Assembly (NCBI GenBank): GCA_029932605.1
Contig: JAOZPT010000003.1
Location: 1 to 42,490 of the forward strand
Direction: 5' to 3'
DNA from: Candidatus Zixiibacteriota bacterium
Lineage (GTDB): Bacteria > Zixibacteria > MSB-5A5 > UBA10806 > 4484-95
DNA length: 42,490 nucleotides
Shown here: positions 1-42,490 of the stretch, one piece after another
How positions within the stretch are numbered: position 1 is the stretch's first letter
Layout of the letters: each line of letters begins with the position of its first letter
The notes under the pieces: generated by a model
Told to the model about the DNA's origin: nothing
Databases searched by the model: none
What the model saw: only the letters and a program-made list of their open reading frames with translations
Translations under genes and position numbers: made by a program

Positions 1-559
1 TGTCTAAAACCTCCTGATAGGTGTGATATCTTTCGGGAAGGCTTTGACCTGAAGAAAGGCTAAAAGGTAAAATAATAAAAAATAACACCAACAATTTAAC
101 CCTTAGCATTAAAATACCTCCTACTGAAAGACCCTGTATTATTAAAAATACATGTAAAACATCCTGTGAACAAAGTCAAAACTCATTATATTTTATTATC
201 GGAAATCTCAAATTGAAAAATACTAATCGAATATATACGGGAGGTATTGTGTATTCAAGGTTTAATAAATGAGGGAAACATGAAACAATTGTCTTAACTT
301 CAGTAACCTTTTCAAAGTTAATGTTGAATTTCTTTAACATCGATTCCAAAACAGCAACACCGGCAAGAAGAATGCCGAAGACCAATATTATTACACCTTT
401 AGTTTTAATTTACTAACAATTCTAAAAATTGTCAATTATTAATTTAATATTAATCATCGTGTTTATTAAATTTTCCGTTGAGATTTTGTTTATAATGGCA
501 AAAGGTGTCTCCAAAAAAGCTTAAGAAAAGAGGAAACACCCCATGCTCACCAATACAAA

Positions 560-955
560 GGAAAAATTAGCTCCGGAAGAGTTTTTAATGCCTTTGATGT
601 AGATAAGTGCCATAAACGGTATCTGGCCTTTCTGAGGAAATGGAGCAACAAATCTCCAGCAATCCAACGAATATCCTCTCGCTATGAAAACAACCTGTTT
701 CACTATTATGCCTTTCCAGAAGAGTGGCGGTATAGGTTACGGACCACTAACATGGCCGAAGGGTTCTTCAAACACCTAAAAACATTCCCGAGTCGTTACC
801 CAGGTTGTGTAAACAAAACACATGTTATCCAAATAGTTGGTACGTTCCTTAACGGGATAAGAGTCTATCGGCAAAGATATTATAAAACGTCAAGCTGTGG
901 GAGATACCTTGTTTGCAAGCCTTAACCAAATTTCAACAGAATTTGATTGCATTAC
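560..955 (+). mobile_element. Degenerate IS256 (Mutator)-family transposase C-terminal remnant plus probable right terminal repeat
   Basis: Manual translation of the frame containing 614 (no suitable start, so absent from the ORF track) gives RVFNAFDVDKCHKRYLAFLRKWSNKSPAIQ...LFHYYAFPEEWRYRLRTTNMAEGFFKHLK..., stop at 923-925. This matches the IS256 'F..KW...(Y)P...FY.FP.E.R..IRTTN..E' signature. It is followed by a 32-nt sequence (924-955) that recurs at 29100-29131. Confidence 0.75.
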
Positions 956-971
956 TATTGACCTAAATCAT

Positions 972-1000
972 TTGACATTAATATATACAATTTATAAATT
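972..1000 (+). promoter_or_regulatory. Putative sigma70 promoter of the HMG-CoA synthase operon
   Basis: TTGACA (972-977), 17-nt spacer, TAAATT (995-1000), about 65 nt upstream of the ATG at 1066. A GAGAGG SD precedes the ATG. Confidence 0.5.
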
Positions 1001-1065
1001 AATCTGTTTTGTTGATACTACATGCTAACTGTTTTGAAAACAACGTCTGAAAGAGAGGTTTCCTA

Positions 1066-2118
1066 ATGGTAGGAATAATCGGTTATGGAGCATATATCCC
1101 CCGGAACAGAATCAAGGTTGAGGAGATCGCCAAAATCTGGGGTGCTGATGCGCCTAGTTACAAAAGGGGTTTGATGCTCCAGGAGAAATCAGTTCCCAGT
1201 CCCGACCAGGATACTATTACCATGTCGGTTGAAGCCACAAAAAATGCTCTCAAACGTGCTGGTATCGATCCCCTGAAGATTGGAGCGGTTTATGTTGGTT
1301 CGGAATCCCATCCCTATGCTGTTAAACCGTCGGGAACAACCTTAGCCGAGGCGATTGGAGCGGTTCCCGATTGCCATTGTGCCGACTATGAGTTCGCCTG
1401 CAAAGCGGGTTCGGAGGGAATGTTTGTGGCGATGGGTCTTGTCAAAGCCGGCGAGATAGAATATGGTCTTGCAGTTGGCGCTGATACTTCACAAGGCGCA
1501 CCAGGTGATGCGCTTGAATATTCAGCCTCGGCCGGTGCAGCTGCTTTCATTTTTGGCAACGATAATATAGTTGCTGAATGCCATTATACACATTCATTCA
1601 TGACCGATACCCCTGATTTCTGGCGTCGAGAACACCAGTTTTACCCAAGGCATGCCTCACGATTCACTGGCGAACCGGCATATTTCAAACACATCATCGG
1701 CTGTGCCAAGGCGATAATGGCTAAAGCCGATATGAAACCAAGCGATTTCGACTATGTTGTGTTTCACCAGCCCAACGGTAAATTCCCAATGAATGTTGGT
1801 AAAAAACTCGGCTTTACCAAAGAACAGATTGAGCCTGGCTGGCTATGTCCGCTTTTGGGCAATACTTATTCCGGCTCATCGCCAATGGGCCTGACAGCCA
1901 CTCTGGATATCGCCAAACCGGGTGATTGGGTTCTGATGGTTTCCTATGGATCCGGCGCCGGAAGTGATGGTTTTATCTGGAAAGTCACAGAGCATATCAA
2001 CGAGGTCCGTGATAAAGCAATCAAAACCAGAACCATGCTTGAATCAGATCACAGAAAATACCTTGATTACGGCACCTACTCCAAGTTCAGGGGTAAAATC
2101 AAAAAATTAAGAGCATAA
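1066..2118 (+). CDS. Hydroxymethylglutaryl-CoA synthase, archaeal type
   Basis: 350 aa. 'GIIGYGAYIPRNRI', 'VGSESHPYAVKP', catalytic 'EFACKAG', 'FHQPNGKFP' and 'GNTYSG' are characteristic of the short archaeal HMGS. Adjacent to thiolase and DUF35. Confidence 0.93.
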   Translation: MVGIIGYGAYIPRNRIKVEEIAKIWGADAPSYKRGLMLQEKSVPSPDQDTITMSVEATKNALKRAGIDPLKIGAVYVGSESHPYAVKPSGTTLAEAIGAVPDCHCADYEFACKAGSEGMFVAMGLVKAGEIEYGLAVGADTSQGAPGDALEYSASAGAAAFIFGNDNIVAECHYTHSFMTDTPDFWRREHQFYPRHASRFTGEPAYFKHIIGCAKAIMAKADMKPSDFDYVVFHQPNGKFPMNVGKKLGFTKEQIEPGWLCPLLGNTYSGSSPMGLTATLDIAKPGDWVLMVSYGSGAGSDGFIWKVTEHINEVRDKAIKTRTMLESDHRKYLDYGTYSKFRGKIKKLRA

Positions 2119-2156
2119 TATACTTTTAACATGACAATTTTTCTGGAGGATAATAG

Positions 2157-3317
2157 ATGAGAGATGTTGCAGTAATAGGTATCGGGATGAACAAATGGGG
2201 CGAGCTCTGGGACAAGTCTATTCGTGATCTGGTTGCAGAAAGCGCCCTTCTGGCTCTCGATGATGCTGGCATAGACAAAGTTGACTCTATGTACATAGGA
2301 ACTATGTCGTCGGGATTATTCACCGACCAGGAACATCTGGCCTCAATCGGAGCAGATTATTCCGCACTTTGCCCGATACCTTGCACCAGAGTCGAATCAG
2401 CCTGTGCCTCTGGCGGACTGGCTGTTAGGATGGGATTTATGGATGTTGCCTCGGGGATGTCTGATATAGTCATGGCAGTCGGCGTGGAGAAGATGACCGA
2501 TGTAGATGGCAACGGAGCTACGTTTGCCCTGGCTACCGCTGCTGACCAGGAATATGAAGTTTTCAACGGTGTGACATTCCCCGGCTTATATGCGATGATG
2601 GCCAACCACCACATGTATAAACATGGCACAACTCGCGACCAGTTAGCGCAGGTAGCCGTAAAAAATCATCGAAACGGCAAGAAAAATCCACTGGCTCAAT
2701 TCAGGATGGAAATCACGATAGACCAGGTTAAAAATGCTGTCATGATTGCCGACCCGCTGACGATACTGGATTGCTCACCAATCACCGATGGCTCAGCCGC
2801 AGTTATTCTGTGCTCGATGGACAAAGCTAAAGAGCTCTGCAAGAAACGTATAGTTAAAATCATCGGCTCTGGTAGTGCTACCGATACGATTCAACTTGCT
2901 CAACGCGAGGATATTTCATTTATAAAATCGACTGCTGTAGCCGCAAAAAAGGCGTTCGAAATGGCAGGTAAAAAACCCTCTGATATAGACTTCATCGAGG
3001 TCCACGATTGTTTTACCATAGCAGAAATAATGACTATCGAAGCGCTGGGGTTTGTTGAAAAGGGTAAAGGCGGTCCAGCCACTGCCGACGGTTTAACCGC
3101 TATCGATGGCAAATTACCGGTTAACTCCAGCGGTGGCCTCAAATCCAAAGGCCATCCGGTGGGGGCTACAGGCACGGCTCAGATTGTCGAACTCACCAAG
3201 CAGATTCGAGGTGAGGCAGACAAAGGTCGACAGGTCAAAAATGCAAACCTGGGGTTGGCCCAGAACATGGGGGGAAGCGGTGCCAGCTCTGTTGTCCATA
3301 TTTTGGAGGGAATGTAG
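2157..3317 (+). CDS. Acetoacetyl-CoA thiolase (archaeal/SCP-x-like thiolase)
   Basis: 386 aa. '[10 protein letters not shown]' (catalytic Cys), 'EVHDCFT', '[14 protein letters not shown]'. Confidence 0.93.
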
Positions 3318-3319
3318 TT

Positions 3320-3712
3320 ATGTCATCACCTAAATACTGGAGAGAAATGCCTCAAAGATATCGCCTTGAGGCAATCAAATGTAAAAAATGTGGCAAGGTG
3401 TTGTTCCCACCAAGACTGGTATGTCCAGCTTGCCAATCAAGAGAGTTCGAACAAACGCGAATAAACAATACAGGTAAAATCGAGACATATACAGTAATCC
3501 GTGTTGCGCCCAGCACCTTTGTCGACCAAGCTCCTTATATCGTTGCCATCGTCAATCTGGAAGGTGGGGTTAAAATCCTCTGTCAGGTTGCTGATTGTGA
3601 GCTAAACGAGTTGAAAATCGGTATGCCCGTGAATTTGGAGTTCCGAAAAATCCAGCAAGAGGGCGAAGATGGCATTATTTGTTATGGCTATAAATGTATA
3701 CCGAAATTATAG
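3320..3712 (+). CDS. DUF35 family Zn-ribbon/OB-fold scaffold protein
   Basis: 130 aa. CKKC...CPAC Zn ribbon followed by an OB-fold-like region. Starts 2 nt after the thiolase stop. Confidence 0.9.
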   Translation: MSSPKYWREMPQRYRLEAIKCKKCGKVLFPPRLVCPACQSREFEQTRINNTGKIETYTVIRVAPSTFVDQAPYIVAIVNLEGGVKILCQVADCELNELKIGMPVNLEFRKIQQEGEDGIICYGYKCIPKL

Positions 3713-3741
3713 ATAATATATAAAGGAATTGAGGGCATTTC

Positions 3742-5349
3742 GTGTTTCAGATAGAATCGAAAATCAATACCAAGAGTAGCGAGTTCAAACAAAACGCAGA
3801 ACATTTGAAAAAAGAGACAGCCAAGCTCAAAGAACGATTAGCTGAAGTTGAACAGGGCGGTCCGCCTCGTGCCCGGGAAAAACATCTGAAAAGAGGTAAA
3901 CTTCTCACACGTGATCGGGTAAAAGGTCTTTTTGACAAAAACACTCCATTTTTGGAGCTTTCCAGTTTGGCTGCTTACGACATGTACAACAACGATGCCC
4001 CCTGTGCCGGTATTATAACCGGTATCGGCGTTGTACACGGCCGGGAGGTAATGGTTGTCGCCAATGATGCAACAGTTAAAGGCGGAACCTACTACCCGAT
4101 GACCATCAAAAAACATGTTCGTGCCCAGCAGATAGCTCTTGAAAACCGACTGCCGTGTGTCTATCTTGTAGATTCAGGCGGGGTGTTTTTGCCGTATCAA
4201 AAGGATGTATTTCCCGATGTAGGCCATTTTGGTAGTATCTTCTATAATCAGGCCAGATTATCGGCGGAAAACATCCCTCAAATAGCGGTGGTCATGGGTT
4301 CCTGCACAGCCGGTGGCGCATATGTGCCAGCAATGAGCGATGAAGCCGTTATAGTCCGCAAACAGGGAACGATTTTCATAGGAGGACCACCGCTGGTCAA
4401 GGCTGCAACCGGTGTCGATGTCACTGACGAAGAATTGGGCGGTGCCGATGTCCATTGCCGTATCTCAGGTGTTGCCGATCATTATGCCTTAAACGATGAG
4501 CACGCTTTGCAGATTACAAGGAACATAATACAATGTCTGGATGCCCCCAAAAAATTCGATATCGGTAGAACCGTACCGGTCGAGCCAAAGTACGACCCGA
4601 AAGAGCTTTATGGGGTTGTGCCAAAGGATATAAAAAAACCGTTCGATATACGGGAAGTCATTGCTCGCATTGTCGATAACAGCGAATTTCATGAGTTTAA
4701 GGAACTATATGGCCAGACAATTATCTGTGGCTTCGCTCGTATTATGGGTTATCCAGTAGGAATCCTTGCTAATAACGGTGTTCTGTTTTCCGAAAGTGCG
4801 CTCAAAGGGGCACATTTTATCGAACTATGTACTATACGAAAAATCCCTCTTCTATTTCTGCAGAACGTAACCGGATTCATAGTTGGAAAAGAGTATGAGC
4901 ATGGCGGTATCGCCCGCGATGGTGCCAAGATGGTCCATGCTGTTGCCAATGCCGATGTGCCCAAATTCACCATAATAATCGCTGGCTCTTATGGCGCAGG
5001 AAATTATGCTATGTGTGGTCGGGGGTATAATCCACGGTTTTTGTGGATGTGGCCAAGTGCTCGGATAAGCGTGATGGGTGGTGAACAAGCAGCTAATGTC
5101 CTTTTGACGGTGAGAATGAAGGGGCTGAAAGACAAGGGCAAGACCATGACCAAAAAAGAACAAGAAGAATTTATGGCTCCAATCCTGGAGAAATACGAGC
5201 ATGAGGGCTCACCATATTTCAGTACTGCTCGTATCTGGGATGATGGTATTATCGATCCGCTGGACACACGCGCTATCCTGGGGCTGGCCATTTCTGTTTC
5301 TTTGAATGCCGATATCCCCGACCAGCGTTATGGTGTTTTCAGGATGTGA
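3742..5349 (+). CDS. liuB: 3-methylcrotonyl-CoA carboxylase carboxyltransferase (beta) subunit
   Basis: 535 aa, GTG start. '[13 protein letters not shown]', '[18 protein letters not shown]', '[12 protein letters not shown]', '[11 protein letters not shown]' and C-terminal 'YGVFRM' are typical of MCC-beta. Confidence 0.9.
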
Positions 5350-5368
5350 TTAACAGCAGGGAATAACC

Positions 5369-6160
5369 ATGACAAAAGATTACCAGACGATAAAGCTTGA
5401 ATACCATGATCGAATCGCCAAGGTTACACTTAACCGCCCCCGGTTGAGAAACGCCTTCAACGATGTCATGATTTCTGAAATGACGGACGCCTTTAAAACT
5501 ATCAATAACCAAGACGACTTGAGGGTGGTGGTTTTAACAGGTGAGGGACAGAGTTTTTGTGCTGGCGCAGACCTTAACTGGATGAAGGATGTTATTAATT
5601 ATACTTACGAGGAAAACCTTCGGGACTCTCTGAACCTGTCTGAAATGTTCCATATTATGTTCAACTGCCCGTTGCCAACAATCGCCCGTGTAAATGGTGC
5701 CGCCATTGGTGGAGGGACCGGAATGGTGGCAGTCTGCGATATTGTTATCGCCTCCGAAAAAGCGGTTTTCAGCTTAAGCGAGGTCAAGCTTGGTTTGGTG
5801 CCGGCATGTATCTCCCCTTACGTCATCCGCCGTCTGGGAGACAAAAACTGCCGCGAGTTTTTTCTGACCGGTGAAAGGCTTACCGCCCAAAAAGCCTTAA
5901 CCGCTGGACTGGTCAATCAGGTAGTCCCGGATGAAATGCTCGACAAAGCGGTTAATGAAAGAGTAAAACAGCTCATCTCCAGCGGCCCTGATGCCCTTAC
6001 CTGGTGTAAACAGCTACTGCTGAATACGCCTACTATACCGGAAAAGGATGTGGGAAAATATACTGCCGAAATCATCACCAAGCTCAGGATGAGCGATGAG
6101 GGGCAGGAGGGGATGAAAGCCTTTTTTGAGAAAAGAAAACCGAAATGGTGTGAAAATTGA
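5369..6160 (+). CDS. liuC: Enoyl-CoA hydratase family, probable methylglutaconyl-CoA hydratase
   Basis: 263 aa crotonase: 'FCAGADLNWMK', 'GAAIGGGTG', 'SEVKLGLVPACISPYV', C-terminal 'EGQEGMKAFFEKRKPKW'. Syntenic with MCC genes. Confidence 0.85.
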   Translation: MTKDYQTIKLEYHDRIAKVTLNRPRLRNAFNDVMISEMTDAFKTINNQDDLRVVVLTGEGQSFCAGADLNWMKDVINYTYEENLRDSLNLSEMFHIMFNCPLPTIARVNGAAIGGGTGMVAVCDIVIASEKAVFSLSEVKLGLVPACISPYVIRRLGDKNCREFFLTGERLTAQKALTAGLVNQVVPDEMLDKAVNERVKQLISSGPDALTWCKQLLLNTPTIPEKDVGKYTAEIITKLRMSDEGQEGMKAFFEKRKPKWCEN

Positions 6161-6198
6161 ATATATTGGTGTTTGGATTTATATGATGGAGTAATTTT

Positions 6199-6702
6199 AT
6201 GTTTACAACAATCGAACAGTTCAAGGAGCTATGGAAAAAAGAATCTGAAAATACCAAAAAAATATTTTCGGCATTAACTAATGATTCCCTTAACAAGAAA
6301 GTAGCCGATGATCACCGGACTCTGGGACGAATGGCATGGCATATCGTGACGACTTTCCCGGAAATGATGAACCGCATCGGTCTTAAAGTTGAGGGGGTAA
6401 AAGAGAATGCCCCGCTACCAAAATCCGCAGACGAGATTACTAAGGCATACGAGAAGGTATCGACATCACTGATACAGCAGATCACTAAAAACTGGAATGA
6501 CGATACTCTTCAGGTTGAGGATGATATGTATGGTGAAAAATATAAACGTGGCGATTCCCTCTATATGTTACTAAGCCACGAAACCCATCACCGTGCCCAG
6601 ATGACAGTGTTAATGCGTCAGGCTGGCCTTAAAGTGCCGGGTATATATGGGCCAGCGAAAGAGGAATGGTCTCAATACGGTATGAAGGAACCAGAGGTTT
6701 AA
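6199..6702 (+). CDS. DinB/YfiT superfamily protein
   Basis: 167 aa. 'RTLGRMAWHI' and 'HETHHRAQMTVLMRQAG' give the His triad of DinB-family helical bundles. Confidence 0.85.
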   Translation: MFTTIEQFKELWKKESENTKKIFSALTNDSLNKKVADDHRTLGRMAWHIVTTFPEMMNRIGLKVEGVKENAPLPKSADEITKAYEKVSTSLIQQITKNWNDDTLQVEDDMYGEKYKRGDSLYMLLSHETHHRAQMTVLMRQAGLKVPGIYGPAKEEWSQYGMKEPEV

Positions 6703-6750
6703 GGTTGATTACAAGTCTGGGTCGTATTTGTTGATAAAGTAACAGATAAC

Positions 6751-8274
6751 ATGTTCAAAAAAATACTAATAGCCAATAGGGGTGAGATATCGGTAAGGGT
6801 GATACGTGCTTGCCGCGAGTTGGGAATCACCTCGGTAGCCGTCTATTCGACGGTCGACAGGGATTCTATGCATGTTCAATTAGCCGATGAAGCAGTCTGT
6901 ATTGGTGAGGCATCTCCTGAAAAGAGTTATTTAAACATCGATGCCATCATCAATGCGGCCAGGGAGACTAACGCCGAGGCTATCCATCCCGGCTACGGTT
7001 TCCTTGCCGAAAACCACCTTTTTGCAGAACGTTGCGAAACCGAAGGAATAGCCTTTATCGGACCCCATTCAAAAGCATTGAAACTGGTGGGTGATAAGGT
7101 TGCCTCACGTAAGGTGACCGAAGCTGTCGGCATACCTATCATCCCCGGTATGAAGGGTAAAAGCACCGATGTGGATGAGTGCATGGTGGAGGCTGAGAAA
7201 ATCGGTTTCCCGGTCTTATTGAAAGCCTCGGCTGGTGGTGGTGGTAAAGGAATGAGGGTTATCTATTCAAAGGATGAACTTAAAGACGCCGTTGAGGCTG
7301 GTATGCGAGAGGCAAAATCAGCTTTTGGCGACCCCTCGGTTTATCTTGAAAAATACATCGAACAGCCCCGGCATATCGAGTTCCAGATACTGGCGGATAA
7401 ATACGGCAATGCCATTCATCTTTTCGAAAGGGAATGTTCTATACAGAGAAGACATCAGAAAATTATAGAGGAAAGCCCCTCTACTGCCCTCGATGATGAC
7501 ATGAGAAAACGTATGGGCGATACTGCCCTTAAGGTTGTCAGGGTATCGGAATATTCGAACGCTGGCACGGTTGAGTTTTTAGTTGACAAAGATAAAAACT
7601 TCTATTTTCTCGAGGTTAATGCTCGCCTCCAGGTTGAACATCCGGTAACAGAACTGGTAACCGGTATCGACCTGGTTCACTCCCAGCTACGCATAGCCGC
7701 CGGAGAAAAACTCTGGTTGAAACAACATCAATTACACCAGAACGGCCACTCTATTGAATGCAGGATTTATGCTGAAGACCCTCAGCACAATTTTTTACCC
7801 TCAGCAGGGAAAATTCTGTTCATGAAAGAACCCTCGGGACCAGGGATACGTCACGATTGCGGTATATATTCGGGGTATAATGTTTCAGTTTACTATGACC
7901 CAATTCTCTCCAAGCTGATAGCGTGGGCACCAACACGTGAAACATGTTGTAAACGGGTTGCTTCCGCTCTTGCGGATTTCCCTATACTGGGAATTAAAAC
8001 CAACATCGAATTTTTGCATGACGTAATCACTCATCCTGAATTTTCAGCAGGTAACACTTTCACTGACTTCATCAGTATAAATATGGCTGACTGGCGGCCG
8101 AAATCTCTGGATCAATCCGGTTTGGCCAATGGAATTTTAGATGAGGCTCTTATAGTGGCCGCTGTTTTCTCAAGCTCTATAAAAAAAAGCAAAACCCTTC
8201 CAACTAAAACCGAGAGTATTCCCTCACCCTGGCAGACACTCGGGGAATGGCGAATCGGCATTGGATTAGATTAA
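6751..8274 (+). CDS. Biotin carboxylase subunit (MCC-alpha N-terminal part)
   Basis: 507 aa. 'KKILIANRGEI', 'HPGYGFLAEN', 'KASAGGGGKGMR', 'RECSIQRRHQK', 'EVNARLQVEHPVTE'. No biotinyl domain. Confidence 0.93.
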   Translation: MFKKILIANRGEISVRVIRACRELGITSVAVYSTVDRDSMHVQLADEAVCIGEASPEKSYLNIDAIINAARETNAEAIHPGYGFLAENHLFAERCETEGIAFIGPHSKALKLVGDKVASRKVTEAVGIPIIPGMKGKSTDVDECMVEAEKIGFPVLLKASAGGGGKGMRVIYSKDELKDAVEAGMREAKSAFGDPSVYLEKYIEQPRHIEFQILADKYGNAIHLFERECSIQRRHQKIIEESPSTALDDDMRKRMGDTALKVVRVSEYSNAGTVEFLVDKDKNFYFLEVNARLQVEHPVTELVTGIDLVHSQLRIAAGEKLWLKQHQLHQNGHSIECRIYAEDPQHNFLPSAGKILFMKEPSGPGIRHDCGIYSGYNVSVYYDPILSKLIAWAPTRETCCKRVASALADFPILGIKTNIEFLHDVITHPEFSAGNTFTDFISINMADWRPKSLDQSGLANGILDEALIVAAVFSSSIKKSKTLPTKTESIPSPWQTLGEWRIGIGLD

Positions 8275-8301
8275 AAGAATAAAAGCTACCGGAGATTTAA
8301 A

Positions 8302-8823
8302 ATGGAGATGGAATATTTAGTCGAAGGAAAAACATATACGGTAAAAATAGATGCCGATGAAAACAGGCAGGAGAAGGCTGATTGCTTTAAAGCCACCATT
8401 GGGGAAAAACAGTACCAGTTTAATGTTGCCCCAATTTCCGACAATTGTTTTTCTTTGCTTTATGATAACAACAGTCGAATAGCTTATGTGGCTGAAGCAG
8501 AGGGACAAATATATGTCCATATTGATGGCATAACGATAAATCTCGAAGACGCCGTTTCTCAACAGAAAACGTTTTCCAGAGACAGCCTGGAGTTCGGAGT
8601 TAAAGATGAGGTCACCACATCAATGCCGGGTAAAGTAGTCAAAGTTCTTGTTAAAGAGGGTGACAAAGTGCAGGCTAAACAACCTCTGGTGATAGTTGAA
8701 TCGATGAAGATGGAAAACGAGATAAAGTCTCTGACAGATGGTTTTGTTAAATCGATACATTTTGGTCCGGGTGACCTTGTCGAACCCGGCCAACCCATCA
8801 TCAAACTTGAAGTTGACGATTAA
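8302..8823 (+). CDS. Biotin carboxyl carrier protein with N-terminal BT-like region
   Basis: 173 aa. Biotinylation motif 'VESMKMENEI' and 'MPGKVVKVLV'. Has its own GGAG SD. Confidence 0.9.
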   Translation: MEMEYLVEGKTYTVKIDADENRQEKADCFKATIGEKQYQFNVAPISDNCFSLLYDNNSRIAYVAEAEGQIYVHIDGITINLEDAVSQQKTFSRDSLEFGVKDEVTTSMPGKVVKVLVKEGDKVQAKQPLVIVESMKMENEIKSLTDGFVKSIHFGPGDLVEPGQPIIKLEVDD

Positions 8824-8992
8824 ATCCAACATTTATACTTTAACAAACCCAAATATCTTATAACCATCAAAAACTATTGACTTTGTGTATGTATATGGAT
8901 TATTTTTGTAAAGTGAGAAAGTAAAGGTATGAAAACATGGCCCGTAATGTTGCCTTCAAGTTATTTTCAATTGCAACAGGGAGTGATGACTA

Positions 8993-9490
8993 TTGAGCAG
9001 TGATAAACAGGCACAAACTGTAAAAAAGCACAAGTTAAATTTCGCTTTCCGCGAAAAATTAGGCACCTTTGCCGAAGGTTTCAGACATAATTATTGTTAC
9101 CAGTGTGGGGCTTGTGTGGCTGACTGTCCGGCAAGCAACTATTCTAAGGAATTCAATCCACGTCTTATCATTCTCAAAGCTCTTCTTGGTTTCGAGGATG
9201 AGCTTATCAAACCCGATTCGGAGATATGGAACTGCACCAACTGCTATACCTGCTCGGAAAGATGTCCGCAGGATGTTCGACCTGTCGATGTCATCATTGC
9301 CCTGAAAAACATGTGTTATAGTGAGGGCAAGGCGCCGGAACTAATAGGCCACATTTCCGATACTGTCCTAGTAACCGGCGTCACTACCAAAATTACCTCA
9401 CTGTCTGAAAGACGCCGGCAGGAGCTTGGACTTCCCCCTATTAAAGGTTATCCGGTTGATGAAATCAAAAAGATTATCGAGGCTGATTGA
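8993..9490 (+). CDS. hdrC: Heterodisulfide reductase subunit C (2x[4Fe-4S])
   Basis: 'CYQCGACVADCP' and 'WNCTNCYTCSERCPQDV'. TTG start with a GGGAG SD. Directly upstream of HdrB. Confidence 0.88.
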   Translation: MSSDKQAQTVKKHKLNFAFREKLGTFAEGFRHNYCYQCGACVADCPASNYSKEFNPRLIILKALLGFEDELIKPDSEIWNCTNCYTCSERCPQDVRPVDVIIALKNMCYSEGKAPELIGHISDTVLVTGVTTKITSLSERRRQELGLPPIKGYPVDEIKKIIEAD

Positions 9491-9491
9491 T

Positions 9492-10382
9492 ATGACTTAT
9501 AAATCCATTGGAAAATATATTCCATTTTTTGGTTGTATGATGACCACCAAGTATCCATGGTTCGAGGCGGCTGTGCGTAAGACGGCAGCAAAAATCGGTA
9601 TGGAATTAATTGACATCGATGGTTTCACCTGCTGTCCTGACCCAATCTATTACCAGGCGCGCGACAAGATGGAATGGTACACAATCGCCGCCAGAAATAT
9701 ATCGCTGGCGGAAGACCTTGGTTATGATTTAATTACAACCTGTTCCGGTTGCACTGCTACCTTATCCGAGGTCAATTTAGCCTTAAAAGAAGACCCTGAG
9801 CTTAAAGCAAAAGTCAATGAACGCTTAAAGAAAATTGGCCGTGAGTTCAAAGGCTCGATAAATGTCCGCCATGCTGTTACGGTCATACGTGATGACTTCG
9901 GTTTCGAGCAGGTAACCAAGACTGTTACCCGTCCGCTGGAGGGGCTGAAAGTGGCTGTTCACTATGGTTGTCACCTTTTGAAACCGTCGCGGGTGATGCG
10001 TGTCGATGACCCCAACCACCCAACAATACTTGAAAACCTCCTCAAAGCCATCGGTGCCGAGCCAATCCATCATGATAAGACCATGTTATGCTGTGGCAAA
10101 GCCTGTATATCTGATGCTATACCGGAACAAATGATAATGGATATACTGGAAACGATAAAAAGCAGAGAAGCTGACTGTATGGGACTCATCTGCCCGACAT
10201 GTTTTGACCAATTCGATATAAGACAGATCATTCTGGGACGAAAACATAAAAAGAAACTCGATGTGCCAATCATCTATTATTTTCAGCTACTTGGGCTGGC
10301 ACAGGGGCTCAACACCAAAGATGTCGGCCTGCAAATGCATAAAGTAAAAGCCGACCAGATATTCGAAAAAGTATTAGCGTAA
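9492..10382 (+). CDS. hdrB: Heterodisulfide reductase subunit B (CCG domains)
   Basis: 'FFGC', 'TCCPDP', 'CSGC', 'HYGCH', 'CCGKA', 'CPTC', 'PIIYYFQLLGLA'. Likely start is the ATG at 9492, 1 nt after the hdrC stop, rather than 9426. Confidence 0.9.
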   Translation: MTYKSIGKYIPFFGCMMTTKYPWFEAAVRKTAAKIGMELIDIDGFTCCPDPIYYQARDKMEWYTIAARNISLAEDLGYDLITTCSGCTATLSEVNLALKEDPELKAKVNERLKKIGREFKGSINVRHAVTVIRDDFGFEQVTKTVTRPLEGLKVAVHYGCHLLKPSRVMRVDDPNHPTILENLLKAIGAEPIHHDKTMLCCGKACISDAIPEQMIMDILETIKSREADCMGLICPTCFDQFDIRQIILGRKHKKKLDVPIIYYFQLLGLAQGLNTKDVGLQMHKVKADQIFEKVLA

Positions 10383-10385
10383 ATT

Positions 10386-10412
10386 GTAGGTCAAAGCCCC
10401 TGCGGTTTTGAC
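10386..10412. repeat. GTAG-preceded palindrome (REP-like / possible bidirectional terminator) between converging hdrB and adh
   Basis: GTAG + GTCAAAGCC-CCTGC-GGTTTTGAC, a 9-bp stem with one G-U pair. Confidence 0.45.
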
Positions 10413-10426
10413 TGGAAGCTATAAAT

Positions 10427-11431
10427 TCAAATTTTCAGAACGGCTGCACCCTTGATTTTCCCCTTGCGCAGATTGTCCAGAGCCTTGTTTGCCTGCTCAA
10501 GGGGGAAAACCTGGACCTTTGTTTTTACAGGAACTTCAGGGGCGATTGCAAGTAATTCCTCACCATCCTGACGGGTCAGGTTGGCCACAGAACGGACAAC
10601 TCGCTCCTCCCAGAGCAGGTGATATGGAAATGATGGAATGTCGCTCATGTAGATACCAGCACAGACAACTGTGCCACCCTTCTTAGTCGCTTTTAAGGCT
10701 GCCGGTAAGAGCGGGCCAACCGGAGCAAAAATTATGGCTGCATCAAGCTTATCTGGAGGCAATTTTGTCGAATCGCCTGCCCATACAGCTCCAAGGCTGT
10801 AGGCAAACTCCTGACCGGTAACGTCGCCTGGTCTTGTGAATGCGTAGATACGTTTCCCCTGATATATGGCTATCTGGGCAATCACATGAGCGGAAGCTCC
10901 AAATCCATATAGCCCCAGGTCCTCTACACCTTCACCTGCCATCCGGTACGATCGATACCCGATTAACCCCGCACATAAAAGAGGTGCAGCTTCAACATCG
11001 CTGTATTTCTCCGGTATGGGAAAACAGTATCGTTGGTCTGCTACAGCATATTCAGCAAAACCCCCATCAATGGTATAACCGGTAAAAAGTGCATTTTCGC
11101 ACAGGTTTTCCTGTCCTCTCTTACAATAATAGCATTTGCCATCTGTATAACCCAACCATGGTACCCCGATCCGATCTTTTACATTAAATTTTTCGACATG
11201 ACTTCCAGTTTGAACGACAGTACCTATGATCTCGTGTCCGGGTATCAGGTGAGGTTTTGGTTTACTGAGATCACCATCGACTATATGTAGGTCTGTGCGG
11301 CAAACACCACAGGCATGGATTCTTATCAATACCTGTTCTGGCCCTGGTTCTGGAATAGTTATCTCCATAAGCTGAAGGGGTTGCCTTGCTTTTTCTAACA
11401 CCATTGCTCGCATCTTTTCTGGAATTTTCAT
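10427..11431 (-). CDS. Zinc-dependent alcohol dehydrogenase (MDR family)
   Basis: 334 aa. 'CGVCRTDLH', 'PGHEIIG', structural-Zn 'DGKCYYC...NLC', 'LGLYGFGASA'. Confidence 0.92.
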   Translation of the reverse strand: MKIPEKMRAMVLEKARQPLQLMEITIPEPGPEQVLIRIHACGVCRTDLHIVDGDLSKPKPHLIPGHEIIGTVVQTGSHVEKFNVKDRIGVPWLGYTDGKCYYCKRGQENLCENALFTGYTIDGGFAEYAVADQRYCFPIPEKYSDVEAAPLLCAGLIGYRSYRMAGEGVEDLGLYGFGASAHVIAQIAIYQGKRIYAFTRPGDVTGQEFAYSLGAVWAGDSTKLPPDKLDAAIIFAPVGPLLPAALKATKKGGTVVCAGIYMSDIPSFPYHLLWEERVVRSVANLTRQDGEELLAIAPEVPVKTKVQVFPLEQANKALDNLRKGKIKGAAVLKI

Positions 11432-11529
11432 TTTTACCCAGCCTGGTTAATTTAACAGTTATCAGTATCTAACCGTACTCATATAGTTAATTATAATATC
11501 ATGATCTATTTATAAATTCAACAGAATTG

Positions 11530-11556
11530 ATAGGTTGGGTTCCGAGGAAACCCGAC
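11530..11556. repeat. REP-like hairpin / probable terminator downstream of the ECF S-component gene
   Basis: ATAG + GTTGGGTT-CCGAGGA-AACCCGAC, an 8-bp stem with one G-U pair, about 10 nt past the stop at 11566. Confidence 0.45.
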
Positions 11557-11565
11557 AACCTTCAC

Positions 11566-12126
11566 TTAATTCTTGGGATTCTCTTGGTCTTTCTTTACCC
11601 ACCAATTGGCGATAATCGGCAGGAGTATGATCTGTCCCAGCGCCGCAAACAGACCGGGCAACAGTGCCGCCTTAAAATATTGCATATAATTACCGCTTGC
11701 GGCAAAACCCAAGTAAACGGTCAGAGCAAATGCAACTCTTCCGATTATGAGGGCAGGAATAACCGACATGAATGGATTGAAGAGAAGCTTTTCACGCAAG
11801 AAGCCGGCGACGAAACCATAGGTAAACAGTTCGACCGTCATGGCGGGCAGAATTGCAGGTAAGGGCATGCCGGATATAAGGTAACTTAATGATGGAGAGA
11901 GCAACCCCACCAGCGCACCGCTTCTCCAACCGAAGACCAAGCCTGCCAGGATAACAGGCCAGTGCATAGGTAGAAGAATTCTTACCGGAGCGCCTGATAA
12001 GTGAGCCACAGCGGGCAACATAACAGCGACTCCAATAAGGATTACTTGGAAAACCAAAGATTTTGTTCCCCAGAACACCAAAGTGATGTTTTTTACTGAT
12101 ATGGAAGGCTGATTTTTGTTATACAT
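11566..12126 (-). CDS. ECF transporter S component (substrate unknown)
   Basis: 186 aa with about 6 hydrophobic segments. 'LLPMHWPVILAGLVFGWRSGALVGLLSP' and 'GMP...PAMTVEL' are typical of ECF S components. Confidence 0.8.
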   Translation of the reverse strand: MYNKNQPSISVKNITLVFWGTKSLVFQVILIGVAVMLPAVAHLSGAPVRILLPMHWPVILAGLVFGWRSGALVGLLSPSLSYLISGMPLPAILPAMTVELFTYGFVAGFLREKLLFNPFMSVIPALIIGRVAFALTVYLGFAASGNYMQYFKAALLPGLFAALGQIILLPIIANWWVKKDQENPKN

Positions 12127-12345
12127 TTTTGTATCTTCCTTGATGGTATTCTTTAAAATGGCTCAACAACAGATCCTTTGCAAATTAAAAGGATTTTTTA
12201 ATCGCTTAGTACAATATATTAGTCTTTATTTAGTTACGTCAAGTGTTTTCAATATAAAAAAAATGATGTAAATTTAATTGTTAAAATTGTATCAGTTGAA
12301 ACTTAAAATTTTTACAGGTATATCCAGAGGAAAAAAGATACACCC

Positions 12346-12585
12346 GTGAAACCATTAAGACTTGACAGTAAAAATGTAGGTTATGTGAAGTTAGCCCCTG
12401 AGGCTGGACAGAAAAGGTTAGAATATCTGGCAAGGTTTTGTTATAGTTTCAATCAAGATGGCAGTATTTCTTTAGAATGGGATGGGCGTGATCATAAAGG
12501 TGAAGATGTGAGCAGTGGGGTATACTTTATATCATTACAAGCACAGAATGGAGGTGATGTCAAGAAGGTAATCTTATTGAGGTAG
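12346..12585 (+). pseudogene. Orphan C-terminal sorting (T9SS-A/FlgD-Ig-like) domain fragment
   Basis: The C-terminal half 'LEWDGRDHKGEDVSSGVYFISLQAQNGGDVKKVILLR' parallels the C-termini of 29205-32129 and 32513-34327. The N-terminal NxPNPFN motif and any passenger domain or signal peptide are missing. Confidence 0.55.
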
Positions 12586-12758
12586 AGTACTATTTTAAAC
12601 CTTAAACTACTTCCCTACCGGTTTAGCAGGGGGGAGACGGCGGACACTATTGGAACGGCATTTGGGGCAGGTTCTTTCAGTGATATTATCCGGGTCATAC
12701 ATACCTTTATATTCATGTCCACATTTGAGGCATTTAAAGGTAGTTTCTCTTGCAGGCA

Positions 12759-15230
12759 TCAGGCTTTCACCTCTTCATTTTTTAAAGCTTTTTTCTTTTT
12801 GCTCTTGGCCTCTTCCTCGGTTAAGACTTTCATTGTATGCTCGATCTCTTCTTTAGTAACGGCTTTGACCATATCTTCCAGTTCGCGCATGACCTTGGCG
12901 AATTTCTGGCCCTCGGCGGCGGATATCCATTCAAGCTGCAACCTTTCGGGACGGATACCCAGTTTTTCAAGTTTGTTCCACATACGGTCCATTCGTTTCT
13001 GTGTCCACTGCACAGCGCTGATGTAATGGCAATCGCTGAAATGACATCCGGATACAAGCACCATTGGCGCACCCAACTTGAAAGCATGCATTACGAATTT
13101 CTCGTCGACTCTGCCGGAGCACATTGTCCTTATCAGTCTGCATGTGGGAGGATACTGCAATCTTGAGGTTCCAGCCATATCACCACCGGCATAACTGCAC
13201 CAGTTGCAGGCGAATGTCACAAGATGTTTGTGAGGCTCTACGGCCAGCAGAGCTTCGATTTGGGCCATAATCTGCTCATCGCGGAAATGCCGCATGGTGA
13301 TAGCATCCTGTTGACACTCCGAGGCGCAGGCACCACATCCGGCGCAGGCAGCCTGGATGACAATAGGTGCTTTCTTGGCTTTCCGATCAGGGGCTATGAT
13401 AGCATTATATGGACAGACCCGCGCACAGACACCACAATAGTTACATTTGTCAGGATCGATCTGAGAGGTGATAGCCTCGACCCTGGTTTTGCCGGCGTTG
13501 AGTAGAATGCTGGCTCTGGCCGCTGCAGCACCTGCCTGGGTGACGCTGTCTTTGATATCTTTGGGCGATTCTACACATCCAGCTATGAAAATACCTTTAG
13601 TAGGAGCATCAACCGGCTTAAGCTTGGGGTGAGACTCCATAACAAAACCATCAGAGGTTGTTGATAATGTCAGAAGCCTTTTGATAGTCTCACCATCGCG
13701 ACGAGGTATAACCCCTTGTGACAGAACTAGCATCTCAAGCTCATGTTTTTCCAACTTGCCAGTGGTCGTGTTTTCAACAGTTAAGATAAGGTTCTTGGTT
13801 TGAGGATCTTCTGTGACCTCACCCGGGATACCCCTTATATATTTAACACCCTCTTCCTTACTTCGCATATAAAGATCTTCGAAACCTTTACCAAAGGCAC
13901 GGATATCCATGTAGAAAACCTCAGCCTGAACTCCAGGGTAATGGTCGCACAGCAGAAGAGTATCTTTAACGGTGTTCATACAGCAGATGTTACTGCAATA
14001 TGGGTTACCACGGCCATCCCGCGAGCGGGAACCAACACATTGTATAAAGCCGATGCTCTGGGGAATCTTACGGTCAGTTGGTCGAATGAAATGCCCCTCG
14101 GTTGGGCCTCCAGCGCAGATTAACCGCTCAAACTCCATACTGGTGATAACGTTCTCGAAACGAGTGTAGCCATATTCATCGTATTCCGTAGGATCATATA
14201 CATCCATACCGGTAGCAACGATTACCACACCTACCTCGACGTTCACCAGTTTATCCTGGTCATCGTAGTTGATACATTTTTTCTCGCACGCCTCAAAGCA
14301 TTTGCCACAAGCAATAGGATTGTTGCCGAGGCAGTTTTCCATATTCAGTATATAAGATGACGGTACTGCTTGAGGAAAGGGTAAATATATAGCCTTACGT
14401 GAGGAGAATCCTTGTTGGTATTCGTCAGGCACCGTTACCGGGCAGACTTTGGCGCATTCGTCACAACTGGTGCACTCGTTGGGATCTACATAGCGAGCCT
14501 TCTTGCGTATTGCCACGTTGAAATTGCCCACGTAACCGGTAACTGATTCGACCTCGCTGTAGGTCATTAACTCGATATTTGGATGTCGACCGACATCCAT
14601 CATTTTGGGACCGAGTATTCATATGGAACAATCCATTGTCGGGTAGGTTTTGTCGATTGCAGCCATAATCCCACCGATTGTGGGTTCTTTCTCGACCAGA
14701 TAGACTTTGTGCCCACCGTCTGCTAAATCGAGGGCTGCCTGGATACCTGAGATGCCTCCGCCGATAACCAGTGCTGCCTTGGTAACCGGTACTTCCGCTT
14801 CCTGTTGTGGTTCCAAAAAACGAGCCCTGGCAACGCCACTTCTAACAAGGTCTTTGGCCTTCTCGGTAGCTGCTTCCTTTTCAGTTTGATGAACCCAGCT
14901 ACAGTGCTCACGAATATTTACCATTTCGAACAGATACGGGTTTAATCCTGCATCAGCTACACATTCACGGAATGTCGGCTCGTGGATTTTTGGAGTGCAG
15001 GAGGCTACCACAACACGATTGAGGTTATGTTCGGTTATAGCCTTTTTAATCTCATTTTGTCCAGGGTCAGCGCATGTATACTTATTCTGGACGACAACCA
15101 CAACATCATCCAGTGTCTCAGCGTATTTACTGACAGCAGTACAATCAATGGTGCCGGCGATATTCAGTCCGCACTCACAGACGAACACACCAATGCGCAA
15201 ATCCCCAGGTTTTTTTAATTCAACTGCCAT
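12759..15230 (-). CDS. hdrA: Selenocysteine-containing HdrA fused to C-terminal MvhD (about 823 aa)
   Basis: ORFs 14619-15251 and 12759-14603 are in frame across TGA 14619-14621: ...[27 protein letters not shown]... Contains the HdrA N-domain '[10 protein letters not shown]', FAD motif 'GGGISG', a ferredoxin insert, 'CVGSR...CSNICC', a C-terminal ferredoxin, then MvhD '[12 protein letters not shown]...MCSGRV...GCHFSDCHY'. Likely start is the ATG at 15230 (GGGAG SD). Confidence 0.9.
14570..14618 (-). promoter_or_regulatory. Bacterial SECIS-like hairpin 3' of UGA in hdrA-mvhD
   Basis: mRNA after UGA: upper stem UGGAUGUC-[GGUC]-GACAUCCA (8 bp) with the loop starting 27 nt after UGA. Lower stem ACUCGGU/AUCGAGU. 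Confidence 0.8.
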
Positions 15231-15314
15231 ATCTTTTCTCCCAGCCGTCAAGAACTTTTATTCTTGTCTTAGGCAGGTAGGTTGTCAAAATGTTACTCAT
15301 CTTTATCCAAAGCC

Positions 15315-16457
15315 TCAACCAGTTAAGGCTGAAGCAACTAAGTTCACGAAATCGGTTAATTTTATACCGACTTTTTCTGTTTCCTCTCCACATTCAGCAC
15401 ACCGAAAATGAATCTGGCATTTCGGGCAGGCGGTTACTAATGTATTTGCACCTGTATCCTTAGCCTCAATCAGCCTGCTGTTTTGAATCTGCTTGGAGGT
15501 AGTATCGCAGTTCATCCAGTTGGTGGTGCCACAACATATTGCGCCTTGCTTGTTGTGAGGCATCTCGAGGAACTTTATCCCCGGAATAGACAACATCGCC
15601 TCACGTGGTTGCTGGTAAATACCCATGTGTCTGCCCAAACGGCAAGGGTCCTGGAAAGTAACTTCCATATCAATGGTATTGAATTTTAATTTGCCGATGT
15701 TTTCGGCAACAACCTCGGCGATATGTTTAACCTTGAAGTTTACACTACCAAATCGTTCAGGATAGAGCTTTTTTAATACAAGAGCGCATTCCGGGCAAGC
15801 TGTCACTACAGTTTTGGCGCCAGTTTGCTCTATCTCCTTTAAATTTATTTGCCCAAGCTCATCAAACTGTCTTAACTGACCCAGCCAGTAAAGGTCATGG
15901 CCACAACATCGCTCGTTGTCCATGACCACTGGTTCGATACCGAGATAATTTAGAATTTTCACCGTATCCTGGGCAATTGAAATTGGTGAAAAATCGAAAT
16001 CCTTGGCAAAATAGTTTTCGTAATATGGTAAACATCCAACAAAATAAAGAACTTCACCTTTGGTTTTAACCTTTAGGTTGTCGTTTATCCAGCCAGTACG
16101 GCTTTGTTTGAGATTAGGTGAAGAGAGCATATCCATGATGTAGTGAAAGGTACCGCCATGTGATGGGTTACCCCATTTCCCCTGGCTGTATGCCTCAGCC
16201 CGAATATCCCGCATATATTCGGAATACCTGACATCCACAGGACAACGCTGTGAACACAGCTGACAGGTTAAGCAGGACCATAAGAGATTGTCGGAGATAA
16301 GTTCATTGCCGCCATAGAAAAGACCCTCGGCTACCATCCGTCGGGGGGAATAGCTGTTATTGAAGCGAGAAATGGGACATACACTGGTGCATTTTCCACA
16401 TTCAAGGCAGTAAAAGGCGCTGCTTTTCTTTATTTTTTCAGCAACATTTTTCATCAT
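15315..16457 (-). CDS. HdrD-like (Fe-S)-binding protein: 2x[4Fe-4S] plus two CCG domains
   Basis: 'CLECGKCTSVCP', 'CLTCQLCSQRCP', 'FVGC', 'CCGHD', 'ACPEC', 'QDPCRLGR', 'CCGTT', 'ACPKC'. Confidence 0.85.
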   Translation of the reverse strand: MMKNVAEKIKKSSAFYCLECGKCTSVCPISRFNNSYSPRRMVAEGLFYGGNELISDNLLWSCLTCQLCSQRCPVDVRYSEYMRDIRAEAYSQGKWGNPSHGGTFHYIMDMLSSPNLKQSRTGWINDNLKVKTKGEVLYFVGCLPYYENYFAKDFDFSPISIAQDTVKILNYLGIEPVVMDNERCCGHDLYWLGQLRQFDELGQINLKEIEQTGAKTVVTACPECALVLKKLYPERFGSVNFKVKHIAEVVAENIGKLKFNTIDMEVTFQDPCRLGRHMGIYQQPREAMLSIPGIKFLEMPHNKQGAICCGTTNWMNCDTTSKQIQNSRLIEAKDTGANTLVTACPKCQIHFRCAECGEETEKVGIKLTDFVNLVASALTG

Positions 16458-16921
16458 TTATTAAATTTTGGTTTATGATTTAATGGGCTTGGTCCCAGAG
16501 CGGTTATCTGTTCGGTAAATTCGTTAATGACCTGAGCCCAACGTGGTCCCTCTGCCGCTGAAATCCATTCCAGGCGTATGCGTTTCTCATCCAACCCCAA
16601 AGTCTTCACTAACTCTTTAGTTTTTTCAAATTGGTCTACAGCCTTATAGTTGCCAAATATATAATGGCAATCACCAAAATGACAGCCTGAAACGAGAACA
16701 CCATCTGCCCCAAGTTTCAGGGCTTTAAGTATAAAAGCGGGAGTGACCCGACCAGAACACATGGTTCGAATAATTCTAAAATTGGGCGAATGTTGAATCC
16801 TGTTTACACCAGCGGTGTCAGCACCTGCATAACTGCACCAGTTGCAGGCAAAAGCGACAATATTGGGCACGAATTTTTTATTCGTTGATTTCTTTTTAGT
16901 CTTTGGTTTTTTCACAGGCAT
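16454..16921 (-). CDS. mvhD: MvhD-type [2Fe-2S] subunit
   Basis: '[12 protein letters not shown]', 'MCSGRV', '[17 protein letters not shown]', '[10 protein letters not shown]'. Overlaps the next gene by 4 nt. Confidence 0.9.
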   Translation of the reverse strand: MPVKKPKTKKKSTNKKFVPNIVAFACNWCSYAGADTAGVNRIQHSPNFRIIRTMCSGRVTPAFILKALKLGADGVLVSGCHFGDCHYIFGNYKAVDQFEKTKELVKTLGLDEKRIRLEWISAAEGPRWAQVINEFTEQITALGPSPLNHKPKFNK

Positions 16922-16924
16922 ATA

Positions 16925-19900
16925 TTAAGTCTCATCGGTTAATAAAGCTTCCATCATGGAATCGATCTGCTTGTCGGTGAAATGCTGTGCTTCGATTGCC
17001 CCGGTCGGGCACCAACTGGCACAGGTGCCACATCCTTTACATAAAGCCTGATTTATCTCAGCAACTTTTAGTCCGGGCACGATCTCAATCAATGATGGTG
17101 CATGGTATTCACAAATTTCCACACATCGGCCGCAGGCACGGCATAAATCCTGCTGAACAACACACGTAATCGGTTCGAGCATCACGGTATCGCGGGCAAT
17201 AAATGACGCTACCTTGGCGGCCGCGGCAGAACCCTGGGCAATGGAATCAGAGATATCCTTGGGCCCACTCACGCAACCAGCCAGGAACACTCCCTCGGTG
17301 GTCGTCTCAACCGGACCGAGTTTGGCGTGACGCTCCATGAAAAAGCCGTCGGCGCCTATAGGCAATTTTAAGATTTCATGAAGTTTGTCAGTGCTTTCCT
17401 TATTGGGCACCATTCCTGCCGCAAGCACTATATAATCAACATCTATTTCCAGAACGCGGTTTAGAGCAAGCTCTAAGATATCGACCGCTTCAGCCTGATT
17501 AGCGTTGCCGATTACCCTGGGCAATCTCTCAGATGTATACCTTATGAACCTCACTCCCAGAGCTCTTGCGTGGCGGTAATGCTCCTCGGCTTTAGCCCCA
17601 ACTGTGCGCATATCGCGATGCAGAACAGCTACATTCACACCATTCTCTCGCAGACGGACAGCCTGTTTGATGGTCGTTGGGCAGCAAAAACGCGAGCATC
17701 CGGGATTCTTTTCGGGATTACGAGAACCAACACACTGGATGAAAACGACGGTTTTCGGCGTCTTACCTTTTATTTTTAATGAACCTTTAGTATCATGTAG
17801 AATATTTTCAAGTTCCTGGTTGGTTATAACGTTTTCATATTGACCATAGCCGAATTCACCATTGGGTTTATATATATCAGCACCAGTCGCCACCACTATG
17901 GTTCCTACTTTGAAGTTGCCGTATGAGGTGGAAACATCGAAATTACCAACAAAGCCGGTTATGGAATTTATTTGGGTAGAAGGCATTACCTCAACTCGGC
18001 TAGCTCTAAGTTTTTCCACCATGGTCCGGGCAAGCTCAACCGCTAAAAGGTCAGCGGGATAAACTCTGGTCAAGTTATTTAAGTATCCGCCGAGACGGCC
18101 TTCCTTTTCTATAAGGTAAACCTTGAAACCCTGAGCTTCAAGATCTAAGGCGGCGCGCATACCAGCTACACCCCCACCAATGATAAGCACACTCTGGTTG
18201 ATTGGAATAGATTGTTTATGTAAGGGTTGCAAATGACGAGCCCTGGCTACCCCCATTCTTATGAGATCCTTAGCCTTCTGGGTAGCTATTTCCGGTGTAT
18301 CGGTATGCACCCATGAACACTGGTCACGCACATTGACTATTTCAAAGAGATAGGGGTTAAGGCCAACCTGTTCACAACTTTCACGGAAAATAGGTTCATG
18401 TGTGCGGGGAGTGCAGGCGGCTGCAACAATACGGTTGAGCTTTTTCTTGATGATCGTATCTTGCAAACACTTCTGACCATCGTTTGAACAGAGAAAAAGA
18501 CTTTCTTGGACAAAAACAACACCGGGTAGTCTCTCAGCGTATTTCTTCAAAGCGGCAACATCTAGAACTCCGGCGATGTTGATACCACAGTGGCAAATGA
18601 AAACGCCGATTCGTGGAGGGCCGTTGATGTCTAAAGGTGGGATTTCCTCTTTAACTTCTTCAATTCTAACTTTGGCAACATATTTTTCTGCCTCAGCCGC
18701 TGCCCCTGAGCCTTGGGCTACTGAATCAGAAATATCATTAACTCCAGCAGCACAACCACAAATATATATACCCTCTCTGGGGGTATGTAATGGTGAACCA
18801 TATTTCGCATCTGTTTTTAAGAACCCATTTTCATCAAGGTCAATGCCGAGAACCTCAGCAAGTTTTTTGTTCGATTTTGACGCTATTGCACCGGTTGACA
18901 ATACGGCCATATCGAATTTGATTCCGCCTATCTTCCCGGTTTCAACATCCTCAACATATACGGTCAAATCTTTTGTTTTGGGATCCTCAACTATCTTAGA
19001 CGGTCGCCCTCTGATATATTTCAACTCCGGGACTTCAAGCGAACGCTGGTAAAATTCCTCGAATCCCTTGCCTGCTGCACGCATATCGATATAGAAAACT
19101 GCCATCTCTTCAATTTCGGATTCGTGCTGTTTTACAAGCATACAGTCTTTGACCGCATTCATACAGCAGAATCGTGAGCAATACTGACAGCCAGCCTCTT
19201 TTCCCTCGCCTCTCGAACCAACACATTGAATAAAAGCAATTTTTTTGGGCACTTTTCGATCGGATGGCCTGATTATATGTCCCCTGGTCGGTCCCGATGC
19301 GTTTAACATCCTTTCCAGCTCCATATTAGTTAAGACATTATCATAAAGGCCATAACCATAACTGGAAATAGCGGTGGCGTCATAAACATCAAATCCGGTT
19401 GCTACAATGACTGAGCCTATATCAAGGTTAATCTCCTCACCAGGGTCATCGAAATTGATTGCGTTGCGGTCACAGCTATTAACGCAATTGTTACAAACAA
19501 GAAACTCACCATTAAGGCAGTTTTCCCTGTCTATGATATGGGTGTAGGGCACCGCCTGGGCAAAGGGTGAATAAATGGCTTTGCGTGCTCCCATTCCAAC
19601 CTCGAAGTCATTGGGTACTACAACCGGGCAATCCTCAACACACTGGCCACAGCCGGTGCATAACTCTTCACTTACGTAACGAGGATGTCGTTTGATTGTG
19701 GCCCGGAAGTTGCCTGCCTTACCCTCAAAATAGGTTAGCTCGGAATGGGTCATGATCTCAATATTGGGATGCCGACCGGCATCTAACATCCGTGGTCCCA
19801 GAATTCATATAGAGCAGTCCATAGTGGGGAAGGTCTTGTCAAGTTGAGCCATCCTTCCCCCAAGCGAGGGTAATTTCTCAACCAGATATACCTTCACCCG

Positions 19901-19990
19901 TGATGAGGCCAGATCTAAAGCAGCTTGAATACCGGTGATACCCCCACCTATTACTAAAACCCCTTTTTCTCTTTTTACCTGTTGGGGCAT
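16925..19990 (-). CDS. hdrA: Selenocysteine-containing tandem (double-module) HdrA, about 1021 aa
   Basis: ORFs 19805-19990 and 16925-19789 are in frame across TGA 19805-19807: ...[27 protein letters not shown]... Two FAD motifs (GGGITG, GGGVAG), two 'CVGSR...CSRFCC' motifs, an internal '[10 protein letters not shown]' domain, one ferredoxin insert and one C-terminal ferredoxin. Confidence 0.9.
19764..19804 (-). promoter_or_regulatory. Bacterial SECIS-like hairpin 3' of UGA in tandem hdrA
   Basis: Upper stem GAUGCC-[GGUC]-GGCAUC with the loop starting 27 nt after UGA. Possible lower pairing UGGG/CCCA. Confidence 0.75.
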
Positions 19991-20035
19991 AATGTAATCC
20001 TCAACGAACGATATAATGCAAAACTATCCTATAAT

Positions 20036-20599
20036 CTATGCTGTGGCCTTGACTTTTTTCTTTACCTGGAGGCCGTATTCATATCCCTTATCGAAAGCTT
20101 TAAGATTTAACTCTTGAGTTCCAGGCGGGACAGAGGTTTCAACACCCTGGCGCAGTGCCTCTTTTGGTATCAACCCGGTGACGGCGCCGAAAAATCCCAA
20201 CATGACGATATTTAAAACGATCTTGCGTCCAAGTTCTTCAGCGAAACGTGTAGCCGGTATGCCGTAAGTTTTAACCTTGGGTCCATGTTTTTCCAGTGTG
20301 ACAAGGTCATTATCGTAAACAATTATACAATCATCAGCGATGTTATCTTTATGTGTTTTATAACCGTCCCTGGACAAAGCCACCAATATTTGGGGAGAAG
20401 TAACATAGGGATATAATACTCTGTCGTCTGAAACTACTACCTGAGCACTGCAGGCGCTCCCCCGTGCCTCCGGCCCGAAACTCTGTGTAAGTGTAGCATT
20501 CTGGTTATTATATATGGAGGCAGCTTTGCCTATAATGTAACCGCAGAGAATAATTCCCTGCCCTCCGAATCCGGTAATTCTAATCTCTGTTGTGGCCAT
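20036..20599 (-). CDS. korC: 2-oxoacid:ferredoxin oxidoreductase gamma subunit
   Basis: 'EIRITGFGGQGIILCG', 'QSFGPEARGSACSAQVVVS', 'NIVMLG'. ATG at 20599 with a GGAGG SD. Confidence 0.88.
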   Translation of the reverse strand: MATTEIRITGFGGQGIILCGYIIGKAASIYNNQNATLTQSFGPEARGSACSAQVVVSDDRVLYPYVTSPQILVALSRDGYKTHKDNIADDCIIVYDNDLVTLEKHGPKVKTYGIPATRFAEELGRKIVLNIVMLGFFGAVTGLIPKEALRQGVETSVPPGTQELNLKAFDKGYEYGLQVKKKVKATA

Positions 20600-21467
20600 T
20601 ACCGCCTCCGTATATTTTGTATTTATCGCCAAAAACTTCTTTGTTTCTATTATTCAGGCAATCTAAAAAAGTTGGCTTTTCAATATCCACAAATTTACCC
20701 ACCGTGATTTTCGACTGATATTCGATATCGATATCCTTTGGGTCTGCACCATGTTTGATAATACTGTTATCATGATAAAATTTCATCAGGTCGAGGCCAT
20801 CACCAAGTTTGTTAAGGCGGGCATATAGAGTTGAACAGGGAGCGATAACCTCGACAAATGAAAAACCTCTCTTACTGATAGCTTCTTTGAAAGCGGTGGT
20901 CAGACGCCGGATATGCAGAGCTGTCCAGCGAGCCACATATACCGCTCCCGAGGATGCTGCCAGAAGAGGAAGATTAAAAGGATGTTCATAATTACCGTAG
21001 GGTGAGGTCGATGACTTGGCAGTAAGTGGTGTGGTTGGAGCAACCTGGCCACCAGTCATGGCATAGATGAAGTTATTGACGCAGATGACGGTGATATCGA
21101 CGTTGCGCCTGGCGGTGTGGATGAAATGGTTACCGCCAATGGAGATTAAATCCCCGTCTCCGGAGAAGACTATGACCTTCATATCCGGACGGGCAACATG
21201 TAAACCAAAAGCAAATGGAATTGCCCGACCATGAGTTGTGTGGAACGAGTCAAGCTTCATATATCCGGCCACGCGTCCAGTACAACCAATCCCTGAAACC
21301 ACAGCTACGTTATCTAAGTCTAACTCCAGCTGTTCAAGGGCAACTGCTAGGGCTGTCACTGTGGTTCCAATTCCGCAGGTGGGGCACCATATATGCGGAA
21401 TGCGGTCCATCCGGAGAAGTTTCTCCATCGGATGTTCCTGTTTTTGTTGAGCTACTTCAGTAATCAT
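20580..21467 (-). CDS. korB: 2-oxoacid:ferredoxin oxidoreductase beta (TPP-binding) subunit
   Basis: 'HIWCPTCG', 'SGIGCTGR', 'HTTHGRA', 'SGDGD...IGGNH', 'NNFIYAMTGGQVAPTTP'. Confidence 0.92.
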   Translation of the reverse strand: MITEVAQQKQEHPMEKLLRMDRIPHIWCPTCGIGTTVTALAVALEQLELDLDNVAVVSGIGCTGRVAGYMKLDSFHTTHGRAIPFAFGLHVARPDMKVIVFSGDGDLISIGGNHFIHTARRNVDITVICVNNFIYAMTGGQVAPTTPLTAKSSTSPYGNYEHPFNLPLLAASSGAVYVARWTALHIRRLTTAFKEAISKRGFSFVEVIAPCSTLYARLNKLGDGLDLMKFYHDNSIIKHGADPKDIDIEYQSKITVGKFVDIEKPTFLDCLNNRNKEVFGDKYKIYGGGNGHNRD

Positions 21468-22621
21468 TTGACAGCTTCCTTTATAGTTTTGTACACATCT
21501 TCCGGGTTATGGACGGTTCCACCGGCATGACCGACAAAGTAAGTCTGGCATTTTCCTGCAACACAGCGATCCATTTCTAGAAATACCTGACCATAGTTCA
21601 TCTCCACCATAATCAATGCCTTCACCTTATCCGCCAGCTCCTTAACCCGTTTCTCGGGAAAAGGCCAAACGGTAACCATCTTTATCATCCCTATTTTTAT
21701 GCCATCTTTCTTGGCTTTGGCAATAGCCGGCTGAACCACTCGGGAGGTTATACCATAAGCCATTACTACAATTTCAGCACCTTCAACATCCTTTTCCTCA
21801 AGCCATACTATATCATCAACGTTCTTTGTAACTTTGTCAATCAACCGGCGAACATTCCATTCTTGAGCTTCGTCATTTATAATAGGATAGCCTCTTTGGT
21901 CGTGAGTCAAACCGGTGACATGGAATTTATAACCTTTACCGACAGGTAGGAGTGGAGATAACAGGTTTTTCGTATCTTCGTACGGCCAGGCCTCGCCAGG
22001 CTTCTTGTCAGTATAGTTGCGTTCAACTAGTTCGATCTCCTCGGCCGGAGGGATGATTACTTTTTCGGTCATATGCCCGACACATTCATCGGTCATTACA
22101 AGCACTGGCATCCGGTATTTTTCGGAGAGGTTGAATGCATGTATAACCAACTCAAACGATTCCTGTGGTGAATCAGGCGCAAGAGCAATTACTTCGTAAT
22201 CGCCATGTGAACCCCAACGGGCTTGCATCATGTCAGCCTGGCCAGGGAGAGTGGGCAGGCCGGTTGATGGACCACCGCGCTGGACATTTACAAGCACACA
22301 TGGCGTCTCCAACATTATCCCCAATCCGAAATTCTCCATCATCAAGGAAAATCCAGGACCTGAAGTGCAGGTCATAGATTTTACACCACCCCACGCAGCC
22401 CCCAGTATCGCCCCCATACTTGCCAGTTCATCTTCCATCTGCACAAAAACGCCCCCAACAAGAGGAAACCTTCGTGAAACCCTCTCGGCGATCTCGGTAG
22501 ATGGCGTAATTGGGTAACCACCGAAAAATTTACATCCGGCGGCAATGGCACCCTCGGCACAAGCATGATTACCATCAAGATAATGAGAGCCGACAAGAAC
22601 ATTCTTTGGATCAGCTTTCAA
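21464..22621 (-). CDS. korA: 2-oxoacid:ferredoxin oxidoreductase alpha subunit
   Basis: 'GYPITPSTE', 'QMEDELAS', 'TSGPGFSLMME', 'QRGGPSTGLPT', 'QARWGSHGDY'. Likely TTG start at 22621, overlapping the korD TGA, with an AGGAGG SD. Confidence 0.92.
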   Translation of the reverse strand: MKADPKNVLVGSHYLDGNHACAEGAIAAGCKFFGGYPITPSTEIAERVSRRFPLVGGVFVQMEDELASMGAILGAAWGGVKSMTCTSGPGFSLMMENFGLGIMLETPCVLVNVQRGGPSTGLPTLPGQADMMQARWGSHGDYEVIALAPDSPQESFELVIHAFNLSEKYRMPVLVMTDECVGHMTEKVIIPPAEEIELVERNYTDKKPGEAWPYEDTKNLLSPLLPVGKGYKFHVTGLTHDQRGYPIINDEAQEWNVRRLIDKVTKNVDDIVWLEEKDVEGAEIVVMAYGITSRVVQPAIAKAKKDGIKIGMIKMVTVWPFPEKRVKELADKVKALIMVEMNYGQVFLEMDRCVAGKCQTYFVGHAGGTVHNPEDVYKTIKEAVK

Positions 22622-22899
22622 CTGGTTACCTCCTTTTCTACATCCTCCGCTCGTAAACAATAAATGGCAAAATCAGGGCAAAGCATCTCACAGAGATCAC
22701 AATTAACACACTCGTCAGGCTTAACTGCCACAGGAGGGTGATAACCTTTGCTATTGAACTCATCAGAGAGCTTAAGAACCCCTTTAGGGCAATACTCCAC
22801 ACAAAAACCGCACCCTTTACAACGCTCCTTAATTATATGGAGTTCACCTCTGGGAATTTTTATCTTGTCAATATCTAATGGGGTTCTCCAATATTTCAT
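22618..22899 (-). CDS. korD: 2-oxoacid:ferredoxin oxidoreductase delta subunit (2x[4Fe-4S] ferredoxin)
   Basis: 'CKGCGFCVEYCP' and 'CVNCDLCEMLCPDFAI'. ATG at 22899 with a GGAG SD. Confidence 0.88.
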   Translation of the reverse strand: MKYWRTPLDIDKIKIPRGELHIIKERCKGCGFCVEYCPKGVLKLSDEFNSKGYHPPVAVKPDECVNCDLCEMLCPDFAIYCLRAEDVEKEVTS

Positions 22900-22960
22900 A
22901 GAAAATCTCCGCTTTTGAGCCATCGGTAGAGGTTTAATTTTTACCAATCTACCATAATGG

Positions 22961-22978
22961 TTGTGAATTTTTTCTCAT
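22961..22978. promoter_or_regulatory. Rex-like operator overlapping the -35 of the kor-hdr operon promoter
   Basis: TTGTGAA-TTTT-TTCTCAT matches the Rex consensus TTGTGAA-N4-TTCACAA at 12/14 positions. On the minus strand it reads TTCACA-18 nt-(TGG)TAAAAT upstream of korD. Confidence 0.55.
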
Positions 22979-23370
22979 AAACACAAAAAATTCCCTTAGT
23001 AAGTATTATTGAATATGATTTTAAGAAATTCCCTCGAAGATCGATTAAGTAACTTTTCTATCACTTTATTAAAATCAAGAACTATTCCCTTAACCAGATT
23101 AACGTCCCAAAACACATTACCAACCAAACCTAAAGAATTTAATATATTCAAACATAAATGTCCAACAAAATTTGAAAAAATATTAAAGCCTGATATATAA
23201 TGTCCATACACAAAACCTTCTTAGTATATGCTACTTATGCACATAACAACATCTTGTTGTTTAACTCGGGCTATTGCTACTTTTTCTTTATTGCGTGCAA
23301 TTAGCAACGGTTGTATATTCTAAAGAGGAGATGGTTTACGGTCACAAAATTTTAATTGATATTTAAGAGA

Positions 23371-23940
23371 ATGGCTTTCCGGTACACTATAAGATTGTGC
23401 GGCGCTGGTGGTCAGGGGCTGATCCAGGCAGCACGGATATTAGCTGAAGCGGCAGCTATTTACGACAATAAAAACGCTGCCGAGAGTTGCTCCTATGGCC
23501 CCGAGGCTCGGGGAAATGCCAGTCGGGCTGAGGTGATTATTTCTGATGAAGCAATTGATTATCCGAAAGCCAAGGCTATTGATTTCTTAATGGCTATGAC
23601 ACAGGAAGCTTACGACAAATATATCAAGGACTTAAAGCCAGATGGTATTATTGTTGCAGATTCTTGTATTAAAAACCTTGGTAAAAGTAAAGAATATCGG
23701 GTTTTCTCAGTGCCATTCCTGGATATTGCTGAAAAAGAATGCGGCAACCTGTCGATGATAAATATAGTAGCCCTTGGGTTTTTCGCCGAGATCAATAGGG
23801 TTGTTGGGAAAAAATCTATACGGCAGGCGATTCTTGCACGGATTCCCAAGAAATCCGAGGATATTTATATAAAAGCGTATGAAGCTGGTTTAAGGATAGC
23901 CTCTCAACAACTTGATGAAAAAGGGGAAAAAAGAGGGTAA
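23371..23940 (+). CDS. Stand-alone second 2-oxoacid:acceptor oxidoreductase gamma-subunit paralog
   Basis: 'IRLCGAGGQGLIQAARILAEAA', 'SYGPEARGNASRAEVIIS', 'NIVALG'. Likely ATG at 23371. Confidence 0.85.
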   Translation: MAFRYTIRLCGAGGQGLIQAARILAEAAAIYDNKNAAESCSYGPEARGNASRAEVIISDEAIDYPKAKAIDFLMAMTQEAYDKYIKDLKPDGIIVADSCIKNLGKSKEYRVFSVPFLDIAEKECGNLSMINIVALGFFAEINRVVGKKSIRQAILARIPKKSEDIYIKAYEAGLRIASQQLDEKGEKRG

Positions 23941-24051
23941 TATACACGTAATCGACTATGAAAACAGAAACCATAGTTTACACAATAAAGTTTATATCGA
24001 TTAGATTTATTCGGAATTCTTTTTTATCTCGTTAACGGTGGATCGTATTGC

Positions 24052-27006
24052 ATGAAAGATCAATTGACACGTTTAACCGAGAGAACCGCCGCCTTAGGTA
24101 ACTACAACCGTAAGTATCTTTATATCATATCATCCAATATAGACAAATTAACCGCCGCCCTTGAGCAACACGGTAAACGTGATATGGTACATTTATGGAG
24201 TTATTCAACGGAGATACCCGGTGAGATGGATACGGTGCTGGAGGTCTCTACTGATACTCACGAGAGATTAGATTTCCTTGGTTGCTATTACGCTATCCAG
24301 TTTTTACAAATAAACTTGCACATGGTGGATATCGTCAAGTTGGAGCTTGCTTCAAGTTCGGAACGCTGGCGAACCGGTAAGAGGTTGATGCTTGAGGCTG
24401 GCCGGATGTTTCGAAATCTAACCAAATGCTATATGGAACGTTTGTTAGATATATTCCTTGATAAAAAAAATGCACCGGAATTTGTTATATTGGGAGTTGG
24501 CACGCGGGCTGACCAGGATGATATCGATTTGGGAATTGTTTATCGTGAACCTGGAGATTCCGACGCCCTTAACCGTGCCATCGGACGGCTTTCAAGCGAA
24601 ATGTTTAAGAAGGCAACACGCTTACATTTCCATCTTTCTGAACATGTTGGCCATCATAACCTTGCTGCCACCATTGAAGAATATGAGGAAATTTTGGAAA
24701 AAGGTATATACGATTTTGTCATAATCACCGAAATGCTTGGAGCAGCTACGATTCTCGGAAGTAGTTCCCTTTTTGAGGAGTTTAAAAATAGAGTGACAAA
24801 CTGTTTTTATTATAATACACGAAATAAGGAGAATCGTTACCATGAGGGTTATCTACGCGGTATACTTGGTGAAATCCATTCTCTTTTGACCCAAATGAAA
24901 CCGCCGGAGACGATAAATCCCAAAGATGATGCACTTCGGCCAATAAAAAGCCTGCTCTCAGCACTCAAACTTGTTTATGGTATTCATAAGGTAAATGCCT
25001 GGAATATAATAGATGACCTCAAGGTAAAAAATCCGCAGAGGGAACAGCAATATAACAATCTCGAACAGGCTCTCAGCTTCTTCGAATTGTTTCGGCACCT
25101 CTATCAGATAATGGTTGCCCAGGATGAAGACATTAGTTTGAACGAGCCGGGAATTGAGGACATGGTATCTACCATTGCCGAGATGATCGGTTTTGAGAAA
25201 AAAGGTGTGGTGACAGCTAAGGATTTCATGCTGGTGAACTATTACGAATTCCTTGAGAGAAGTATCCATGATATCGAGGTATTAACAGGTGATTTGAAGA
25301 AGCATCTTCATGAGGTCAGTATATTCAAACCGATTTATTCCGGGGATATCTATAAGTCGGTTGGTTATAAAGGGAATCTGGCGTTTGATTTTATACGGGC
25401 ATCGAGGTTTTTCAAAGGGACGACCTACTGGGATGATTTCCTAGAGAAATTAAGTGGAGAAAATGGTACTTTTTACAATGAGTTTATATCAAGTTTTAAT
25501 AAACTGTCTGTTAAGATGCGCCGTATTATCGGCCTAGGCTATGTTGCTGGAATCAAATACGAAATGACATCTGTCTTGCGATTTCTGGTTATCCTTGGGG
25601 AAAAAGCCAAGACCGATGAAGCCAAAGATACGTTTAACCTTCTCAGCCGGTTGCTCGTCGAGCAAATGGTCAAACTCCCGGGCATTTCAACCTCTCTGGC
25701 ACAAATAGTTTACGCTTATCCGGGGTTACTTAACAGCTTTTTAACACTTATTGATTGGGAAACTCTTGATAAATTTATGAAGATTGCCCGCATAAAACCA
25801 GCTATGCCGGAGCTTATCTCATTTCATAATCAACTCTTGGCACTGGGAAACATACATTACCAGAGCAGCCAGTTTTTTAAACGGCATTTCCGACCGGTTT
25901 TGAAAAAGAACCCCGCTTTCATCAAAAACCTTCATAACAATGATAAGCTTAAAGAAATTGCAGCCGGTCTTTACAGCGACCTGACTACTCTGCCCTCGTT
26001 GCGTCAACGTATCGAACAACTCGGTGATTATTACGACCTTGAATTTGTACGGGTAAGTTTATTGGCTATGAAGGGAGCTCCATGTGAGCTTACCGACGCT
26101 GAATTTACTGAATTTTGTGATAATTACACTAATACCTTGTATGGTTTCTGCCATCAGGATGTTCACCTTTCGTTGGGGTATTCCATGCACACACACGACC
26201 TTTTTGCCCTTTACGCCACCGGTGGCCATGCCCGTGAACAGGGTTTCGACGACGACTATGATATGATCGTCATCCTCGATTCATCTGATCCGGATGAAAT
26301 CGATTATTGCAACAAAATAGTGGGCAAGATGAATTCCGAGATACTTAAAAGAGGGATACTCCCTCATCACAGGTTCGCTGACCATTTCGGTAGTTACGTT
26401 GTGAGCTTTGCCCAGCTGAGTGATCATCTGGGCAGTCAGGACGAGGAGATTTTCATTGACCAATCCCAGATATTGAGTTCGAGAATGCTTGTGGGAAGCA
26501 GTAAGCTTGAGCAGAAACTCCAGCAGGAAATAATAAGCCCACACATCTTTTCACGTGGTCGGGAATATATCGACTATATGGTAGAGGAGATGCGATCACG
26601 CCATACCGAGACAGGTGGTGAACATTGCAACGACATTAAAGAGTGTTGCGGTGGTTTGCGCGATATTGAGATGTTGCTTTTAATGTATAAGGCAAAACAT
26701 AGAGTTCGCGATCCACTGTCGAGAAAATTCCTTCACCGGCTGGCCGAATTGGAGCCACGATATGCTGAGGAATTCAGGTATATAGAGAAACATTTAAACT
26801 TCATAAAAAACCTGCGCGACATTTATCGACTCAAAGTAGCCGCTCATAACGTCATCAATCGTGAGTACTTACCCTCGGTAGCCGCCAGTATGGGATATGG
26901 CGATGATGATAAAGCTGGAGAAAGTTTATATAACCACTTTTTAACTAATACCGAAAAAGCATGGAAAATTATCAATCAGCTGGTTGAGAATATAAAAATA
27001 AAGTAG
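24052..27006 (+). CDS. Tandem Pol-beta-type nucleotidyltransferase, GlnE/GlnD/DUF294-like
   Basis: 984 aa. Module 1: 'VILGVGTRADQDDIDLGIV' plus 'INPKDDALRPI'. Module 2: 'LYATGGHAREQGFDDDYDMIVIL' plus 'DIKECCGGLRDIE'. No HD or ACT domains recognised. Confidence 0.65.
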   Translation: MKDQLTRLTERTAALGNYNRKYLYIISSNIDKLTAALEQHGKRDMVHLWSYSTEIPGEMDTVLEVSTDTHERLDFLGCYYAIQFLQINLHMVDIVKLELASSSERWRTGKRLMLEAGRMFRNLTKCYMERLLDIFLDKKNAPEFVILGVGTRADQDDIDLGIVYREPGDSDALNRAIGRLSSEMFKKATRLHFHLSEHVGHHNLAATIEEYEEILEKGIYDFVIITEMLGAATILGSSSLFEEFKNRVTNCFYYNTRNKENRYHEGYLRGILGEIHSLLTQMKPPETINPKDDALRPIKSLLSALKLVYGIHKVNAWNIIDDLKVKNPQREQQYNNLEQALSFFELFRHLYQIMVAQDEDISLNEPGIEDMVSTIAEMIGFEKKGVVTAKDFMLVNYYEFLERSIHDIEVLTGDLKKHLHEVSIFKPIYSGDIYKSVGYKGNLAFDFIRASRFFKGTTYWDDFLEKLSGENGTFYNEFISSFNKLSVKMRRIIGLGYVAGIKYEMTSVLRFLVILGEKAKTDEAKDTFNLLSRLLVEQMVKLPGISTSLAQIVYAYPGLLNSFLTLIDWETLDKFMKIARIKPAMPELISFHNQLLALGNIHYQSSQFFKRHFRPVLKKNPAFIKNLHNNDKLKEIAAGLYSDLTTLPSLRQRIEQLGDYYDLEFVRVSLLAMKGAPCELTDAEFTEFCDNYTNTLYGFCHQDVHLSLGYSMHTHDLFALYATGGHAREQGFDDDYDMIVILDSSDPDEIDYCNKIVGKMNSEILKRGILPHHRFADHFGSYVVSFAQLSDHLGSQDEEIFIDQSQILSSRMLVGSSKLEQKLQQEIISPHIFSRGREYIDYMVEEMRSRHTETGGEHCNDIKECCGGLRDIEMLLLMYKAKHRVRDPLSRKFLHRLAELEPRYAEEFRYIEKHLNFIKNLRDIYRLKVAAHNVINREYLPSVAASMGYGDDDKAGESLYNHFLTNTEKAWKIINQLVENIKIK

Positions 27007-27051
27007 CTGAAAACCTCTACTGCTTTGAACTTAGTTTATTGTCCAATAACA

Positions 27052-27072
27052 GCAGACCCCTTTGGGGATTGC
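27052..27072. terminator. Possible hairpin terminator between converging genes
   Basis: GCAGACCCC-TTT-GGGGATTGC imperfect stem in the 103-nt gap between converging stops. Confidence 0.3.
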
Positions 27073-27109
27073 CGAGTTAATAAAAAAATACGTTCTTTTT
27101 GTAACCAAC

Positions 27110-28843
27110 TCACTTGTTTTGGCCTTTTTCTATCTTGGCCCAGGTATCGCGCAACGATACAGTGCGGTTAAACACAAGTTGTCCTTTGGTGGAATCGGGG
27201 TCAACACAGAAATAGCCATGCCTTAAAAACTGGTAATGGCTTCCCGGTGTTGCACCTGCTAAACTTGGTTCAACCCGACAGGACTTCAACGTTTCCAGCG
27301 AGTTGGGATTCAAACAGGCTTTAAAATCTTTATCCTCATCCGGGTTTTCTCTGGTGAAAAGACGTTCGTATAAACGAACTTCAGCTGGCAAGCAATGTTT
27401 TGCTGAAACCCAATGCAGTGTGCCTTTGACCTTGCGCCCATTCTGAGCCGAACCGCTTTTAGTTTTCGGGTCATAAGTGCAATGAAGCTCAACGATCTCA
27501 CCGGTTTTATCATCCTTAATCACCTGTTCACATTGTATAAAATAGGCATGCTTCAGACGCACCTCACGGCCGGGCGCCAAACGGAAAAACTTTTTGGGTG
27601 GATCCTCACGAAAATCCTCACGCTCGATATAAATCGTTCGCGAGAAAGGGATCTTACGCGAACCAGCATCAGGATCCTCGGGATTGTTGATAGCTTCCAA
27701 TTCCTCGGTTTGGTTTTCGGGATAATTGTCTATAATTACTCGAAGAGGGTGCAGGACCGCCATAACGCGAAGAGCCCGCTTGTTTAAATCCTGACGAAGG
27801 CAATGTTCGAGCAAAGCTATATCTACCATGCTATCTTTCTTGGCCACACCTATACGCTCAGAAAAATTACGTATAGACTCTGGTGTGTAGCCACGTCGGC
27901 GTAATCCCGATATAGTGGGCATCCGTGGATCATCCCATCCGCTAACATACCCCTCTTCTACCAGTTGCAGAAGCTTCCGCTTGCTCATGATGGTATAGCT
28001 TAGGTTAAGTCGGGCAAACTCAATCTGCTGGGGATGAAATACTTTCAACTCATCAAGGAACCAATCGTATAAAGGCCGGTGATCTTCAAATTCCAGTGTG
28101 CATATAGAATGTGTAATTCCTTCGATTGAATCCGAAAGGCAATGAGTGAAATCATACATTGGATAAACACACCATTTATCGCCTGTCCTGTGATGAGTTG
28201 CTCGTAATATACGATAGATAACAGGATCCCGCATATTCAAGTTGCCAGAGGCCATATCAATTTTAGCCCGAAGCACCCGTGAACCATCGCCAAACTCACC
28301 TGCCCGCATACGCTCGAATAGATCCAGATTCTCCTTCACCGAACGGTCACGATAGGGGCTGTTTTTGCCTGGCTCTTTCAGCGTACCTCGATACTCCCTG
28401 ATTTCATCAGGGCTCAGGTCGCAGACATAAGCTTTACCCTTTTTGATTAATTGCACAGCGTATTGATATAGCTGGTCAAAGTAGTCGGAGGCATAATACA
28501 GTCGATCCCCCCAATCAAATCCAAGCCATCGAACATCTTCCTTGATAGATTCAACATATTCAACCTCCTCCTTGGTTGGATTTGTATCGTCAAACCGCAA
28601 GTTGCAAAGACCTCCGTATTCAGCAGCCAAGCCAAAATTAAGACAGATGGATTTTGCATGTCCTATGTGCAGATAACCGTTCGGTTCCGGTGGAAACCGC
28701 GTATGCACACGACCGTTGTTCTTTTTCGCTTTCACATCTTCCTCGATGATATTACGTATAAAGTTGGAAGGAGAAGATGAAGTGCTTGTGCTCAAACTCG
28801 CGCTTCCTTTTTTATTCCTTTTTTTATTGTCTGGTTTTTCCAC
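27110..28843 (-). CDS. glnS: Glutamine--tRNA ligase
   Basis: '[19 protein letters not shown]', 'RFDDTNP', 'MSKRKL', 'WDDPRMPT', '[12 protein letters not shown]'. The start codon is uncertain because of a Lys/Ser-rich N-terminal extension. Confidence 0.96.
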
Positions 28844-29099
28844 TGCTTTTGCCTCGATTTATTTAATGTTAAACGATAATAAATCAATATCGACTATCAA
28901 AAAAACATTATAACATAATCTTGATTTTTTAAATAATGATTTTTTAATAATAAAAAACAGCTTTTTTAGTCTGTCTTAAAAGTCGAAATATTGAGTTTGG
29001 TAGTTGAGTTACAACTACAGCTTTAGAATTTCAGGTTTCGGTCCTTAAATAATAAGGAGAAGACTCACCATGGCCGTTGAAATAACGAACGCTCAGCTA

Positions 29100-29131
29100 A
29101 ACCGAATTTCAACAGAATTCAATTGCATTAC
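29100..29131 (+). repeat. Second copy of the IS256-remnant terminal sequence
   Basis: aaccgaatttcaacagaattcaattgcattac versus aaccaaatttcaacagaatttgattgcattac (924-955): 29/32 identical, same orientation. Confidence 0.75.
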
Positions 29132-29204
29132 CACCGCATATAAGAAAGGTGGCAGAAAAGATTTCCACCACCAACACTTATTTTTTTATTATCACCAGAA
29201 AAAC

Positions 29205-32129
29205 TTATCTTAATAGAAGCATCTTTTTAGAGCTGGTTCCTTCCTGGTTTTGCAGTCTGACAAAATACAACCCGCTGGCAACATTTATTCCCCTGGTATC
29301 TTTGCCATCCCAGACGATATCGTAAATACCCGGGTTTTCATACTCATCGACAAGCAATCTTACTCTCCGTCCCAGAAGGTCATAGATGTCAATTTTAACA
29401 GCTCCCGGTTTGCCTATGGAGTAACGTATGGATGTGCTCGGATTGAACGGGTTGGGGAAATTGCCGACAAGACCGAAGCTGGTCGGAATAATATCTTTTG
29501 CTCGCTCATCGACATCGGTCATGTTGTAATATTTGAAGATGGCGGCATCGGCTATCTCCTGAAGAGTGCTCAGATTATCTGCCCCTAGTATGGCAAAAGC
29601 TGCTTTGACATTTTCGCCAACAGCTATGTCAAATGGTCCAGTGGTTATCATAATCGAAACGTCCTCCGGGGTTGTAATAGCGGTGTCGGTAAAACCAGCA
29701 TTCATATAGGACCATTTATCAGCCAGAGTGAAATGGGGAGGATAAACCTCGTTTGCGTTTGACAATGCTTTAAATGAAATAGCGCCCTCAGGGTTAAGAA
29801 CCATCATACCCCGGTAGATATTGGTATAGTACTGATAGCCAAGGTTACGGCTTCTGTCAAAATTCGCTTTATCGTTAGCGACATCCCAGGGCATATCCCA
29901 ATCCTCGAAATGAGCAACTCTGACTCCCGTAAGGTCTTCCTGGCCGGTATTGGTAATATCATACTCAGTGATGATATATTTGTCATCCGGTGAATCCGCC
30001 CAAGCATAACTTTTCTGGCTGATCACGATACCCAAAGGTTCAAAAGCGTTTTCATCGTTGAAAACCGATGAATACTCTTGATCAGCAACAGGACCAGGCT
30101 CTAACTGGCCGATATCCGTTAACGGGATAAAATCATCACCAAGTATCTGGTTTTCATCCCGAGCACCGTTAGATACACGGGTGGGGCCATCACCAATTAA
30201 CAGGGCACCCTCAAAGAGATAGTTGGTTGTAAACCTAGGCGTCTTAAACCCTTTACCCACCCAATCTGGATTTAAAGTGGTTGGATACAAACCATACTGA
30301 CCAAAGTTGGACACGGTGAAATCAACATCTCCAATATCATGATTGGCAATACCCGGTTCGCCTAACTGGCCTATGAGAATCTGTATATCATCGGTCGTAG
30401 AATAACCATCACCATAGATCGCCAGCTCAAATGATATCCAGATACCTATGGGAGTATTCTCACTAATAGATATAGCATATGGCTGGGAGGAATTATCCGC
30501 CGAGCTATCCTGTTCTATGTTCCCAAAATAGGCTGAATCCTGAGTTATTGTAGCATTGGGATCGGTAGTCGAAATAATACTATAAACATTATCTACAGAA
30601 GTTCCGGTATTGGTCAAAGTAACAATCAGCTCGATATCATCGCCCGGGTCGGGATAACCATCATTGGGCTCAATGACCTCAAAACCGGTAATCAAAACAT
30701 TGGGATTCTCGAACGGAGGCATCAGGTCCAGAGCATCCCTGACATTGATAATTCCATGGCCATAATCATTATCCTCGCCAGGTGAACCGAGATCTACAGC
30801 TGTCTCCATTAATGCCCATTTTATTGTATCGGGTGTGGCATTTGGATTATATTGTCGTAGAAGAGCTACAGCACCAGCTACATGAGGACAGGCCATAGAA
30901 GTTCCACTCCAGCCATTCCATTGATAACCACCTCCAGGTACAGACGAACGAACATTAACGCCAGGAGCCACAACCTCAGGTTTAATAGTGATATCATCGC
31001 ACTGTGATGGACCTCTTGCCGAAAAATCGGCAATCGGATAACTTGGGGTATGGCCGTTAATAGCCCCCACAGAGAACGTGTTGTACGGGGATGTATTACG
31101 GCTGGCTGGTGCCCAGACGGATCCGTATAACGGGTCTCCATAGAAACGATTACCAGCGGCAAATACTACAACCACGCCGGCTGCCTCACAGCGGTCAATG
31201 AGGGTCCAACAATACTGGGGACAGTTAAAATCATGATAACCCCAGGAATTAGATACGACATCCGGCACATCATCAATAGTTTGTGGATCGCCATCAGGAT
31301 CAGCAATCCACTGGAAAGCTTGTGTGACACTTCCACCATCGACAACCGCTCGAGCGGCTATCCATTGTGCCCCAAAAGCAACACCGATGGTATCACCGGT
31401 GGTTTCACCGAGTCCGGTTAATGTACCCATGGTGTGCGTACCATGACCATCGTTATCGTATGGGAAATCGCTATGAGGATTGGTTGTATCAAGCCAGCAT
31501 TCGTCTGACGGATGGCCGTTATTACCCCGCCAGCGACTATATAAGGCTGGGTGATTGCCAGAAACCCCCGTGTCAATATTTGACACCAAACGCCCCTGTC
31601 CTGTATAACCTAAATCCCACATCTCGGGAGCACCAATCGCCTCAAGTCCTGGCTCAACACCAGAGGTTACAGGTGTATCCGCATTATAGGGGACTGGCTT
31701 AATTAAGTCAGGCTCTTGCCAGATATAAACAACATCGACATCGGAACGCCTGGCCACCTCATATATAACATCCTTTGATAATTGACCTATAACAGCGTTG
31801 GTTATCCAGAAACCTTTATATTCTCCAACCATTCCATCTTGCCTTGCCTGGGCTAAGTAGGCCAGTAAATCAGGTTGTGTTTCAGTAGCGATTTTCTGAA
31901 GAGATGTTATAACATATTGATGTCTTTCCTGGCGTGTTGAATTGGCCATTGTCATCATCTGTTTAAAAGCCGACACATCAAACTGCTCAACCATCATGAT
32001 GACGCATTCAACTTTATCGTGGTCATCCATTTCGGACAAACGTTCATATAACCTGCCATCAATACTTCCAGCAAAAGCGGGACCACAAAAGATAATAATC
32101 AATGTTGCAATCACTAACAGTTTTTTCAT
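29205..32129 (-). CDS. Secreted S8 (subtilisin-like) serine protease with propeptide and C-terminal T9SS-A/FlgD-Ig-like domain
   Basis: Signal peptide ending AFA. Triad 'NIDTG', 'HGTHTMG', 'GTSMACPHVAG' and oxyanion 'AAGN'. C-terminal 'NFPNPFNPST...WDGKD...ASGLYFVRL...KMLLLR'. Confidence 0.92.
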   Translation of the reverse strand: MKKLLVIATLIIIFCGPAFAGSIDGRLYERLSEMDDHDKVECVIMMVEQFDVSAFKQMMTMANSTRQERHQYVITSLQKIATETQPDLLAYLAQARQDGMVGEYKGFWITNAVIGQLSKDVIYEVARRSDVDVVYIWQEPDLIKPVPYNADTPVTSGVEPGLEAIGAPEMWDLGYTGQGRLVSNIDTGVSGNHPALYSRWRGNNGHPSDECWLDTTNPHSDFPYDNDGHGTHTMGTLTGLGETTGDTIGVAFGAQWIAARAVVDGGSVTQAFQWIADPDGDPQTIDDVPDVVSNSWGYHDFNCPQYCWTLIDRCEAAGVVVVFAAGNRFYGDPLYGSVWAPASRNTSPYNTFSVGAINGHTPSYPIADFSARGPSQCDDITIKPEVVAPGVNVRSSVPGGGYQWNGWSGTSMACPHVAGAVALLRQYNPNATPDTIKWALMETAVDLGSPGEDNDYGHGIINVRDALDLMPPFENPNVLITGFEVIEPNDGYPDPGDDIELIVTLTNTGTSVDNVYSIISTTDPNATITQDSAYFGNIEQDSSADNSSQPYAISISENTPIGIWISFELAIYGDGYSTTDDIQILIGQLGEPGIANHDIGDVDFTVSNFGQYGLYPTTLNPDWVGKGFKTPRFTTNYLFEGALLIGDGPTRVSNGARDENQILGDDFIPLTDIGQLEPGPVADQEYSSVFNDENAFEPLGIVISQKSYAWADSPDDKYIITEYDITNTGQEDLTGVRVAHFEDWDMPWDVANDKANFDRSRNLGYQYYTNIYRGMMVLNPEGAISFKALSNANEVYPPHFTLADKWSYMNAGFTDTAITTPEDVSIMITTGPFDIAVGENVKAAFAILGADNLSTLQEIADAAIFKYYNMTDVDERAKDIIPTSFGLVGNFPNPFNPSTSIRYSIGKPGAVKIDIYDLLGRRVRLLVDEYENPGIYDIVWDGKDTRGINVASGLYFVRLQNQEGTSSKKMLLLR

Positions 32130-32512
32130 TGTTTACCTCCAAACATTTGACAAATTTCAGGTCAATATTAAATATAATGTTATTCTTTATTTTGACAACC
32201 ACTATTTTGTCAAAAACATAAAATCAACATTATTATCCTTATCTTTATAATTTCTTCATCAAGATTAAGTAATTGTATATAGGGCACTATCATAACCTTT
32301 GTTTATGTGTGTAGGACGATTTTTACATTTGTTCGCGTTGATGTAAAGATTACAACACCAATCGACCCAAGTCTGATTTTCTGAATATGTTAACAGGATT
32401 TCATCATTTTAGTTTCACGGTTACATCCTGAAACTGCAGAGATAGCAGCGGTTCAACTTTGAAATAACACTAATTTAAAAGGCTTACACGGTTCGCCGAA
32501 TTTTCCTGAGGA

Positions 32513-34327
32513 ATGAAAAATGCAATTTTAAGATATTCGCTGTTGATTGTCTTCATAGCTCTTTTATCTGCCAACCTTGAAGCCAGGTGGATGGATGAGG
32601 TTTTAGTCAATACAGAAACCGCTGGCAAGCAGGCATCAAGAGGTTCCGATTGCCCATGGTCTTTGACCACTGGTCCTGATGGACGGGTCCATGTGGTCTG
32701 GGAGGATCGCCGTGTCGGAAGAGAATTAAATATCTATTACCGCGGCAAGTCACCCTCTCCCGAATGGAACAATTGGGATGAGAACGATGTTAATATTTCT
32801 CCGGTTGATACCACTGTTTTAATGGGGCATCCTTCCGTGGGCATACTACATACAGGTGCTGTAGTATCAGTTTTCGTTGAGGAAAAACCGTTTCGCGGTG
32901 AGCTCCTTGGCTCCATTTTCAATCCGGATTCCTCAAGCTGGGACCAGCCGGAATTTATATCCTTACCGGGAGGATTTCACCTTACATTCACCTCCGCCGG
33001 CTGGCAAACAACCATTGCCACCAATGGCAATCGAGCCATTACATTCTGGCCTTACGTTGGCGAAGAGCCAACTCATTTTCGTAATATTTATTACCGCAGA
33101 TACCTGGACAATAACTGGGAAGAACAGGAAATCCCGCTTGAATTGCCAGAAGTCGGACTTGGTTATGATGCCAAAAACTTATCCTCGGTGTGGGGATACG
33201 AGGACAATGTTTATCTTGTATTTGCTGGTATGCTTGAAGGCTCCGAGATTTTCAGTATTTACTTCGTAAAAATAGACTTCGGCACTGGCCAGTTAGTGGA
33301 ATTTGAGAATATCACCCCAAGTTTTGATTCCAACCAAGAATACCCATATGTATGTTTGCAAAGGGGTGATAATCTGAACCATGATATAGATGATATATAT
33401 GTTGTTTTTCATGGGAACGAAAACGGTGGTACCGTTAAGATGGTCTACAGAAGAGCGGGCATGATGGAATGGTCTGATATATTTTATCCGGGTAACCCAA
33501 ATCAATCAAGCAGTTATCCGTGTATAGCAGCAAATCCCTTTGGAACCATTGAGCTTACTTTCGAACAACCTGGCAACCAGTCGGAAAGCCAGATATACCA
33601 TCAGACGTTTTTCCCCGGAGCCGATACTTTTGGAGCTATTACCCATGTTTCTCAGGGAACACATTTTTCCAAACGGCCCGTTATCGCCTGTGATATCTTC
33701 GGTAACGTTCATATCACATACATCTCCGACAGGCTCCATCCCGATGATCCGGGTAATGAGGAAGTATTTTACCGCATGTTCGATGCTGCTCCACCTCCGC
33801 CAACCAACGTTTACGAGAGCGGCGATACGGTTATCTGGAACTACCCTGAACTCCCCGATTTTGACCATTTCGATGTCTTTCTTATCAGTGATTCAGATAC
33901 CAATTTCATAAGTACAACCTCTGATACTTTCTTTGTCCATAATTTTGGCTCAGAAACAAATCTGGGTATACGGGCGGTTGACCTATACCAGCAATTTTCT
34001 ACAATATCCACCGAGTCAGTTCAGAGAGGAGCGACTCGCTCTCCTATCGCGCCTATGCAAATCACTCTGGGCAAAAACTATCCAAACCCATTCAACAGCT
34101 ACACAATTATACCTGCTTACAGTAATCATGGGAAAACTGCTATCGTGGAAATATACAATCTCCTGGGAGAGCTTGTAAAAAGAGTAAGGATTAAGAACAA
34201 CCAGACCAAGGCCATCTGGGATGGCACCAATCTCTATGCCAAACCAGTAACATCAGGCGTCTATCTCTATAGGGCTGTTTGTAACAACGATTGCTCTGAA
34301 TTCAAGATGATGGTCTTAATCAAATAA
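32513..34327 (+). CDS. Secreted hypothetical protein with repeated beta-rich (propeller-like) motifs and C-terminal sorting domain
   Basis: Signal peptide. Recurrent 'VHVVWED...IYYR', 'YLVF...IYF', 'VHITY...VFYR' motifs. C-terminal 'NYPNPFNSYT...WDGTN...TSGVYLYR'. Confidence 0.75.
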   Translation: MKNAILRYSLLIVFIALLSANLEARWMDEVLVNTETAGKQASRGSDCPWSLTTGPDGRVHVVWEDRRVGRELNIYYRGKSPSPEWNNWDENDVNISPVDTTVLMGHPSVGILHTGAVVSVFVEEKPFRGELLGSIFNPDSSSWDQPEFISLPGGFHLTFTSAGWQTTIATNGNRAITFWPYVGEEPTHFRNIYYRRYLDNNWEEQEIPLELPEVGLGYDAKNLSSVWGYEDNVYLVFAGMLEGSEIFSIYFVKIDFGTGQLVEFENITPSFDSNQEYPYVCLQRGDNLNHDIDDIYVVFHGNENGGTVKMVYRRAGMMEWSDIFYPGNPNQSSSYPCIAANPFGTIELTFEQPGNQSESQIYHQTFFPGADTFGAITHVSQGTHFSKRPVIACDIFGNVHITYISDRLHPDDPGNEEVFYRMFDAAPPPPTNVYESGDTVIWNYPELPDFDHFDVFLISDSDTNFISTTSDTFFVHNFGSETNLGIRAVDLYQQFSTISTESVQRGATRSPIAPMQITLGKNYPNPFNSYTIIPAYSNHGKTAIVEIYNLLGELVKRVRIKNNQTKAIWDGTNLYAKPVTSGVYLYRAVCNNDCSEFKMMVLIK

Positions 34328-34578
34328 ACCCCTAAGTCTGGATATTTAAGTAATTTATTGCTACACATAATATTCCTGCCAGAATCCCTTGTCCATTACT
34401 TGAACAACCCACACAAACAAAAACCCAAGATGCGGTTTGCCTTTCAATTATAATCTTTAAAACACGAAAGCTAAAAATACCTTCGATCTTGTTTTCAATT
34501 TGTTGCATCTAACAAACGTAAGGTCAACTGTACCAAACAATTTTTTAATTTCATATCGTTATAACCGATTTATTAAAT

Positions 34579-35565
34579 GTGGAAATATCTAAGTATACAA
34601 AGATAGATTTAAAGCTTTTACGTACAGATACCGTTTTAGGTTTTGATCTGTATCTCAGAAGCCACCGGAGATATATCCTGTATCGAAGTCACAGGATTCC
34701 TTTCAATGAAAGGGTTAGGCAAAATCTCTTAGGTCATGGTGTAAAATCACTTTATATTCTCACCCGAGATGAAAGTAAGTACAAGTCCTATATCGAAAAC
34801 AACCTGACTGACATTCTCACTGACCCACAGATTAAAATGGATGTGAAACGCCAGGTTGTATATCAAAACAGCCTGAGTATCGCCCGCGATTTAATAGCAA
34901 ATCCGACATCGACAGATACCGTTAAGCGCTCTGCCAGAGCAGTCGAGAATATTGTAGAACTGCATATTAAAGACAAAGAGGGGTTAAAAAAAATCATATA
35001 TTTGATGCCCCAAGATTATAAGATTTATACCCACAGTGCAAATGTTGCAACCTACAGTATAGCCCTGGCAATATCACTGGGTATCTTCAATAAAAAAGAA
35101 ATCTTCGAGCTAGGACTTGGAGCATTTTTACATGATATCGGTAAAAGCCGTATTCCAAGAGAGATTTTAGATAAACCCGGGCATTTGACCCCCGAAGAGT
35201 TCGAGATTGTAAAACGTCATGTCTATCATGGCTGGCACATAGTTAAGGGCAATCCACTTGTTCCCAGGCGGTCGATCCTTCCCATATCATGGCACCACGA
35301 GCGATTGTCGGGAGACGGTTACCCGGGAGGGAAAAGAGGAGATGAGATACCGATTCACGGGCTTATAACAGCTATTGCCGATGCTTTCGATGCCATGACG
35401 ACTAACAGAATCTATCAGAAAGCGCTATCAACCTTTAAAGCGATACAAATCCTGTTAGCCGATGAAAAAAATTACGACCGCAGGATTCTTTTTAAGATGA
35501 TAAAACTTTTAGGACCGGACAAAACGACCGGTATACAACAACAACGGGGCGAGATGGTTAATTGA
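34579..35565 (+). CDS. HD-GYP domain phosphodiesterase
   Basis: 'HSANVA', 'LHDIGK', 'HHERLSGDGYP', 'IADAFDAMTTNRIY'. Confidence 0.9.
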   Translation: MEISKYTKIDLKLLRTDTVLGFDLYLRSHRRYILYRSHRIPFNERVRQNLLGHGVKSLYILTRDESKYKSYIENNLTDILTDPQIKMDVKRQVVYQNSLSIARDLIANPTSTDTVKRSARAVENIVELHIKDKEGLKKIIYLMPQDYKIYTHSANVATYSIALAISLGIFNKKEIFELGLGAFLHDIGKSRIPREILDKPGHLTPEEFEIVKRHVYHGWHIVKGNPLVPRRSILPISWHHERLSGDGYPGGKRGDEIPIHGLITAIADAFDAMTTNRIYQKALSTFKAIQILLADEKNYDRRILFKMIKLLGPDKTTGIQQQRGEMVN

Positions 35566-35636
35566 GACATATACGATAAATCACAATAAGCGACCGGTAA
35601 TATCACAAGATTAATAAACGGATAAAGTGTCGAAAA

Positions 35637-38087
35637 ATGCGGATTAAAAATCAGATAGAAAATATCAATTATAAATATAATAAAACGAAAAAACTCTCAT
35701 TTTTTATAATGACAACATTTGGCTGGATGGTGATATTCGCCCTTATCGTCTTGTCATTATCCTCAATCTATTATCAAAAAAATATCAGAAAAAATTTAAT
35801 CCATCACTGGTCATCAATCGCCAAATTGATAGCCTATGAATATTCGAACAACCAACATCAAACCTTGACGGGAACAAATCTCTTTAATGAAATATCTAAT
35901 TATTTCATCCAGAACAATGATGAACTGATTCAGGTTCAATTAGTGACCAAAAACAACCAGGTAGTATCAAGTGTTGATAGGTTAAACAGAGGCGAAAAAT
36001 ACAATAAAATGGCGGTTGTCAATAAAGCCCTTCTTGGCACATCAGGCAACGATATCTCGTCATATAAAACATCGACTATCCTGACAGTGGCAGAGCCTAT
36101 CTTTATCAATGGTAAATGTTCGGGAGCGTTGGTTTTTGATATCAACTATAGTCTATTCACACAAAAATCACTGGGGCAGGCTCGGATATTATTTTTCCTG
36201 GTCTTAATAATTTTAATCCCCTGGCAGATTGTGCTCGTTTTAATTTATAAGAACAACCAGCAGAATATCTTTGAACATAACCAGCATCTCGAGGCGATGA
36301 GTCTTATTTGGAGGAAAATAGTTAATACAGTTGAACTCGATAAAATCCTTGATGTTACCTTAAGCGAGATACTTAAGATGCTCGGTATGGAGGCTGGCTG
36401 GATATATTTAAAAGACAATAGAACTAAAAAGTTGTATTTGGCGGCCAAGAAAGGGGATACCAGCAACTATTCACCACCTATCAATATAACTTCAACAGCC
36501 AATGCAGACGCAACTGAATCGCCATTGATAGGTGGCGATGTGATGCGCCAGCCTAGAAACAGGTATCATTATTCACAGATGTTTAGGGCCGGTGAGGATA
36601 TCCCATATTGCTACCTGGATATTCCTCTGAATACCAAAAAACATTTTATGGGTATGCTTTCCATTGCCGGTCGTAGGGATAAACCATTTAGAATCGGCGA
36701 GGAGGAATTTATAGTTTCCTTATGCCAGCAGATTGCAATAGCAATCGAAAACGCTCAGCTTTTTGCCAACCTCTCCAAGCAGGCTGTTGAACTCACCTTC
36801 TTGCTCAATACGGCCATGATCTCGGCCTCCTCTTTCAATTTAGGCAGAGTACTCTCAGGGCTATCCAAGGAGATAGTAGAAACAATCAAAGTCTCATTTT
36901 GCAAGATATTTTTATATGAGGAGAAAAAACAGAAACTGTTACTTAAGGCACAGTACCCAAAAACCGGCATCAACCCTGAAAGTAGAAATGGATTTTCCCT
37001 TGATGAGACGCCTGCTCATAAGCTAACGTTACTTTCGGGCCAACCCCAACTATTAGATGAAAACAATCTTCCAGATTTTGCCGGAATAAAAGAGCAAAGG
37101 TTCATTTTTGCTCCAAAAACAAAATCGATTTTGATAGTGCCTCTTAAAGTAGCAAGAAACACTTTAGGTTGTCTTACAATAGGTGATACGAACCACAAGC
37201 GCATTAAGCAGGAAGATGTCAACCTCTGCACAACAATGGCCTCTCAAATCTCCCTTTCCATAGGTAATGCTAAATTATATTCCGACCTCAAACAGGCCTA
37301 CACCGAGTTGAAAGAGACCCAGAACAAGCTCATTCAGACCGAGAGGCTAAGAGCTCTTGGCGAAATGTCCACCGGCATAGCTCATGATTTTAACAATGTC
37401 CTTTCTATCATATCCGGTCGAATCGAGCTCTTAGAAAAAGTGAAACCCGAACCTGATATTTTAAAACATATAAGTATAATGAAAAAGGCTACCGATGATG
37501 GCACAGCCATCATTAAAAGGATCCGTAACTTCTCCCGTCTGGATAGGTCTTTCAATTTCCAGGTTATCGAGACCGCCAGGATAGTCAAAGAGTCCATCGA
37601 TATGGCAGAAAACCTTCCCCAGCTTCGCAAAAAAGGAAAAATTAAAATCAAAGCCCTTCTGGACGAGTCCTGTCAGATCCTTGCAGATCCAGTAGAGATT
37701 CGGGAAGTGATGATTAACATGATTATGAACGCTATTGATGCTATGCCCGATGGCGGTACCATAACCATTCAGATTAAAGTAGATGACAATCACAGCTATA
37801 TAATCATCAAAGATAATGGTATTGGTATGGATGAAAAAACCGCCTCCAGAGTCTTTGAACCATTTTTTACAACGAAAGGTGAAAAGGGGTCGGGGATGGG
37901 ATTGTCTGTTGCTTACGGTATCATTTCCTCTCATAATGGCACTATCGATGTCAATAGCCAGCCCGGGAAAGGGACGGTTTTCACCATAAAGATTCCTTTA
38001 TCAGACCCCTCCCAAACGGTTATTTATGATGCAAATTTAACCCAAAAGCCCAAAACCGATTCAATAACGGTAAACGCAAAGAATTAA
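35637..38087 (+). CDS. Membrane sensor histidine kinase with two GAF domains
   Basis: Two TM segments around a periplasmic domain. GAF signatures 'QIAIAIENAQLF' and 'QISLSIGNAKLY', H-box 'IAHDFNNVL', ATPase 'NAIDAM...DNGIGM...FEPFFTTK...GMGLS'. No receiver domain. Confidence 0.9.
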   Translation: MRIKNQIENINYKYNKTKKLSFFIMTTFGWMVIFALIVLSLSSIYYQKNIRKNLIHHWSSIAKLIAYEYSNNQHQTLTGTNLFNEISNYFIQNNDELIQVQLVTKNNQVVSSVDRLNRGEKYNKMAVVNKALLGTSGNDISSYKTSTILTVAEPIFINGKCSGALVFDINYSLFTQKSLGQARILFFLVLIILIPWQIVLVLIYKNNQQNIFEHNQHLEAMSLIWRKIVNTVELDKILDVTLSEILKMLGMEAGWIYLKDNRTKKLYLAAKKGDTSNYSPPINITSTANADATESPLIGGDVMRQPRNRYHYSQMFRAGEDIPYCYLDIPLNTKKHFMGMLSIAGRRDKPFRIGEEEFIVSLCQQIAIAIENAQLFANLSKQAVELTFLLNTAMISASSFNLGRVLSGLSKEIVETIKVSFCKIFLYEEKKQKLLLKAQYPKTGINPESRNGFSLDETPAHKLTLLSGQPQLLDENNLPDFAGIKEQRFIFAPKTKSILIVPLKVARNTLGCLTIGDTNHKRIKQEDVNLCTTMASQISLSIGNAKLYSDLKQAYTELKETQNKLIQTERLRALGEMSTGIAHDFNNVLSIISGRIELLEKVKPEPDILKHISIMKKATDDGTAIIKRIRNFSRLDRSFNFQVIETARIVKESIDMAENLPQLRKKGKIKIKALLDESCQILADPVEIREVMINMIMNAIDAMPDGGTITIQIKVDDNHSYIIIKDNGIGMDEKTASRVFEPFFTTKGEKGSGMGLSVAYGIISSHNGTIDVNSQPGKGTVFTIKIPLSDPSQTVIYDANLTQKPKTDSITVNAKN

Positions 38088-38111
38088 CAGGATTCCCTGT
38101 TCAAAAAATTC

Positions 38112-38144
38112 AAAAAGGCGGGAGATAAACTACCCGCCTATTTT
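38112..38144. terminator. Bidirectional Rho-independent terminator
   Basis: A-run + AGGCGGG-loop-CCCGCCT + ATTTT between the converging kinase and lipoprotein genes. Confidence 0.7.
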
Positions 38145-38199
38145 ATTCAACGTAATATGTATTATCCGAATTACATTGCTCGTATTAAACCCTCGGTTT

Positions 38200-38727
38200 T
38201 CAATTTCCAACAGTCAATGTGACAACAATCTGTCCAATTATATTGATATCAAATGGAATATCGCTTGCCAGTCCGTATACGGCAAAGGCTCCCACATCCA
38301 TAACCAAATTTTCCAAGTAATCAACGTTTTCCATGTATTGAAAACTGTCATTCCAGTCAATTAATAATGAGTCATCTCCGGGTATTTCCGGGGAGACAAA
38401 GATTCTGGTAGCATGGGCCCTTACCGTATCGGGAATAGAGTAATCGTAAGTTGTATCGGTATCCACCCAGATCTCGGCATAGACTGGTGATGTGGTATTA
38501 TTATAAATCCAGGCAACCAAGCTTATGGCATCAACATTTTTAATTTTGTCCTTATGTTCTAAGTAATCTTCGTTTGCGTTAAGGTCAAGCCAATATAGGC
38601 TAACATCATCACTGGTTGTAACCCCTATATCTATATCTTCCACAATGGTCATCTGGCTCGTTAACAGGCATCCGGTTATCCCCAATCCTATAACAGCAAT
38701 TAATCCCATCAGAATATAATTTTTCAT
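38200..38727 (-). CDS. Hypothetical lipoprotein
   Basis: Short signal peptide with lipobox-like 'ITGC', acidic beta-rich body, GGAGG SD. Confidence 0.7.
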   Translation of the reverse strand: MKNYILMGLIAVIGLGITGCLLTSQMTIVEDIDIGVTTSDDVSLYWLDLNANEDYLEHKDKIKNVDAISLVAWIYNNTTSPVYAEIWVDTDTTYDYSIPDTVRAHATRIFVSPEIPGDDSLLIDWNDSFQYMENVDYLENLVMDVGAFAVYGLASDIPFDINIIGQIVVTLTVGN

Positions 38728-38742
38728 AATTCACCTCCCGAA

Positions 38743-39312
38743 TTACATAGGCCCCAGGCCGATATGGTAATTTATACCAACGAACCAGAGAAAGCTTTTC
38801 CAGGAACCGCTTTCACCGGTTGGGGCAACCTCTATTAAAGCTCTTCCTTCAATACCCACTTTCATGGGCAGGACAAGTTCAACACCTGGTCCTACGGCAA
38901 AAGCGGTTTTTGAGATTTCATCCTGGTTGTCGCGTTTCCACTTGTAGGTACCATAACTTCCCATAAAGTAAAAATTCAATCCTGGCATACCACCAGCCTT
39001 ACCAAAGTAAGCATCAAGGCCAATCGAGGTGACATCACCACCATCTTTTTCATCCGTAAATTCCTGTGGTGTACCCTCAAAGAAAGTCTGTGAGGGATTA
39101 CCATATCCTCTTGATTGATAATGACCGCCGATAGATAATCCCGGTATCAATGATACTCGCGCCTGAAATCCATACAAAGCACCACTCTCAGCATCATCAT
39201 TAGCCAAGGGCACAGCCATACCGAAATACGGGCCAACCGTAATGTCACCGATGGCAAAAGCGCTTGGAACCATCATGGCTACGACAAATAATACGGCTAG
39301 TTGTGTTTTCAT
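38743..39312 (-). CDS. Outer-membrane beta-barrel-like protein
   Basis: Signal peptide ending AFA, about 8 alternating amphipathic strands, terminal strand 'WFVGINYHI'. Confidence 0.65.
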   Translation of the reverse strand: MKTQLAVLFVVAMMVPSAFAIGDITVGPYFGMAVPLANDDAESGALYGFQARVSLIPGLSIGGHYQSRGYGNPSQTFFEGTPQEFTDEKDGGDVTSIGLDAYFGKAGGMPGLNFYFMGSYGTYKWKRDNQDEISKTAFAVGPGVELVLPMKVGIEGRALIEVAPTGESGSWKSFLWFVGINYHIGLGPM

Positions 39313-39463
39313 TTATTCTCCTCATCGTTGGGTTAATTGGTCCATTTCACCGCTATTAAAAATTTTCTGATGTCAAAGGTGCTATTAAGAAATCAACCAT
39401 ATTATTAACATACATGTTCCCATAATCAAATCCCAGAATATATCCACATCCCGATTTTATATA

Positions 39464-39841
39464 TCAAATATAAGCAATAGCTTCAACCTCAATATCCACA
39501 TCCTTTGGTAACCTTGCCACCTCAACCGCTGAACGAGCGGGGAAGACCTCTTTGAAATGCTGCGAATAAATCTCGTTCACTCTGGTGAAGTTATCCATAT
39601 TTTTCAGGAAAACAGTCACCTTAATAGCTTTTTCCAAATCACTGCCAGCCGCTTTTAAAACAGCACCCAGATTTTTGAAAACAAGCTCGGCCTGTTTTTC
39701 AATAGGCCCTGTCTCAAGATTGCCAGAAGCTGGATCAATCGGTATCTGTCCGGAGGTAAAAACCAGGTTGCCGGAGACAATCGCCTGAGAATACGGCCCT
39801 ATCGCTTTCGGGGCTTTATCTGTAACCACTGCTTTTTTCAT
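39464..39841 (-). CDS. ridA: RidA/YjgF enamine-imine deaminase
   Basis: 'APKAIGPYSQA', 'FTSGQIP', 'PARSAVEVARLPKDVDIEVEAIA' with the catalytic Arg present. Confidence 0.93.
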   Translation of the reverse strand: MKKAVVTDKAPKAIGPYSQAIVSGNLVFTSGQIPIDPASGNLETGPIEKQAELVFKNLGAVLKAAGSDLEKAIKVTVFLKNMDNFTRVNEIYSQHFKEVFPARSAVEVARLPKDVDIEVEAIAYI

Positions 39842-39991
39842 TTTACATTCCCCTTAAACTCGTTGAAAGTGTTTGCCTATATTTGTAATATATTTTACCA
39901 TGTTTTTGAAATATTGGCAAATTATGATTGAAAAAATCAAGAAACACGGCAATGAATTTTAACGCCAACTCGTTTTATCACGTGATTATTT

Positions 39992-40927
39992 TTACACTAT
40001 ATACGCCTTGAATATCAGATAGATCATTATCAAAAAAACTACAGCCACTGCCCCGATTGAAAGGTTTCTTTTAAAAAAAGGATTAAACTGTGGATATTTA
40101 TAATACGGTGAGCGCACGTCTTTAGTAATATCCTCTCCCCGTAAGAAACGGTTTATAATTTTAGCCGATATTTCCGAAAAAACCTCTATGGATGCCTCAG
40201 CGAAAGCGGTACTTGCCATTGCCGGTGCACCTATGTATCCCTGCCACTGTTTATGTTCGGACAACACTCTCTTCGTAACCATGTTTTTTAAATATGGTTT
40301 CAGGTCTTTATAAGAGCTATCAACCAGCTCCGGATAAAGCTTAAGCATCATCGAGGTCTCCCACCAGCCGGCATGATAATCATACTTTAAGAGCTGTTTT
40401 TCCTCCTTGGTGTAATATCTCCCCAATTTCCGGGCAATTGCCTCATACATCTTACCATTTAAAAAATCAGCTATAATAGCTCCGGATAAACAGACCATTC
40501 TTGCTTTATGTTTTTTTGTTACTCTATAGCAGGCTTTTTCAATTGCCACAATCTGCTTTGCCGTTCCATGAGTAGTCAGCACAAAAATATTTTTGAAACC
40601 ATAAACGGCCAGAGAGTTACCGGTATTATAGATTACATCGTAAACGGTACCAGGCCTCACATAGAATGAACCGATATGTTTGTAAACCTGTGTTCCAACC
40701 GGCAGAAGCGGAAATAACGCAACATCATATTCGGGGTGATTTGAGATGATGTGCTTGGCGGCATGTTCGGCAAAAAAATAAGCGTTTAAGGCGTCAACAC
40801 CAACGGGCAGGTGCGGGCCATGCTCTTCCAAAGGTGAAATTGCGATGACAAACACAGTCCTTTCCCTATCCAACGCCTCGATTTGCGGATACGATAGCCT
40901 TTCCAAATTATGGATTTTTCCAGCCAT
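39992..40927 (-). CDS. Creatininase-family amidohydrolase with C-terminal transmembrane helix
   Basis: 'LEEHGPHLPVGVD', 'THG', 'DYHAGWWETS', hydrophobic C-terminus. Likely start is the ATG at 40927. Confidence 0.85.
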   Translation of the reverse strand: MAGKIHNLERLSYPQIEALDRERTVFVIAISPLEEHGPHLPVGVDALNAYFFAEHAAKHIISNHPEYDVALFPLLPVGTQVYKHIGSFYVRPGTVYDVIYNTGNSLAVYGFKNIFVLTTHGTAKQIVAIEKACYRVTKKHKARMVCLSGAIIADFLNGKMYEAIARKLGRYYTKEEKQLLKYDYHAGWWETSMMLKLYPELVDSSYKDLKPYLKNMVTKRVLSEHKQWQGYIGAPAMASTAFAEASIEVFSEISAKIINRFLRGEDITKDVRSPYYKYPQFNPFFKRNLSIGAVAVVFLIMIYLIFKAYIV

Positions 40928-40933
40928 GAAGCA

Positions 40934-40962
40934 ATAGTAACTATGGCGGTTAGCGCTGTCAA
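40934..40962 (-). promoter_or_regulatory. Sigma70 promoter, probably leaderless, for the creatininase-family gene
   Basis: TTGACA-17 nt-TACTAT-6 nt-ATG, with no SD. Confidence 0.6.
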
Positions 40963-40988
40963 GAGATGAATAAAGCCTGATTTTGATA

Positions 40989-41016
40989 TTGACCATTTGA
41001 ATATTTATGGTATTAT
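40989..41016 (+). promoter_or_regulatory. Sigma70 promoter, probably leaderless, for the radical SAM gene
   Basis: TTGACC-16 nt ending TGG-TATTAT-7 nt-GTG (41024), with no SD. Confidence 0.45.
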
Positions 41017-41023
41017 ATACATT

Positions 41024-41923
41024 GTGTTAACCAGCTTACATTTTCTTCTAACATATACCTGCTTATATGAGTGTGACCATTGTTTTCTGTATTGCGAACC
41101 ATATTCTGAGGGAACATTCACAATCGACCAGGTTGAGAAAGCTTTGTCCCAGGCGGTTGAGGCCGGCATAAGCTCTATTTATATAGAGGGAGGTGAGCCG
41201 TTCTTATATTATCCGCTAATGCTGGAGGCACTTCGAATAGCTAAAAAACATAAGCTCTTAACCGGCATTGTCACTGATTGCTATTTTGCGTTTTCTGAAA
41301 GGGATGCCGAGTTGTGGCTTAAGCCCATTGTGGAAATTGGCCTTGACAGCCTCTCTGTCTCCGATGATGTCTTCCATAGCGAGGATGTCGATAATAGCCC
41401 GGCCAAAATCGCTGTAAGAGCCGCTTTAAAACTTGGAATGGATGTTGGTACTATCTGTATCGAGAAACCTATCAGTATCCCGAAGATAAATGGAGAGGCC
41501 GGCCAGCCTGTGGTTGGTGGTGATGTAAGGTTCATAGGAAGGGCTGTGGATAAACTTACACAGGGACTACCCAGAAGGCATTTCGAATCTTTCGATGAGT
41601 GCCCTCATGAGAAACTTGACAAGCCCGAGCGGGTTCACCTTGACCCTTTTGGCAATATGTTCGTCTGCCAGGGGTTGTCAATCGGCAATATCTGGAAAAA
41701 GCCGTTGAAAAAGATTATGGATGATTATCAACCCGACCGGCATCCCATAATAGGACCTCTTTTAAAAGGCGGACCTGCTGAGCTTGCCAGACAATTCGGC
41801 CTTCCCGAAAGCGAAAACTATGTCGACCATTGCCATCTTTGTTATCTGATAAGGAAAAAACTTATAGATAGATTTCCTGAGTATCTTTGTCCCAAACAGG
41901 TATATGGTATAAAAGAGGAATAA
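41024..41923 (+). CDS. Radical SAM protein with Cys-containing C-terminal (SPASM/twitch-like) extension
   Basis: 'TYTCLYECDHCF' CxxxCxxC and 'EGGEPFL'. Extra Cys in 'DECPH', 'FVCQG', 'HCHLCY'. Start is the GTG at 41024 or the TTG at 40997. Confidence 0.88.
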   Translation: MLTSLHFLLTYTCLYECDHCFLYCEPYSEGTFTIDQVEKALSQAVEAGISSIYIEGGEPFLYYPLMLEALRIAKKHKLLTGIVTDCYFAFSERDAELWLKPIVEIGLDSLSVSDDVFHSEDVDNSPAKIAVRAALKLGMDVGTICIEKPISIPKINGEAGQPVVGGDVRFIGRAVDKLTQGLPRRHFESFDECPHEKLDKPERVHLDPFGNMFVCQGLSIGNIWKKPLKKIMDDYQPDRHPIIGPLLKGGPAELARQFGLPESENYVDHCHLCYLIRKKLIDRFPEYLCPKQVYGIKEE

Positions 41924-41960
41924 CTAAAAAAACCTTATTAATTTTTCAGAGTTAAAACTT

Positions 41961-42490
41961 ATGATTGGAAGATTTACAATACAATTCAAGGGGCTAATCG
42001 CTTCTACAACCGTAATTTTTTTAATTTATTTACCACAGGTGGGAAACTGCACCACATTCAGCTGTGAAACATTGAATGAAAAAAATCCAACGATGCAAGA
42101 AATCAACATTTCACTATATGGTCAATTTTCTTTATCCACGTATAACCAAAATGTTATCAATTCAGATAGAAAAGAGGGATTAAGTTCTGTAAGTTCGTCA
42201 TCATATAAAAGGAAAAGTCCAGGTGCAGTTTTCGCTATAGCATTTTTCCCGGGATTTTTTGTTCATGGCTTAGGGCATTATTACATTGGAGAAACAGGAA
42301 CAGGAACCTTGCTACTAAGTGCAGAACTCTTATCTGGATTGGTATTTTTTGGAGCCATGGTAAGTGGTGTTGGGGGCAGTGAATCAAGAGAAAGACAGGA
42401 TGAACCAAGGAGTCTTGCATGTCTAGGTATGATCTTATTTTTTGGTTCCTGGGCTTATGATTTCATCGGTGCTCCAAAAAAGGCTGAAAA
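41961..42490 (+). CDS. Partial membrane protein with TM2-like motif (runs off the window end)
   Basis: Open frame from ATG 41961 to the end: MIGRFTIQFKGLIASTTVIFLIYLPQVGNC...KRKSPGAVFAIAFFPGFFVHGLGHYYIGETGTG...GMILFFGSWAYDFIGAPKKAE. Not in the ORF track because there is no stop. Confidence 0.7.
   Translation, partial: MIGRFTIQFKGLIASTTVIFLIYLPQVGNCTTFSCETLNEKNPTMQEINISLYGQFSLSTYNQNVINSDRKEGLSSVSSSSYKRKSPGAVFAIAFFPGFFVHGLGHYYIGETGTGTLLLSAELLSGLVFFGAMVSGVGGSESRERQDEPRSLACLGMILFFGSWAYDFIGAPKKAE

Follow-up and report, generated by a model that had tools for sequence, protein, structure and literature searches.

Introduction

The liuRABCDE genes of Pseudomonas form a leucine/isovalerate utilisation cluster. 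Myxobacteria possess the Aib route to isovaleryl-CoA, composed of MvaS, LiuC, AibA/B and AibC, in which HMG-CoA synthase (HMGS) and the hydratase are common to leucine catabolism. HMGS is commonly regarded as irreversible. In the roTCA cycle of Desulfurella acetivorans, citrate synthase runs in reverse, saving a thioester compared with the lyase. In Desulfococcus multivorans, an isovalerate-induced cluster has been described, with HmgL formed on isovalerate and the classical route operating under anoxic conditions (PMC5109826).

The locus presented here resembles the leucine/isovalerate clusters of Pseudomonas and D. multivorans in that the beta subunit of 3-methylcrotonyl-CoA carboxylase (MCC), a hydratase and a biotin carboxylase are encoded together. 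Unlike in those clusters, separate biotin carboxylase (BC) and biotin carboxyl carrier protein (BCCP) genes take the place of a single MCC alpha gene, the operon contains no isovaleryl-CoA dehydrogenase, neither operon nor genome contains an HMG-CoA lyase, and a thiolase/HMGS/DUF35 trio is found inside the operon. The trio shares with the archaeal thiolase/HMGS/DUF35 complex (6ESQ) the adjacency of its three genes; unlike the archaeal complex, it belongs to a bacterial host and is fused into one operon with MCC.

Results and Discussion

Gene content of the locus

The window, i.e., the whole stretch of 42,490 nucleotides analyzed, covers positions 1-42,490 of the forward strand of contig JAOZPT010000003.1 (assembly GCA_029932605.1) from Candidatus Zixiibacteriota bacterium. 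Eight co-oriented ORFs lie on its plus strand at 1066-8823, separated by 38, 2, 29, 19, 38, 48 and 27 nt; the ORF list gives the same coordinates and the same gaps of 2-48 nt as the preliminary description of this DNA.

972..1000, plus strand: promoter-like candidate TTGACA-17-TAAATT, 66 nt upstream of the HMGS start
1066..2118, plus strand: HMGS, archaeal type, 350 aa (TIGR00748, NF003274)
2157..3317, plus strand: SCP2-type acetoacetyl-CoA thiolase, 386 aa (NF004720)
3320..3712, plus strand: DUF35 scaffold protein, 130 aa (zinc ribbon and OB fold, Pfam)
3742..5349, plus strand: MCC beta subunit (CT), 535 aa, GTG start (solved-structure scores)
5369..6160, plus strand: crotonase-family hydratase (ECH), probable 3-methylglutaconyl-CoA hydratase, 263 aa (ECH_1)
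6199..6702, plus strand: DinB-family protein, 167 aa (Pfam DinB)
6751..8274, plus strand: BC subunit (ATP-grasp), 507 aa, separate from BCCP (accC)
8302..8823, plus strand: BCCP, 173 aa (Biotin_lipoyl, ESMKM)

The promoter-like site is the top sigma-70-like match within 800-10600 (10 of 12 positions), but it is a candidate only, because such sites are no commoner in the region than in shuffled sequences (20 found versus 18.7 expected). Neither HMG-CoA lyase nor acyl-CoA dehydrogenase (ACAD) was found among the ORFs of 1066-8823. The host is a bacterial Zixibacteria MAG and not an archaeon, and its CT is 83% identical to the CT of Zixibacteria MAGs.

Profile and solved-structure scores bore out the gene identities proposed earlier. 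HMGS passed both HMGS equivalog models (TIGR00748, 535 bits, cut-off 353; NF003274, 542 bits), and its top solved structure was the Methanothermococcus enzyme (6esq_I, 477 bits), compared with 205-216 bits for PhlA. A tblastn search of the genome for other copies returned only the self match, and TIGR01835 matched only the 1066..2118 gene. The thiolase scored 544 bits with NF004720 (cut-off 420) and 539 bits with the Methanothermococcus thiolase model NF053570, under its cut-off of 600; among solved structures it matched 7yvy (394 bits) and 6esq_A (384 bits). The DUF35 protein contains the Pfam domains zf-ChsH2 and OB_ChsH2_C, and its top solved structure was 6esq_E (131.6 bits). Thus, the top or near-top solved match of each trio member is the archaeal complex (477, 384 and 132 bits), of which the motifs surrounding the catalytic Cys/His/Glu, the thiolase motifs ACASGG and HDCF (HDxF) and the zinc-ribbon cysteines CKKCG...CPAC are kept.

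By its scores, CT is MCC-beta-like rather than a geranyl-CoA or propionyl-CoA carboxylase: it reached 748 and 742 bits with the MCC beta structures of P. aeruginosa and human, 472 bits with geranyl-CoA carboxylase beta, and at most 290 bits with propionyl-CoA carboxylases. The second CT of the genome, of PCC/Mmd type on contig C5, is just 33% identical to it. ECH carries an ECH_1 domain (216 bits), and its top NCBIfam models, PRK07468 and PRK05674 (gamma-carboxygeranoyl-CoA hydratase), both scored under cut-off; 3-methylglutaconyl-CoA is its probable substrate. BC contains Biotin_carb_N, CPSase_L_D2 and Biotin_carb_C domains and matches accC (635 bits, cut-off 626.5), with paralogs on contigs C5 (51% identity) and C21 (50%), while BCCP has a Biotin_lipoyl domain at residues 103-169 and the biotinylation motif ESMKM in its translation. 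The DinB-family protein (Pfam DinB, 103 bits) matched no NCBIfam model; its gene is missing from 80 related loci and from the operon of five close relatives fetched, and it is a lineage-specific passenger, seen only in the source genome.

Conservation of the operon

The remaining seven genes are a conserved operon. Gene order in related genomes, a check proposed in the preliminary description, proved to be conserved: the same order minus DinB was present in all five nearest relatives fetched. In a sample of 151 Zixibacteria genomes, we called the two genes linked when CT lay at most 15 kb downstream of HMGS and in the same orientation. By this definition, 83 of the 121 genomes having both genes were linked, 61 of these with an HMGS-CT distance of at most 5 kb; in 32 of the 121 the two genes were on separate contigs. 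We also recovered 80 loci from other genomes with the CT protein. In 29 of these, CT is immediately preceded by the trio; they are labelled Zixibacteria, Ignavibacteria, Aminicenantes, WOR-3, Stahlbacteria and Desulfurella and include the cultured D. acetivorans. Five loci that carry Kapaibacteria, Ignavibacteria or other labels have the trio divergently oriented, about 7 kb off. Of the 66 loci whose downstream flank reaches at least 1500 nt, 45 have the ECH ortholog after CT, canonical lyase-bearing clusters among them. BC adjoins CT in 36 of the 56 loci whose downstream flank is 4 kb or longer, and does so in every close relative too.

Across the 151 Zixibacteria, HMGS tracks MCC and not mevalonate. 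HMGS was found in 122 genomes, MCC-type CT in 139 and HMG-CoA reductase (HMGR) in 20; CT accompanied HMGS in 121 of 122 cases and HMGR did so in 20. In the sister family f2, HMGS is 80-88% identical to that of the source genome and HMGR is found in 0 of 6 genomes. Moreover, three of the four genomes sampled from genus g44 are without HMGS, and in two of those three CT has an in-frame TAA, which possibly represents a co-loss of HMGS and CT.

Distribution of HMG-CoA lyase

The preliminary description had reported the lyase and isovaleryl-CoA dehydrogenase as missing, and both observations hold genome-wide: no HMGL-like domain occurs anywhere in the source genome (99.96% complete), and its three ACADs are similar to dehydrogenases of the short-chain or bifurcating butyryl-CoA type, none of them being isovaleryl-CoA-dehydrogenase-like. 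A canonical lyase (355-407 bits) was found in none of the 83 linked Zixibacteria; eight other Zixibacteria have one, within about 5 kb of CT in seven of them. Similarly, of 16 genomes in which the CT-ECH-BC cluster lacks the trio, 13 have a lyase of 400-432 bits, and in 13 trio-less loci it lies within the locus itself. The CT of the operon is 64-70% identical to those of canonical lyase-bearing clusters, which have the same ECH ortholog after CT. In one operon-bearing genome, the lyase is broken into four frames. The earlier description had associated chance juxtaposition with a gene order that is not conserved and with liuA/liuE elsewhere; we found the order conserved and liuE absent.

The pattern has its exceptions. 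A second class of lyase-like genes, scoring 268-299 bits (curated cut-off 246), was seen in 9 of the 83 linked Zixibacteria, in 6 of 29 genomes of other lineages with the strict operon and in all five genomes where the trio is placed divergently. Should they be true lyases, the trio has not replaced the lyase cleanly. In addition, of the 18 Zixibacteria that have CT and lack HMGS, 14 likewise show no lyase, and, as the Zixibacteria genomes are MAGs, gene absence in them falls short of proof. Altogether, linkage, co-occurrence and the lyase pattern indicate that HMG-CoA is the point at which the two modules are coupled.

A proposed lyase-free route for leucine and isovalerate

The explanation that we favour, and to which we give an even chance of being correct, is that the operon serves leucine/isovalerate breakdown without a lyase, with thiolase, HMGS and DUF35 operating backwards (HMG-CoA + 2 CoA -> 3 acetyl-CoA). 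Leucine or isovalerate would be converted to 3-methylcrotonyl-CoA, which the split MCC (CT, BC and BCCP) would carboxylate with ATP to 3-methylglutaconyl-CoA, and ECH would add water to yield HMG-CoA. The trio would then convert HMG-CoA and CoA to acetoacetyl-CoA plus acetyl-CoA, followed by thiolysis; as the net product would be three acetyl-CoA, one thioester would be saved, whereas the lyase route frees acetoacetate. If this is true, the seven genes represent one pathway joining 3-methylcrotonyl-CoA and acetyl-CoA via HMG-CoA.

Both the direction of flux, reversed relative to the archaeal complex, and the reversal of HMGS are inferred here. The reversed citrate synthase offers a conceptual parallel, being likewise an acyl-CoA-hydrolysing condensing enzyme run backwards, although HMGS belongs to a different enzyme family; D. 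acetivorans, its host, also carries the trio-MCC operon. On thermodynamic grounds, the summed trio reaction is presumably near equilibrium, so that the trio, while probably mainly catabolic, could also run forwards. Against this reading count the usual view of HMGS as irreversible and, for the first step, the lack of an isovaleryl-CoA-dehydrogenase-like ACAD in the source genome.

The neighbours of the operon in relatives are catabolic and favour the catabolic direction. In D. acetivorans, the gene row consists of a sigma-54 activator, an ACAD, the trio, ECH, ETF beta/alpha, CT and BC, and the top solved matches of this ACAD are isovaleryl-CoA dehydrogenases (296-299 bits). The HMGL-domain matches of this genome are proteins of 514-537 aa, which, judged by size and score, we take for LeuA-like proteins. 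Zixibacteria and Ignavibacteria loci also hold a Leu/Glu-type dehydrogenase, a Buk-like kinase, methylmalonyl-CoA mutase and beta-oxidation genes.

Alternative roles of the operon

The preliminary description had offered two options. In one, acetyl-CoA would be converted via HMG-CoA and 3-methylglutaconyl-CoA to 3-methylcrotonyl-CoA, with MCC working backwards, an alternative to the Aib route to isovaleryl-CoA. In such a scheme the trio would run forwards, the hydratase would act as a dehydratase, the reversed MCC would yield ATP, and isovaleryl-CoA would be the primer from which iso-branched lipids or leucine are built. Like that route, the operon links HMG-CoA, 3-methylglutaconyl-CoA and 3-methylcrotonyl-CoA; the co-occurrence data suit both directions equally, the trio is evidently able to run forwards in the 20 HMGR genomes, LeuA/CimA was not found in the source genome, and 5ol2, a bifurcating butyryl-CoA dehydrogenase that reduces enoyl-CoA, is what the source ACADs are most like. 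However, IlvD was not found either, so that the organism appears to be auxotrophic for branched-chain amino acids in general, with a need to import leucine, rather than to have a leucine-specific gap. Unlike in the Aib route, AibA/B are missing (the CoA-transferase family gave 0 matches in the source genome) and the operon instead encodes a full ATP-dependent MCC, with the ATP-grasp BC retained beside CT, for which a decarboxylase would have no need. Myxobacteria use a dedicated decarboxylase and are not known to reverse MCC, and the Zn-ADH family gene near the source operon is not conserved across the 80 loci. Moreover, the Desulfurella operon has the isovaleryl-CoA-dehydrogenase-like gene and ETF in a genome with LeuA-like candidates. 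We thus consider this direction unlikely and probably wrong, while the topology, with acetyl-CoA and methylcrotonyl-CoA joined via HMG-CoA, stands.

In the other option, the main role of the operon here would be to supply HMG-CoA for mevalonate, from acetyl-CoA by the trio and from leucine by MCC and the hydratase. The genome search called for earlier did find HMGR and mevalonate kinase, in an operon on contig C19 with IDI2, an HMGR-MVK fusion (766 aa), MDD and a PMK-like gene and without an HMGS of its own, as well as the MEP genes DXR, IspG and IspH; liuE, LeuA and aibAB were not found. All 20 HMGR-bearing Zixibacteria have HMGS, linked to CT in 17, and in every one of them it is the only HMGS-like gene of at least 66 bits, the others, at 25-31 bits, being taken for FabH-like genes; no lyase competes for HMG-CoA in the source genome. 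In this genome and 19 others, the trio must consequently work forwards unless leucine-derived HMG-CoA suffices. As a side branch here, mevalonate supply is therefore plausible, but not as the general role of the operon: HMGR is missing from 66 of the 83 linked Zixibacteria and from 102 of the 122 HMGS-bearing ones, where, unlike in the archaeal case, it could not take the product; among 34 genomes of other lineages with the operon, 33 gave no full match, and the complete genome of D. acetivorans has none; and family f2 carries a near-identical operon without it. Because DXR, IspG and IspH are present, mevalonate is not the sole isoprenoid route of the source genome. Supply of mevalonate would account for the branch point and not for the fusion of both modules in one operon, which makes it doubtful as the main role.

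It is very improbable that the trio has been repurposed away from HMG-CoA, with the MCC neighbourhood reflecting another product, as for the PhlACB/MucABC Friedel-Crafts acylases. Homologs of HMGS/ACAT/DUF35 have indeed been repurposed in Pseudomonas and Streptococcus (PMC12960953), but the acylases, according to the same paper, are without the HDxF motif that our thiolase retains. The far higher score of HMGS with the archaeal enzyme than with PhlA, the passing of both equivalog models and its position as sole HMGS beside the mevalonate operon in 20 genomes argue likewise for an HMG-CoA-forming trio.

Finally, that two independent modules stand side by side by chance or merely for regulation, as the separate contigs and the five divergent loci might suggest, is hardly credible, as no outlet is known for uncoupled HMG-CoA in those 58 linked Zixibacteria, out of 83, that have neither HMGR nor any lyase match, HMGS occurs without CT in just 1 of 122 genomes, and the linkage extends over several phyla, with the genes tightly spaced here.

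Genes of the operon

Between positions 1066 and 8823 the window holds eight co-oriented open reading frames, separated by intergenic gaps of 38, 2, 29, 19, 38, 48 and 27 nt, in line with the preliminary description.

Genes of the operon, with coordinates, strand and the family models or motifs on which each is called
1066–2118, +, HMG-CoA synthase (HMGS), archaeal type; TIGR00748, 535 bits (cut-off 353)
2157–3317, +, SCP2-type thiolase; NF004720, 544 bits (cut-off 420)
3320–3712, +, DUF35 protein; Pfam/NCBIfam
3742–5349, +, carboxyltransferase (CT); Pfam/NCBIfam
5369–6160, +, crotonase (ECH); Pfam/NCBIfam
6199–6702, +, DinB-family protein, between the putative hydratase (ECH) and biotin carboxylase; Pfam
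6751–8274, +, biotin carboxylase (BC), 507 aa; accC, 635 bits (cut-off 626.5)
8302–8823, +, biotin carrier protein (BCCP), 173 aa; ESMKM in the translation

The window is the initial 42.5 kb of a 95-kb contig, in a genome (G000) of 2.53 Mb, 101 contigs and 99.96% completeness. An archaeal origin of this DNA could be ruled out, as its CT shares 83% identity with proteins from Zixibacteria metagenome-assembled genomes (MAGs); since the host is a bacterium, the expression “archaeal module” denotes the type of enzyme and not the organism. When the operon region was scanned for promoter-like and terminator-like sites, neither exceeded shuffled sequences, the best promoter-like site being that at 972–1000. 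An open frame without start codon at 482–922 (+) matches positions 279–347 of a Mutator-family transposase model with 30.8 bits, and is a predicted transposase remnant directly upstream of the operon, close to the contig end.

The HMGS, SCP2-type thiolase and DUF35 genes (hereafter, the trio) are adjacent at 1066–3712, 38 and 2 nt apart. In comparisons with solved structures, HMGS scored 477 bits against 6esq_I versus 205–216 bits against PhlA, the thiolase scored 394 bits against 7yvy and 384 bits against 6esq_A versus 206 bits against BbsB, and DUF35 scored 132 bits against 6esq_E versus 69 bits against PhlB. The trio proteins are far closer to the chains of the Methanothermococcus complex 6ESQ than to the repurposed PhlA/PhlB homologs. 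Aligned with 6esq_I, the HMGS segments GSESHPYAVKP, EFACKAG, VFHQPNGKF and GNTYSG are identical, and include the conserved Glu, Cys and His that we take to be catalytic. Moreover, DUF35 keeps the zinc-ribbon cysteines CKKCG...CPAC, and the thiolase keeps ACASGG as well as EVHDCF, an instance of the thiolase motif HDxF named in PMC12960953; that paper deals with repurposed HMGS/ACAT/DUF35 complexes, and contains no occurrence of methylcrotonyl-CoA carboxylase (MCC) or leucine. No further copy of HMGS, thiolase or DUF35 was found in the genome, where the operon HMGS was also the sole match to TIGR01835.

With respect to the carboxylase module, CT scored 748 bits against the MCC beta subunit of P. 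aeruginosa and 742 bits against that of human, versus 472 bits for geranyl-CoA carboxylase (GCC) and at most 290 bits for propionyl-CoA carboxylase (PCC), among solved structures. These scores rule out a GCC or PCC identity, and answer the earlier concern that the enzyme might prefer another acyl-CoA. According to PMC4673880, MCC and GCC are distinguished by Phe191 of P. aeruginosa MCC beta, which is bulky and closes the pocket, versus Gly162 of GCC, which opens it. In a gap-free alignment with 3u9r_B, every P. aeruginosa Phe at aligned positions 150–215 corresponds, by our reading, to Phe or Tyr in our CT and none to Gly, a comparison that covers this region as a whole. The MCC parts are completed by BC, which passes accC, and by BCCP with its ESMKM motif; whereas the alpha subunit of canonical MCC is a single BC-BT-BCCP polypeptide, BC and BCCP are here separate genes 27 nt apart, a split that is also kept in relatives. 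A separate PCC/Mmd-type carboxylase (CT, BC and BCCP) is encoded on contig C5, and AccC on contig C21. Regarding the crotonase, its best models, PRK07468 and PRK05674, were both under cut-off, and it is a putative methylglutaconyl-CoA hydratase mainly by virtue of its position; an ortholog follows CT in 45 of the 66 loci with enough downstream flank, lyase-bearing clusters included.

Conservation and distribution of the operon

The gene order, whose conservation the preliminary description had proposed as a check, turned out to be identical for seven genes in the five nearest relatives fetched, DinB being missing there. A search with CT yielded 80 loci, which were then compared under the taxon labels of their records. 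The trio lies directly upstream of CT on the same strand in 29 loci, labelled Zixibacteria, Ignavibacteria, Aminicenantes, WOR-3, Stahlbacteria and Desulfurella, among others, and on the opposite strand in 5 more (L008, L011, L015, L016 and L017; labelled Kapaibacteria, Ignavibacteria, Bacteroidetes/Chlorobi group and “Hyphomicrobiales”). Among the 35 distant loci (L048–L082; Chloroflexota, Melainabacteria, Planctomycetota, two Asgard archaea and others) the trio is found in none, while ECH and BC are both present in 19, many with the arrangement CT-ECH-BC(-BCCP). At L043:8120–9835, DUF35 and CT are separated by a gene of the AtuA (acyclic terpene utilisation) family, and a similar-sized gap occurs at the same place in L046.

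Within the phylum we sampled 151 Zixibacteria, one per species and G000 included, which are MAGs, fragmented and incomplete: HMGR (HMG-CoA reductase) was detected in 20, HMGS in 122 and an MCC-type CT in 139. HMGS and CT occur together in 121 genomes, HMGS without CT in a single one (of ~440 contigs), and CT without HMGS in 18. As to arrangement, HMGS is followed on the same strand by CT, at up to 15 kb, in 83 of the 121 genomes (hereafter, linked genomes), and at up to 5 kb in 61 of these; in 32 the genes sit on separate contigs, and the six remaining cases are otherwise arranged. In two genomes (G102 and G199) CT carries one in-frame TAA, and three of the four sampled members of their genus are devoid of HMGS, a pattern that may represent co-loss of both modules.

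Distribution of HMG-CoA lyase and of related pathway genes

HMG-CoA lyase was searched for in the whole genome, with no match to PF00682, no match to NF004283, and none by tblastn with the Ktedonosporobacter lyase. As the genome holds no HMGL-like domain, it has neither HMG-CoA lyase nor LeuA/CimA. Similarly, no isovaleryl-CoA dehydrogenase (IVD) is found in the window, and none of the three acyl-CoA dehydrogenases (ACADs) of the genome is IVD-like: all best match the SCAD/Bcd (butyryl) type, and share 35–37% identity with the IVD-like ACAD in the Desulfurella operon. The lack of both enzymes, by which the operon differs from liu clusters with their lyase liuE and dehydrogenase liuA, had been noted before for the gene cluster, and extends to the entire genome. 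IlvD was not found in the genome either, KARI being present, and the organism is, judging from its gene content, a general branched-chain amino-acid auxotroph. One of the three ACAD genes is directly preceded by a gene for a B12-binding acyl-CoA mutase small subunit (contig C74, L095:859–2473).

In the phylum sample, matches to the lyase model NF004283 (cut-off 246 bits) were of two classes. Class 1 (355–407 bits) occurs in 8 Zixibacteria genomes, within ~5 kb of CT in 7 of the 8, whereas the lyase-like class 2 (268–287 bits) occurs in 16, never near CT. Among the 83 linked genomes, class 1 is present in none, class 2 in 9 and HMGR in 17, and 58 show neither HMGR nor a lyase match. Outside the phylum, a lyase-like match of 266–288 bits was obtained in 6 of 29 strict operon genomes and, with 274–299 bits, in all five genomes with a divergent trio. 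Genomes with trio-less clusters gave lyase matches of 400–432 bits in 13 of 16, the exceptions being one KSB1 and two Asgard archaea; the lyase is inside 13 trio-less loci, versus none of the 34 trio-bearing ones (29 co-oriented and 5 divergent). In another Zixibacteria genome that carries the operon (G002, locus L004), a lyase-like gene at C16:4329–5201 is broken into four short frames of 88–152 aa, and looks like a decaying lyase. Among the 18 CT-only Zixibacteria, 14 miss both lyase and HMGS. The two Asgard MAGs (L077 and L080) have BC-BCCP-CT-ECH clusters and no HMG-CoA lyase match; archaeal mevalonate synthesis could draw directly on HMG-CoA from leucine.

Mevalonate and MEP routes

Contig C19 carries a mevalonate operon (L093:4158–9479) with overlapping gene ends and no HMGS of its own, which encodes a type 2 IPP isomerase, an HMGR-MVK fusion, diphosphomevalonate decarboxylase and a PMK-like kinase. 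The fusion is a single 766-aa open reading frame comprising a class II HMGR (residues 18–403) and mevalonate kinase (MVK; 459–737); HMGR frames measure ~770–800 aa in 18 of the 20 HMGR-bearing Zixibacteria, and 599 and 629 aa in the other two. We know of no previously described HMGR-MVK fusion. In addition, the MEP genes DXR, IspG and IspH are present on contigs C62 and C69, the latter two adjacent, and their co-occurrence with a mevalonate operon is unusual for a 2.5-Mb genome.

The preliminary description had considered that two routes converge on HMG-CoA to supply mevalonate. This probably holds as a real side branch in G000, given its HMGS-less HMGR-MVK operon, and all 20 HMGR-bearing Zixibacteria contain HMGS, with the bacterial mvaS type in 0 of 20. 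Nevertheless, it is not the reason for the operon, because HMGR is missing in 102 of the 122 HMGS-bearing Zixibacteria. In the sister family f2, whose HMGS is 80–88% identical to that of G000, HMGR is found in none of six genomes; among the 34 operon genomes from other lineages, a full HMGR match was obtained once, in the closest relative of G000, besides three weak partial ones, and no HMGR was found in the complete Desulfurella acetivorans genome. A 453-aa protein of G000 (contig C99, L002:1486–2847, −) is distantly related to HMGR (PF00368, 34.8 bits), and was rejected as a hidden reductase on its TIGR00533 score of 42 bits; as similar weak HMGR-like matches occur in 3 of the 34 operon genomes, it does not explain the pattern.

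Gene context in Desulfurella and other relatives

In D. acetivorans A63 (L031), genes for a sigma-54 activator, an ACAD, the trio, crotonase, ETF beta/alpha, CT and BC run in one direction, followed by more acyl-CoA genes. Locus coordinates 696–2009 and 3744–13102 cover this operon together with a citrate synthase gene and the sigma-54 activator just upstream of it. Among solved structures, the ACAD best matches isovaleryl-CoA dehydrogenases (299 and 296 bits; human IVD, 256 bits). In Zixibacteria and Ignavibacteria loci, the operon is preceded by genes for methylmalonyl-CoA mutase, an epimerase-like protein, a Leu/Glu-type dehydrogenase and a Buk-like kinase, and followed by 3-hydroxyacyl-CoA dehydrogenase, a thiolase-like protein, two ACADs and a crotonase; the ACADs of this pair share 62% and 60% identity with a tandem ACAD pair on contig C32 of G000. 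The Kapaibacteria locus L008 has an IcmF-like fused mutase between ACADs and CT. In Desulfococcus multivorans, the known anaerobic isovalerate route uses HMG-CoA lyase, according to PMC5109826, whereas the operon described here is lyase-free.

Direction and possible role of the operon

Most carriers lack any known outlet for HMG-CoA beyond the other module of the operon, so that the operon must connect 3-methylcrotonyl-CoA and acetyl-CoA. Regarding its direction, we favour catabolism, since the ATP-grasp carboxylase is retained, relatives have catabolic neighbours, the Desulfurella operon holds an IVD-like gene together with ETF, the canonical lyase is replaced, and the genome appears to be that of a general branched-chain amino-acid auxotroph. 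Weak points of this reading are that no IVD-like dehydrogenase was found in G000, that class 2 lyase-like genes exist, and that most CT-only genomes have neither lyase nor HMGS.

Textbooks present HMG-CoA synthase as biosynthetic and one-way, and leucine degradation as necessarily ending with HMG-CoA lyase. Catabolism through the operon would need HMGS to run backwards inside the complex, pulled by thiolysis. The thiolase condensation is strongly endergonic and the HMGS reaction comparably exergonic, which would place the summed reaction near equilibrium. A precedent is the reversed citrate synthase of D. acetivorans, of which a trio running backwards would be the counterpart. We tentatively propose, giving it slightly less than an even chance, that the trio is a reversible HMG-CoA cleavage system that replaces the lyase in leucine/isovalerate breakdown in many mostly uncultured bacterial phyla and in cultured Desulfurella, with three acetyl-CoA formed and a thioester saved, and that it is bidirectional in this Zixibacteria lineage, where it would work both ways because it is also the sole HMGS for the mevalonate operon. 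For its HMGR-MVK operon to be supplied, G000 needs either a trio that can run forwards as well or HMG-CoA derived from leucine.

The opposite direction, from acetyl-CoA to methylcrotonyl-CoA with MCC reversed, had also been put forward; the leucine-specific gap in the genome would support it, but this support is weakened because IlvD is missing as well, despite the presence of KARI. A myxobacterial Aib pathway, with its AibA/AibB decarboxylase, is ruled out, as the genome has no match to the glutaconate CoA-transferase family (PF01144).

No publication on this operon was found in open-access full text, and its wide occurrence in genomes without lyase and HMGR implies an undescribed pathway end. 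If catabolic, such an end could let energy-limited anaerobes gain more ATP from oxidising leucine/isovalerate, and would change how HMGS is read in metagenomes, as it would be no marker of mevalonate synthesis in those 102 Zixibacteria. The question is directly testable, since D. acetivorans A63, which has the operon together with the IVD-like gene and ETF, is in culture.

Other genes near the operon

DinB, Zn-ADH, ECF-S and the downstream HdrC/HdrB-like genes were discarded as pathway parts, being absent from the 80 loci and the five relatives. A four-subunit 2-oxoacid:ferredoxin oxidoreductase is encoded at 20036–22947 (−), 11 kb from the operon, with its alpha subunit scoring 555 bits against PRK08659, above cut-off, and an additional gamma subunit at 23356–23940 (+); the four-subunit enzyme could produce isovaleryl-CoA from 2-oxoisocaproate. 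The HdrC/HdrB-like pair lies directly after the operon at 8993–10382 (+), and is not conserved in related loci. Nearby, an HdrA2/MvhD-like protein of 614 aa is encoded at 12759–14603 (−), and a second Hdr-like set at 15315–19789 (−) comprises a CCG/4Fe-4S protein, FlpD/MvhD and a 954-aa HdrA-like flavoprotein.

Follow-up and report, generated by a model that had tools for sequence, protein, structure and literature searches.

Some HdrA proteins are encoded beside a 2-oxoacid:ferredoxin oxidoreductase (Kor) and not beside a hydrogenase. Where would their flavin modules get electrons, and where would the electrons go? We considered these questions for an operon in a 42,490-nt stretch of DNA (hereafter, the window) from Candidatus Zixiibacteriota bacterium (GCA_029932605.1, JAOZPT010000003.1:1-42490). 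The genome is 99.96% complete.

Gene content of the Kor-Hdr operon

Eight genes lie on the minus strand between positions 12759 and 22899, in the order korD-korA-korB-korC-tandem hdrA-mvhD-hdrD-like-hdrA/mvhD fusion (Table 1; the last is hdrA2). A sequence-only reading had proposed this eight-gene operon, with three HdrA flavin modules and two MvhD units. We confirmed all eight genes, as well as three FAD-binding modules with GGGxxG motifs and both MvhD units. The largest intergenic gap is 84 nt. There are overlaps of 4 nt between korA and korB and between mvhD and hdrD, and the other spacings include 45 nt from korC to hdrA, 3 nt from hdrA to mvhD, and 63–84 nt from hdrD to hdrA2. This spacing suggests that the operon is co-transcribed. 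Scans for promoters and terminators did no better than chance, with 30 promoter-like sites versus a mean of 29.9 after shuffling.

Table 1. Coordinates and family assignments of the genes of the operon and its neighbors. Family scores are followed by the model's cut-off in parentheses.
Feature	Position	Strand	Description	Domains	Family model and score (cut-off)
korD	22618..22899	-	delta subunit, two [4Fe-4S] motifs	Pfam Fer4 families	OGOR_delta NF042987, 76.5 bits (125)
korA	21464..22660	-	alpha subunit, likely start near 22621	POR_N + PFOR_II	NF006412, 554.6 (411)
korB	20580..21467	-	TPP-binding beta subunit	PF02775 (TPP_enzyme_C)	NF007207, 233 bits (364)
korC	20036..20632	-	POR gamma subunit	PF01558	NF006323, 207.5 bits (235)
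tandem hdrA	16925..19990	-	tandem HdrA with selenocysteine, 1021 aa with TGA read through		NF040770, 1111 (1100)
mvhD	16454..16921	-	stand-alone [2Fe-2S] adaptor	FlpD PF02662, 177 bits
hdrD-like	15315..16457	-	HdrC+HdrB fusion	Fer4_8 + CCG x2	TfrB NF004898 (best NCBIfam match), 159 bits (385)
hdrA2	12759..15251	-	HdrA2-type HdrA-MvhD fusion with selenocysteine, 830 aa		NF040770, 1186.8 (1100), model positions 1-777
znr	12607..12759	-	50-aa CxxC...CxxC zinc ribbon	Zn_ribbon_8 (PF09723), 30.0 (34.4)	FmdB family TIGR02605, 26.9 (31.3)
hdrC2	8993..9490	+	HdrC-like, two [4Fe-4S] motifs	Fer4_8	TIGR03290, 100.6 bits (160)
hdrB2	9426..10382	+	HdrB-like	CCG x2	TIGR03288, 297 bits (345), model positions 2-290 of 290
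orphan OFOR gamma	23356..23940	+	gamma subunit, divergent from korD	PF01558

The first four genes have the D-A-B-C order and all four subunit domain types of an OorDABC/KorDABC-type 2-oxoacid:ferredoxin oxidoreductase. Kor is an extra paralogue: the genome also has a housekeeping sucCD-korDABC set (on contig C28), whose KorA is 44% identical to the operon's KorA, and it carries three OFORs in all besides the operon's Kor. The 2-oxoglutarate-specific NCBIfam models all score below their cut-offs (NF007206, 385 versus 579; NF007207 and NF042987, see Table 1), and the paralogue beside sucCD scores slightly higher on them than the operon's Kor does. The best solved relatives of KorA are 1YD7 and 8YS5, and the top match, 1YD7, is a generic 2-keto acid enzyme. 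We predict that the operon's Kor acts on 2-oxoglutarate.

KorD has features of its own. An alignment of 17 orthologues and the housekeeping KorD places its start at a conserved MKYWRxPLD motif. Both this N-terminal motif and an EFNxKGYHPP insert are found in the Hdr-linked KorD and are missing from the housekeeping KorD.

In the tandem HdrA, each accessory domain occurs once, split over its two modules. By alignment, both modules have the FAD site and the CVGSR..CC cluster. The selenocysteine motif and the ferredoxin insert are confined to module 1, and the N-terminal domain and the C-terminal ferredoxin domain to module 2. HdrA2 has the full HdrA set: the FAD-binding GGGxxG, CVGSR..C..CC, selenocysteine in TMDCSI-C/U-ILGP, the inserted ferredoxin domain, and the N- and C-terminal iron-sulfur domains. 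It also has a FlpD domain at residues 678–797. The genome has just two FlpD/MvhD matches, and both are in the operon.

The in-frame TGA codons (19805–19807 in the tandem HdrA and 14619–14621 in HdrA2) both lie within TMDCSI-U-ILGP. About 23 nt after each TGA is a GC-rich hairpin with a GGUC loop; the hairpin of HdrA2 has a z-score of -2.09. The genome encodes tRNA-Sec. Relatives that lack kor mostly have a Cys codon at this site.

The HdrD-like protein contains two CxxCxxCxxxCP motifs and two complete CCG motifs. The start codon (ATG) of znr shares one base with the stop codon of hdrA2, and although the zinc-ribbon models score below their cut-offs (Table 1), the CxxC...CxxC layout fits. The hdrC/hdrB pair is on the other strand about 2.4 kb away and converges on the operon. 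Neither znr nor this pair was part of the sequence-only reading.

Conservation of the gene module

A profile of the tandem HdrA retrieved 80 loci. In 20 of these, korDABC is directly upstream of the tandem HdrA, and these loci are spread over about nine phylum-level labels, with one locus labeled as archaeal (the labels come from the taxonomy of metagenome-assembled genomes and may be wrong). Downstream of the tandem hdrA, all 20 Kor-linked loci continue with mvhD and then hdrD, as in our operon. hdrA2 is present in 16, and three of the four loci without it are cut short by the end of the contig. The remaining locus (L015, labeled Caldithrix) has no hdrA2, znr, or hdrCB within 8 kb downstream, so not every part of the module is always adjacent. 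Among 20 further loci from Zixibacteria, kor is beside the tandem hdrA in all 20. Thus, the linkage of kor, hdrA, mvhD, and hdrD, on which the sequence-only reading depended, is strongly conserved.

The other genes often accompany the operon. tblastn matches to znr are directly after hdrA2 in 14 of the 80 loci and in 14 of the 20 Zixibacteria loci, and orthologues of hdrC/hdrB directly follow hdrA2-znr in 11 Kor-type loci. Gene order thus indicates that znr and hdrC/hdrB belong to the same conserved module as the operon. The orphan OFOR gamma gene is possibly an accessory part: closer orthologues (56–69% identity) adjoin the module, on the other strand, in five related loci (L006, L089, L090, L093, and L096).

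In a tree of HdrA proteins (75 rows), the Kor-linked HdrAs (our protein and 19 others) and two contig-cut rows form a single clade with a support of 100. This corresponds to one change of state, so on this tree the Kor-HdrA link arose once. The HdrAs of this clade are mostly bacterial and contain selenocysteine. Outside the clade, relatives of the tandem HdrA adjoin genes for [NiFe] hydrogenase, FrhB-like proteins, MetFV, or CODH/GltD, which suggests that the HdrA/MvhD core takes exchangeable partner modules. The flanks vary: among 21 loci compared, no gene family from outside the module is found in more than 5. The best explanation is a self-contained gene module that moved between phyla, with this region as its core.

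Search for an electron donor

A domain search of the ORFs in the window found no genes for hydrogenase, formate dehydrogenase, or Flx, as the sequence-only reading had it. The window also has no NAD(P)H-binding subunit or fumarate-reductase flavoprotein, and the module does not encode a GltD-type input. More broadly, none of the 40 Kor-type loci that we examined encodes a mid-potential donor module.

Across the genome, we found no [NiFe] hydrogenase (PF00374; two sub-threshold NuoD-like hits at 20.8 bits), no FrhB/FdhB-type subunit (PF04432; the control was positive in 4 genomes), no F420 ligase (PF01996; the control was positive in 3 archaea), and no third MvhD/FlxD. Searches of the genome for DsrC and for a homologue of RnfD/NqrB also found nothing. 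In the search for ATP-citrate lyase, the control had no match anywhere. The formate dehydrogenases in the genome are an FdnGH type with a Tat signal (contig C85) and a NuoG-fused FdhA-like protein (contig C45). The latter is part of a cytoplasmic cluster with NuoEF, an [FeFe]-hydrogenase-like protein, and NfnAB. Because of this cluster, a donor acting in trans is conceivable. The genome search for mvhAG, fdhAB, and flxABC that the sequence-only reading had called for turned up no mvhAG, FrhB/FdhB, or third MvhD/FlxD. This favors that reading, with the cluster on C45 limiting the support.

Possible routes of electron flow

We think it possible, with a probability of roughly 40%, that the operon encodes one soluble iron-sulfur flavoenzyme complex with Kor wired into the HdrA modules. 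In related clusters, the place of Kor is held by donor genes such as mvhAG or frhB-like genes. A dedicated OorDABC-type 2-oxoglutarate (2-oxoacid):ferredoxin oxidoreductase paralogue would feed the HdrA flavin modules directly, with the two clusters of KorD and the [2Fe-2S] adaptor of an MvhD serving as the wire in place of free ferredoxin. The HdrA modules would in turn pass electrons to HdrD and HdrB2C2, two thiol/disulfide sites of the Hdr type. The overall reaction would be 2-oxoglutarate + CoA + disulfide -> succinyl-CoA + CO2 + 2 thiols. This is the most economical reaction because the module has no input of the hydrogenase, formate dehydrogenase, FrhB, Flx, or GltD type. HdrA2B2C2 from Methanosarcina acetivorans, which reduces heterodisulfide with reduced ferredoxin (PMC5296606), provides a precedent. 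The disulfide could be the four-cysteine mini-protein encoded in the module or a low-molecular-weight thiol, and the ferredoxin domain inserted in HdrA might also reduce some free ferredoxin. The physical docking, the direction of electron flow, the preference of Kor for 2-oxoglutarate, and the identity of the disulfide are all inferences. On the other hand, electron bifurcation is not required when the donor is at about -500 mV, so a simple 2-oxoglutarate:disulfide reductase does not explain why the module has as many as three flavin units and a pair of disulfide sites.

Alternatively, the same complex might run reductively, which we consider rather unlikely. Electrons from a mid-potential donor would be bifurcated at an HdrA flavin; the low-potential electron would pass directly to Kor, which would carboxylate succinyl-CoA to 2-oxoglutarate, and the high-potential electron would go to a disulfide at HdrD or HdrBC. 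Given the established redox potentials, bifurcation is energetically sensible only with Kor as the uphill acceptor. Also, a second Kor beside the TCA-type sucCD-kor set fits a specialized and possibly biosynthetic role, and a recurrent divergent gene upstream for a GlnD-like protein of 984 aa, along with the orphan OFOR gamma gene in five related loci, hints at a nitrogen/2-oxoglutarate context. Such a scheme was proposed for Flx-Hdr-Kor-Tfr clusters, in which korABCD is interspersed with hdr and flx genes (PMC6315080), and the tubeworm-symbiont cluster was later reported to be co-expressed, including its intergenic regions (PMC11636981). But the Kor-type loci encode no donor module, and none of the types listed above was found in the genome. 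The donor could be a soluble hydride carrier acting at the flavin of HdrA2, or an unlinked module, such as the cluster on C45, that docks through an MvhD. Flavin module 2 of the tandem HdrA retains the HdrA-type CVGSR..CC, so it is not recognizable as an NAD(P)H site.

A physical complex might not be needed at all: the operon might just co-regulate Kor and Hdr enzymes that share free ferredoxin. Kor would reduce ferredoxin, and enzymes of the HdrA2B2C2 type and the HdrA/MvhD/HdrD type would re-oxidize it with a cellular disulfide, as a sink for ferredoxin or a supply for thiol redox in an organism in which no Rnf was found. The lack of a detectable RnfD/NqrB homologue implies other outlets for ferredoxin, HdrA2B2C2 is active with free ferredoxin in vitro (PMC5296606), and in L097 and L098, kor and the tandem hdrA are in two divergent operons. 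(In these loci, the parts are shuffled, with korDABC-hdrA2 facing hdrC-hdrB-hdrA-mvhD-hdrD, and are still together.) We nevertheless view this as quite improbable. Co-regulation would not account for a gene order that is fixed across the phylum-level labels, with a link of single origin, or for the tight gene overlaps. The conserved motif and insert that distinguish the linked KorD also argue against it. And the other three OFORs already make reduced ferredoxin, so a dedicated Kor would be unnecessary for mere supply. The wired complex with 2-oxoglutarate as the donor is still the reading that we prefer.

Comparison with known systems

The MvhD adaptor is shared with the MvhADG-HdrABC and Fdh/Vhu-Hdr-Fmd(Fwd) supercomplexes of methanogens (5ODC, 7BKB, 8RVU, 9SFI), as is an HdrA with FAD, a Cys/Sec motif, and inserted and C-terminal ferredoxin domains. 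In the methanogen supercomplexes, the low-potential arm is wired directly to a CO2-reducing enzyme. Their donor is a [NiFe] hydrogenase or FdhAB, and neither the [NiFe] nor the FrhB/FdhB type of donor was found in our genome. Also, HdrA from methanogens is a homodimer, while here one polypeptide has two complementary, half-degenerate modules. Another relative is BamDEF from the class II benzoyl-CoA reductase BamBCDEFGHI of Geobacter metallireducens, which comprises a two-FAD HdrA-like selenoprotein, an MvhD-like protein, and an HdrD-like protein. BamDEF is attached to a low-potential catalytic module, the tungsten-containing BamBC, along with the NuoEFG-like BamGHI. Our locus differs in that no ORF of at least 90 aa in the window belongs to the AOR family or is of the Complex1_51K/NuoF type.

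HdrA2B2C2 from M. acetivorans has proven ferredoxin:heterodisulfide oxidoreductase activity (Yan, Wang & Ferry 2017, PMC5296606). It resembles the proteins studied here in having HdrA fused to MvhD (our fusion exceeds the cut-off for NF040770) and HdrC and HdrB as partners. The M. acetivorans enzyme stands alone, uses CoM-S-S-CoB, and bifurcates electrons from F420H2. In contrast, our genome has no detectable F420 ligase, and HdrA2 contains selenocysteine and always travels with Kor and the tandem HdrA.

The sequence-only reading had suggested a possibly undescribed complex. As a general claim, this is too strong: kor genes interspersed with hdr genes, together with FlxABCD and TfrAB, were described in tubeworm symbionts in 2019, and the authors proposed that Kor and Hdr form a direct complex there, bypassing free ferredoxin (Rubin-Blum et al. 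2019, PMC6315080). The cluster, tfrAB-hdrCB-korDABC-hdrA-flxDCBA, is linked to the rTCA cycle and is also found in Thioflavicoccus mobilis (PMC6315080; Mitchell et al. 2024, PMC11636981). Both there and here, korDABC is embedded among hdrA, mvhD-type, and hdrB/C genes. The symbionts' cluster has FlxABCD as its NADH input, the fumarate reductase TfrAB, and a single HdrA. Our locus has no Flx or TfrA. In their place are two forms of HdrA (tandem and fused to MvhD), a stand-alone MvhD, an HdrD fusion, znr, and a second HdrCB. We did not find any paper on this donor-less form with a tandem HdrA, and in this respect the claim is partly right. The module appears to be common to anaerobes from many phyla, and it joins a 2-oxoglutarate-type ferredoxin oxidoreductase to seleno-Hdr parts without a hydrogenase or NAD(P)H input. 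Fusions of HdrA, both tandem and with MvhD, were catalogued in archaeal genomes, in the available text without analysis of their partners (PMC11237513). Those proteins also have two HdrA domains per polypeptide, often with MvhD nearby, whereas the Kor-linked clade is mostly bacterial and contains selenocysteine.

Gene content of the module

The operon comprises eight genes, and any two neighbours either overlap or lie no more than 84 nt apart. According to Pfam and NCBIfam models, the first four encode the delta, alpha, beta, and gamma subunits of a 2-oxoacid:ferredoxin oxidoreductase (Kor), in the OorDABC order. The alpha subunit scores above the cut-off of its model NF006412, while the scores from the 2-oxoglutarate-specific NCBIfam models are below their cut-offs. 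The start of korD, at 22899, was set by the N-terminal motif MKYWRxPLD, which is kept in 17 orthologues. The other four genes encode a tandem HdrA (1021 aa), a stand-alone MvhD, an HdrD-like protein (380 aa, with two CxxCxxCxxxCP motifs and two complete CCG motifs), and an HdrA-MvhD fusion (830 aa). Over its full length, the fusion, encoded by hdrA2, matches the HdrA2 model with 1186.8 bits, above the cut-off of 1100. A consensus scan for promoters and terminators was at chance level: it gave 30 promoter-like sites, versus a mean of 29.9 after shuffling, and 18 terminator-like sites, versus 14.1.

The sequence-only reading had these eight genes right, and it overlooked a zinc-ribbon gene (znr) and an hdrC/hdrB pair. 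The start of znr overlaps the last base of the stop codon of hdrA2. Its product has a CxxC...CxxC layout and scores just under the cut-offs of FmdB-type ribbon models. The hdrC/hdrB pair is convergent with the operon. Among the best 80 of over 620 related stretches (see below), ribbon orthologues lie 3' of hdrA2 in 14. Orthologues of hdrCB directly follow hdrA2-znr in 11 loci and are upstream, on the same strand, in 2 more. Because the orthologues of znr and hdrCB adjoin hdrA2, we take the full module to be korDABC, tandem hdrA, mvhD, hdrD, hdrA2, znr, hdrC, and hdrB. This gene set and its cofactor motifs are established.

We aligned the two halves of tandem HdrA with HdrA2. The first half has the FAD site, the selenocysteine motif, the CVGSR..CC cluster, and an inserted ferredoxin domain with two clusters, but neither the N-terminal domain nor the ferredoxin domain at the C-terminus. 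The second half has the N-terminal domain, FAD site, CVGSR..CC cluster, and C-terminal ferredoxin domain, and lacks the selenocysteine motif and the insert. The halves are complementary, so each accessory domain is present once. The closest solved chains are 8RVV, 8RVU, and 5ODC, and we infer that tandem HdrA could be a covalent, asymmetric counterpart of the HdrA homodimer in the solved methanogen enzymes.

Both hdrA genes have an in-frame TGA within TMDCSI-U-ILGP. A hairpin with a GGUC loop lies 3' of each TGA, which we take to be typical of bacterial SECIS elements, and the genome encodes tRNA-Sec. Relatives without kor mostly have a cysteine codon at this position. In Kor-linked loci it is nearly always TGA, with TGC in L021 (at the tandem site only) and L026; the search pattern missed one site, in L020. 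The cysteine variants from L026 and L021 would spare selenocysteine insertion on expression.

Features of the window, insertions within related modules, and redox gene clusters on other contigs of the genome
Stretch	Positions	Strand	Features
Window	1066-8823	+	HMG-CoA-synthase-like, thiolase, DUF35/ChsH2-type OB-fold, carboxyltransferase, enoyl-CoA hydratase, DinB-family, biotin carboxylase, BCCP
Window	8993-10382	+	hdrC, hdrB
Window	10427-12126	-	zinc-dependent alcohol dehydrogenase (adh_fam_2, 349.5 bits > 283.5); ECF-transporter S component
Window	12607-12759	-	znr (50 aa)
Window	12759-22899	-	korDABC, tandem hdrA, mvhD, hdrD-like, hdrA2
Window	23356-27006	+	orphan OFOR gamma gene; 984-aa protein with GlnD-type nucleotidyltransferase segment (divergent from korD)
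Window	29205-34327	-, +	type IX secretion C-terminal sorting domains in 974-aa subtilase (-) and 604-aa protein (+)
L100	6599-9126		two DinB-family proteins, IS200-type transposase, permease fragment
L107	10113-10564		HicAB pair
L107	12356-12787		PNPOx-like flavoprotein between hdrD and hdrA2
L103	5555-5986		PNPOx-like flavoprotein between hdrD and hdrA2
C45 (L001, G000:C45:30001-49000)	6146-14570	co-directional	[FeFe]-hydrogenase-like with C-terminal FeS domain, NuoE, NuoF, NfnA/NfnB-like
C59 (L003, G000:C59)	4033-11945		glutamate dehydrogenase, NuoE-like, 1063-aa NuoF-GltD fusion, 2Fe-2S/4Fe-4S protein, glutamate-synthase-domain protein

Conservation of the link between kor and tandem hdrA

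We built a profile from 12 homologues of tandem HdrA, compared it to a collection of species genomes, and retained the best 80 of over 620 related stretches. In 20 of these 80, korDABC immediately precedes tandem hdrA, with its gene order as in the window. In each of the 20, mvhD and hdrD follow tandem hdrA, and 16 have hdrA2 as well; in three of the other four, the contig ends first, and L015 has no hdrA2 within 8 kb downstream. The remaining stretches are 57 without kor and 3 close relatives whose contigs end before the position of kor. Labels among the 20 loci include Planctomycetota (5), Acidobacteriota, Gemmatimonadota, Calditrichota, Armatimonadota, Ignavibacteria, Pseudomonadota, "Deltaproteobacteria", and one Thermoplasmata archaeon, and these binning labels may err.

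For a FastTree phylogeny of 75 rows, we left out 6 loci with under 850 aligned residues, including the Kor-type L050. The Kor-linked rows (our own and 19 others) form one clade with 100 support, along with two rows that are cut by contig ends, and none of the 53 unlinked rows falls within it. The linkage of kor to tandem hdrA is conserved and has a single origin. Of the 21 loci compared, at most 5 share any other gene family beyond the module.

Within the Zixibacteria, 27 of the 151 genomes sampled contain a full-length orthologue with at least 50% identity (29 if two fragmented ones are counted). kor is beside tandem hdrA in all 20 of the loci that we fetched; 18 of these are colinear and 2 are rearranged. 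In the rearranged loci (L097 and L098, from genomes G069 and G150), korDABC-hdrA2 and hdrC-hdrB-hdrA(tandem)-mvhD-hdrD are on opposite strands and divergent, but the parts are still together; no match to the zinc ribbon was found in these two. The grouping of kor with hdrA, mvhD, and hdrD that the sequence-only reading proposed is thus conserved in both surveys. Some modules in a divergent group of Zixibacteria contain insertions of DinB-family, IS200, HicAB, or PNPOx-like genes.

Outside the Kor clade, tandem HdrA adjoins [NiFe] hydrogenase genes (L044), FrhB-like genes (L054), HdrB-like and MetV/MetF genes (L078), or formyl-THF ligase, CODH, and GltD-like genes (L066). These differing neighbours suggest that the HdrA/MvhD core is a unit with exchangeable partner modules, and that the partner in the Kor clade is Kor.

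Genome and neighbourhood

The named homologues of tandem HdrA are consistent with the assignment of this genome (2.53 Mb, 99.96% complete) to the Zixibacteria. Its only two MvhD homologues are in this operon. We did not find [NiFe] hydrogenase, FrhB/FdhB, DsrC, RnfD/NqrB, or F420 ligase. Every known donor module for HdrA/MvhD that we searched for is absent. ATP-citrate lyase (PF16114) also had no match, yet the control matched no genome either, so this carries no information on an rTCA cycle. The cytoplasmic cluster on contig C45 also includes a NuoG-fused, molybdopterin FdhA-like protein without selenocysteine, and contig C85 encodes a seleno-FdnGH with a Tat signal. The genome encodes four 2-oxoacid:ferredoxin oxidoreductases: PorCDAB, a VorB type, a housekeeping korDABC directly after sucCD, and the Hdr-linked Kor, whose KorA and KorB share 44% identity with their housekeeping counterparts.

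The plus-strand string of genes at 1066-8823 resembles a cluster for leucine/HMG-CoA metabolism or entry into the mevalonate pathway, and it stops 170 nt short of hdrC. We considered whether the window's Kor acts on branched-chain 2-oxoacids and serves these HMG-CoA/methylcrotonyl-CoA-type neighbours. We rejected it as our preferred explanation: the module is conserved without these neighbours, and a VorB-type enzyme is encoded elsewhere in the genome. A BamE-type benzoyl-CoA reductase was rejected as well, since genes of the BamB or BamGHI type are lacking. About 480 nt beyond the 3' end of the operon, the same strand carries the alcohol dehydrogenase and ECF-transporter genes. The GlnD-type protein is beside the module in five Zixibacteria-like loci (65-69% identity) and in L014 (33%).

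Possible mechanisms

HdrA/MvhD modules are the best-understood devices for flavin-based electron bifurcation. To our knowledge, all of the characterised ones use a mid-potential donor: H2, formate, F420H2, or NADH. By analogy to MvhG-MvhD and FdhB-MvhD, Kor probably docks on the Hdr parts, with KorD binding MvhD. Electrons would be exchanged between 2-oxoglutarate/succinyl-CoA and a pair of thiol/disulfide sites.

We prefer an oxidative reading, with Kor as the input and disulfides as the acceptors (probability roughly 0.4), because it needs nothing beyond the module's genes and because HdrA2B2C2 is a precedent: excerpts of PMC5296606 describe reduction of heterodisulfide with reduced ferredoxin. 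Its weak point is that a donor at -500 mV needs no bifurcation. The flavins are accounted for if Kor instead runs reductively, as in the tubeworm-symbiont model (excerpts of PMC6315080 and PMC11636981), but this would leave the module without a donor, and we think it somewhat less likely. That the genes are only co-regulated, and connected via free ferredoxin, seems less likely still. The thiol could be the four-cysteine mini-protein that the module itself encodes, or one of low molecular weight; the DinB-family genes in the window and inside one relative's module are only a hint.

As a long shot, we speculate that this enzyme belongs to a new class that bifurcates or confurcates electrons at flavins without H2, formate, NAD(P)H, or F420 and joins 2-oxoglutarate/succinyl-CoA to two thiol/disulfide couples. 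2-Oxoglutarate/succinyl-CoA would be the low-potential arm, and HdrD and HdrB2C2 would serve two different thiol/disulfide couples, one of which could be the four-cysteine mini-protein, as a DsrC-like carrier. The unit of tandem HdrA, MvhD, and HdrD would replace the NAD(P)H-binding Flx unit of other Kor-Hdr operons. If so, the enzyme could pass between phyla as a self-sufficient unit.

A conserved, selenium-dependent module is found under about nine phylum-level labels, in uncultured sediment anaerobes, and the only partner encoded with it is a 2-oxoacid:ferredoxin oxidoreductase. Direct docking of Kor would give a second example, after Hdr-Fmd of methanogens, of the low-potential arm of Hdr being wired to a CO2-handling enzyme. 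It would also bear on how anaerobes balance their ferredoxin and thiol pools and power reductive carboxylation where neither Rnf nor [NiFe] hydrogenase is found. The module offers a concrete set of about 11 genes for expression and cryo-EM.

Comparison to known systems

The linkage of kor and hdr genes is already known: excerpts of a 2019 study (PMC6315080) describe kor genes interspersed with hdr genes, together with FlxABCD and TfrAB, and propose a direct complex. Other Hdr contexts appear in excerpts on Desulfococcus multivorans (PMC5109826), Desulfobacterium autotrophicum (PMC2702500), and Cloacimonadota (PMC12590816). In the literature searched, we found no description of kor with tandem hdrA, mvhD, hdrD, and hdrA2, so it is the donor-less, tandem-HdrA form that we did not find in print. 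The module described here lacks Flx, GltD, and hydrogenase; its Hdr side consists of a tandem HdrA, a stand-alone MvhD, HdrD, HdrA2, and HdrCB, and a zinc-ribbon protein is encoded too.

Follow-up and report, generated by a model that had tools for sequence, protein, structure and literature searches.

The gene at 24052..27006 (+) of the window, by which we mean the whole stretch of 42,490 nucleotides that was analysed, encodes a tandem nucleotidyltransferase (NTase) of the GlnE fold, 984 amino acids long (P0001), as judged from the open reading frame, a set of homologues, an AlphaFold model and Foldseek. On the same strand, 111 bp upstream, lies a surplus gene of the KorC type (gamma, CoA-binding domain III; 23371..23940, +), assigned by PF01558, its place in a tree and its co-occurrence with the enzyme, and regarded here as a candidate substrate or adaptor. 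Its start is most likely the ATG at 23371, where the homologous sequences begin, and co-transcription of the two genes is suggested only by the same-strand spacing. As context, the window also holds a divergent korD-A-B-C2 operon (20036..22947, -), which is a paralogue of the 2-oxoglutarate:ferredoxin oxidoreductase (KOR) linked to the enzyme family and occurs also without the enzyme, an hdrA-mvhD-hdrD-hdrA/mvhD cluster (12759..20020, -; 5' end approximate), and hdrC-hdrB (8993..10382, +), which in many relatives are convergent with the enzyme and directly downstream of it. A promoter scan of the window DNA was at chance level, with 14 found against 11.6 +/- 3.2 expected. The preliminary description had pointed out that glnA and PII genes are missing nearby, and a scan of the window's 33 open reading frames shows neither; the link that it drew to glnS is incidental, as this adjacency is found here only and in 0/157 other loci.

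The 984-aa gene is real and uncharacterised, and its product would work like GlnE while standing outside GlnE. Scoring of 7998 candidates gave 241 homologous proteins at E<=0.001, and among the best 120 most span at least 95% of the query, at 38-100% identity, some being partial; at E<=1e-30 the family comprises 161 cluster representatives. There is no paralogue of the enzyme in its own genome. Members, mostly annotated at source as hypothetical proteins, are named in Zixibacteria, Krumholzibacteria, WOR-3/TA06, KSB1, Latescibacterota, Calditrichota, Acidobacteriota, Tectomicrobia and Deltaproteobacteria, and the nearest named relatives are for the most part from Zixibacteria. The distribution is patchy: 21 of the 201 genomes in the window's phylum are carriers, three other phyla give 23/151 (strong matches), 9/151 and 17/346, and a Planctomycetota-level sample contains no member besides G203 (1/346). 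Collection scans, each taking the best 80 stretches, returned at least 47 loci from 350 stretches and at least 77 loci from 306, a weak match (G239/L152) being excluded from the counts.

The AlphaFold model has a mean pLDDT of 89, and Foldseek ranks both E. coli GlnE domains highest (E 3e-8 and 5e-8), ahead of DrrA. The fold of both halves thus bears out the two NTase-plus-helical modules in a GlnE-like layout that had been proposed from the letters of the sequence; a PDB search with the single sequence gave nothing meaningful, and one with the family profile gave only 1v4a (E 4e-6). Module 2 (residues 567-984; 25750..27003, +), a candidate writer, is a complete GlnE-type half according to 1v4a, 3k7d and PF08335: residues 567-979 superpose on the whole N-terminal half of GlnE (1v4a) with Z 32.5 and an rmsd of 4.0 over 390 residues, and comparison of the module with 3k7d gives Z 30.3. 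Module 1 (residues 1-422; 24052..25317, +), delimited by its homology to module 2 and by secondary structure, consists of a helical part, an NTase core and a helical KNTase_C-like part, and is a candidate eraser or sensor. A search for shorter forms of it gave 35 matches, many named partial or lying on short contigs, and no stand-alone form could be established among them. The central helical-repeat region (about residues 424-605; 25321..25866, +), a candidate regulatory or docking region, has only HEAT/ARM-like structural matches (Z<=8.8), possibly a common arrangement, and no match to the GlnE halves. The protein shows the features of the GlnD/GlnE branch of the Pol-beta superfamily, namely an hG[GS]..DxD core and a helical C-terminal domain, and Pfam recognises in it PF08335 only, at residues 842-969.

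The catalytic loops are highly conserved among 59 members, down to 20% identity. That of module 2, G724-G725..R728..D735-x-D737 (26221..26262, +), retains G724 in 58/59, R728 in 56/59, D735 in 57/59 and D737 in 58/59, and that of module 1, G150..D154..D157-x-D159 (24499..24528, +), placed by conservation and loop alignment, retains G150 in 58/59, D154 in 54/59, D157 in 58/59 and D159 in 58/59. From the first Gly to the first Asp there are 11 residues in module 2, 7 in module 1 and 12 in E. coli GlnD/GlnE; the loop of module 1, already described as shortened, is therefore 4 residues shorter than that of module 2 and 5 shorter than those of E. coli, and it carries an extra conserved Asp154. The four motifs quoted in the preliminary description are indeed found, starting at residues 148, 290, 722 and 861, and the canonical GKxGGxE motif is missing from the enzyme, as it had stated.

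Comparison by hhalign shows homology between the two halves (E 1e-33), and each is far less similar to GlnE or GlnD (at best 7e-17, with shallow GlnE and GlnD profiles). In an unrooted quick tree of 49 module rows, built with no outgroup and no DUF294 rows, modules 1 and 2, GlnE AR and AT, and GlnD occupy separate branches (SH-aLRT 97, 99 and 97). Because the halves of the enzyme group together, apart from GlnE and GlnD, the two-headed layout looks, on the simplest reading of these sequences, like the product of a duplication independent of that of GlnE. The protein is thus not a bona fide GlnE, its modules clustering outside that family.

The genomic neighbourhood of the family was analysed for members other than the most distant ones (20-27% identity), and the counts refer to clusters formed at 90% (n=96) or 60% identity (n=18) that have 900 bp or more of upstream sequence. 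A KorC (gamma) gene lies within 1.2 kb of the enzyme in 105 of 158 loci; gamma is adjacent in 69/96 clusters at 90% identity and in 13/18 at 60%, and kor genes are found within 8 kb in 77/96 clusters at 90%. This link recurs in varied layouts: the enzyme gene closes a korDABC operon, precedes korABC, is convergent with the kor genes or adjoins a solitary gamma, the commonest arrangement among distant members being korD-A-B-C and then the enzyme. Among 16 newly fetched Acidobacteriota genomes, korDABC is directly upstream in 8, and in the other 8, whose members are more divergent (25-33% identity), the fetched flanks are free of kor and hdr genes. A link to sdhA is seen in 5/96 clusters, one clade adjoining sdhA instead of kor (7/8 loci) and two small clades adjoining hdr, and 10/96 clusters, several of them with short flanks, show no link to kor, hdr or sdh. 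KorC of at least 57% identity is encoded elsewhere in 9 of the 10 unlinked carriers tested, a figure that lacks a baseline for the general frequency of KorC.

The homologues are thus linked to 2-oxoacid oxidoreductase genes across the family, as had been suspected; the operon in the window on which that suspicion was based is paralogous to the KOR so linked. The divergent window operon can be ruled out as the cognate KOR, as 77/77 linked KorA/KorB match better, and best of all, a sucCD-linked operon on contig C28 of the same genome, and its gamma falls elsewhere in the tree. As the C28 kor operon sits between sucCD and malate dehydrogenase, and the linked gamma is nearest to the solved KorC/OorC structures, we infer that the family-linked KOR is most likely a 2-oxoglutarate oxidoreductase.

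Domain III, the gamma subunit, binds CoA via a P-loop, according to two published accounts (PMC8091585, PMC13768988). The window's genome holds 5 gamma genes against 4 alpha genes, and the surplus gamma groups with KorC and lies apart from the gamma encoded in the divergent operon (support 94, in a quick tree with long-branch warnings). Among the 201 genomes of the window's phylum, the surplus-gamma clade occurs in 20 of the 21 carriers and in 0/180 non-carriers, G118 having the enzyme without a surplus gamma; this count is to be read with a profile built from enzyme-adjacent copies, adjacent genes being co-inherited and related genomes not independent. There are two separate surplus-gamma clades (37 and 7 rows, support 99 each in the quick tree), the second of which adjoins another branch of the enzyme family. 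The GxGGQG motif, which we take to be the CoA-binding P-loop of gamma, is intact in 41/41 operon gammas and 23/23 paralogue gammas, and in 10/35 and 0/7 surplus gammas of the two clades; three odd rows (L016, L112 and L125) and three gammas from other G000 contigs stand outside these counts, and the window's own surplus gamma has an intact motif. Judged by its residues, the CoA-binding loop is decayed in two separate surplus-gamma lineages, and the AEAAAIY helix and the SYG.E.R loop are kept in both clades. This combination fits a subunit that would have been freed from catalysis and retained for a job with the nucleotidyltransferase. A co-fold of enzyme residues 141-966 with the surplus gamma scored 0.25 against a mark of 0.32, without controls, and is counted neither way.

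An enzyme with a GlnE-like build, whose GlnE-type target is absent here and which travels with a spare, often damaged KOR subunit, suggests that anaerobic carbon metabolism is under a covalent switch not described before. We propose, with about even chances of being right, that the enzyme is a reversible NMP switch on KOR acting via gamma, in which module 2 writes, module 1 erases or senses and the surplus gamma is the substrate or adaptor. The bifunctional nucleotidyltransferase would reversibly add NMP (AMP or UMP), thereby controlling the four-subunit KorDABC on or through gamma. The near-full-length loop and the K..GGLRD motif suggest module 2 as the writer, and the short loop with its extra Asp suggests that module 1 may be an eraser or a sensing site. 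Gamma would have been duplicated in this lineage, one copy staying in the TCA-cycle kor operon on C28 and the other remaining with the enzyme, with a relaxed CoA-binding loop; the latter copy may be a decoy subunit, dedicated to the enzyme as substrate or adaptor and coupling it to KOR. The leading, speculative candidate for the modified site is the tyrosine of the gamma YG(P/E)ExR loop. This residue is Phe in 5/36 surplus gammas, and it is also found in ordinary KorC (3on3) and is therefore not diagnostic; conserved tyrosines exist in linked KorA, KorB and KorC as well, none of which was singled out as diagnostic when the linked set alone was compared. The 8 Acidobacteriota genomes and 10 clusters that are free of the link, the sdhA and hdr clades, G118 and the intact motif of the window's own surplus gamma speak against the proposal. 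The purpose of such a switch might be to choose between oxidising 2-oxoglutarate and sparing it for glutamate.

It is possible, though in our judgement unlikely, that the two modules are no writer/eraser pair acting on a protein, and that a small molecule (e.g., a CoA species) or an RNA is nucleotidylated instead, or that catalysis is confined to one module, with a ligand bound by the other. Aminoglycoside nucleotidyltransferases belong to the same fold class (Z 8-9), and a MenT/AbiEii-fold nucleotidyltransferase gene lies directly upstream of the enzyme in 39/158 loci (26/96 clusters); no such partner gene was found in the window's genome. The shortening of the module 1 loop relative to GlnD/GlnE goes in the same direction, as does the residue found in both modules in place of the Asp of the GlnE RVDMRLRP-type strand, which we take to be a metal ligand in GlnE: H192 aligns to this Asp and H772 to H192, both positions being mostly His or Gln. 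Yet the three clear structural matches, both halves of GlnE and DrrA (Z 22-32), are all protein AMPylases or de-AMPylases and lie far above the small-molecule enzymes, and the DxD pairs of the two modules stay about 98% conserved in members as distant as 20% identity.

A protein target other than KOR is a further, quite improbable reading, in which the reversible nucleotidylation would fall on another redox enzyme of the locus (HdrABC/MvhD, the ferredoxin KorD, or Sdh) and gamma, if involved at all, would be only a CoA or acyl-CoA sensor regulating the enzyme, as PII regulates GlnE. It draws on hdr genes lying within 8 kb in 41/96 clusters, a count that may include weak FAD-domain matches, and within 1.2 kb in 29/96; on one member (P0092/L108) that carries an HdrC-like 4Fe-4S domain as an in-frame fusion; and on the presence of hdrB in 21/21 carriers of the window's phylum. 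At 60% identity, however, hdr is found in 7/18 clusters and kor in 15/18, two entire clades, of 14 and 11 loci, show kor genes and lack hdr in the flanks examined, and the hdr-kor2 block of all 21 carriers is also found in six other genomes, with korD beside hdrB and neither enzyme nor surplus gamma between them. A decayed CoA loop is also a poor fit to a CoA sensor.

Glutamine synthetase (GS), the target of GlnE, offers a control. The conserved loop tyrosine of GS is the residue modified by GlnE, as stated in 10.64898/2026.09.02.748916. In the window's genome, which is 99.96% complete, GlnE, GlnD and canonical PII were not found, PF03710 has no match and the 984-aa gene is the sole match to PF08335; the only PII-family match is a divergent 97-aa protein (E 4e-8) encoded beside an efflux-type transporter gene. 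Of its two glutamine synthetases, one of them split over two contigs, GSI-beta has Ser and GSI-alpha Phe at the AMP-loop position, which is Tyr in solved GS structures, so that the genome check called for at the outset shows neither a canonical glnE nor the adenylylated tyrosine in either GS. Across the carriers, GS is present in 56/56 genomes; a true GlnE occurs in 7/56, beside PII, and strongly scoring PII proteins in the same seven, PF00543 matching in 9/56 (7 strong and 2 weaker, the window's genome included) and in none of the remaining 47. Loops were read in 67 GS sequences from 49/56 genomes, four loci missed by the motif filter (L222, L242, L243 and L245) standing outside the counts. 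The GSI-beta loop tyrosine is present in 7/7 GlnE-bearing carriers against 0/14 GlnE-less carriers read in the window's phylum, so that this tyrosine tracks GlnE and not the 984-aa enzyme family; the 16 carriers in which every GS match was read, among them the window's genome, have no loop tyrosine. The GlnE-like fold and length, the presence of GS throughout, a loop tyrosine in 13/59 GS sequences from GlnE-less carriers, mostly GSI-alpha, and the best scores of module 2 with GlnD models would suit a highly divergent GlnE/GlnD stand-in acting on GS or a PII-like protein, its kor link being co-regulation at the 2-oxoglutarate node, but the tyrosine pattern, the seven carriers already equipped with GlnE beside PII, the scarcity of PF00543 and the absence of any glnA or PII family among the annotated recurrent neighbours make this very unlikely, even if these readings leave room for GS modification at a residue other than the loop tyrosine.

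Returning to the reversible switch on KOR, a broader and rather doubtful form of the proposal is that anaerobes of several uncultured phyla control KOR by reversible nucleotidylation, that a duplication of its own gave rise to the two-headed enzyme, and that, at least twice, a duplicated gamma became a non-catalytic decoy modified by the enzyme to control KOR, an anaerobic counterpart of PII or OdhI. The oxoacid:ferredoxin oxidoreductase class is central to reverse-TCA CO2 fixation. If KOR is the target, covalent on/off control would extend to an enzyme class central both to that pathway and to anaerobic catabolism. A literature search, with most subscription journals outside its reach, found no paper on the enzyme family, nor any that describes an oxoacid:ferredoxin oxidoreductase being nucleotidylated, and the words 'post-translational' and 'adenyl' are absent from the available part of a 2026 PFOR review. 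What the window's genome adds is the co-occurrence and loop decay of the surplus gamma, the control by the GS tyrosine and the recognition of which KOR is cognate. Its lineage also provides the easiest test, with a two-gene cassette, a small candidate partner and a genome without GlnE, GlnD or canonical PII.

Two of the three clear structural matches are halves of GlnE, which acts on GS, and GlnD, the nearest relative in sequence, acts on PII. GlnE (E. coli; 1v4a, 3k7d; PF03710 + PF08335) resembles the enzyme in having two Pol-beta NTase halves with helical flanks, a central joining region and a similar length. The enzyme differs from it in the absence of the GKLGGxE motif, in its shorter loops, in the His/Gln at the RVDMRLRP Asp position of both modules and in its separate branch; 0/41 family members match PF03710, and the GlnE NCBIfam model gives the enzyme 17.9 bits against a cut-off of 724. 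In sequence, module 2 comes closest to the transferase domain of GlnD (TIGR01693), at E 2e-21, the two halves of GlnE giving 1e-11 and 2e-12, and it has the K..GGLRD motif in common with GlnD; module 2 being nearer GlnD than GlnE, UMP transfer is as plausible as AMP transfer. Unlike GlnD, the enzyme has no HD or ACT domains and carries a second NTase instead, and the GlnD NCBIfam model scores 48.7 bits against a cut-off of 519.

DUF294 proteins combine PF03445 with PF10335, often together with cNMP or CBS domains. In the likeness to them that the preliminary description had seen, what holds is the clan-level pairing of an NTase with a helical domain, as set out for DUF294/DUF294_C in PMC3710099. 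The family match does not hold: PF03445 is found in 11/41 and PF10335 in 2/41 members at E<=0.01, neither matches P0001, PF03445 has no match anywhere in the window's genome, and the architecture is tandem, with no cNMP or CBS family match in the 41 members. The AMPylase domain of Legionella DrrA/SidM (6yx5) shares the GlnE-type fold (Z 22.1) and modifies a protein other than GS, but it is a secreted effector of one domain that targets Rab GTPases of the host, a role of which there is no sign here. The actinobacterial PknG-OdhI/GarA system offers a functional analogy only, in which 2-oxoglutarate oxidation is regulated by covalently modifying a small partner protein dedicated to that role (PMC9769921). 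It differs from the proposed switch in that its proteins are unrelated, it uses phosphorylation and not nucleotidylation, and it regulates a dehydrogenase complex and not a ferredoxin oxidoreductase.

Directly upstream of the family gene, whose products are homologues of the 984-aa tandem GlnE-fold nucleotidyltransferase, a conserved gene for a 245-aa nucleotidyltransferase of the MenT/AbiEii/DUF6036 fold is found in L044 (L044:1504-2232) and 38 other loci of WOR-3/TA06 type among the 158 family loci; a search of the window's own genome (G000) for such a gene found none. In one clade (L133, L139, L140), the directly upstream gene is instead of the DUF4254 type (L133:751-1413, for example), with korC, encoding the gamma subunit of 2-oxoglutarate:ferredoxin oxidoreductase (KOR), lying downstream and convergent. 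The clade formed by L072-L075, L080, L081 and L083 carries a succinate dehydrogenase/fumarate reductase operon divergent from the family gene, with a fumarase nearby in two loci. In one family member, P0092 (L108:7992-11303), an HdrC-like 4Fe-4S dicluster domain is fused in frame at the C-terminus.

The glutamine synthetase loop tyrosine that GlnE modifies has been lost from all 14 GSI-beta proteins read from GlnE-less carriers of the window's phylum (G000:C87 and C101, that is L049 and L050; L209-L221), which display at least eight distinct loop sequences. G000 also encodes a divergent PII-like protein of 97 aa (C82:85147-85437; L051), immediately preceded by an efflux-type transporter gene, AcrB-like as judged by eye.

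Within the window, each hdrA gene appears as two ORFs because it is interrupted by an in-frame TGA, read from the sequence at 19805-19807 (-) in the first and 14619-14621 (-) in the second, and lying within the same motif in both. The split recurs among relatives' loci, and both genes most likely encode a selenocysteine-containing HdrA. A domain scan of the window ORFs identified a 974-aa subtilase and a 604-aa protein (29205-34327), both ending in Por secretion-tail/FlgD-like domains, as well as a row of genes at 1066-8823 (+): HMG-CoA synthase-like, thiolase, ChsH2-like OB-fold, carboxyltransferase, enoyl-CoA hydratase, DinB, biotin carboxylase and biotin carrier. This row probably represents a leucine/HMG-CoA pathway, and branched-chain 2-oxoacids may be substrates of the divergent 2-oxoacid:ferredoxin oxidoreductase (OFOR) paralogue.
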